DNA of 22,269 bases from Candidatus Iainarchaeum sp. (GTDB lineage: Archaea; Iainarchaeota; Iainarchaeia; Iainarchaeales; JAFCCJ01): contig JBDRHK010000054.1 of the NCBI GenBank assembly GCA_043816965.1, forward strand, positions 1 to 22,269, written 5' to 3'. Numbering within the stretch: the first letter of the stretch is position 1; every line of letters starts with the position of its first letter. The notes beneath the pieces are model-generated. The model searched no databases. It saw only the letters and a list, made by a program, of their open reading frames with translations, and was not told where the DNA came from. Below, piece by piece: positions 1 to 22,269 of the stretch. A program made the position numbers and the translations under genes.

Positions 1-2
1 GC

Positions 3-479
3 AGTATTTTTACCAATAAATGATTTGTCAATTATTGAGTCAAATTCAACTCGTTTAATTTTACCAGGCATCTTAATACAAACATCAAAATCAACTAGGC
101 TGCTATCCTTACCAGTTATATTTTTTGATGACCAAATATCCTCATAAATAAATTTGACTTTATCCCCCTCATCAATTTTTCTAAAACTTGCATGCTGGCT
201 TAGGTCAGAAACATTATCAAAATCAAAAGTAACTTTGTAATCATAAGTTGAATTAGTATCAGGAACTTTTTGTCGTTCAATTACTTTATTTTTTTTATCT
301 CCAACTAATTCTGTTATTTCTTTTTGGATGTTCTGCGAAGCTCTAAGATTAATCAAAACAGTTCCGTTTCCACTTTCTCCAATATCGACAGTAGATTTCA
401 AGTCAGTAATGCTAGTGCAACCACTAAGCAATAGAAGGAGCGATATCAGTAGTATGGCCCCAAATAACCTCAATTTCAT
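3..479 (-). CDS. Putative lipoprotein, truncated by the window edge; paralog of 1357-1989
   Basis: Not in the ORF track. Manual translation from ATG (cat 477-479): MKLRLFGAILLISLLLLLSGCTSITDLKSTVDIGESGNGTVLINL..., open to the window start, lipobox LSGC. Signal peptide and ~40 bp upstream closely resemble those of 1357-1989. Confidence 0.8.
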   Translation of the reverse strand, partial: MKLRLFGAILLISLLLLLSGCTSITDLKSTVDIGESGNGTVLINLRASQNIQKEITELVGDKKNKVIERQKVPDTNSTYDYKVTFDFDNVSDLSQHASFRKIDEGDKVKFIYEDIWSSKNITGKDSSLVDFDVCIKMPGKIKRVEFDSIIDKSFIGKNT

Positions 480-590
480 ATGACAATTCCATCAAGAAAC
501 AACTAAAAAGCTTTTGGGCTGGCTCCATTTATCAGAGCTTTCTTACTATTCAACAGCGGATGCTCAGTATGCGGGTGGCTAGGCAAAACC

Positions 591-1241
591 TTAGTCTGCC
601 CAGCTAACCCAAGCTACTTCTGTAGCATAAAATGAATTATCTACTATCTGAATTACTCCCTTAATATCCTCAGGAATGTCGAATACAAGATACCCTTTCT
701 GAGTAAGCCCTGGATTCAACTTATCAAAGAGTAAGGTTTTAGCATCTTCAAATTCTGGATCCATATCAAGATAGATTGCGGCTGAAGAGTCTGTTTCAAA
801 TTCCCTTTCCTGGTCATCAATTATTTTTATATTAGAACTGGTAAGGTACTCTGCCTTCTTGCCAACATTCTTTACCTCAACTTCCACAATCAGGTAAATT
901 CCATTTGCTTCAGAACCCATGAAAGTAGTCATTAAATATTTCCCAATTTCTTCCTTCAAAGTATAACTCTTAAATGTGTACTCTAAATCACCAACAACAA
1001 CAGGCTCATTAAAATTGTAAACTTTTACTTCCTCTAGCTCTTCTTCTGCCGGTGCTGTTTCAACTGGTTTAGTTGGCGCATCAGCGTTATCTTCTACTTG
1101 TGCAACAGATCCCGTTCCTTTCTGCACCACATTTGCGGCCTTATTTATAGGCGCCTCATCATTATATTGCGAACTAGTGCATCCGCTAACTAACAATATT
1201 GCTAACAATCCTAGAATCAATATTCCCGTAATCTTATTCAT
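591..1241 (-). CDS. DUF4352-like Ig-fold lipoprotein
   Basis: Lipobox VSGC, low-complexity linker, then YLIVEVEVKNVGK...IIDDQEREF...LNPGLTQKGYLVFDIP, typical of DUF4352. Confidence 0.8.
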   Translation of the reverse strand: MNKITGILILGLLAILLVSGCTSSQYNDEAPINKAANVVQKGTGSVAQVEDNADAPTKPVETAPAEEELEEVKVYNFNEPVVVGDLEYTFKSYTLKEEIGKYLMTTFMGSEANGIYLIVEVEVKNVGKKAEYLTSSNIKIIDDQEREFETDSSAAIYLDMDPEFEDAKTLLFDKLNPGLTQKGYLVFDIPEDIKGVIQIVDNSFYATEVAWVSWAD

Positions 1242-1356
1242 ATTTTACCCCTCCCAAAAAGAACAAATATTACGAATTCATCATGAAAAACTTATAAAAA
1301 GGTTTTGTATTCTTACAAAGGAGTTGACTTGCATTTTCTAATCCGTTCACTGTCAA

Positions 1357-1989
1357 TTATTTCTTTTTTATTACAAAAAACAAACCAGCCATTATAACTA
1401 AACCAAGTATAACTATTCCGCCAATAATGAGTATAATAAATACTAATAGATCAGATTCGGGTTTTTTACTTTCTACGTAAATCGTTTTACCGGTATTTTC
1501 CTGTCCCTCGTCAAGAATATTGCCCATATCAGAAAATACCTCTGCACCTTTAAATGCTACAGTATTATCATTTAGAAGCTCTCCATTATGTGAAGTTATT
1601 TTTGACGGCATTGTTATTTTTGTAACTGTTACAGCTATCAACTCGCTTTCATATCTTAAATATTCGCCGTCTTCTCTTTCAATTATTTCTACCGGGTTCT
1701 GTTCATCTCCATACTGCAAGTCAAATTCAACAATTACTTGGGAATCAGTTTCTCTACAGACGTGCTGAAAATTTTCCAAGTCAGCAACGCTAACTTCTGC
1801 ACTGTTCTGAGCCATATTTTTCAAAGAATCACAACTTGCATTCATTAATAACCCAGTTTTATCAATCTCCATAAGACGGTGAATACTGCCATCCGCATTT
1901 ACTCTCTCATTGAGTTCACCTGAAATACAACCGCTAAGTAATAGAATCAGAGATATCAGAATTATAGTCCCAAATAACCTAAATTTCAT
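1357..1989 (-). CDS. Putative lipoprotein with C-terminal transmembrane anchor (LppM-like)
   Basis: Lipobox LSGC; VNADGS and ITMPSKITSHNG motifs; C-terminal hydrophobic helix followed by KKK. Confidence 0.7.
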   Translation of the reverse strand: MKFRLFGTIILISLILLLSGCISGELNERVNADGSIHRLMEIDKTGLLMNASCDSLKNMAQNSAEVSVADLENFQHVCRETDSQVIVEFDLQYGDEQNPVEIIEREDGEYLRYESELIAVTVTKITMPSKITSHNGELLNDNTVAFKGAEVFSDMGNILDEGQENTGKTIYVESKKPESDLLVFIILIIGGIVILGLVIMAGLFFVIKKK

Positions 1990-2224
1990 ATGATAATTTT
2001 ATCAGTAAACCACTAAAAAGCTTTCGAAATCTGAAAATTTATTCAATCCATCTGAACCCGTTGAACGAATCTTTTATGGCAATATAAATCAACCAAACAG
2101 TTGATTTCCAATCAACCGTAGGTATTTAAGGGTCGGAAACAGGTGTTTATACGGGTGGGGACCCTCGAGAGTAGACATATAACTCCCAAAATTTATTCAG
2201 TTATTTCATAGGCAGCTGTTCACA

Positions 2225-2746
2225 ATGGAAGGGGAATTAGAGGAAATCAGGGAAGTGCTGAAATACCATAATGCCATTTTCAACAAAGGCCATGCCAGGA
2301 TATACCTGTGCCTTTTGAGCGGCGAAGTCAAAACCGGCAGGCAGATAATTGATGAAACCGGGGTGTGCAAGCAGACCATATACAAATACCTGAATCACCT
2401 GACAGAATCAAATTTAATAAGGAAAACAAAAACCAGCCCTGTCCAGTTTTTTATAGAAAATCCGGTGAAGGAACTCAACCATTTCTTTGCGCAGTATCTC
2501 AGGAAGCAGGTCAAGCTGATTGAGGATAAAAAGGAAAGAATAAGAAATATAGTGAAAAACAAAAATGATGAATCTGAGCAGCATTGGGAAATTAGGGTGA
2601 AAGACGGGAAGACCGCAATAATTGACAGGAAGGAAAATAAGGCGTTGAATGAAAAATATGATGCCAAGCAGGTAAAGGCTGCGGTGGATAAATTTATTGA
2701 TTCTTTGCCGGATGAAAACAAATTTGCTGTGGCTTATGCGAAGTAA
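2225..2746 (+). CDS. TrmB-like winged-helix transcriptional regulator
   Basis: ARIYLCLL...TGRQIIDETGVCKQTIYKYLNHLTESNLI...PVQFFIENP fits the TrmB N-terminal HTH pattern. Confidence 0.75.
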   Translation: MEGELEEIREVLKYHNAIFNKGHARIYLCLLSGEVKTGRQIIDETGVCKQTIYKYLNHLTESNLIRKTKTSPVQFFIENPVKELNHFFAQYLRKQVKLIEDKKERIRNIVKNKNDESEQHWEIRVKDGKTAIIDRKENKALNEKYDAKQVKAAVDKFIDSLPDENKFAVAYAK

Positions 2747-2841
2747 GCAGTAGTCAATCTATTTTAAGTAAATTTTACGGCTTTGCACAAAAACTATATT
2801 CTGCACAAAAAGGGGTTAAAGTCATATAATCCAATTTAGAT

Positions 2842-3711
2842 ATGGAAGAAGACGGATTTTTGAAAATAGCTCTTAAAGATTTAGAAGCTGCAGATATTCT
2901 TTACAAAAATAAATTATATCCTCAGGCACTTTATTTCTTACATCAAAGCTTAGAAAAAGTTCATAAAGCAGCATTAATTAATTTTGGCTGGATAGAAGAT
3001 GGGCATGAAATTGGCCACAACCTGAATTTATCCTTAGCGACGGTTAGTAAGATAGATGCATCTAAAAAAATAGATAAAGTTGCAGAGCATCTAACTGAAG
3101 ATGAAAAAAACAGGATAGAACGAAATCTGGTCACTATTGAGGAGTTCATGACTCCTGAGGATGTTAGGAAATTACATGAGGCCGTATTTCGTTGGAAATT
3201 ATTTCAGAAGGTTAAGTTAGAAAAAACCGATTTGAAATATATGAAAAAGGTTCTTTCAAGATTAGAAAAAGAGTTTAAAATTAAAGAAAGGCATAGAAAA
3301 ATATTTTTAAATTTCCTAGAGAAATATGAAAAGGCGATTGCAAAAAAAGACATAAATTCAAAATCGTTCAATAAACTGCAGGATAGTCTTTTTAAAGAAA
3401 TTAAGAAATATTTCTTTTTTCATGCAGGCTATCAATTTTACGTCATATATCTTTTGGTGCCCTTGTTGCCAAGTTCGGCTTCTTTAAGATATCCGAATAA
3501 TAATCCCTTGGATACTTACAACGAATCCTCCCCAGTGATTAAAGTCTTTGGTGAATTATCAAAGCACATAAGAGCCGCCATTGACTGTTTCAGTATCTTC
3601 TTTGATTTTGTTAGCTCTTTTTCTAGGTTCAGAAAAGATTATGAAAAAAAGGCAGCCCTTATGGCTTCCAGAGAAACGCCACGGCCTGCAAAAGAAAACC
3701 GAGAAAAATAA
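2842..3711 (+). CDS. HEPN-domain protein with long helical insertion
   Basis: N-terminus ALKDLEAADILYKNKLYPQALYFLHQSLEKVHKA...GH and C-terminal LRYP are typical of PF05168-type HEPN. Confidence 0.75.
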   Translation: MEEDGFLKIALKDLEAADILYKNKLYPQALYFLHQSLEKVHKAALINFGWIEDGHEIGHNLNLSLATVSKIDASKKIDKVAEHLTEDEKNRIERNLVTIEEFMTPEDVRKLHEAVFRWKLFQKVKLEKTDLKYMKKVLSRLEKEFKIKERHRKIFLNFLEKYEKAIAKKDINSKSFNKLQDSLFKEIKKYFFFHAGYQFYVIYLLVPLLPSSASLRYPNNNPLDTYNESSPVIKVFGELSKHIRAAIDCFSIFFDFVSSFSRFRKDYEKKAALMASRETPRPAKENREK

Positions 3712-3829
3712 GCAGAATCGCCAGTATGTCAAAAGTTTCCTGACTGATTTTCTTCCTGGCTTTCTGCACGAACCCGAAAAGGGCGAGCAGAGCCAGAAGT
3801 CCATACAGAGTGACAATCAATACGCTCAT
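3659..3829 (-). CDS. Small two-TM membrane protein (56 aa)
   Basis: Manual translation MSVLIVTLYGLLALLALFGFVQKARKKISQETFDILAILLIFLGFLLQAVAFLWKP*; TTTATATA box (3851-3858, minus strand) about 22 nt upstream of the ATG. Shorter than any ORF in the track. Confidence 0.6.
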   Translation of the reverse strand: MSVLIVTLYGLLALLALFGFVQKARKKISQETFDILAILLIFLGFLLQAVAFLWKP

Positions 3830-3923
3830 ACAGATATTCTGCTAAGGTGTTATATAAAGGGCGAGGACCTAGCAAACCCTCGAAAAATCACACAAAAAAG
3901 GGTTTTTAAGGTTTAATTATTAT

Positions 3924-4490
3924 ATGGTCAATATGGTTGATGTTGTTACTTCTCAATTGATTCTGACTGGTGCTCTTGTTTTAATAACCGGTTATTATGC
4001 TTGGGCCAATAAGCAAATGTTAAATGAGATGAGAAAAACAAGGGAGTTGGAAAACGACCCGTCAATAAAAATCCATTTAGTCGCAGAATTAGATTTCAAT
4101 AGAGACACACAAGAGTTCGAACCAGGTCCTCCATTCTATACAGAAATTATTAATATTGGTAAAGGTCCAGCATATGACTTGAGTATAATTGCGACTGACA
4201 TGGCAACAGACGAATCTATCCATGAAAAACATGACATTTTGAAGCCTGGCGACACACTAAGCCCCTTTTTCAGGGAGCAAGTCATACATTGGAAGACAAA
4301 AGTTTTTGAAAAAGATTATTCTATAATTGTCAAGTATGAGAATACTTTAGGCCAAAAAAAGGAAATTGAAAAAAGATTTGACAAAAAATCCGGCCCTGTT
4401 CCTCATTACTCAAAAACACCCAAGAGACCGTTGGAAGACATTGTCGATGTGCTTAGAGATATTAGAGACTCGTTAGAAAAAAACACTTAA
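3924..4490 (+). CDS. Hypothetical protein with N-terminal TM helix
   Basis: 188-aa ORF; TM helix LILTGALVLITGYYAWA; TATA-like TTTTTAAG upstream. Confidence 0.7.
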   Translation: MVNMVDVVTSQLILTGALVLITGYYAWANKQMLNEMRKTRELENDPSIKIHLVAELDFNRDTQEFEPGPPFYTEIINIGKGPAYDLSIIATDMATDESIHEKHDILKPGDTLSPFFREQVIHWKTKVFEKDYSIIVKYENTLGQKKEIEKRFDKKSGPVPHYSKTPKRPLEDIVDVLRDIRDSLEKNT

Positions 4491-4605
4491 AAGTTCAAAA
4501 TTTGCACAAAAACCCCTGTTTGGAATCCAAATTGTAATCCCTTTATGTGCAAAGGCAAATTTTACGAAAGATTTATTAATATCTATAGCTATTATGTTCT
4601 GTTAT

Positions 4606-4737
4606 ATGTCACACAGTAAAAAAGTAACAACCATTATGATAAGCCCAAAAACCAGGGATAATCTCAAAGATCTTGGAAAAAAAGGAGAAACGTACGAAGA
4701 AATAGTCGTGCGCCTCATAAAAGCGTATATTAAATAG
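4606..4737 (+). CDS. Small ribbon-helix-helix protein, archaeal antitoxin/CopG-like (43 aa)
   Basis: Manual translation MSHSKKVTTIMISPKTRDNLKDLGKKGETYEEIVVRLIKAYIK*; RHH pattern TTI.IS..T...L..LG.KGETY..I..RL; TTTATTAA at 4572-4579. Confidence 0.8.
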   Translation: MSHSKKVTTIMISPKTRDNLKDLGKKGETYEEIVVRLIKAYIK

Positions 4738-4755
4738 TTTCCAACAAGATTATTA

Positions 4756-4832
4756 TGGCTCAGGGTATGTGGAACTGACGATGATACTGAGTGTCAACGA
4801 TGAAGAGAGATGGGCGGACTGAACCTGAGCCA
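4756..4832 (+). ncRNA. Box C/D-like sRNA; predicted guide for 16S rRNA C1402 (E. coli numbering)
   Basis: 9-bp terminal stem TGGCTCAGG (4756-4764)/CCTGAGCCA (4824-4832); CTGA boxes at 4775, 4787, 4819; C-type box ATGAAGA (4800-4806) + 12-nt guide GAGATGGGCGGA + box D CTGA. GAUGGGCGG pairs with conserved 16S CCGCCCGUC (1399-1407, one G-U). The 5' box C is not clearly identifiable. Confidence 0.6.
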
Positions 4833-4877
4833 AAAGCAAACCCAAGTCCATCATACATAGAGGGTCTAAGTGTTCAT

Positions 4878-4928
4878 CTGACGATGATACTGAGCGTCAG
4901 CGATGAAGAGAGATGGGCGGACTGAGGC
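4878..4928 (+). repeat. Second copy of the 48-nt sRNA body joined to the cassette-type right flank GGC; first array junction
   Basis: 4878-4925 matches 4775-4822 at 46/48 positions; contains hairpin CTGACG/CGTCAG; ends CTGA-GGC like the cassette sites; lacks the terminal stem. Confidence 0.85.
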
Positions 4929-4995
4929 GAAATATCCTAAACAGATCAATTAGTGACAAGGACTTTTCACGTTTCCTTCTTCTATCGCAATAAAA

Positions 4996-5667
4996 TTATT
5001 TTGTTTTAAGTATAGTCAAAACTCCTGATTCTTCATAAAAGTATTTTCCTGGTTCTTTAAGTAAGAACTTAATATTTTTCAGATTAGGTAAATTAAATTT
5101 TCCCTTCCCATCAAAACCTATATATCTGTCAATTACTATTCTGCCACCTTTTTCAAGAAGAGGAATATAATTTTTTACTAATGAATCAATAACATCGCGG
5201 CGGGCACTAACGCGAGGTATAATTATTAAGTGGAATTTCCCGATGTCTTTTGAAGGGGGCCTTAACAAGTTAATATTCTTTTTTTTCATCAACCCCTGCT
5301 CGACCCACAAAAAAACTTTCTTGACCAACCTTGGCCCTGTGTCTCTTCCTTTCTCCGGGTAATCAATATCTCCAATAACATAATTTTTGGGATGCAAACC
5401 ATAATTCTTAATCAAATGTTCTGCAAGTCTGCCACTTTGAGCGCCAATTTCAAGAACCTTAACCTTATCTGGCCCACCAACTAATTCAGACAATTCATGG
5501 ATCCTAGAATCAAGTGACATAACTTTCATTAGAAACGAAATTTTTGCAGAGAATCTTCCAGTCAAATTGTCAGGGTGTCTGCGCCAAGGATACCGTCTTC
5601 GGAGGTTCTCCTCCTGGGCTTCGCCTCCCAATTCGGGCCTATGACGTTTTTGACGGTTTGAACCCAT
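4996..5667 (-). CDS. Class I SAM-dependent methyltransferase-like protein (cassette 1, inverted)
   Basis: KVLEIGAQSG motif I, acidic GDID, FHLII strand and LLEKGGRIVI. ATG at 5667 preferred over TTG 5679 because TTTATATT (5691-5698) lies about 24 nt upstream. Confidence 0.65.
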   Translation of the reverse strand: MGSNRQKRHRPELGGEAQEENLRRRYPWRRHPDNLTGRFSAKISFLMKVMSLDSRIHELSELVGGPDKVKVLEIGAQSGRLAEHLIKNYGLHPKNYVIGDIDYPEKGRDTGPRLVKKVFLWVEQGLMKKKNINLLRPPSKDIGKFHLIIIPRVSARRDVIDSLVKNYIPLLEKGGRIVIDRYIGFDGKGKFNLPNLKNIKFLLKEPGKYFYEESGVLTILKTK

Positions 5668-5763
5668 AAACAAAAACAAATCTCAAACTAAATATAAATA
5701 ATTCGGGAAGTTCAAACCCCTATTTATACATTTTTATCCCCCATTTTCCCATGGTAACTAACT

Positions 5764-5797
5764 CCTCATCTTTCGGCTAAGATGGGCGGACTGAGGC
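5764..5797 (+). repeat. Cassette boundary site
   Basis: CCTCATCTTTCGGCTAAGATGGGCGGACTGAGGC. Confidence 0.95.
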
Positions 5798-5800
5798 TAT

Positions 5801-5841
5801 TGTTCACTTATTGTAAACATTATGTTTATAAATAGTTAACA
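5801..5841 (+). promoter_or_regulatory. Promoter/operator of the MNT-HEPN cassette
   Basis: TTTATAAA TATA box embedded in four GTWWAC-like boxes at 11-bp spacing (5801, 5812, 5823, 5834); conserved at 12718-12758. Confidence 0.6.
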
Positions 5842-5855
5842 TAATAATATTAACT

Positions 5856-6410
5856 ATGAATAGACTACCCAAGCTTTTAACGCCTTTTAATTTAAAAATT
5901 CTTGAGATGCTTATTGATGAAAACATTTCTGTTAGGGATTTGGCAAAAAAAATTAAATGTTCTCCCGCCAAAATAACGCAATTCATTAAATTATTCAAAA
6001 AAGATAATTTAATCAAGACCAGTAAAGAAAAGAACAAGAAGATTCTAATTTTAAATAAAGAAAACCCGGTAATAAGGCAAATTATTTCCCTGCTATTTAT
6101 TGACAGAATTGTCACATCAAAAACTTTTTCCGGGCTGAAAAAGAATGCAAAATCAATCGGTGTTTATGGAAGTGTTGTTGAAGGCAGTTTAGACAAGAAA
6201 AGCGATATTGACCTTTGGGTTCTATCTGACATAAAAACTCCCCTGGTTGATGCAGGCAATTTAAGGATAAAGCTGAGTGAGGAGATCGGAAGAGAGGTAA
6301 GTATAAAATTTTTTACGCCCAAAGACATTAATAATCTTAAAAAGAAGGATGAAATATTTTACAACGAGATTGAATATAAATCAAAAATAATATATGGTGA
6401 AGGCTTTTGA
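5856..6410 (+). CDS. HTH-fused minimal nucleotidyltransferase (MNT) antitoxin, copy 1
   Basis: N-terminal wHTH (SVRDLAKKIKCSPAKITQFI); GS-x10-DxD motif GSVVEGSLDKKSDID. Confidence 0.9.
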   Translation: MNRLPKLLTPFNLKILEMLIDENISVRDLAKKIKCSPAKITQFIKLFKKDNLIKTSKEKNKKILILNKENPVIRQIISLLFIDRIVTSKTFSGLKKNAKSIGVYGSVVEGSLDKKSDIDLWVLSDIKTPLVDAGNLRIKLSEEIGREVSIKFFTPKDINNLKKKDEIFYNEIEYKSKIIYGEGF

Positions 6411-6847
6411 AAAAGAGTAAAGTTGATGAATGCTTTGAACAAGGTTTGCTAAAAAGGATAAAACCTAATTTGAAGTATGCGGAGCAAAGTATCAAACAGG
6501 CAGAACATTTCTTGGATGAAGCACAGGAGTTAATAGAAAGAGAAATCAAGGATATGGCATTCATTGCCATTTATAGTGCATCCTTTCACGCCGCAAGAGC
6601 ATTGCTTTTTAGGGACGGAATAAAAGAAAGGAGCCATTACTGCGTTAGTAAATACCTTGAAGAGAAATATACTGGGAAAGAACTTATCAGCATGAGGCAG
6701 GCAATTATTCTGGATTCATTAAGGGACAAAAGGAATTCAATACAATATTCCCTCGAAAGAACAGAACTGGAAGAAGACCTGAATGAAATTTACGATGAAA
6801 TTGAATGCTTTCTTGAAAAAGTAAAAGAGATTATTAAAAAGAATTAA
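6407..6847 (+). CDS. HEPN-domain protein, MNT partner, copy 1
   Basis: AFIAIYSASFHAARALL...ERSH...RNSIQY; 4-bp TTGA overlap with the MNT stop. Confidence 0.9.
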   Translation: MKKSKVDECFEQGLLKRIKPNLKYAEQSIKQAEHFLDEAQELIEREIKDMAFIAIYSASFHAARALLFRDGIKERSHYCVSKYLEEKYTGKELISMRQAIILDSLRDKRNSIQYSLERTELEEDLNEIYDEIECFLEKVKEIIKKN

Positions 6848-6849
6848 CG

Positions 6850-6880
6850 CCTCATCTCAGGACGGAAAATACGGGGACTA
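6850..6880 (+). repeat. Decayed cassette boundary site
   Basis: CCTCATCT starts 2 bp after the HEPN stop, the same offset as the intact site at 13767, followed by CAGGACGG...GGACT. Confidence 0.65.
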
Positions 6881-6883
6881 AAA

Positions 6884-7561
6884 ATGATTCGAAAGTCTTC
6901 AAGAAGAAATATTAGAAATCAAGGTTACTCTTTTAGAGGAACTACATCTGATTTGCAGGGATTATCTTCAGGCGCTGTTTTTAAAAATTTCAGAAAAGCA
7001 GGACTCCCAGTAAAACCAATTGAAGCCAAAGCAACTGCTGAAAATCTAAAATCCGCGGCGCTTGAAGCAGCCAAAAAACTGGCAAACGGAGAATCCGGAT
7101 TTTTTCATTTTGAAACTCCTCGAGGCACAATGCCGTGTATAATTATGAAAAAGGGAGATAAACTCCATATTAATCAGGCTCGTTTGAGACATAATATTGT
7201 AAAGTCTAGTGCCCCTTTTGAACACTTGATGAACATATTGAAAAGAGGTTTTAGGGGAGACTATCCTCCGAATGTCGTGATTAAAGATGGGAAAAGGCCT
7301 ATGCCTAATCTGTCAGCAAATGCTTATGAAAACGCAACAGTTGCAGGAGATAGATATACTCTCGAGATGGTTTCTCCAGTGACTGATTTGGATAAGGAAT
7401 CAATGCATGCGTTCGTCAAAAATGCCGACAACTCACAAATATCTGGCGTAATAGTCAAAATTGATTCAAAAACACCTAAACCCAAGATTGAAGAAAAAAC
7501 TAGATTTTATCAAGCACTTTCAGAAGAGTACGGAGTTCCTTTCCATATAAAAGTAGGGTAA
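6884..7561 (+). CDS. Hypothetical basic protein, possible ADP-ribosyltransferase-like fold (cassette 3)
   Basis: 225-aa ORF filling the inter-site interval; LRHN...HLMNILKRGF loosely resembles the H..L..IL..G start of H-Y-E type ART folds. Function is tentative. Confidence 0.6.
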   Translation: MIRKSSRRNIRNQGYSFRGTTSDLQGLSSGAVFKNFRKAGLPVKPIEAKATAENLKSAALEAAKKLANGESGFFHFETPRGTMPCIIMKKGDKLHINQARLRHNIVKSSAPFEHLMNILKRGFRGDYPPNVVIKDGKRPMPNLSANAYENATVAGDRYTLEMVSPVTDLDKESMHAFVKNADNSQISGVIVKIDSKTPKPKIEEKTRFYQALSEEYGVPFHIKVG

Positions 7562-7586
7562 ATATTTTTTCAGAATATCTAGAAGT

Positions 7587-7620
7587 CTTCATCTTTCGGG
7601 CAAGATGGGCGGACTGAGGC
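7587..7620 (+). repeat. Cassette boundary site
   Basis: CTTCATCTTTCGGGCAAGATGGGCGGACTGAGGC. Confidence 0.95.
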
Positions 7621-7623
7621 GTC

Positions 7624-7641
7624 GTTATATTTAAATATAAC
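7624..7641 (+). promoter_or_regulatory. Palindromic operator overlapping the TATA box
   Basis: Perfect 18-bp palindrome GTTATATTTAAATATAAC; identical at 10677-10694. Confidence 0.65.
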
Positions 7642-7669
7642 CTTGTATATACATTATTAGTGATGCGAA

Positions 7670-7939
7670 TTGAATTCCCTGAAAGGCCGTTTCCTGTGGA
7701 GCAGGCATGCGCTGAGAGAGGCAGTCGAGGATTCTTTGAAGCCAAGTGATGTGGAAAAGTCACTGTCCAAATGCATGGTGATGGAAAGCGGGCTGGATAA
7801 GGAGAAGGCAGTTTGCAAAGTAGAAAACATTTATTGCACAGTAATATTCGCAAGGATGAAATTTGGAATTAAAATCATAACCTGCTGGAAGAGCAGCAAT
7901 TGGGAAATCAAGGTCTATGATGCGGAGGTGAAAGGATGA
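7670..7939 (+). CDS. DUF4258-like (RelE/BrnT-fold) putative toxin, copy 1
   Basis: WSRHALRE...L.PSDVEKSL...IKIITCW pattern; ATGA overlap with the downstream zinc-finger gene. Confidence 0.75.
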   Translation: MNSLKGRFLWSRHALREAVEDSLKPSDVEKSLSKCMVMESGLDKEKAVCKVENIYCTVIFARMKFGIKIITCWKSSNWEIKVYDAEVKG

Positions 7940-8268
7940 AATGTGTTTGCGGAGCCAACATGGAAAAGATAAAAACCGAGATGGACTTCCATGACGGGCA
8001 GGTTATAGTTAGAAACGTTACTGCGTTCTACTGCCCCAAATGCAAAGAGGAGTTATTCGACTCCAAGGAAGGGGACAGGATTTTTGGCCAGGTCTCGAAA
8101 CTTAATCTTGTGCAGCCATTCGAATCAAGGAAAAAAATCACAAAGGTCGGCAACAGCTTTGCCATTCCGGTTTCCAAGGAAATTGCCGACTACATGCAGA
8201 TAAAAAAAGGCGGCGACATAAAGATAAAAGTGCAGAACCAAAAAAGGCTTGTTGTTGATTTGGCATAA
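7936..8268 (+). CDS. YgiT/MqsA-type zinc finger fused to AbrB/MazE DNA-binding domain (putative antitoxin), copy 1
   Basis: MKCVCG...VRNVTAFYCPKCKE; C-terminal RKKITKVGNSFAIPVSKEIA..MQIKKG. Confidence 0.85.
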   Translation: MKCVCGANMEKIKTEMDFHDGQVIVRNVTAFYCPKCKEELFDSKEGDRIFGQVSKLNLVQPFESRKKITKVGNSFAIPVSKEIADYMQIKKGGDIKIKVQNQKRLVVDLA

Positions 8269-8270
8269 TT

Positions 8271-8304
8271 CCTCATCTTTCAGTCAGGATGGGCGGACAG
8301 AGGT
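8271..8304 (+). repeat. Cassette boundary site
   Basis: CCTCATCTTTCAGTCAGGATGGGCGGACAGAGGT, 2 bp after the stop codon. Confidence 0.9.
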
Positions 8305-8347
8305 ACATAAAAACCTTTTTATGTAGTTTATCGCATACTTTTATCAG

Positions 8348-8566
8348 GTGAAAGAGTTGAAATTGTCAGCCATAATTAGTAGGGAAGATGGGGAATATGT
8401 TGCCTTGTGCCCTGAACTGGATGTTGCTTCCCAGGGTGATTCTATAGAGGATGCTCTGGCTAATTTGAAGGAAGCGGTAGAATTGTACTTGGAAGACGAG
8501 AAGGACATAAAACTTTCTGAGGCAAGCCCCTTTGTTACGACTTTTGAAGTGAACGCCAGTGCCTAA
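8348..8566 (+). CDS. hicB: HicB-family antitoxin (short form)
   Basis: EDGEYVALCPELDVASQGDSIEDALANLKEAVELYLE. Confidence 0.92.
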   Translation: MKELKLSAIISREDGEYVALCPELDVASQGDSIEDALANLKEAVELYLEDEKDIKLSEASPFVTTFEVNASA

Positions 8567-8789
8567 GTTTCCGGTTCTCTCAGGCAAGGAAGTAATCAAA
8601 GCACTGGAAAAAGCAGGCTTTAAGTTTGTCAAGCAGAGGGGAAGCCATGTAAAGCTCAGGAATCTTGATTTAGGAGAAAAGAAGACAGTAATTGTCCCGC
8701 TCAAGCCTGTAATCAGGACCGGCACGATGAAATCAATTCTTAGGCAAGCGCACTTAACCTTCGAAGAATTCCAGAAGTTCTTGAAATAA
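8559..8789 (+). CDS. hicA: HicA-family mRNA interferase toxin
   Basis: PVLSGKEVIKALEKAGF..VKQRGSHVKL...VIVP...IRTGTMKSILRQA. Confidence 0.92.
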   Translation: MPKFPVLSGKEVIKALEKAGFKFVKQRGSHVKLRNLDLGEKKTVIVPLKPVIRTGTMKSILRQAHLTFEEFQKFLK

Positions 8790-8822
8790 TGTGGGTAATC
8801 AACAAGTGTTGTGAATGTCCAA

Positions 8823-8855
8823 CTGACCAATGACGATAGATGGGCGGACTGAGGC
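8823..8855 (+). repeat. Boundary site of the sRNA type
   Basis: CTGA-CCA-ATGACGA-TAGATGGGCGGA-CTGA-GGC (D'/C'/12-nt guide/D); lacks the CCTCATCTT arm. Confidence 0.85.
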
Positions 8856-8914
8856 GAAAACTGATTGAATAGATTTAAAATCAATTTAGTAACATTTATT
8901 GTGAGGACTCACAA

Positions 8915-9541
8915 ATGAATTGGAAAGATTCAATGCGACCCTTTCAAATGTTATGGGGAAAGTCTACAGAAACTTTTTTGATTGTATTTATTGGGTTAAT
9001 TACATTCGTTTTTTTAGTTCTTACTCTTTCTTCTTTTTTTGGCCTTATTTTTGACCCCGTTTCAGTTCCAGAAATGCAAGGAACTTCTTCTCAAATGGTG
9101 ATTCAATTATTTTCATTTAAAGCGGGCTTATTTTTATTCATGTTTTTGATTTTACTTCCTTTTTTGTTTATGTTCTTTTTTTCTTGGAAACCCCCTTTTT
9201 TGGAAATTAATGAAAAAGGAATAAAAGTACCAAATTATCTATCGCTTATGATTCCAAACAAAAGGCATTATTTTTTCAGTTGGCAAGACATATCTGAGAT
9301 TAATATATGGCGGCCTTCTGAAAGCCCTACCTCCGGCGATAAATTGGCAATGAAACACAAGACGTCTTTAGCATTTTTTGGGGGGCAAACAGCTGCACTG
9401 GATGTTGACCATGTTAGAATTTGTAAAGGCGATTTTTGTAAAACCCGGCTTATGAAAGATAAAAAAGGTTTCATTAATTCCTGTAAAATGTCTGGGATAG
9501 AATTTAAAGAAGAAAAAAGAAAATTAATTTATAAAAAATAA
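8915..9541 (+). CDS. Membrane protein, two TM helices plus soluble C-terminal domain (possibly bacterial PH-like; cassette 6)
   Basis: Two Phe/Leu-rich helices followed by LEINEKGIKV...FSWQDISEI. Confidence 0.7.
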   Translation: MNWKDSMRPFQMLWGKSTETFLIVFIGLITFVFLVLTLSSFFGLIFDPVSVPEMQGTSSQMVIQLFSFKAGLFLFMFLILLPFLFMFFFSWKPPFLEINEKGIKVPNYLSLMIPNKRHYFFSWQDISEINIWRPSESPTSGDKLAMKHKTSLAFFGGQTAALDVDHVRICKGDFCKTRLMKDKKGFINSCKMSGIEFKEEKRKLIYKK

Positions 9542-9570
9542 TCTTGCAACAATTAATGCCGTAACTAATT

Positions 9571-9604
9571 CCTCATCTTTCGGGCAAGATGGGCGGACTG
9601 AGGC
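9571..9604 (+). repeat. Cassette boundary site
   Basis: CCTCATCTTTCGGGCAAGATGGGCGGACTGAGGC. Confidence 0.95.
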
Positions 9605-9645
9605 AAAAAGGAAAAACTTATATTCTTGTTAAACATTATTTTTTC

Positions 9646-10554
9646 ATGGGAGATTTACTTTGCATTGGGATTCCTGCGAGGAATGAGGAAGAATCCATTG
9701 AGGCTACTATACGGTCTATTGTTGAATCAGATGCATGGAAAGATTCCTCAAAGTCAGGCAGGGAGATGATTGTCTGCGTGAACGACTCAACTGACAGAAC
9801 TGCCGAAATTGTTAGAAATCTCCAAAAAGAAATTCCTGAAATCAAGCTTATCGAAAATAAGGAACCTGGAAAAAACCTGGCTATCAATACCATTATCAAA
9901 AACTCCAGCAGAAAAGCAGATGTTATCTATTTCTCTGATGCAGATGTTGTTGTTGCGAAGGATTCGATAGGCAAAGTTGCAGGAGAAGTAAGACGAGACA
10001 GAAAGATTGATTTCGCTGCGCCAGTTCCTGTTCCTACTTCTGTTTTTACCGAAACCAAAAAAAGGAGACCTGTTGCAGCATTCTATGCCGAAGGTTCAGA
10101 GATAGGTATAAAACATAAAATCTATAGGCTAACTGGCATGGGCTTTGCAGCGAGGAAGAGTGTCTTAGTTAAAAAGCCTCTGCCTGAGCACCCTTATGTA
10201 GGCGATGACAGGTATATCAACCTTGAATATAAAGGCAGAATAAAAGTTCTTTATGATGCCGAAGTATATTTCAGGCCCCCCAGCCTGAAGGACCATATGA
10301 GGCAAAGGATTAGGCATGCAGTTGAAAGGCGAACCCTCTTTAAGATTCGTCCGGATTTGAGGGAACCCTATATTTCTGAGGCTAAAAAGATACGTTCAAG
10401 GGAGATCAGCCATTTTAGGGAACTTAGCCTGAAGGGCAAGTTAGGTTTCCTTCCGATAGCGGCTGCCGAGCCTCTTGAAAAATTAATAGCAAAGTTCAAG
10501 AGAGCTGGGACCTGGTCAAAGATACAAAGCACAAAAGCAAGAAGGAAAGTTTGA
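9646..10554 (+). CDS. Glycosyltransferase family 2 (cassette 7)
   Basis: IGIPARNEE, VNDSTDRT, GKNLAIN, FSDAD (DxD), GDD, RQRIRH. Start moved from 9589 (an ATG inside the repeat) to ATG 9646, downstream of a TATA at about 9618. Confidence 0.9.
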   Translation: MGDLLCIGIPARNEEESIEATIRSIVESDAWKDSSKSGREMIVCVNDSTDRTAEIVRNLQKEIPEIKLIENKEPGKNLAINTIIKNSSRKADVIYFSDADVVVAKDSIGKVAGEVRRDRKIDFAAPVPVPTSVFTETKKRRPVAAFYAEGSEIGIKHKIYRLTGMGFAARKSVLVKKPLPEHPYVGDDRYINLEYKGRIKVLYDAEVYFRPPSLKDHMRQRIRHAVERRTLFKIRPDLREPYISEAKKIRSREISHFRELSLKGKLGFLPIAAAEPLEKLIAKFKRAGTWSKIQSTKARRKV

Positions 10555-10637
10555 ACTATGTCCTGAGTTCAATAATATTGTTTACAATAATGGCATTCTA
10601 TCCCTATACTTTATCTCTCAACCAGCTGTAACTAACT

Positions 10638-10671
10638 CCTCATCTTTCGGCTAAGATGGGCGGACTGAGGC
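10638..10671 (+). repeat. Cassette boundary site
   Basis: Identical to 5764-5797, including upstream GTAACTAACT. Confidence 0.95.
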
Positions 10672-10722
10672 GACGAGTTATATTTAAATATAACATTGTA
10701 CATACATTATTAGTGATGCGAA

Positions 10723-10992
10723 TTGAATTCCCTGAAAGGCCGTTTCCTGTGGACCAGGCATGCGCTGAGAGAGGCAGTCGAGGATTCTTTGAAGCCAAGT
10801 GATGTGGAAAAGTCACTGTCCAAATGCATGGTGATGGAAAGCGGGCTTGGCAAGGAGAAGGCAGTCTGCAAAGTAGAAAACATTTATTGCACAGTAATAT
10901 TCGCAAGGGTGAAATTTGGGATTAAAATCATAACCTGCTGGGGAAGCAGCAATTGGGAAATAAATGCTTATGATGAGGAGGTGAAAGGATGA
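10723..10992 (+). CDS. DUF4258-like putative toxin, copy 2
   Basis: 7 aa differences from 7670-7939 by manual comparison. Confidence 0.75.
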   Translation: MNSLKGRFLWTRHALREAVEDSLKPSDVEKSLSKCMVMESGLGKEKAVCKVENIYCTVIFARVKFGIKIITCWGSSNWEINAYDEEVKG

Positions 10993-11321
10993 AATGTGTT
11001 TGTGGAGCCAACATGGAAAAAATAAAAACTGAGATGGACTTCCATGACGGGCAGGTCATAGTTAGAAACGTTACTGCGTTCTACTGCCCAAAATGCAAAG
11101 AGGAGTTATTTGACTCCAAGGAAGGGGACAGGATTTTTGGCCAGGTCTCGAAACTTAATATTGCACAATCGTTTGAATCCCGGAAGAAAATAACAAAGGT
11201 CGGCAACAGCTTTGCAATTCCGGTGTCCAAAGAAATTGCGGACTATATGCAGATAAAAAAGGGCGAAGACATAAAGATAAAAGTGCAAAACCAAAAAAGG
11301 CTTATTGTTGATTTGGCATAA
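10989..11321 (+). CDS. YgiT zinc finger-AbrB putative antitoxin, copy 2
   Basis: 5 aa differences from 7936-8268 by manual comparison. Confidence 0.85.
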   Translation: MKCVCGANMEKIKTEMDFHDGQVIVRNVTAFYCPKCKEELFDSKEGDRIFGQVSKLNIAQSFESRKKITKVGNSFAIPVSKEIADYMQIKKGEDIKIKVQNQKRLIVDLA

Positions 11322-11323
11322 CC

Positions 11324-11357
11324 CCTCATCTTTCAAGCAGGATGGGCGGGCTGAGGC
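11324..11357 (+). repeat. Cassette boundary site
   Basis: CCTCATCTTTCAAGCAGGATGGGCGGGCTGAGGC, 2 bp after the stop codon. Confidence 0.92.
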
Positions 11358-11439
11358 TATAAAAGACTTAAAATTAACGAAATATTAATATTTAGTCAGT
11401 TATAGGTATATTTATTAAGTTTTTGGCGCGGTTTATAGT

Positions 11440-12666
11440 ATGGTTTCACGTTTGGATGTTTTTTTGGTTGCGGGGCTCTATCCTGAAATTTCATGCGCAG
11501 ATATAGTCAGGAAAATAGGTAAGAAACAAACATCCTATAATGCCGCATATAACCTTCTCATGAGCCTGAAAAATGAAGGCCTGGTTACAGAGTCAAAAGA
11601 ACGGTTCAGCGTGTCAGAAACAAAGAAAGCCAGCATTCTCCTCAAATTGGTTTACTTCTGCTTTAAGAATGGCATTGACTACAACAAGATTATTACAGAA
11701 AAAGCAGCCGAATTCGTGAAACTTGGTCTTGGGGAAGGCAAAATAACAGGTTTGCCATTTGACACAAAAACAGTCAAGAGAATTGTCCGTCATCTTTCAA
11801 AAAATGGCCTTGCTATTGTAGAGTCAAAAAGACCGTTTTTGTGCAGAATTGTCCCATCACAGTTTACTGAATTGCTCGCGGAATATTTTTTCGGGAAAAT
11901 CAAGGTCAAATGCCCGTTACTCGTTGATTGCCTTGACGAAGGCTCTGTTGACTCCAAGCTTCAAAAACACTTTTCGGAATTCAAGGGAATTGAAAAACAA
12001 AAATTTGATTTTGACGAAATAGGATTCATTTACGTGAGTCTTTCACTCGAAGGAAATACCCTGACTTTATCAGAAACCGAAAGAATGATTAGGCAAAATA
12101 TAGCTCCTGCCTCAAAACCAGCGAAAGACGCGCAACAGGTTCTTGATTACAAAAAGGCTCTTGACGGCTTCATTTTTTCCAAAAGCGCAATAACTGAAGA
12201 CTCTATTCTTGACTTCCACAGGACTGCGATGAATTCATTGGCAGCTGGTGCTGGGCAATTTAGGATAGATAATGTGAGGATAAAAGACAACCCGAATTTT
12301 AAAACCCCGGAATGGCGGGAACTTCCCGGCTTGTTAAGGACTTTTTTCGAGAATATTAAAACCCAAAAAAAGGAAAAAACCACGGCTGTCGGGATAGTTG
12401 AAGAGGCTGCTTTTTTGCACAATGAATTTCAGCGCATGCACCCATTCATTGACGGCAACAGTAGGACATCAAGAGCAATATTCCTAAAAGTGCTGACCCA
12501 AAACAATTTTCCCCTGATAAAAATACCTGTGGGTTTTTCCGACCAATACATGCTGCTCACAAAACTAAGCGAAAAAAGAGACGACAAAAAGTTCGCCTTG
12601 CTGATGAAACAGATTGCCCTTGAAAACCTGAAACACTTGGCAAAAAAAATCGAGCATGAATTCTGA
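11440..12666 (+). CDS. Fic-family protein with N-terminal wHTH region (cassette 9)
   Basis: Fic motif HPFIDGNSRTSR; autoinhibitory SLSLEGN motif; GQFR; N-terminal helix-turn-helix-like region. Confidence 0.9.
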   Translation: MVSRLDVFLVAGLYPEISCADIVRKIGKKQTSYNAAYNLLMSLKNEGLVTESKERFSVSETKKASILLKLVYFCFKNGIDYNKIITEKAAEFVKLGLGEGKITGLPFDTKTVKRIVRHLSKNGLAIVESKRPFLCRIVPSQFTELLAEYFFGKIKVKCPLLVDCLDEGSVDSKLQKHFSEFKGIEKQKFDFDEIGFIYVSLSLEGNTLTLSETERMIRQNIAPASKPAKDAQQVLDYKKALDGFIFSKSAITEDSILDFHRTAMNSLAAGAGQFRIDNVRIKDNPNFKTPEWRELPGLLRTFFENIKTQKKEKTTAVGIVEEAAFLHNEFQRMHPFIDGNSRTSRAIFLKVLTQNNFPLIKIPVGFSDQYMLLTKLSEKRDDKKFALLMKQIALENLKHLAKKIEHEF

Positions 12667-12680
12667 CACGCGAAATATTT

Positions 12681-12714
12681 CTTTACCTTTCGGGCAAGAT
12701 GGGCGGACTGAGGC
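12681..12714 (+). repeat. Cassette boundary site (left arm degenerate)
   Basis: CTTTACCTTTCGGGCAAGATGGGCGGACTGAGGC. Confidence 0.92.
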
Positions 12715-12772
12715 TATTGTTTACTTATTGTAAACATTATGTTTATAAATAGTTAACATAACAATACTAACT

Positions 12773-13327
12773 ATGAACAGAATACCCAAGCTTTTAACCC
12801 CTTTCAACCTAAAGATTTTTGAGCTGCTTATTGATGAAAACATCTCTGTTAGGGATTTGGCAAAAAAAATCAAATGTTCCCCGGCCAAAATAACGCAGTT
12901 CATTAAATTATTCAAAAAAGACAATTTAATTAAAACCAGCAAAGAAAAGAACAGGAAGATTCTAATTTTAAATAAAGAAAACCCGGTAATAAGGGAGATT
13001 ATCTCCCTGTTGTTTATTGATAAAATTGTCACGTCAAAAACTTTTTCCGGGCTGAAAAAGAATGCAAAATCAATCGGCGTCTATGGGAGTGTTGTTGAAG
13101 GCAGTTTAGACAAGAAAAGCGATATCGACCTTTGGGTTCTGTCCGACATAAAAATTCCCCTGGTTGATGCAGGCAATTTAAGGATAAAGATGAGTGAGGA
13201 ACTCGGGAGAGAGGTAAGTATAAAATTTTTCACGCCCAAAGACATCAATAACCTTAAAAAAAAGGATGGAATATTTTACAACGAGCTTGAATATAAATCA
13301 AAAATAATATGTGGTGAAGGATTTTGA
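12773..13327 (+). CDS. HTH-MNT antitoxin, copy 2
   Basis: 12 aa differences from 5856-6410 by manual comparison; GSx10DxD intact. Confidence 0.9.
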   Translation: MNRIPKLLTPFNLKIFELLIDENISVRDLAKKIKCSPAKITQFIKLFKKDNLIKTSKEKNRKILILNKENPVIREIISLLFIDKIVTSKTFSGLKKNAKSIGVYGSVVEGSLDKKSDIDLWVLSDIKIPLVDAGNLRIKMSEELGREVSIKFFTPKDINNLKKKDGIFYNELEYKSKIICGEGF

Positions 13328-13764
13328 AAAAGAGCAAGATTGACGAATGCTTTGAACAAGGTTTGCTAAAAAGGATAAAACCTAATATGAAGTATGCGGA
13401 GCAAAGTATCAAACAGGCAGAACATTTCCTGGATGAAGCACAGGAGTTAATAGAAAGGGAAATCAGGGATATGGCATTCATTGCCCTGTATAGTGCATCC
13501 TTTCACGCCGCAAGGGCATTGCTTTTTAGGGACGGAATAAAAGAAAGGAGCCATTACTGCGTTAGTAAATACCTTGAAGAGAAATATACGGGGAAAGAAC
13601 TTATCAGCATGAGGCAGGCAATTATTCTGGATTCATTAAGGGACAAAAGGAATTCAATACAATATTCCCTCGAAAGAACAGAAATGGAAGAAGACCTGAA
13701 TGAAATTTACAATGAAATTGAAGGCTTTCTTGAAAAAGTAAAAGAGATTCTTAAAAAGAATTAA
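13324..13764 (+). CDS. HEPN-domain protein, copy 2
   Basis: 8 aa differences from 6407-6847 by manual comparison. Confidence 0.9.
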   Translation: MKKSKIDECFEQGLLKRIKPNMKYAEQSIKQAEHFLDEAQELIEREIRDMAFIALYSASFHAARALLFRDGIKERSHYCVSKYLEEKYTGKELISMRQAIILDSLRDKRNSIQYSLERTEMEEDLNEIYNEIEGFLEKVKEILKKN

Positions 13765-13766
13765 CC

Positions 13767-13800
13767 CATCACCTATCGGCTAAGATGGGCGGACTGAGGC
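13767..13800 (+). repeat. Cassette boundary site (left arm degenerate)
   Basis: CATCACCTATCGGCTAAGATGGGCGGACTGAGGC, 2 bp after the stop codon. Confidence 0.92.
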
Positions 13801-13828
13801 GCTGGAATTTTTTGAGTTTGAATAAAGG

Positions 13829-13859
13829 ATATATTTAAATATATAGCCGGCTATATATT
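13829..13859 (+). promoter_or_regulatory. TATA box with overlapping palindromic operators
   Basis: ATATATTTAAATATAT (13829-13844) and perfect 22-bp AATATATAGCCGGCTATATATT (13838-13859), just before the RHH ATG. Confidence 0.65.
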
Positions 13860-13863
13860 ATTC

Positions 13864-14079
13864 ATGGCTACTTTAAGTGCAGATGTTACCTCTCAAATGG
13901 TCAGATGGATTGACGAAAAAGTCACTGCCGGCTTTTATAAAAGCAGGAGCGAGGTAATTAGAGAATTGCTTAGGGAGAAGATAACCGGGGAAAATTATTC
14001 CAAGGCCGCCCTGTCTGAAAAAGTCTTAAGAAAGATTTGGGATAATGAGAATGATGAAGTTTGGTCTTCTTATTTGTGA
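13864..14079 (+). CDS. Ribbon-helix-helix antitoxin (CopG/ParD-like)
   Basis: WIDEKVTAGFYKSRSEVIRELLRE; acidic/aromatic tail IWDNENDEVW; directly upstream of a PemK toxin. Confidence 0.85.
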   Translation: MATLSADVTSQMVRWIDEKVTAGFYKSRSEVIRELLREKITGENYSKAALSEKVLRKIWDNENDEVWSSYL

Positions 14080-14082
14080 TTT

Positions 14083-14412
14083 GTGATGAAGCAATTGAGT
14101 GTTGTTTTAGCCAGATTTCCATTCACTAACCAGATTGATTACAAGATAAGGCCTGCCCTGATAGTTTCAAATGACAAGTTTAACAAGGCACATAATTTCT
14201 GCTGGGTCTGCCCAATAACTTCCAAAACCACTTTAAAAGAATTTGAAGTTGAAATTCCTGCAAGTGAATTCAGTGGCGAACTGAAAACCAGGAGTTATGT
14301 CCGCGTTGATACAATTGCCTCAATGGAGAAAAGCCTGTTTCTCAAGGAAATAGGCAAAATTAGTTTCGAGTTATTTAAAAGGCTGAAAAAACAAGTGATA
14401 CTGAATTTGTGA
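14083..14412 (+). CDS. mazF: PemK/MazF-family endoribonuclease toxin
   Basis: VLARFPFTNQIDYKIRPALIVSND...VCPITS...SYVRVDTI...KEIGKI; the start may be ATG 14086. Confidence 0.9.
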   Translation: MMKQLSVVLARFPFTNQIDYKIRPALIVSNDKFNKAHNFCWVCPITSKTTLKEFEVEIPASEFSGELKTRSYVRVDTIASMEKSLFLKEIGKISFELFKRLKKQVILNL

Positions 14413-14434
14413 ATTAAAAAAAGGCGAATTAGCC

Positions 14435-14468
14435 CCTCATCTTTCAAGCAGGATGGGCGGACTGAGGC
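14435..14468 (+). repeat. Terminal cassette boundary site
   Basis: CCTCATCTTTCAAGCAGGATGGGCGGACTGAGGC; last base overlaps the stop of the convergent gene. Confidence 0.95.
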
Positions 14469-14860
14469 TATTTGAATATTAATGAAAACAGGTTCAGCCA
14501 GTCGGCAATCAGGAAGATTATTATTGAGAGTATGATAATTTTCAGTAAATTTATGCCGTGCTTTTTTTCCTCTTCCTTTTTGGATTCGCCCTCGCCAGAT
14601 TCTTTTTCTTCCTGTTCCGCTTCATCAGCCTCTTCGCGCTGGAAGGATTCAACCATCTCCTGCAGGGCATCAATTTCCTTTTCCAAATCCCATCTAACGG
14701 CTTTTAATATGACAACAGTAAGGGCGAAAGAATAAAGGTAGGAAAACAGGTTGCTAACAACAATCTGGTCGACAAGGGAAACCATCAATACCATTATTAC
14801 GGCAAAACTGAGAATTTCCCCTGGAGTGTTTAACTCCAAAACTTGCCTGAATTTGCCCAT
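14468..14860 (-). CDS. Hypothetical membrane protein (3 TM, acidic loop)
   Basis: Hydrophobic helices flanking an E/K-rich loop; TTTAATATA about 25 nt upstream. Confidence 0.7.
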   Translation of the reverse strand: MGKFRQVLELNTPGEILSFAVIMVLMVSLVDQIVVSNLFSYLYSFALTVVILKAVRWDLEKEIDALQEMVESFQREEADEAEQEEKESGEGESKKEEEKKHGINLLKIIILSIIIFLIADWLNLFSLIFK

Positions 14861-14954
14861 AGAAACAAGTTATCCCGAAGAGATATATTAAATTAACGAT
14901 TTGGCATAAAACTCACCAAAAGCTTTTTACATTCTTTTCCCCCAAATTAATACT

Positions 14955-15287
14955 ATGTGGGCAGATGCGATAATTGTGATTGCCTTTACGGCGATTTATT
15001 TCCTCAGCTCATTTAAGGGCCATAAGGAGAAGGAATATATCCTCCCGGCAATGTTTTTGGTTCTTGCATTGTTTTCCCTTGAGGAGCCCTATGTTTTTTT
15101 GTATGTCCTTGCGGCAGCTTTCGTGTTTTTAGGCCAAAGGGGAATGGGCAAGGGAAATGGCGGGAAAGAACCTGTTGAGGAAACAGAAGAGAATGAGGCT
15201 GGGGAAGAGGAAGAAATGGAAGAGGGAGCCGGTGAAGGGCACGGCGGCGGGCATGAGGAATCTGCACACGGCGCTGGCCACCACTGA
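14955..15287 (+). CDS. Small membrane protein with Glu/Gly/His-rich tail
   Basis: Three short hydrophobic segments, then EETEENEAGEEEE...GHGGGHEESAHGAGHH. Confidence 0.7.
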   Translation: MWADAIIVIAFTAIYFLSSFKGHKEKEYILPAMFLVLALFSLEEPYVFLYVLAAAFVFLGQRGMGKGNGGKEPVEETEENEAGEEEEMEEGAGEGHGGGHEESAHGAGHH

Positions 15288-15448
15288 TAATGAATCCTGA
15301 TTCTAAAAAGCGATTAAAAATAAGGGATGGTGCTGCCAGCATTTCCGCTTCAGAGAAGCCTACTTTACTAGCCCCCCACCATCATATGTATTCTTGGAGG
15401 AAAGATTTATTAATCTGAATGGGTGAAATCAATATTGGCTAATTATTA

Positions 15449-16615
15449 GTGCCTTTTTCTGATTTGGGGATTTTTGTGCCAGAGGACAGATTAAACGGAG
15501 CCAAGAGCCTAATCCTAAAGATAGCCATAGGTGGCGCAATACTGGTTTTCCTTTACCTCTACGGCAGCCTTATTTGGGACCTACTATGGAACGGCTTTTT
15601 CACAAATGAGGGCTCTTTCCAGTCCTTTGTCCCGGTTCTCCTGAGCGTGCTTTTTTTCATCGTGGGCACGGAAATATTCCTAATACTAACCAGATATGTA
15701 ATCTCGAAATACCTTGAGAACAGGGGGAAAAAGAAGGAGATAAAGATTATACTGACCCTCTACACCTACCTTGTCTGGGGGGTTGTCGGGCTTTTCCTTA
15801 TCTCAACAATCTTCAAGGACATCGGTGCATTGCTCACTTCAATCGGCCTTATCGGTTTCGGAATCACTTTCGCCCTGCAGAAGCCGATACTGAATTTTGT
15901 GGGCTGGCTCACCATAGTGATAACAAAGCCATTTAACATCGGCGACAGGATAGAGGTTCAGGAGATAAGGGGGGATGTGCTTGGCATCCACACAATGTAC
16001 ACCACAATTCAGGGGACAAGGCTCAATTCCCATGAGAGGTCGGAGAAGATAATAACCCTCCCAAATGAGCTGATTCTGACAAATGCGATAATCAATTACT
16101 CAAAAAAGGGCGAAATCTATGCTGATGAGGTGATAGTTTCAATCACCTATGGGAGCAACTGGAGAAAGGCCTCAGAAATGCTTGCAAAGGTCACGAAGAG
16201 CGTAATTTCCAAATACTTTGCTGAGGGGGTGGGTAATGCCCAGTCCGACAAGAAATCATGGCAGGAGGCGATAGGCCTGCTCCAGGCGGCCTCAAAGAAA
16301 TTGCGCAGGGGTGTGTTTAAGGAATCGGTGAAGGAGAAAATAGACCTTATGAAATCCGCCGACAGCGTTGCCGAGGCGGAAATCCCTGAGCCGCAGATTC
16401 AAATGTCGCTGGCCGACTCATCCATAAACCTGAGCTCCCTCTATCATACCGACCTCCATTCAGTCAGGGTGACAAAGCATGAGATAACTAAGGCCTTCTA
16501 CGAGGAGGTTGAGAGGTCAAAGGACATCGAGATTGCATACCCGCACATGCAGCTTGTTTACGGGGACAATCTTCGGAGGGCCAATCCCAATGACATCCGC
16601 CAGAAAAAATTGTAG
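15449..16615 (+). CDS. mscS: Small-conductance mechanosensitive channel family protein
   Basis: GLIGFGITFALQKPILNFVG...KPFNIGDRIEV...GDV...TLPN...IINYS...IEIAYP. Confidence 0.92.
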   Translation: MPFSDLGIFVPEDRLNGAKSLILKIAIGGAILVFLYLYGSLIWDLLWNGFFTNEGSFQSFVPVLLSVLFFIVGTEIFLILTRYVISKYLENRGKKKEIKIILTLYTYLVWGVVGLFLISTIFKDIGALLTSIGLIGFGITFALQKPILNFVGWLTIVITKPFNIGDRIEVQEIRGDVLGIHTMYTTIQGTRLNSHERSEKIITLPNELILTNAIINYSKKGEIYADEVIVSITYGSNWRKASEMLAKVTKSVISKYFAEGVGNAQSDKKSWQEAIGLLQAASKKLRRGVFKESVKEKIDLMKSADSVAEAEIPEPQIQMSLADSSINLSSLYHTDLHSVRVTKHEITKAFYEEVERSKDIEIAYPHMQLVYGDNLRRANPNDIRQKKL

Positions 16616-16620
16616 CCTGC

Positions 16621-17346
16621 CTACTGCGTGATTTTCGCCAGCAGGAATTGGTCCTGGTTTTTGAAAATTTTGGGGAGTTCGCCAACCAAACCAATTTTCC
16701 CTGATTTGATTATAAGCGCCCCCTGCACATCCTTTGCCTGTTTTATCCAGTTGAGCGCAGAAGCAATATCTTCCTCCCCCTTCACCCTGTTTGCAAGCGC
16801 GGTGGCAAAAGCATCTGCAACAGCGCCGCTTTCCGCAAAAACTGTTGCCAAGTCGCACTTGCCTAAACTCGTGCTGTGCCCAAACTTCCCGCTGCTGGAA
16901 CAGAAAGCGATTTCCGTTCCTTTTTCCAGCTCAAATGCAAGTTTGTTGCTGATTTTATTTTCCCCGGCAAAAATACCGGCCCTGAAATTCCTGTCAACAA
17001 TTGCAAAGCAGTCCCCGCCATTTTCAACAACCGCAATTTTCGCCCCATTTTCCATCATTGCCCTTACAGCAGATTCAGCAATTGCCCCGGCAACAGCGGC
17101 CATTGGCCCAACTCCTGCGAGACAAGCGGCAGAAGCCATTTTCTTAACAATTTCCGGGGCACTTCCACCAACACTTAAAGGCCCAAATGAAGAATTGAAT
17201 TCAGGATTCCCGGAAATATAATTCTCAATCTCCTTCCTGCGCTGAAAAATATCCTCCTTTGCAGCATCAATCGCTTCCCCAGAATCAGAAATTATTTTTA
17301 CAATTGTTTCCTTGATTGTAAATTCTTCCCTGAGCAAATTTTCCAT
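16621..17346 (-). CDS. UPF0280 / ApbE-like protein (COG2122)
   Basis: AGVGPMAAVAGAIAE, VVENGGD, CSSSGKFGHSTSLGKCD, ADAFATALAN. Confidence 0.9.
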   Translation of the reverse strand: MENLLREEFTIKETIVKIISDSGEAIDAAKEDIFQRRKEIENYISGNPEFNSSFGPLSVGGSAPEIVKKMASAACLAGVGPMAAVAGAIAESAVRAMMENGAKIAVVENGGDCFAIVDRNFRAGIFAGENKISNKLAFELEKGTEIAFCSSSGKFGHSTSLGKCDLATVFAESGAVADAFATALANRVKGEEDIASALNWIKQAKDVQGALIIKSGKIGLVGELPKIFKNQDQFLLAKITQ

Positions 17347-17754
17347 CTAAAAATTCACCCTAATTGCTTTAACAGGGCAGGCATCAACACAAAGTTCACA
17401 GGCCATGCACTTATCCTTTTCAAATTTAACTTCCCAAATCTCCCTGTCAACTGAAATTGCATCATGCGGGCAGACGCTTACACAGGCCCCGCAATCAGTG
17501 CATGTTTCCCTGTTCCTTTCAATTCTCTTTTCCAAGGGAATAATTTCAACCCTTTCCTTCACCAAATAGTCCAGGCCCTTCTTTATTTTCTCATCACTCC
17601 CTTCAAGTTCTACCCACAACTCACCAGTTTCCTCAGGAGTGACCCTTGCCTTGAAAATATTAACAACCAAATCATAATCCTTGATCAGATGATAGGCATA
17701 TGGTTTTGAAACACCATTTTGCGGGAATTTCAGCAGCAGCTTTTTCTTGGCCAT
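17347..17754 (-). CDS. NIL domain + 2[4Fe-4S] ferredoxin, partner of aspartate semialdehyde sulfurtransferase (MA1822-like)
   Basis: N-terminal NIL domain (YHLIKDYDLVVNIFKARV); CTDCGACVSVCP and CMACELCVDACP. Confidence 0.9.
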   Translation of the reverse strand: MAKKKLLLKFPQNGVSKPYAYHLIKDYDLVVNIFKARVTPEETGELWVELEGSDEKIKKGLDYLVKERVEIIPLEKRIERNRETCTDCGACVSVCPHDAISVDREIWEVKFEKDKCMACELCVDACPVKAIRVNF

Positions 17755-18945
17755 TTATTTGCCCTCCCTCATTTTAAGGGATTTGAATTTGGTGTCAAGT
17801 GGCAGATTTTGTATCGGCTCCTGCAGCAAAAATTCCCCCTTTGAAACCTGCTTCTTCAGCTCTGCCGCAATCTCCCTTGCCTTCCTATAGCTGCTCAGGG
17901 AACCTGTTGGAAGTTCCTTACCATTTACCTGAATCTTCCCTGATTTCAGTTCCTCATAGCTTACCATCCCGAGTGCGTTGTTTATCGCATTTGGATAATC
18001 ATGGCTGTAATCAACAACAGGGGCAAGTATGTCCGAATCCTTTACAGAAACAAATTTCAGTATCTCCTCATCCAAAATCGGAATTGGAATTCCCAACCCA
18101 ACAGCCAAACTCACACCATAGCCAGTCATGCTTACCCCGCGGATGAAATCAGTGCTCATCTGTTTCATGTCCCCCACAACCGCAAGCGTTCCTGCACCCC
18201 CCATTGGAACCCCATTTTTGTTCCTTGCAACTGTCGGGCAATGCTGTGTTCCCTGCCAGTAAACATATCCCTGCGCCCCGCCAAGGAAAACTCTTGTCCC
18301 AATCCCTATTGTTTTGTAAAAAGGGTCATTGAGCAGCGGGCTTAACTGCCCTGCTGAGCAGTAGTTTGCGTTCCCCAATTTAGGGAGCAATTTTCCCATG
18401 TAAGTGTAAATGGTTTTCTCAGACTGGTTTACAGCAACATTGTAATTCTGGTAACCATTCCTCGGATTTACAAGAACAGCCTCGTTCAAATCTCCAATAT
18501 TAATCCAGCTTTCCAGTTCCTTTCGCGGATAGCAGTCAGTCCCATAAGAGGTAGCTTTCAGAAGAACATCCTTTCCTGCAATAAGATCCTCAATTACATG
18601 CCCTCCCCCATAATTGAACTCGCCAGGGTATTTATTGTTTGCAGGGTCATTCTGCTGCAATTCAGCGGCACCTAAATACAAATCAACAGCGGCAATTCCC
18701 GCATATGCATTGACCTCATTCAGCCATGCCTTCTGCATTTTCATCTTTGGGTTGCTGTGCCCGGTATTCAACATCGCTCCGCTGCTGCACATCGGCCCAA
18801 AAGTGGCGGTTGTTACAACATCAACCTCTTTTGCGGTTTTCTCCAGCCCATCCTTCTCAACCGCGTCAATTATCTCCTCAGCGGTGAGAACCACGGCCTC
18901 CCCTTTCCGAATCCGCCCATTAATCTCTTCATATGTCTTAGGCAT
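17755..18945 (-). CDS. L-aspartate semialdehyde sulfurtransferase / homocysteine biosynthesis protein (DUF39, MA1821/MJ0100-like), no CBS domains
   Basis: KTYEEIN..IRKGEAVVLTAEE...VDVVTTATFGPMCSSGA...YGGGHVIEDL...GTDCYPR...GQLSPLLNDP...IGIGTRVFLGG. Confidence 0.92.
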   Translation of the reverse strand: MPKTYEEINGRIRKGEAVVLTAEEIIDAVEKDGLEKTAKEVDVVTTATFGPMCSSGAMLNTGHSNPKMKMQKAWLNEVNAYAGIAAVDLYLGAAELQQNDPANNKYPGEFNYGGGHVIEDLIAGKDVLLKATSYGTDCYPRKELESWINIGDLNEAVLVNPRNGYQNYNVAVNQSEKTIYTYMGKLLPKLGNANYCSAGQLSPLLNDPFYKTIGIGTRVFLGGAQGYVYWQGTQHCPTVARNKNGVPMGGAGTLAVVGDMKQMSTDFIRGVSMTGYGVSLAVGLGIPIPILDEEILKFVSVKDSDILAPVVDYSHDYPNAINNALGMVSYEELKSGKIQVNGKELPTGSLSSYRKAREIAAELKKQVSKGEFLLQEPIQNLPLDTKFKSLKMREGK

Positions 18946-19020
18946 TAGATAATAAGGTCCGTGCTAATTAATAATAGTTTTTGATTAAATTATTCTTATT
19001 AGAATTAAACGCCCTTAATG

Positions 19021-20214
19021 CTATTCATACCTTAATGCCTCAACAGGGTCAAGCTTTGCAGCCCTTCTTGCAGGGTAGATTCCAGAGAGCATTCCCACAA
19101 GCATTGAGAATGCCAGTACGCCTAAAGCGATTTCTATCGGAAGAATCGCCTGCAGGTTGAAATTGGCCCCTTGCGCAAGTGCGGATATTATAAGTGCGGC
19201 AACGTAACCAATAACCAGGCCAATCAATCCCCCAACCAAACCTATAAAACCGGATTCAATGAGGAAAAGACCCATTATCGTATTCTCGGTAGCGCCAATA
19301 GCCTTCATAATCCCGATTTCCTTTGTCCTTTCAAGTGCCGCAGTTACCATTGCATTCATTATGCCCACCCCGCCGACAACAAGTGAAATTCCCGCAACAC
19401 CCAATAGGAAAAGTGAAAGAACCCCAAAAATAGCATTGAAAGCCTCCAGCAAATCCCCAGCCGTGCTGACCAAAAAATTATTCTCACCAAACTTCCTTTC
19501 CAGATATTTGTCAATCTTTTCGGCGGCCAAATCGGCATCCTCAGGAGCATAGGTTCTTGCAAAAACAATCCCCGGCGAATCGTCATCGCTGATTATTTTG
19601 TACGCCTTCTCAGTAATTAAAACCGAATTATTGAAGTTGGGCCCGCCGCCAACACTTGTGGAGGTTTCTTCAAGAATCCCGACAATCCTGAATTTCCTTC
19701 CCTCAATTTCAATGGAGGATTTTGCCGAAAGAGGCCTGTCAAAAGCATTTTCCGCAAAATCATATCCCAAAAGCGCGGCAAAGACCTCATTATCCCCGAT
19801 ATCCCTGCCCTCCCCAATTTGGGCGGCGCTTTGAATCTCCCCTGACTTTTCAGGGTCTGCACCTAAAACAGTCCCGGTAATTTTCTGCGTCCCTTTTTCA
19901 ATCCTTGCCCTTGTTGTGAAGAAAGGTATTGCAACCCTGACCTCAGGAAATGATTCAATCCTTCTCAGGTCCACATCCCTGAGCTTCAGGTTTTCTGTTG
20001 TGCTCCCTGACTGGCTGGCAAGGGGGATGATAAAAATTGTATCAGTGCCCAGAGATTCAAACTCTGCTTCAACCGAGGCATTCAGCCCCTGGCTTATTGA
20101 AAGCAGGGCAACAATTGCGGCTATTCCGATGATTACCCCGAGAAGAGTAAGATAGCTTCGCAATCCCTGGTAGCGGAGGTTGCGGAGCGCAACCCAGAAT
20201 ATTTCAAAATCCAC
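19021..20214 (-). CDS. MacB/FtsX-type ABC transporter permease
   Basis: RSYLTLLGVIIGIAAIV...ISLVVGGVGIMNAM...ERTKEIGIMKAIGA...YPARRAAKLDPVEALRYE. GTG start at 20214 preferred because it avoids a long overlap with the upstream gene. Confidence 0.92.
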   Translation of the reverse strand: MDFEIFWVALRNLRYQGLRSYLTLLGVIIGIAAIVALLSISQGLNASVEAEFESLGTDTIFIIPLASQSGSTTENLKLRDVDLRRIESFPEVRVAIPFFTTRARIEKGTQKITGTVLGADPEKSGEIQSAAQIGEGRDIGDNEVFAALLGYDFAENAFDRPLSAKSSIEIEGRKFRIVGILEETSTSVGGGPNFNNSVLITEKAYKIISDDDSPGIVFARTYAPEDADLAAEKIDKYLERKFGENNFLVSTAGDLLEAFNAIFGVLSLFLLGVAGISLVVGGVGIMNAMVTAALERTKEIGIMKAIGATENTIMGLFLIESGFIGLVGGLIGLVIGYVAALIISALAQGANFNLQAILPIEIALGVLAFSMLVGMLSGIYPARRAAKLDPVEALRYE

Positions 20215-20224
20215 AATCAAACCC

Positions 20225-21436
20225 CTATTTTTTCTTCCTTTTCTTCCAGTAGAGGAAGTAGAATGCCGCCACAACTGCCACAATGATTACACCAACCGGC
20301 AAAAGCCCTGTTGCCAAACCAACAAGCCCTGTGGCGCCCGGTGTTTCAATCCTTCTCGGGGCCTCAATAGGCAGGCATTTTTCAATTTGCTTGGTTTCAT
20401 TGTTCTGGTCCTTATAGATCATCCTCACCGTTACCGAGCAGTTGTAGTCGAAATCCAAATCAAAGCTGAAATCAGTCCTGAAGGAATCGAAATCATCCCC
20501 CTCCAGGGTCCCTATGAAAATCTTCTTGTCAGTTATCTGCGCCTTATCGCTTTCCAGCTCAATAACCAGGAAATTTGCCGCGCCTGTCCCTGTGTTGAAG
20601 ATATCAAAGGTAATTTCTGAAATTCCCCCCGGAATCGGATCTGGCTTTATTGAACTTATCACAACATCCAAATCAGGCTTGTCCTCAACCTTTATCCCGA
20701 TAAAGGATTCAGTCGAAAATTCCTGTGTTGCGGCATCGTTTGCATAGTATATTTTCAAAGGCACAGCATAGGTAACAAGGTCTGCGTCGTTTGAAATGCT
20801 TAAAGTAAAGGAGGTAATTGTCTGCTCGTCAGCAGCCATTTCCGGAATGTATCTTGTGGAGGAACCAAGTGGAAGTATTTTGCTTTCAATAACCTGCCCT
20901 GTTGCGGTTACTGTGCTGCCGTCCTCAATCTTCACCGTAATGTCAGATGCCTTTCCCTTGCCGACATTCCTCAATGTGAGCATAATTTCCAATTCCTCCC
21001 CTGGAAAGCCCTTTTTCACTGAGCTCCCGATAAGCTCAACCTTTGGCTCCCTTTCCTTGACATCTATGAAGTATTCAATTTCCTTGTCCAATCCGCCATC
21101 ATCCCCTGTGCTGAGCTTTACATCATAACTCCCGCCAGGGGCATCAGCTTCAACAAAAATCTCATATTTTACAAGAGCTGTCTGGTGCGCCTTTATGGAG
21201 TCAATATTTTGCTCCGCACTTTCACCCTTAAGGGAGAAGGGATATTCCATCTCCAAATTGAAAACAACATCCTTCGCATCATTTGAGGAATCGTTCAGTA
21301 TGTGAACCCAAAATTCAACGAATTTTCCCGGAATCGCGGGCGTGGGTTCATAATTCACCGCGCTAATCTCCAGGTTCACTGCCGCAGCGCTAACCACAAA
21401 CAGCGCAATTGTTATCAAAGCCAATATTTTTTTCAT
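20225..21436 (-). CDS. COG1361 S-layer-domain protein
   Basis: Signal peptide MKKILALIT after RBS AAGGAGG; YEPTPAIPG and repeated Ig-like units with N.G.G.A; C-terminal TM plus KKRKKK; usual position in an ABC exporter operon. Confidence 0.85.
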   Translation of the reverse strand: MKKILALITIALFVVSAAAVNLEISAVNYEPTPAIPGKFVEFWVHILNDSSNDAKDVVFNLEMEYPFSLKGESAEQNIDSIKAHQTALVKYEIFVEADAPGGSYDVKLSTGDDGGLDKEIEYFIDVKEREPKVELIGSSVKKGFPGEELEIMLTLRNVGKGKASDITVKIEDGSTVTATGQVIESKILPLGSSTRYIPEMAADEQTITSFTLSISNDADLVTYAVPLKIYYANDAATQEFSTESFIGIKVEDKPDLDVVISSIKPDPIPGGISEITFDIFNTGTGAANFLVIELESDKAQITDKKIFIGTLEGDDFDSFRTDFSFDLDFDYNCSVTVRMIYKDQNNETKQIEKCLPIEAPRRIETPGATGLVGLATGLLPVGVIIVAVVAAFYFLYWKKRKKK

Positions 21437-21449
21437 TCCAAAACCTCCT

Positions 21450-22202
21450 TTAGTAGCAAACCTTTGCCGAATCTGCAAGTTTGCCGTCCTTTAAGCATAT
21501 CATTTCCTGCGCCATTGCGGCGACATTTTTCTCGTGTGTGACCATTATTATGGTCTTGCCATCTTTTTCATTCAAATCCTTTATAATTTTCAAAATCTGC
21601 ATCCCTGATTCTGAATCCAAATTCCCGGTTGGTTCATCCGCCACTATTATTTCAGGGTCAACTGCCAATGCCCTTGCAATCGCAACCCTCTGCCTCTGCC
21701 CGCCTGAGAGCTGGCCAGGCCTTGAACTTTCCCTTCCCTTAAGGCCTACGTCCGAGAGCAGTTTCATTCCTGTCTCAATCCTTTCTGCCTTTGGGATGCC
21801 ATTGAACCACAAGGGAAGCATGACATTCTCCAGCGCCGAAAGTTTCGGAATCAAATTAAATGTCTGGAAAACAAACCCGATTTTCTTTCCCCTCAGCCTC
21901 GCCAGTTCATTATTGCCCATTTTGCTGATTGCCTTGCCGTCAATGTAAACCTCGCCTTTTGTGGGTTTCATCATCGCGCTCAGGCAGTCCAAAAAGGTGG
22001 TTTTGCCTGAACCCGACGGGCCCATAACTGAATAGAATTTGCCCCTCTCAATCTCAACAGAAACCCCGTTCAGGGCCCTGACCTCAACCTCACCCAACTG
22101 GTAAATTTTGTAAAGGTCCTTAACCCTGATTATGGCGTCCTTTTTGGCCTTTTTTGTGGCCTTCTTTCCGCCATTATTTACGGCATTCCCTTTCCTAGGC
22201 AA
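21450..22202 (-). CDS. LolD/MacB-type ABC transporter ATP-binding protein
   Basis: Walker A GPSGSGKT, signature [15 protein letters not shown], Walker [16 protein letters not shown]. Confidence 0.95.
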
Positions 22203-22269
22203 ATCATATCCCCAATATTCATTTGTCCCCAGGAAGTAATTAAAACTTAAGTTTTTGCGAAAAACAAAG

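What the first reader, a model, noticed from the sequence alone, without database searches (positions are those of the whole stretch)
4756..4928. The array core is the guide + box D of a C/D-like sRNA aimed at 16S rRNA C1402: an sRNA gene as cassette landing pad
Seen: the 14-bp core GATGGGCGGACTGA first occurs inside a unit with a 9-bp terminal stem and ATGAAGA-12 nt-CTGA, the usual archaeal C'/guide/D spacing. Known: SSU rRNA carries conserved CCGCCCGUC at 1399-1407. GAUGGGCGG pairs with it (8 Watson-Crick + 1 G-U), and the fifth nucleotide upstream of box D faces C1402. That position is 2'-O-methylated widely and is guided in eukaryotes by U43/snR70, which as I recall uses a GACGGGCGG guide. 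Inference: cassettes accumulate at the conserved 3' end of a methylation-guide RNA gene, as integrative elements do at tRNA genes, or the C/D RNA takes part in the recombination itself (IS110 and TIGR-Tas proteins are Nop-domain relatives).
Basis: partly seen in the sequence, partly recalled or inferred. Interest (0 to 1): 0.9.

Follow-up and report, generated by a model that had tools for sequence, protein, structure and literature searches.

The report
Gene cassettes stacked behind a guide-RNA gene
A small RNA gene that guides methylation of the ribosome's decoding centre in a tiny DPANN archaeon also serves as the docking site where about eleven mobile gene cassettes, mostly toxin-antitoxin pairs, have been inserted one after another, much as mobile elements dock at tRNA genes.

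Summary
GATGGGCGGACTGA occurs 12 times, all on the + strand, between 4809 and 14465 (0.07 expected) and nowhere else in the 1.34-Mb genome. Relatives in the same order (record titles: Candidatus Iainarchaeum/Diapherotrites) carry one canonical double-guide box C/D sRNA ending in this core. Its terminal stem covaries. Its D guide pairs 9/9 with their 16S (CCGCCCAUC; fifth base before box D faces C1402), and its D' guide pairs 10/10 with helix 34.

A same-genus genome has the sRNA followed directly by the sequence that resumes at window 14924, so about 10 kb is inserted at the sRNA's 3' end. The insert consists of discrete cassettes. Each runs from one 17-bp core (guide + box D + GGC) to the next, and most end in a conserved 39-bp unit. 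The same cassettes recur core-to-core in other families. Two congeners differ by exactly one cassette.

One relative has a tyrosine integrase and a T4SS-bearing element at this sRNA. I infer site-specific, integron-like capture by an integrase acting in trans. No recombinase lies in the window. RNA-guided recombination has no support.

The parts
4594..4737 (+). 47-aa DUF7557 ORF. It is the conserved upstream neighbour of the long-stem variant of the sRNA.
   Evidence: Pfam DUF7557, E 2.2e-9. tblastn finds homologues (56-66% identity) in 5 loci (L035, L198, L061, L045, L147); L198 covers the same place as L035. DNA homology of window ~4568-4832 (ORF plus unit 1) with L035, L061 and L045 places the ORF just upstream of the sRNA there; adjacency in L147 was not checked.
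4757..4831 (+). sRNA unit 1, an intact double-guide box C/D sRNA. Layout: 5' stem 4757-4764; variant box C AUGUGGA 4767-4773; D' guide 4774-4786; D' box CTGA 4787-4790; short internal hairpin 4791-4798; box C' ATGAAGA 4800-4806; D guide 4807-4818; box D 4819-4822; 3' stem 4824-4831.
   Evidence: A covariance model built from 23 relatives, with no window sequence, scores it 81.7 bits (E 1.4e-21) over its full length with the stem paired. Sequence read. The same variant box C with a different compensating stem occurs in L035.
4878..4928 (+). sRNA unit 2, a copy lacking box C and the 5' stem. Layout: D' guide from 4878; D' 4890-4893; C' 4903-4909; D guide 4910-4921; D 4922-4925; GGC 4926-4928. 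It is the orthologue of the same-genus sRNA and the anchor of the array.
   Evidence: 94.5% identical over 55 nt to the G001 sRNA, with synteny breaking 5' of 4876. Model score 56.9 bits with 4 of 8 stem pairs broken.
4929..5797 (+). Cassette 1 (869 bp). Holds a 227-aa ORF on the minus strand (4996-5679) and ends in type-A unit 5759-5797.
   Evidence: No Pfam family. Only a weak methyltransferase-like NCBIfam hit below cut-off.
5798..7620 (+). Cassette 2. Holds a wHTH-nucleotidyltransferase (5856-6410), a HEPN protein (6407-6847) and an unknown 225-aa ORF (6884-7561). Ends in type-A unit 7582-7620.
   Evidence: Pfam Polbeta/NTP_transf_2 and HEPN. Repeat families D1/D4.
7621..8304 (+). Cassette 3. 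Holds an 89-aa ORF plus a 110-aa zinc-finger/AbrB-like antitoxin-type ORF. Ends in type-A unit 8266-8304, whose core variant is GGACAGAGGT.
   Evidence: YgiT-type zinc finger, E 1.8e-7. Weak MqsA/MazE hits..
8305..8855 (+). Cassette 4. Holds HicB-like (8348-8566) and HicA (8559-8789). Ends in an sRNA-like type-B unit at 8823-8855 (CTGA, CCA, ATGACGA, 12-nt guide, CTGA, GGC).
   Evidence: HicA_toxin, E 4.7e-17. Model R1 scores 28.8 bits with the D' guide deleted. Homologous cassettes at 76-80% identity in 5 loci.
8856..9604 (+). Cassette 5. Holds an unknown 208-aa ORF (8915-9541) and ends in type-A unit 9566-9604.
   Evidence: No Pfam or NCBIfam family..
9605..10671 (+). Cassette 6. Holds a family-2 glycosyltransferase and ends in type-A unit 10633-10671.
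   Evidence: Glycos_transf_2, E 6.9e-21. It is 92.7% identical over 954-973 bp to the first cassette behind the sRNA of G027, a different family.
10672..11357 (+). Cassette 7, a duplicate of cassette 3 (94% identity). Ends in type-A unit 11319-11357 with core variant GGGCTGA.
   Evidence: Repeat family D2..
11358..12714 (+). Cassette 8. Holds a Fic/DOC protein (11440-12666) and ends in type-A unit 12676-12714.
   Evidence: Fic, E 1.1e-14. The same cassette, with homology starting at base 1 after the core, is found in G027 (86%), G095 (77%), G093 (76%) and G050 (74%).
12715..13800 (+). Cassette 9. Holds a nucleotidyltransferase and HEPN pair that duplicates the first two genes of cassette 2 (88% identity). 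Ends in type-A unit 13762-13800.
   Evidence: Repeat family D3..
13801..14468 (+). Cassette 10. Holds an RHH antitoxin (13864-14079) and a MazF/PemK toxin (14083-14412). Ends in type-A unit 14430-14468.
   Evidence: PemK_toxin, E 9e-19, and RHH_1.
14469..14923 (+). Terminal 455-bp segment with no closing unit. Holds a 130-aa ORF on the minus strand. Synteny with the same-genus genome resumes at 14924.

Best explanation
Window 4757-4831 is an intact box C/D methylation-guide sRNA gene of an Iainarchaeales-type (DPANN) archaeon.

The two guides:
- The D guide (GAUGGGCGG) targets the 16S decoding-centre cytidine equivalent to E. coli C1402.
- The D' guide (CUGACGAUGA) targets helix 34. By my recalled numbering, the base opposite the fifth position is near E. 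coli 1061.

The attachment core:
- The last 17 bp of the common form of this gene are the 9-nt guide core, one further base, box D and the 3-bp half of the terminal stem: GATGGGCGGACTGAGGC.
- This stretch serves as the crossover core of a site-specific recombination system.

The cassettes:
- They are small and lack an integrase. Most carry toxin-antitoxin pairs, and AT-rich, TATA-like sequence follows each core (read by eye; no promoter scan was run).
- Each carries one attachment site: a conserved pyrimidine-rich left arm (consensus GTAAnTAAnnCYTCATCTTTCnnnnR), partly complementary to the start of the core, followed by the core.
- Recombination of a circular cassette with a resident core inserts it. 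The gene's 3' end (GGC) is rebuilt upstream, and a second core is left at the cassette's far end.
- Repetition has produced 10 cassettes plus a remnant (4929-14923) behind a truncated sRNA copy (unit 2).

Shown here:
- The sRNA family and its targets in relatives.
- The empty site in a same-genus genome.
- Core-to-core modularity and sharing of cassettes across families.
- Presence or absence of single cassettes between congeners.
- A tyrosine-integrase, T4SS-bearing element occupying the same sRNA in another genus, with a type-A unit at its far end.

Inferred:
- The cassettes move by the same kind of tyrosine integrase acting in trans.
- Circular intermediates exist.
- The crossover lies inside the 17 bp.
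- The intact long-stem copy (unit 1) supplies the sRNA function in this genome.
For: 1) The sRNA is real.
- 36 of 196 genomes of the order carry the D' guide-...-D guide-box D pattern. The guide is always GAT, never GAC.
- In an alignment of 28 copies, 79.4% of cells in the 8-pair terminal stem are paired against 49.9% in shuffles. The covariation score is 0.726 against 0.22 (0 of 500 shuffles reach it) and 0.10-0.32 when the partner is slid. All 8 pairs show changes on both sides.
- The D'-C' hairpin also changes in a compensating way (listing).

2) The targets.
- In 4 of 4 relatives with a 16S, the D guide pairs 9/9 and the D' guide 10/10 by Watson-Crick pairs, each at one 16S site.
- 23S offers only weaker matches, with a mismatch or G-U pairs.

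3) The machinery. Fibrillarin, Nop5 and L7Ae genes are present in the own genome.

4) The target site is known.
- It is 2'-O-methylated in bacteria, P. abyssi, yeast, human and plants (PMC11542601, Table 2 and passages).
- In eukaryotes it is guided by U43/snR70 (PMC3511168, passages).

5) The insertion.
- Window 4876-4930 matches the G001 sRNA. G001 then continues at window 14924.

6) Modularity and transfer.
- The GT2 cassette is 92.7% identical and the Fic cassette 86% identical to G027, a different family. Housekeeping DNA against the same-genus G001 is only 84% identical.
- G093 and G095 share both flanks (80-85%) and differ by whole cassettes. The Fic cassette is present in one and absent in the other, exactly from GGC to GGC.

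7) Polarity.
- The sRNA-type unit is 5'-most, with the other units downstream in the same orientation, in 12 of 12 contigs that carry both kinds.
- All 12 window copies are on one strand and none lies elsewhere in the genome.

8) An integrase link.
- In G126 and metagenome contig L111 the order is purE - sRNA - GGCTGATT - 414-aa tyrosine integrase.
- In G125, T4SS pilin, PrgI and VirB4/TraG genes are followed by a type-A unit, then GGCTGATT, then ilvD.
- Other members of that genus keep the site uninterrupted: G128 has purE next to the sRNA and G130 has the sRNA followed by ilvD.

9) In G050, units are followed by AGCC or AAACAC. These are the 3' stem halves of other sRNA alleles, as expected if the flank travels with a cassette.
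Against: - No recombinase lies in the window or in any of the other array loci examined. Only the G126/L111 element shows an integrase beside the sRNA, so that link rests on one independent case. Its two ends lie on different contigs, joined only by a 24-bp identity and by synteny in congeners.
- Relatives of the own genome's C74 integrase (E <= 1e-28, a threshold chosen after seeing the data) occur in 9 of 14 array-bearing genomes and 7 of 17 sRNA-only genomes. That is no clear association.
- The own genome has no assembled 16S, so pairing is shown only in relatives.
- There are no expression or methylation data.
- The simple model does not explain the proximal end of the array. Unit 1 is intact with its own 3' stem, unit 2 lacks box C, and the DNA upstream of 4876 is not syntenic with G001, whose upstream flank maps to another own contig, C100. 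G135 shows the same layout.
- Unit 1's box C (AUGUGGA) lacks the A that, by my recall of K-turn rules, is needed for L7Ae binding.
- The last segment, 14469-14923, has no closing unit.
- The type-A hairpin is thermodynamically weak: z-scores range from +0.5 to -2.0.
Confidence: 0.75

Rival explanations
1. The recombination is RNA-guided or RNP-assisted. In this reading the sRNA, or its L7Ae/Nop5/fibrillarin particle, pairs with the core DNA or with the cassette's terminal unit and marks or catalyses insertion.
For: - The core is exactly the guide plus box D.
- The cassette's left arm is complementary to the guide only if G-T pairs are allowed. It pairs in 85% of cells against 44-62% when slid. 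That fits a top-strand or RNA-level structure better than a DNA inverted repeat.
Against: - No nuclease or recombinase domain is linked to the sRNA.
- The genome has only one Nop-domain gene, the Nop5 next to fibrillarin.
- A conventional tyrosine integrase sits at this sRNA in G126/L111.
- Any RNA is complementary to its own gene, so that complementarity carries no information.
Confidence: 0.04
2. The repeats, not the genes, are the mobile or spreading part. They would be a REP/MITE-like or terminator-like element seeded behind genes of a toxin-antitoxin island. Alternatively, the array grew by unequal homologous recombination and duplication.
For: - Two cassette types are duplicated inside the array, at 94% and 88% identity.
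- Units sit right after stop codons.
- Homologous exchange between 17-39-bp repeats is plausible as a way of reshuffling.
Against: - All 12 copies lie in one 10-kb stretch in one orientation, with none elsewhere in 1.34 Mb.
- The whole stretch is missing from the same-genus genome at the sRNA.
- Unrelated genes are bounded core-to-core, and the same units recur in four other families with homology starting at the first base after the core.
- Congeners differ by exactly one unit.
Confidence: 0.08
3. The array is a classical integron lacking its integrase: a cluster of attC sites (CALIN) of the kind reported in Archaea.
For: - The array holds small cassettes rich in toxin-antitoxin genes.
- Arrays without intI are common in archaeal MAGs (PMC9668308, passages).
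Against: - The units are 39 bp with a 17-bp identical core. By eye, no RYYYAAC...GTTRRRY boxes were seen (these attC consensus boxes are recalled from memory, and no attC model was available to run).
- No intI lies in the window.
- The primary site is an sRNA gene, not an attI next to intI.
- AT-rich, TATA-like sequence follows each core.
- The main text of the archaeal integron paper does not mention Iainarchaeota or Diapherotrites (0 occurrences). Its supplementary tables were not seen.
Confidence: 0.04
4. The host's own XerA recombinase does the work, as in Xer-exploiting elements and dif modules. The type-A arm, a 6-bp spacer and the start of the core would form a dif-like 11-6-11 site.
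For: - The left arm and the reverse complement of the core's first 11 bp agree at 8 of 11 positions around a variable 6-bp spacer (sequence reading).
- Two array-bearing genomes show only one tyrosine recombinase, at XerA level: G053 (93% complete) and G098 (79% complete).
Against: - The sRNA itself has no left half-site.
- The CCTTGGTCT variant of the arm loses the inverted repeat.
- The spacer varies between sites.
- No dif site of these genomes was identified for comparison.
- A dedicated integrase sits at the site in G126.
Confidence: 0.09

Closest known systems
Integrative elements that target the 3' end of tRNA or tmRNA genes, and their tandem accretion with integrase-less cis-mobilizable remnants (CIMEs). 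This comparison is from established knowledge and recall.
   Same: - A tyrosine integrase sits next to the RNA gene in G126/L111.
- The element carries a copy of the gene's 3' end, so the gene is rebuilt after insertion.
- A direct repeat of the gene's end marks the far side.
- Several elements are stacked at one site.
   Different: - The target is a box C/D methylation-guide sRNA gene. I found no report of this: one search (box sRNA, integrase, integration site, archaeal) returned 0 papers, and a broader search listed nothing relevant.
- The stacked units are 0.55-1.8-kb cassettes of one to three genes with a shared 39-bp site, so they are closer in scale to integron cassettes than to genomic islands.
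Integrons (IntI, attI, attC cassettes), including those reported in Archaea (PMC9668308).
   Same: - A one-directional array of small cassettes.
- One recombination site per cassette, at its 3' end.
- Enrichment for toxin-antitoxin genes.
- Cassettes shared between distant hosts.
- Presence or absence of single cassettes.
   Different: - No intI lies beside the array.
- The primary site is inside an RNA gene.
- The sites are short, with a 17-bp identical core instead of a 7-bp core and a long imperfect hairpin.
- AT-rich, promoter-like sequence follows each core.
The C/D guides for the C1402-equivalent ribose methylation: eukaryotic U43/SNORD43, snR70 and AtU43 (Rfam clan CL00059), and archaeal sR12.
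   Same: - The target nucleotide is the same (PMC3511168 and PMC11542601, passages).
- Rfam's plant snoR07 consensus carries the same GAUGGGCGGA-CUGA string.
- The box order and 12-nt spacing are those of archaeal sRNAs.
   Different: - No Rfam family reaches its gathering score. The best is sR2 at 29.6 against 42, and sR12 scores 17 against 38.
- The guide has U opposite an A at position 1405, which is specific to this order's 16S.
- The second guide, to helix 34, is fixed in all copies.
- A subset has a non-canonical box C with a long stem.
TIGR-Tas systems (tandem interspaced guide RNA arrays with Nop-domain effectors).
   Same: Repeated guide-like RNA motifs, and a conceptual link to the C/D RNP fold.
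   Different: - The spacers here are 0.5-1.8-kb protein-coding cassettes.
- There is no Nop-domain effector in the window, and only the housekeeping Nop5 in the genome.

Membership tests
Archaeal box C/D sRNA | Box C (RUGAUGA) near the 5' end and box D (CUGA) near the 3' end, closed by a terminal stem. | tested here: inconclusive
   Met in relatives. Of the 28 aligned copies, 21 have xUGAUGA and 6 have a box C variant with U at position 4 (RUGUGGA or GUGUUGA); the remaining row is the window's truncated unit 2. The stem covaries. In the window, unit 1 has box D and an 8-bp stem but a variant box C, AUGUGGA. Unit 2 has no box C.
Archaeal box C/D sRNA | Internal D' and C' boxes, with guides of about 12 nt between C and D' and between C' and D. 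| tested here: met
   D' is CTGA at 4787-4790 and C' is ATGAAGA at 4800-4806. The D guide is 12 nt and the D' guide 13 nt. The layout is the same in 28 aligned copies.
Archaeal box C/D sRNA | A guide complementary to rRNA over at least 9 nt, with the target opposite the fifth base upstream of D or D'. | tested here: met
   9/9 and 10/10 Watson-Crick pairs with the 16S of 4 of 4 relatives. The own 16S is not assembled.
Archaeal box C/D sRNA | The genome encodes L7Ae, Nop5 and fibrillarin. | tested here: met
   Fibrillarin E 8.2e-79 and Nop5 E 3.6e-44, adjacent on contig C28. L7Ae-family protein E 7.7e-27.
Archaeal box C/D sRNA | The RNA is expressed, binds L7Ae, and the target is 2'-O-methylated. 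| not testable with these tools
   No RNA run was listed for this stretch.
Curated Rfam C/D families (sR2, sR12, SNORD43 clan) | Score at or above the family's gathering threshold. | tested here: not met
   The window gives 0 matches at gathering score. Best below threshold: sR2 at 21.2 in the window and 29.6 in G001 against 42, and sR12 at 17 against 38.
Integron | An intI integrase gene next to attI at the head of the array. | tested here: not met
   No tyrosine recombinase among 33 window ORFs. The three in the genome lie on other contigs.
Integron | attC sites: 57-141-bp imperfect hairpins with R''/L''/L'/R' boxes, where R' is GTTRRRY. | tested here: not met
   The units are 39 bp with a 17-bp identical core, and by eye no GTTRRRY was seen at the cassette junctions. 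The attC box consensus and size range are recalled from memory. No attC covariance model was available to run.
RNA-gene-targeting integrative element (tyrosine integrase type) | The insert is flanked by a direct repeat of the RNA gene's 3' end, and the gene is rebuilt at one junction. | tested here: met
   The 17-bp core is repeated at every junction. GGC restores the GCC/GGC stem in the 6 genome arrays headed by a canonical sRNA: G027, G090, G093, G095, G097 and G098. The empty site is seen in G001.
RNA-gene-targeting integrative element (tyrosine integrase type) | An integrase gene adjacent to the attachment site. | tested here: not met
   Not met in the window or in the other arrays. Met only in the G126/L111 element, a 414-aa protein with Phage_integrase E 4.3e-21.
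TIGR-Tas | A Nop-domain Tas effector next to an array of short guide units. | tested here: not met
   No Nop domain in the window. One Nop gene in the genome, next to fibrillarin. Intervals between units are 103-1823 bp and mostly coding.

The most novel reading that the evidence does not exclude
The sRNA is more than a passive landmark. Every cassette transcript would end in a hairpin in which the left arm masks a copy of the anti-16S guide followed by box D. In this reading, either the C/D RNP or the sRNA itself recognises these ends and takes part in capturing, processing or silencing cassettes. Alternatively, the long-stem, non-GGC sRNA alleles are host escape variants that keep the methylation function while denying the integrase its site. 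Either way it would be an RNA-guided or RNA-gated gene-capture platform in DPANN archaea.
Probability: 0.07. Interest if true: 0.95.

Novelty: new variant of a known kind. Interest (0 to 1): 0.78.

Why it matters
- It adds a third class of small RNA gene, after tRNA and tmRNA, to the known docking sites of integrating elements. The gene's sequence is presumably held constant by the ribosome's decoding centre, so it would make a stable target.
- It shows an integron-like way of stockpiling and exchanging small gene cassettes in DPANN archaea with 1-1.5-Mb genomes. The cassettes seen here carry toxin-antitoxin, Fic and glycosyltransferase genes.
- Cassettes are shared between families at higher identity than housekeeping genes are shared within a genus, so this is a route of gene flow in these reduced genomes.
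- It defines a previously uncurated double-guide sRNA family with a clean guide-target co-variation: U in the guide faces A1405 in 16S.
- It gives concrete substrates for testing an archaeal integrase: a 17-bp core and a 39-bp cassette site.

Tried and rejected
- Rfam at gathering score over the whole window gave nothing.
- tRNA scan of the window found none.
- Sequencing runs: no RNA holder was listed. Three DNA holders hold only 8-18% of the sampled words, as low-depth contigs. Laying them gave no joints, so there is no evidence either way on circles or excision.
- Viral contigs: the 17-mer core, the type-A pattern and the sRNA pattern each gave 0 hits.
- Metagenome scan with the 17-mer core: 19 of the 78 loci analysed are true units, and I took the other 59 to be chance matches. 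No further integrase adjacency beyond L111.
- Recombinase hunt:
  - Tyrosine recombinases are in 186 of 196 genomes of the order, so they are uninformative.
  - C74-like integrases occur in 9 of 14 array-bearing genomes against 7 of 17 sRNA-only genomes.
  - Y1 HUH transposase was found in 3 of 5 array genomes and in neither G000 nor G135.
  - Serine recombinase was found in 1 of 5.
  - The own C81 integrase sits beside tRNA-Glu, and C74 has no RNA gene beside it.
- Type-A hairpin: folding energies are not better than shuffles as RNA or as DNA, on either strand.
- The missing 3' stem partner of unit 2 was searched for in the window. No convincing copy lies at the array's end.
- Literature: no paper on an sRNA gene used as an attachment site was found.
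Full report
**Observation.** GATGGGCGGACTGA occurs 12 times with at most one mismatch. All copies are on the + strand, between 4809 and 14465. Shuffles give 0.07 expected. These are the only copies in the 1.34-Mb, 86%-complete genome.

Alignment of the units shows two kinds:
- Three are sRNA-like: unit 1 at 4757-4831, unit 2 at 4878-4928 and r6 at 8823-8855.
- Nine are "type A": TAACTCCTCATCTTTCGGCTAA followed by GATGGGCGGACTGAGGC, starting at or just after the stop codon of the preceding ORF.

The terminal stem is 8 bp, not 9.

**The sRNA is real.** The exact core is present in 37 of 196 genomes of the same order. Of these, 24 have one copy and 13 have two or more.

The single copies show the canonical archaeal layout:
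- 5' stem, then RUGAUGA;
- a 13-nt D' guide with an invariant TGACGATGA;
- a D' box (CUGA or a degenerate form);
- a short hairpin;
- a C' box;
- a 12-nt guide nnGAUGGGCGGA;
- CUGA, then the 3' stem.

Structural support:
- In the 28-copy alignment, 79.4% of cells in the 8-pair terminal stem are paired, against 49.9% in shuffles.
- The covariation score is 0.726 against 0.22 (0 of 500 shuffles reach it), and 0.10-0.32 when the partner is slid.
- All eight pairs show changes on both sides.
- The D'-C' hairpin also varies in a compensating way, for example GAGCGCAAGC, GACCGAAAGG and GAUUCCUUCGCCGGAA.

A covariance model made from 23 relatives, with no window sequence, scores unit 1 at 81.7 bits, unit 2 at 56.9 bits with the stem broken, r6 at 28.8 bits, and the type-A units at 8-19 bits.

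Rfam places the G001 copy among C/D families only, with 16-21 weak hits. No hit reaches a gathering score: sR2 scores 29.6 against 42, and sR12 scores 17 against 38.

The genome encodes fibrillarin, Nop5 and L7Ae.

A scan of one genome per prokaryotic species found the two-guide pattern in 34 places. The titles name Candidatus Iainarchaeum, Diapherotrites or unclassified archaeal MAGs, plus four labelled otherwise.

**Targets.** The own genome and G001 lack an assembled 16S. In the four relatives that have both the sRNA and a 16S:
- The D guide pairs 9/9 Watson-Crick with CCGCCCAUC. These 16S have A where most organisms have G1405, which explains the U in the guide.
- The D' guide pairs 10/10 with UCAUCGUCAG in helix 34.
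- 23S has only weaker matches, with a mismatch or G-U pairs.

By the N+5 rule, the D guide addresses the C1402 equivalent. That site is 2'-O-methylated in E. coli, P. abyssi (Cm1369), yeast, human and plants (PMC11542601, Table 2 and passages). In eukaryotes it is guided by U43/snR70, with archaeal sR12 proposed as the counterpart (PMC3511168, passages).

My E. coli numbering of the helix-34 target (about 1061) is from recall.

All 41 pattern matches in the order use GAU, never GAC.

**The array is an insertion at the sRNA's 3' end.** Against the same-genus genome G001:
- Window 4876-4930 equals the G001 sRNA (94.5%).
- G001 continues 8 bp later with the sequence found at window 14924-15145, and then at 16624-18995 (84%).
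- So 4931-14923 is extra. The MscS gene at 15449-16615 is also extra.

Units divide the insert into 10 cassettes of 551-1823 bp, plus a 455-bp remnant. Cassette contents:
- two nucleotidyltransferase/HEPN sets;
- two copies of a zinc-finger antitoxin pair;
- HicBA;
- RHH/MazF;
- Fic;
- a GT2 glycosyltransferase;
- several unknown ORFs.

Nine of the eleven segments are coded on the sRNA strand.

**Cassettes are discrete and shared.**
- The GT2 cassette is 92.7% identical to the first cassette behind the sRNA of G027, a different family.
- The Fic cassette is found in G027 (86%), G095 (77%), G093 (76%) and G050 (74%). In each, homology starts at the first base after the core.
- HicBA cassettes recur in five loci.
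- These identities exceed the 84% seen for housekeeping DNA within the genus.

G093 and G095 are congeners with syntenic flanks (80-85%):
- Both share the NTase/HEPN cassette (92%).
- G093 has an extra cassette next to the sRNA.
- G095 has the Fic cassette inserted exactly between two GGC-ended cores where G093 has one.

In all 12 contigs that carry both kinds of unit, the sRNA is 5'-most and the other units follow in the same orientation.

Cores with one mismatch extend several arrays beyond the exact-match counts.

**A recombinase link.** The window has none.

The genome has three tyrosine recombinases on other contigs:
- a XerA;
- C81, which sits beside tRNA-Glu;
- C74, whose target is unknown.

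In G126, and in an identical metagenome contig (L111), the order is purE, the sRNA, GGCTGATT, then a 414-aa tyrosine integrase. This integrase is 32% identical to C74.

In G125, T4SS pilin, PrgI and VirB4/TraG genes and a DDE transposase are followed by a type-A unit, GGCTGATT and ilvD.

The uninterrupted purE-sRNA-ilvD order is pieced together from two other members of that genus: G128 shows purE next to the sRNA, and G130 shows the sRNA followed by ilvD.

So an integrase-bearing, conjugation-type element uses this sRNA as its attachment site, and its far junction has the same type-A arm that closes the cassettes. This is one independent case, and its two ends lie on separate contigs.

No other locus showed an integrase, and integrase content does not separate array-bearing genomes from the rest.

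**Mechanism proposed.** This is inferred. A circular cassette bearing one arm-plus-core site recombines with a resident core through a tyrosine integrase supplied in trans.
- The gene keeps its guide, box D and GGC half-stem.
- The displaced 3' flank moves to the far end of the insert.
- This fits G050, where units are followed by AGCC or AAACAC, the 3' stem halves of other sRNA alleles.

The arm is complementary to the start of the core in 85% of cells, against 44-62% when slid. Many of these pairs are G-T, and the folding energies are unremarkable. Whether the arm acts as a protein-binding half-site or as a top-strand or RNA hairpin remains open.

**What does not fit.**
- Unit 1 is intact with its own stem, while unit 2, the array's anchor, lacks box C.
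- DNA upstream of 4876 is not syntenic with G001, whose upstream flank lies at the start of own contig C100.
- G135 shows the same layout: an intact long-stem sRNA followed by a GGC-type unit.
- The long-stem class has a non-canonical box C (RUGUGGA or GUGUUGA) in 6 of 28 aligned copies. A conserved DUF7557 ORF was found in five loci, and sits just upstream of the sRNA in the three where that was checked.

**Comparison and novelty.** The system works like tRNA-gene-targeting integrative elements combined with integron-style cassette stacking. It fails the defining tests of an integron and of TIGR-Tas.

I found no report of a C/D sRNA gene used as an attachment site. The supplementary tables of the archaeal integron paper were not seen.

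Noticed in passing
window 4594-4737; own contig C19:6616-6744: A 47-aa DUF7557 ORF lies just upstream of the long-stem sRNA variant here. Homologues turn up in five other loci, and DNA homology places the ORF just upstream of the sRNA in three of them. A paralogue on contig C19 is followed by a stretch with GCGATGAA...CTGA motifs that might be another C/D-like RNA.
   Followed up: partly
window 4767-4773; L035, L061, L068, L051/L052: A recurrent non-canonical box C (RUGUGGA or GUGUUGA, with U at position 4) occurs in 6 of 28 aligned sRNA copies. Where the 3' flank is intact, it comes with a 7-9-bp GC-rich terminal stem. Whether L7Ae can bind it is unknown.
   Followed up: partly
window 9589-10554: The ORF call for the GT2 glycosyltransferase starts at the ATG inside the repeat core (GATGGG). 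The same 321-aa call appears in G027. The true start is probably further downstream.
   Followed up: no
window 7624-7645, 10677-10700, 8305-8330: Perfect palindromes lie directly after the core at the head of toxin-antitoxin cassettes, for example GTTATATTTAAATATAAC and TACATAAAAACCTTTTTATGTA. They are probably operator sites for antitoxin autoregulation.
   Followed up: no
window 15146-16623: The MscS-type channel gene (15449-16615) is present here but absent from the syntenic position in the same-genus genome G001.
   Followed up: partly
own contig C81:15008-16379: A 411-aa tyrosine integrase with a C-terminal zinc-ribbon-like CxxC pair sits 60 bp after tRNA-Glu. This looks like a separate tRNA-targeting integrated element in the same genome.
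   Followed up: partly
L069 (G125:C20) 9428-15431: A DPANN archaeal genome carries bacterial-type conjugation genes (TrbC/VirB2 pilin, PrgI, VirB4/TraG ATPase) next to the type-A junction and ilvD.
   Followed up: partly
L077 (G050:C139) 2480-2720: A third kind of cassette end: a short GC hairpin (GCCGGACGAAACCGGC or CGCGAACGAAATCGCG) placed directly before AATGGGCGG, in two tandem ~95-bp units.
   Followed up: no
window 2842-3711: A 289-aa protein with an N-terminal HEPN domain and a 188-aa unknown ORF lie upstream of the sRNA, in a region with no counterpart next to the sRNA of the same-genus genome.
   Followed up: no
window 16621-18945: The conserved downstream neighbours are a PRK04334-type hypothetical protein, a NIL-ferredoxin and HcyBio (a homocysteine biosynthesis enzyme). 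This is a methanogen-type sulfur-incorporation set in a DPANN genome.
   Followed up: no

Follow-up and report, generated by a model that had tools for sequence, protein, structure and literature searches.

Organization of the Locus

A run of small genes in Candidatus Iainarchaeum sp., a tiny DPANN archaeon, raises the question of what kind of site separates these genes and how they came to lie there. The window, which is the whole stretch of DNA analyzed here, comprises 22,269 nt (GCA_043816965.1 JBDRHK010000054.1:1-22269). Within it, the region 4930–14468 contains 11 gene units of 551–1357 bp, a count that splits one 1823-bp interval at a decayed site, read in the sequence after the stop codon at 6847 (Table 1). 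Nine full 34-nt sites, two half-sites and this decayed site mark the boundaries of the units. A search with the site consensus returned nine matches with at most three mismatches, all on the plus strand, compared to none expected from 100 shuffles, and a 17-nt 3' core lacking the 5' arm is found at 4809, 4912 and 8839. The original prediction, which described directly oriented sites dividing the array into 11 units, ten of them co-oriented, thus holds; the one exception in orientation is the unit at 4930–5797, whose ORF lies on the minus strand. All four sites predicted to begin 2 bp after a TAA stop (6847, 8268, 11321 and 13764) were found there in the sequence. The sites had also been distinguished from attC, and indeed no RYYYAAC...GTTRRRY pair 40–130 nt apart occurs in 4878–14468 (2.0 ± 2.0 in 200 shuffles), while the site boundaries read GAGGC/N, with no conserved GTT.

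Table 1. Features of the array and its flanks (positions in the window).
Feature	Position	Strand	Description
sRNA copy 1	4755..4832	+	full-length, C/D-box-like, read in sequence; repeat pair with copy 2
sRNA copy 2	4871..4929	+	core 4912–4928; weak Rfam sR2 match, 21.2 bits
Unit 1	4930..5797	+	227-aa ORF 4996–5679 on minus strand, no family match; site 5764–5797
Unit 2	5798..6883	+	wHTH-MNT nucleotidyltransferase 5856–6410, HEPN 6407–6847; decayed site 6850–6883
Unit 3	6884..7620	+	225-aa ORF 6884–7561, no family match; site 7587–7620
Unit 4	7621..8304	+	89-aa DUF4258-like and 110-aa YgiT/MqsA-type zinc-finger antitoxin-like; site 8271–8304
Unit 5	8305..8855	+	HicB-like 8348–8566, HicA 8559–8789; ends in half-site
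Unit 6	8856..9604	+	208-aa ORF 8915–9541; site 9571–9604
Unit 7	9605..10671	+	family-2 glycosyltransferase (GT2; Pfam), probable start 9646, stop 10554; site 10638–10671
Unit 8	10672..11357	+	second DUF4258-like/MqsA-like pair; site 11324–11357
Unit 9	11358..12714	+	408-aa Fic-domain protein 11440–12666 (Pfam Fic; PADLOC PDC-S04/SoFic); site 12681–12714
Unit 10	12715..13800	+	second MNT/HEPN pair, 88% to unit 2; site 13767–13800
Unit 11	13801..14468	+	RHH antitoxin 13864–14079, PemK/MazF toxin 14083–14412; site 14435–14468
Full 34-nt sites	5764, 7587, 8271, 9571, 10638, 11324, 12681, 13767, 14435	+	consensus pattern
130-aa ORF	14469..14915	-	putative ORF 14468–14860, between last site and conserved flank; absent from G152
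Conserved chromosomal flank	14924..18995		110-aa ORF, 241-aa ORF, NIL-ferredoxin, HcyBio (Pfam); 82–84% blastn identity to L077

The cargo of the 11 units consists mostly of toxin-antitoxin (TA) and defense-type genes. The pair in unit 2 matches Pfam Polbeta/NTP_transf_2 and HEPN, as well as PADLOC PDC-M05A/B, and units 4 and 8 are duplicates with 94% identity. The product of unit 6 may be a membrane protein, a reading based on its hydrophobic stretches. Unit 5 terminates in an sRNA-type half-site (C' box ATGACGA plus core, 8828–8855), not in one of the hairpin type. Within the right flank, an MscS stretch (15146–16623) represents a further insertion.

In the source genome (1.34 Mb, 86% complete), 12 of the 13 core matches with at most two mismatches sit on this contig. 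Since the core is confined in this way, it is not a genome-wide REP or terminator motif, a scatter that the original prediction had considered.

The Site Core Corresponds to the 3' End of a C/D Box sRNA Gene

In the invariant 3' half of the site (GATGGGCGGACTGAGGC), we recognize part of a C/D box sRNA conserved in archaea, namely its D guide, D box and terminal stem. At every site, all 17 nt of the core agree with the sRNA 3' end, such that the 3' end of each unit is a copy of the last 17 nt of the sRNA gene. In records from Hadarchaeota, Thermoproteota, Hodarchaeaceae, Thermoplasmata and Iainarchaeota, C, D' and C' boxes lie ahead of this 17-mer at the spacing of an sRNA, and the layout in relatives is GCC-GATGATGA-12 nt-CTGA/CAGA-loop-GATGACGA-12 nt-CTGA-GGC. 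The Rfam sR2 model matches the copy in G152, a genome of the same genus, over the full model length (29.6 bits, E 0.007), below the gathering score of 42; in the window, the Rfam scan gave only weak matches to sR2 and AdoCbl. The D guide forms 10 contiguous Watson-Crick pairs with ACCGCCCATCAA of 16S rRNA and the D' guide 11 contiguous pairs with GTCATCGTCAGC, each in four of five 16S sequences from relatives; the rRNA of the source genome is absent from its assembly. Based on this complementarity, the sRNA is predicted to be a dual guide for 16S rRNA methylation.

Two copies of the sRNA precede the array. The first, a putative sRNA, has an 8-bp terminal stem (GGCTCAGG/CCTGAGCC), conserved D' and D guides, a diverged 3' end (CTGAACC) and an atypical C box; G111 (L129 4144) shares this architecture. 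The second is without the C box and 5' stem, and retains the D' guide, D' box, C' box, D guide, D box and GGC. From TCTGACG onwards, it differs very little from the intact G152 sRNA. This copy represents the landing site at the head of the array, analogous to attI.

The core is carried by 58 of 215 genomes of the phylum, mostly once, with at least two on one contig in 14 of them. In G162, G013, G136 and G120, the site cores match the variant of the resident sRNA. Judged by sequence, the sites are likely to be attachment-site junctions, similar to those left by integrative elements that target RNA genes.

An Empty Site and Variable Cassettes in Related Genomes

In G152 (locus L077), sequence 82–84% identical to 14924–15145 and 16624–18995 of the window begins no more than about 10 nt downstream of the sRNA. 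Since the sRNA adjoins the right flank directly in this genome, about 10 kb in the window is inserted DNA; the G152 locus contains none of the 11 units.

The Fic, HicAB and GT2 cassettes recur in other Iainarchaeota arrays with different neighbors. The Fic cassette is present in seven arrays with at least five different left neighbors, and HicAB in six, with members of this family on five other contigs at 76–80% identity. A copy of the GT2 cassette (92.7% identical) lies directly after the sRNA in G165 (L055), where the homology to the window spans the 5' arm and ends exactly after GAGGC, with different cassettes beyond. A second landing pad, an sRNA-like half-site, is located after herA; G066 and G068 hold different cassettes there. 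Gene order is thus not fixed among relatives, and the integron-like layout of the original prediction is matched by variation in both cassette content and order. That prediction had also looked to sequencing reads for circular junctions and empty sites; the low-depth contigs of three runs showed neither circular cassettes nor empty-site variants or joints. The array cassettes are probably swappable small units behind a guide-RNA gene, which behave like integron cassettes with a different kind of site.

Integrases at the sRNA Gene

A tyrosine integrase gene (414-aa-type) starts about 50–80 nt after the sRNA core in G102 and G114, and the two proteins are 62% identical. The nearest paralog of this type (42%) is found behind tRNA-Ser, and the C81 integrase of the source genome behind tRNA-Glu. 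An RNA gene followed by int is the classical layout, seen here at the sRNA, tRNA-Ser and tRNA-Glu. A third relative, G101, adds to this link, as a window-type site there borders an element with T4SS-type genes (detailed below).

These are the only two of 123 core contexts with a tyrosine recombinase within 4 kb of the core. Both genomes have a single core and no array, and integrase and arrays do not co-occur; the co-occurrence of motif and recombinase sought in the original prediction is seen at the sRNA gene, but not at arrays. Phage_integrase has no match among the 33 proteins of the window or the 122 ORFs around six related loci. The source genome encodes three tyrosine recombinases, the only class found among those searched (serine, HUH-Y1, IS110 and RT searches each returned none). 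One of them, C74, shares only 32% identity with the G102 integrase; no att repeat is recognizable beside it, and three of its four closest full-length relatives lie behind a protein-coding gene. In array-bearing genomes, the best matches to the G102-type integrase reach 37–40%, no better than tRNA-targeting paralogs.

The proposal of a distinct cassette system, with its recombinase encoded elsewhere, is borne out with respect to layout, cassette variation, a site without attC boxes and the lack of an adjoining recombinase, while the sRNA identity of the conserved half of the site had been missed. Also overlooked were the integrase genes that two relatives carry immediately behind this sRNA gene.

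A Model for Cassette Accretion

We favor, as the probable explanation, that the cassettes accreted by site-specific recombination at the attachment site in the sRNA gene, with the recombinase acting in trans. Small integrase-less cassettes would be lined up in tandem where a C/D box sRNA gene ends, and the last 17 nt of this gene (D guide, D box and terminal GGC) would serve as the attachment core. A cassette would start with a short promoter region and one gene or TA operon; next would come a variable stretch of about 17 nt (5' arm and loop) that complements the core, and the core would close the unit. Circular cassettes would enter at the core nearest the sRNA through a recombinase provided in trans, and the same enzyme could use any pair of directly repeated cores to excise or reshuffle them. 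Since every exchange would restore the core, selection on the sRNA would keep all sites identical to it. The likeliest enzyme would be a tyrosine integrase of the family located directly behind this sRNA gene in relatives. The 5' arm is constrained, with 87% of cells pairing with GGA-C-TGAGG, compared to 31–59% when the partner is slid. Neither folding energy, which is unremarkable, nor covariation supports a hairpin: the invariant 3' arm leaves no compensatory changes to back a fold (0–2 pairs, no better than shuffles). As no recombinase lies beside any array, we infer the recombinase step, including its enzymatic and site-specific character, the identity of the enzyme, the form of the site (duplex or folded top strand) and whether the array is still active.

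A broader reading, which we hold only tentatively, is that the system is an integron analog of independent origin in DPANN archaea. It would land at the 3' terminus of an essential gene whose guide RNA directs rRNA methylation, and use 34-nt cassette sites recognized by their top-strand fold, not their sequence; two unrelated 5'-arm classes of site coexist in one genome, G068. Different families of the phylum would exchange self-expressed TA and defense cassettes, and the recombinase responsible could be encoded away from the array.

Alternative Explanations

The 34-nt elements might instead act mainly at the RNA level as 3'-end signals, such as a stabilizing or processing hairpin that hides a leftover D box, with shuffling arising secondarily as the repeats and the sRNA gene recombine homologously or undergo gene conversion. 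The sites lie on the sense strand throughout, 2–90 nt past stop codons, and a TATA-like box of its own in 8 of 10 cassettes examined suggests that the cassette is a separate transcription unit in need of a 3' end; arrays without any nearby recombinase also fit such a role. About a quarter of the paired cells at the sites are G-U or U-G, and such pairs form only on the top, RNA-sense strand. Homologous exchange between 17–34-bp repeats would yield the same junctions, which counts against the recombinase model. However, the folding energy of the sites is unremarkable (z-scores −1.41 to +0.49), and no oligo-T tract follows any site listed for the array. A purely structural signal would neither hold 17 of 17 nt to the sRNA, while cassettes are 76–80% identical, nor track the variant of the resident sRNA. 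The precise insertion at the sRNA 3' end and at the half-site after herA, together with integrases at the same position in relatives, further argues against an RNA signal as the main role, which we consider unlikely.

It is more doubtful that the units are decayed remnants of large integrase-bearing elements at the sRNA gene, each deleted to one cargo gene and attR. In G101, a window-type site lies between T4SS-type genes (TrbC pilin, PrgI-like, VirB4/TraG-like ATPase and a DDE transposase) and the chromosomal ilvD, such that large T4SS-bearing DNA abuts the site; this element is not closed, with attL and attR on different contigs and the integrase not assembled. The integrase genes at attL in G102 and G114, their separation from arrays, and the one decayed site and two truncated sRNA fragments in the window are also consistent with decay. 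Random deletions, however, predict ragged left ends, whereas the Fic cassette starts with (T/C)ATAAAGGACT right after the core in five genomes, and GT2 shows a similarly fixed start in two. Cassette families also recur whole at constant length (Fic, 1357–1415 bp in six of seven arrays).

Hijacking of the host chromosome-dimer recombinase XerA appears still less probable. XerA is encoded in the source genome (NF040815, 278.5 bits), a host enzyme would explain arrays without a nearby integrase, and the CATCTT-6-AAGATG palindrome in many sites, with 9-bp arms and a 6-bp spacer in window-type sites, could mimic dif. However, neither the second site class (CCTTGGTCT...) nor the sRNA landing site contains the palindrome, and no conserved chromosomal CATCTT-N6-AAGATG was found: 13 of 215 genomes match, mostly at single scattered positions, which is a weak test.

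A classical integron fragment, or CALIN (an attC cluster without an integrase), as reported in archaeal metagenome-assembled genomes (Ghaly et al. 2022, PMC9668308), shares the array layout, cassette size and TA and defense-type enrichment, but is highly improbable given the absence of R''/R' boxes, a 34-nt site derived from an sRNA gene, no protein reaching the integron-integrase cut-off (best of the three tyrosine recombinases, XerA at 214.1 bits, versus 265 for TIGR02249), and no mention of "Iainarchaeota" or "sRNA" in the available portion of that paper.

Comparison with Known Systems

The array resembles integrons in its fixed landing site at the head, its co-oriented units of one gene or one operon with a recombination site at the 3' end, its TA and defense-type cargo, and the different order of the same cassettes in different genomes. 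The partners are likewise asymmetric, in that the landing site is simple whereas the cassette site is an imperfect inverted repeat. It differs in that the site is 34 nt long without RYYYAAC/GTTRRRY boxes, the conserved arm is the 3' end of a C/D box sRNA gene, and neither IntI nor any recombinase gene adjoins the landing site. Most cassettes here also have their own TATA-like promoter. Integrons use the bottom strand, whereas the wobble pairs here favor the top strand.

Archaeal elements with tyrosine integrases that target the 3' ends of tRNA genes have been reviewed (PMC8371274); the text available for that review mentions "tRNA genes" 24 times and "sRNA" not once. As in these elements, the core here is the 3' end of a stable RNA gene, restored on integration, and reuse of one site gives tandem direct repeats; the integrase gene directly after the RNA gene is paralleled at the sRNA locus of G102 and G114. 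In contrast, the target here is a C/D box sRNA gene, and the inserts are single-gene cassettes of 0.55–1.36 kb, 11 in a row, rather than multi-kb islands. Beyond the 34-nt site, no arm-type sequences are common to the cassettes, and no integrase gene lies beside the sRNA in the window or any array. The CIMEs of streptococcal ICEs are a case of tandem accretion of integrase-less, att-flanked elements. Such elements depend on an integrase supplied in trans, as would the cassettes described here.

IMEX elements exploit XerCD, as do the pdif modules of Acinetobacter plasmids; both are small modules, often TA systems, with short recombinase sites and a recombinase encoded outside the module. The cassettes are similar in size, frequent TA content, short bounding sites and lack of a recombinase of their own. 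However, a dif-like chromosomal counterpart was not found beyond the scattered matches described above, the arm-spacer-arm palindrome is present in only part of the sites, and all sites here are direct repeats.

Organization of the array and its cargo

With moderate confidence, we interpret the locus as an array of cassettes that uses an attachment site in an sRNA gene. The 34-nt site consensus has nine matches with up to three mismatches, all on the plus strand between 5764 and 14468, where none is expected by chance. The 3' half of the site belongs to a 30-nt repeat family with 11 copies in the window, three of which (4800, 4903 and 8830) lack the 5' half, and a decayed copy of the site lies 3' of the stop codon at 6847. 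The sites bound 11 units of 551–1357 bp, each holding a single gene or a two-gene operon; ten of the 11 are co-oriented. The array described in the original prediction is real.

The cargo and other features are listed in the table below. Three ORFs of the array matched no family in the family and PADLOC searches. TATA-like hexamers are located 27–45 nt upstream of the start codon, within 41–82 nt after the core (the 17-nt 3' half of the site), in eight of the ten forward cassettes, and most cassettes thus look self-expressed. The frame of the family-2 glycosyltransferase (GT2) opens at an ATG within the core (G-ATG-GGC…) and runs unbroken into the gene, both in the window (9588–9646) and in the relative G165 (locus L055, 12389), and for this reason ORF callers place the GT2 start within the recombination site. 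A start at the later ATG (9646) agrees with the Pfam domain of GT2, which begins at residue 25.

Features of the array, related sites in other genomes, and tyrosine recombinases of the host genome
Feature	Location	Remarks
sRNA-like piece, complete copy	4755–4832	8-bp terminal stem, diverged 3' end
sRNA-like piece without C box	4871–4929	heads the array
C'-box-plus-core fragment	8828–8855	closes the HicAB unit
wHTH-MNT/HEPN pairs	two in array	PADLOC PDC-M05A/B
DUF4258-like/YgiT-MqsA-like pairs	two in array	
HicAB	one unit	
RHH/PemK	one unit	
Fic protein	one unit	PDC-S04/SoFic-like
Family-2 glycosyltransferase (GT2)	one unit	
herA landing pad, G066	L027, 5040–5104	
herA landing pad, G068	L090, around 10664	minus strand
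Mini-units, G136/G120	L134, 1401–1701; L135, 4944–5060	
XerA	own genome	NF040815, 278.5 bits
411-aa tyrosine integrase	contig C81	60 nt after tRNA-Glu
486-aa tyrosine integrase	contig C74	C-terminal zinc ribbon

The conserved half of the site and the C/D box sRNA

The core (GATGGGCGGACTGAGGC) has 13 matches with up to two mismatches in the genome (1.34 Mb in 109 contigs, 86% complete), 12 of them in the window's contig, rather than the genome-wide scatter against which the original prediction had weighed its reading. A REP- or terminator-like repeat is set aside by this confinement, a tRNA origin by the absence of any tRNA in the window, and a CRISPR-like repeat by intervals of 0.55–1.36 kb with expressed-looking genes.

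An exact search with the 17-mer, using one genome per species, returned 92 stretches with a match, where about 70 are expected by chance (596 Gb, two strands, 4^17 words; our own arithmetic). The bacterial matches lie in unrelated contexts. The archaeal matches, from Hadarchaeota, Thermoproteota, a Hodarchaeaceae MAG, a Thermoplasmata MAG and many Iainarchaeum MAGs, end one shared pattern, GCC-RTGATGA-(12 nt)-CTGA-(loop)-GATGAYGA-(12 nt ending GATGGGCGGA)-CTGA-GGC, which is the architecture of a box C/D sRNA: C, D', C' and D boxes, closed by a terminal stem. The Rfam model sR2 aligned at full model length with the copy in L077, the locus of the same-genus relative G152, with a score of 29.6 bits (E 0.007) that does not reach the gathering score of 42; it scored 21–23 bits on the sRNA copies of the window.

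Guide targets were read on the 16S genes of five relatives; the rRNA genes of the host itself are not assembled. The D guide forms 10 contiguous Watson-Crick pairs with ACCGCCCATCAA in four of the five (nine and one G-U in the fifth), and the D' guide forms 11 pairs with GTCATCGTCAGC in four of the five. The D guide would direct methylation at what we take to be the C1402 equivalent of 16S (N+5 rule, E. coli numbering). On the strength of the C/D pattern, the sR2 match and the 16S pairing, the conserved half of every site is the stretch of the sRNA that comprises its D guide, its D box and its terminal stem.

The widespread form of the 16S decoding-centre stretch is CCCGUCA. It reads ACCGCCCATCA in the archaea of L145 and L142–L144, and the sRNA guide matches this A variant perfectly. 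Within the pair of sRNA copies at 4755–4929, the upstream copy has an extended terminal stem and an atypical C box (…TGTGGAA). An equivalent pair is present in G111, from another family of the phylum (L129, 4080–5151), and the leader of copy 2, ACATAGAG…CT.A, is common to both.

Site anatomy

We aligned 35 distinct cassette sites from 14 genomes, with L100 and L131, whose sites are identical, counted as G107. The 3' 17 nt hardly vary; at least two classes can be distinguished over the 5' 20 nt, CCTCATCTTTCGG… and CCTTGGTCTTTAGAG…. The predicted pairing partner of the 5' arm in the core is GGACTGAGG, and an arm of either class pairs with the 3' arm in two registers. In the register GGA-C-TGAGG, 87% of 280 cells are paired, versus 31–59% when the partner is slid; in the register AAGATGGG-C-GGA, the figures are 81% of 385 cells versus 42–56%. 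G-U or U-G combinations, which can pair on the top strand only, make up about a quarter of the paired cells. Compensatory covariation is absent from the alignment, where shuffles equal the real data, because the 3' arm is invariant. A hairpin defined by folding energy was not significant at the nine window sites (z −1.41 to +0.49). We conclude from the pairing pattern that the 5' arm is constrained to be an imperfect inverted repeat of the core. Since the Fic cassette of the relative G068 retains its class-A arm in a genome that contains both classes, the data suggest that the arm travels with its cassette.

Insertion and cassette mobility among relatives

The locus L077 of G152 contains a single intact sRNA. 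From about 10 nt past its GAGGC, the sequence is 82% identical to 14924–15145 of the window and then 84% identical to 16624–18995. Because this flank follows directly behind the sRNA in G152, the region from 4930 to ~14915 is extra DNA in the host genome. The left flank of the G152 sRNA maps to contig C100 (1–3617) of the host genome and not to the window. Window positions 1–4870 encode a DUF4352 protein, a TrmB-like protein, a 289-aa HEPN protein and DUF7557, with a GC content of 0.35–0.37 versus 0.44–0.49 in the right flank; this stretch probably represents additional foreign DNA that separates the old flank from the array. A gene for a 388-aa MscS-type channel (15449–16615) lies in a segment (15146–16623) that G152 lacks at the syntenic position, an indel with no connection to the sites.

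In L055 of G165, the sRNA is followed directly by a GT2 cassette (92.7% identity) and a Fic cassette (86%); unlike G165, the window has a TA cassette between the two. In a base-level alignment of the window with G165, the GT2 homology continues past the gene through its 3' untranslated stretch, covers the 5' arm and stops exactly after GAGGC. Inter-core segments from 21 loci were clustered into cassette families. The Fic cassette occurs in seven arrays with at least five different left neighbours, the HicAB cassette in six and a second MNT/HEPN type in three. The Fic unit starts with (T/C)ATAAAGGACT immediately behind the core in five genomes. A second landing pad, an sRNA-like half-site (C'-box-like plus core), is located about 15 nt 3' of the herA stop in G066 and G068, and is occupied by a Fic cassette in one and by a different cassette in the other. 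The GT2 boundary, the varied contexts of Fic and HicAB, and this second pad show that the units are discrete and mobile. Cassette content and order do vary among relatives, as the predicted shuffling implies, with G152 lacking the array and shared cassettes standing in different orders elsewhere. The feature is real and mobile on evolutionary timescales.

With up to one mismatch, the core is found in 58 of 215 genomes of the phylum, mostly as a single copy. Two or more cores on one contig and strand are found in 14 genomes, the host included, with the highest number (10 each) in the window and in G068. Cassette sites share the variant core of the resident sRNA in four genomes (G162, G013, G136 and G120), and G107 and G142 are mixed. 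Five metagenome contigs match the hairpin-type pattern, none with an integrase, and two read sRNA, one cassette, site. No exact core match was found in viral contigs. A search of sequencing runs listed none of RNA, and the share of sampled words was 0.08–0.18 in three DNA runs; the contigs of four runs were short and of low depth, contained no joint or site piece with a new neighbour, and are uninformative on excision or expression.

Several further observations concern these genomes. In G120 (one copy) and G136 (two copies), ORF-less mini-units of 84 bp lie behind the sRNA, each made up of the core and a 67-nt segment that has a small hairpin of its own. The sRNA core is the exact break point of three contigs of G017 (L136 36, L137 36, L138 20), which diverge beyond it; this suggests assembly collapse at a multi-context site, reflecting an unassembled array or population variation. 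The record of G068 is labelled as a Chloroflexi bacterium; genome placement puts it in the window's phylum, and Iainarchaeum-type sRNA arrays are present on four of its contigs (L024, L060, L067 and L090). The HerA helicase gene of G066 (L027, 1970–5068) contains an intein (Pfam Intein_splicing).

Candidate recombinases

A protein family search found no recombinase encoded in the window. The host genome encodes three tyrosine recombinases, and searches of it for serine recombinase, HUH-Y1, IS110 and RT families returned none. In keeping with the expectation of a recombinase encoded elsewhere, none is encoded in or beside the array; none of the three enzymes is tied to the array.

In G102 and G114, which lack arrays, the sRNA core is followed after ~50–80 nt by the start of a co-oriented tyrosine integrase gene. 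The two integrases are 62% identical, their host genomes belong to different families of the phylum, and their nearest paralogue (42% identity) lies directly behind a tRNA-Ser gene. From these positions, the family shows the classical layout of an RNA gene and then int, with one branch using the C/D sRNA gene. G101 has its sRNA at the end of a contig, with the same downstream letters as G102. On another contig of G101, a window-type site (…CGTCTTTCGGAGCA plus core) is located between T4SS-type genes with a DDE transposase and the chromosomal ilvD. We infer that these parts, on contigs that are not joined, belong to a single ICE-like element that has the sRNA gene as its insertion site; the far contig end of the element has no integrase or attL.

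None of 122 ORFs around six related loci matches Phage_integrase, a tyrosine recombinase lies within 4 kb of only two of 123 core contexts (G102 and G114), and the best matches to the G102 integrase in array-bearing genomes are 37–40% identical, with no close orthologue. The array recombinase may be delivered transiently by visiting elements, it may be XerA of the host, or there may be no dedicated enzyme and homologous recombination only. The C74 integrase was not accepted as the array enzyme: it is only 32% identical to the G102 integrase and has no att-like repeat alongside. Three of its four closest full-length relatives (in G165, G063 and G166) lie behind a conserved protein-gene end and not behind an sRNA, that of G103 does not, and C74 is a weak candidate. 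Host XerA is a weak proposal: a CATCTT-N6-AAGATG palindrome is restricted to one site class, and it has no conserved chromosomal counterpart (13 of 215 genomes match).

Implications and comparison with known systems

If the locus is a cassette array on an sRNA-gene attachment site, C/D box guide-RNA genes would join the targets of archaeal integrative elements, so far essentially tRNA genes, and integron-like single-gene arrays could originate independently, with neither IntI nor attC, at ordinary attachment sites in RNA genes. Each recombination event would then rewrite the 3' end of a guide RNA aimed at the decoding-centre region of 16S. Such arrays are a possible route by which very small DPANN genomes swap toxin-antitoxin and defence genes, and the 17-nt core, tied to a conserved sRNA, provides a handle for finding arrays and their cargo in metagenomes.

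The accessible text of the archaeal integron paper (PMC9668308), whose data S1–S4 are lists of MAGs and attCs, mentions neither 'Iainarchaeota' nor 'sRNA'. A 2021 review of archaeal tyrosine recombinases (PMC8371274) gives tRNA genes as the main targets, and 'sRNA' does not appear in its accessible part. No account of C/D sRNA genes serving as attachment sites, or of cassette arrays in Iainarchaeota, came up in full-text literature searches.

Like an integron, the locus combines a landing site with a co-oriented array whose cassettes shuffle and carry the site at their 3' end. It differs in that the site is 34 nt long, IntI is lacking and no attC boxes were found in the array, which supports the earlier claim that the site is not attC; for these reasons, the array is not a member of the integron family. 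In its logic it agrees with tRNA-gene-targeting integrative elements and with the tandem accretion of att-flanked elements that have no integrase of their own.
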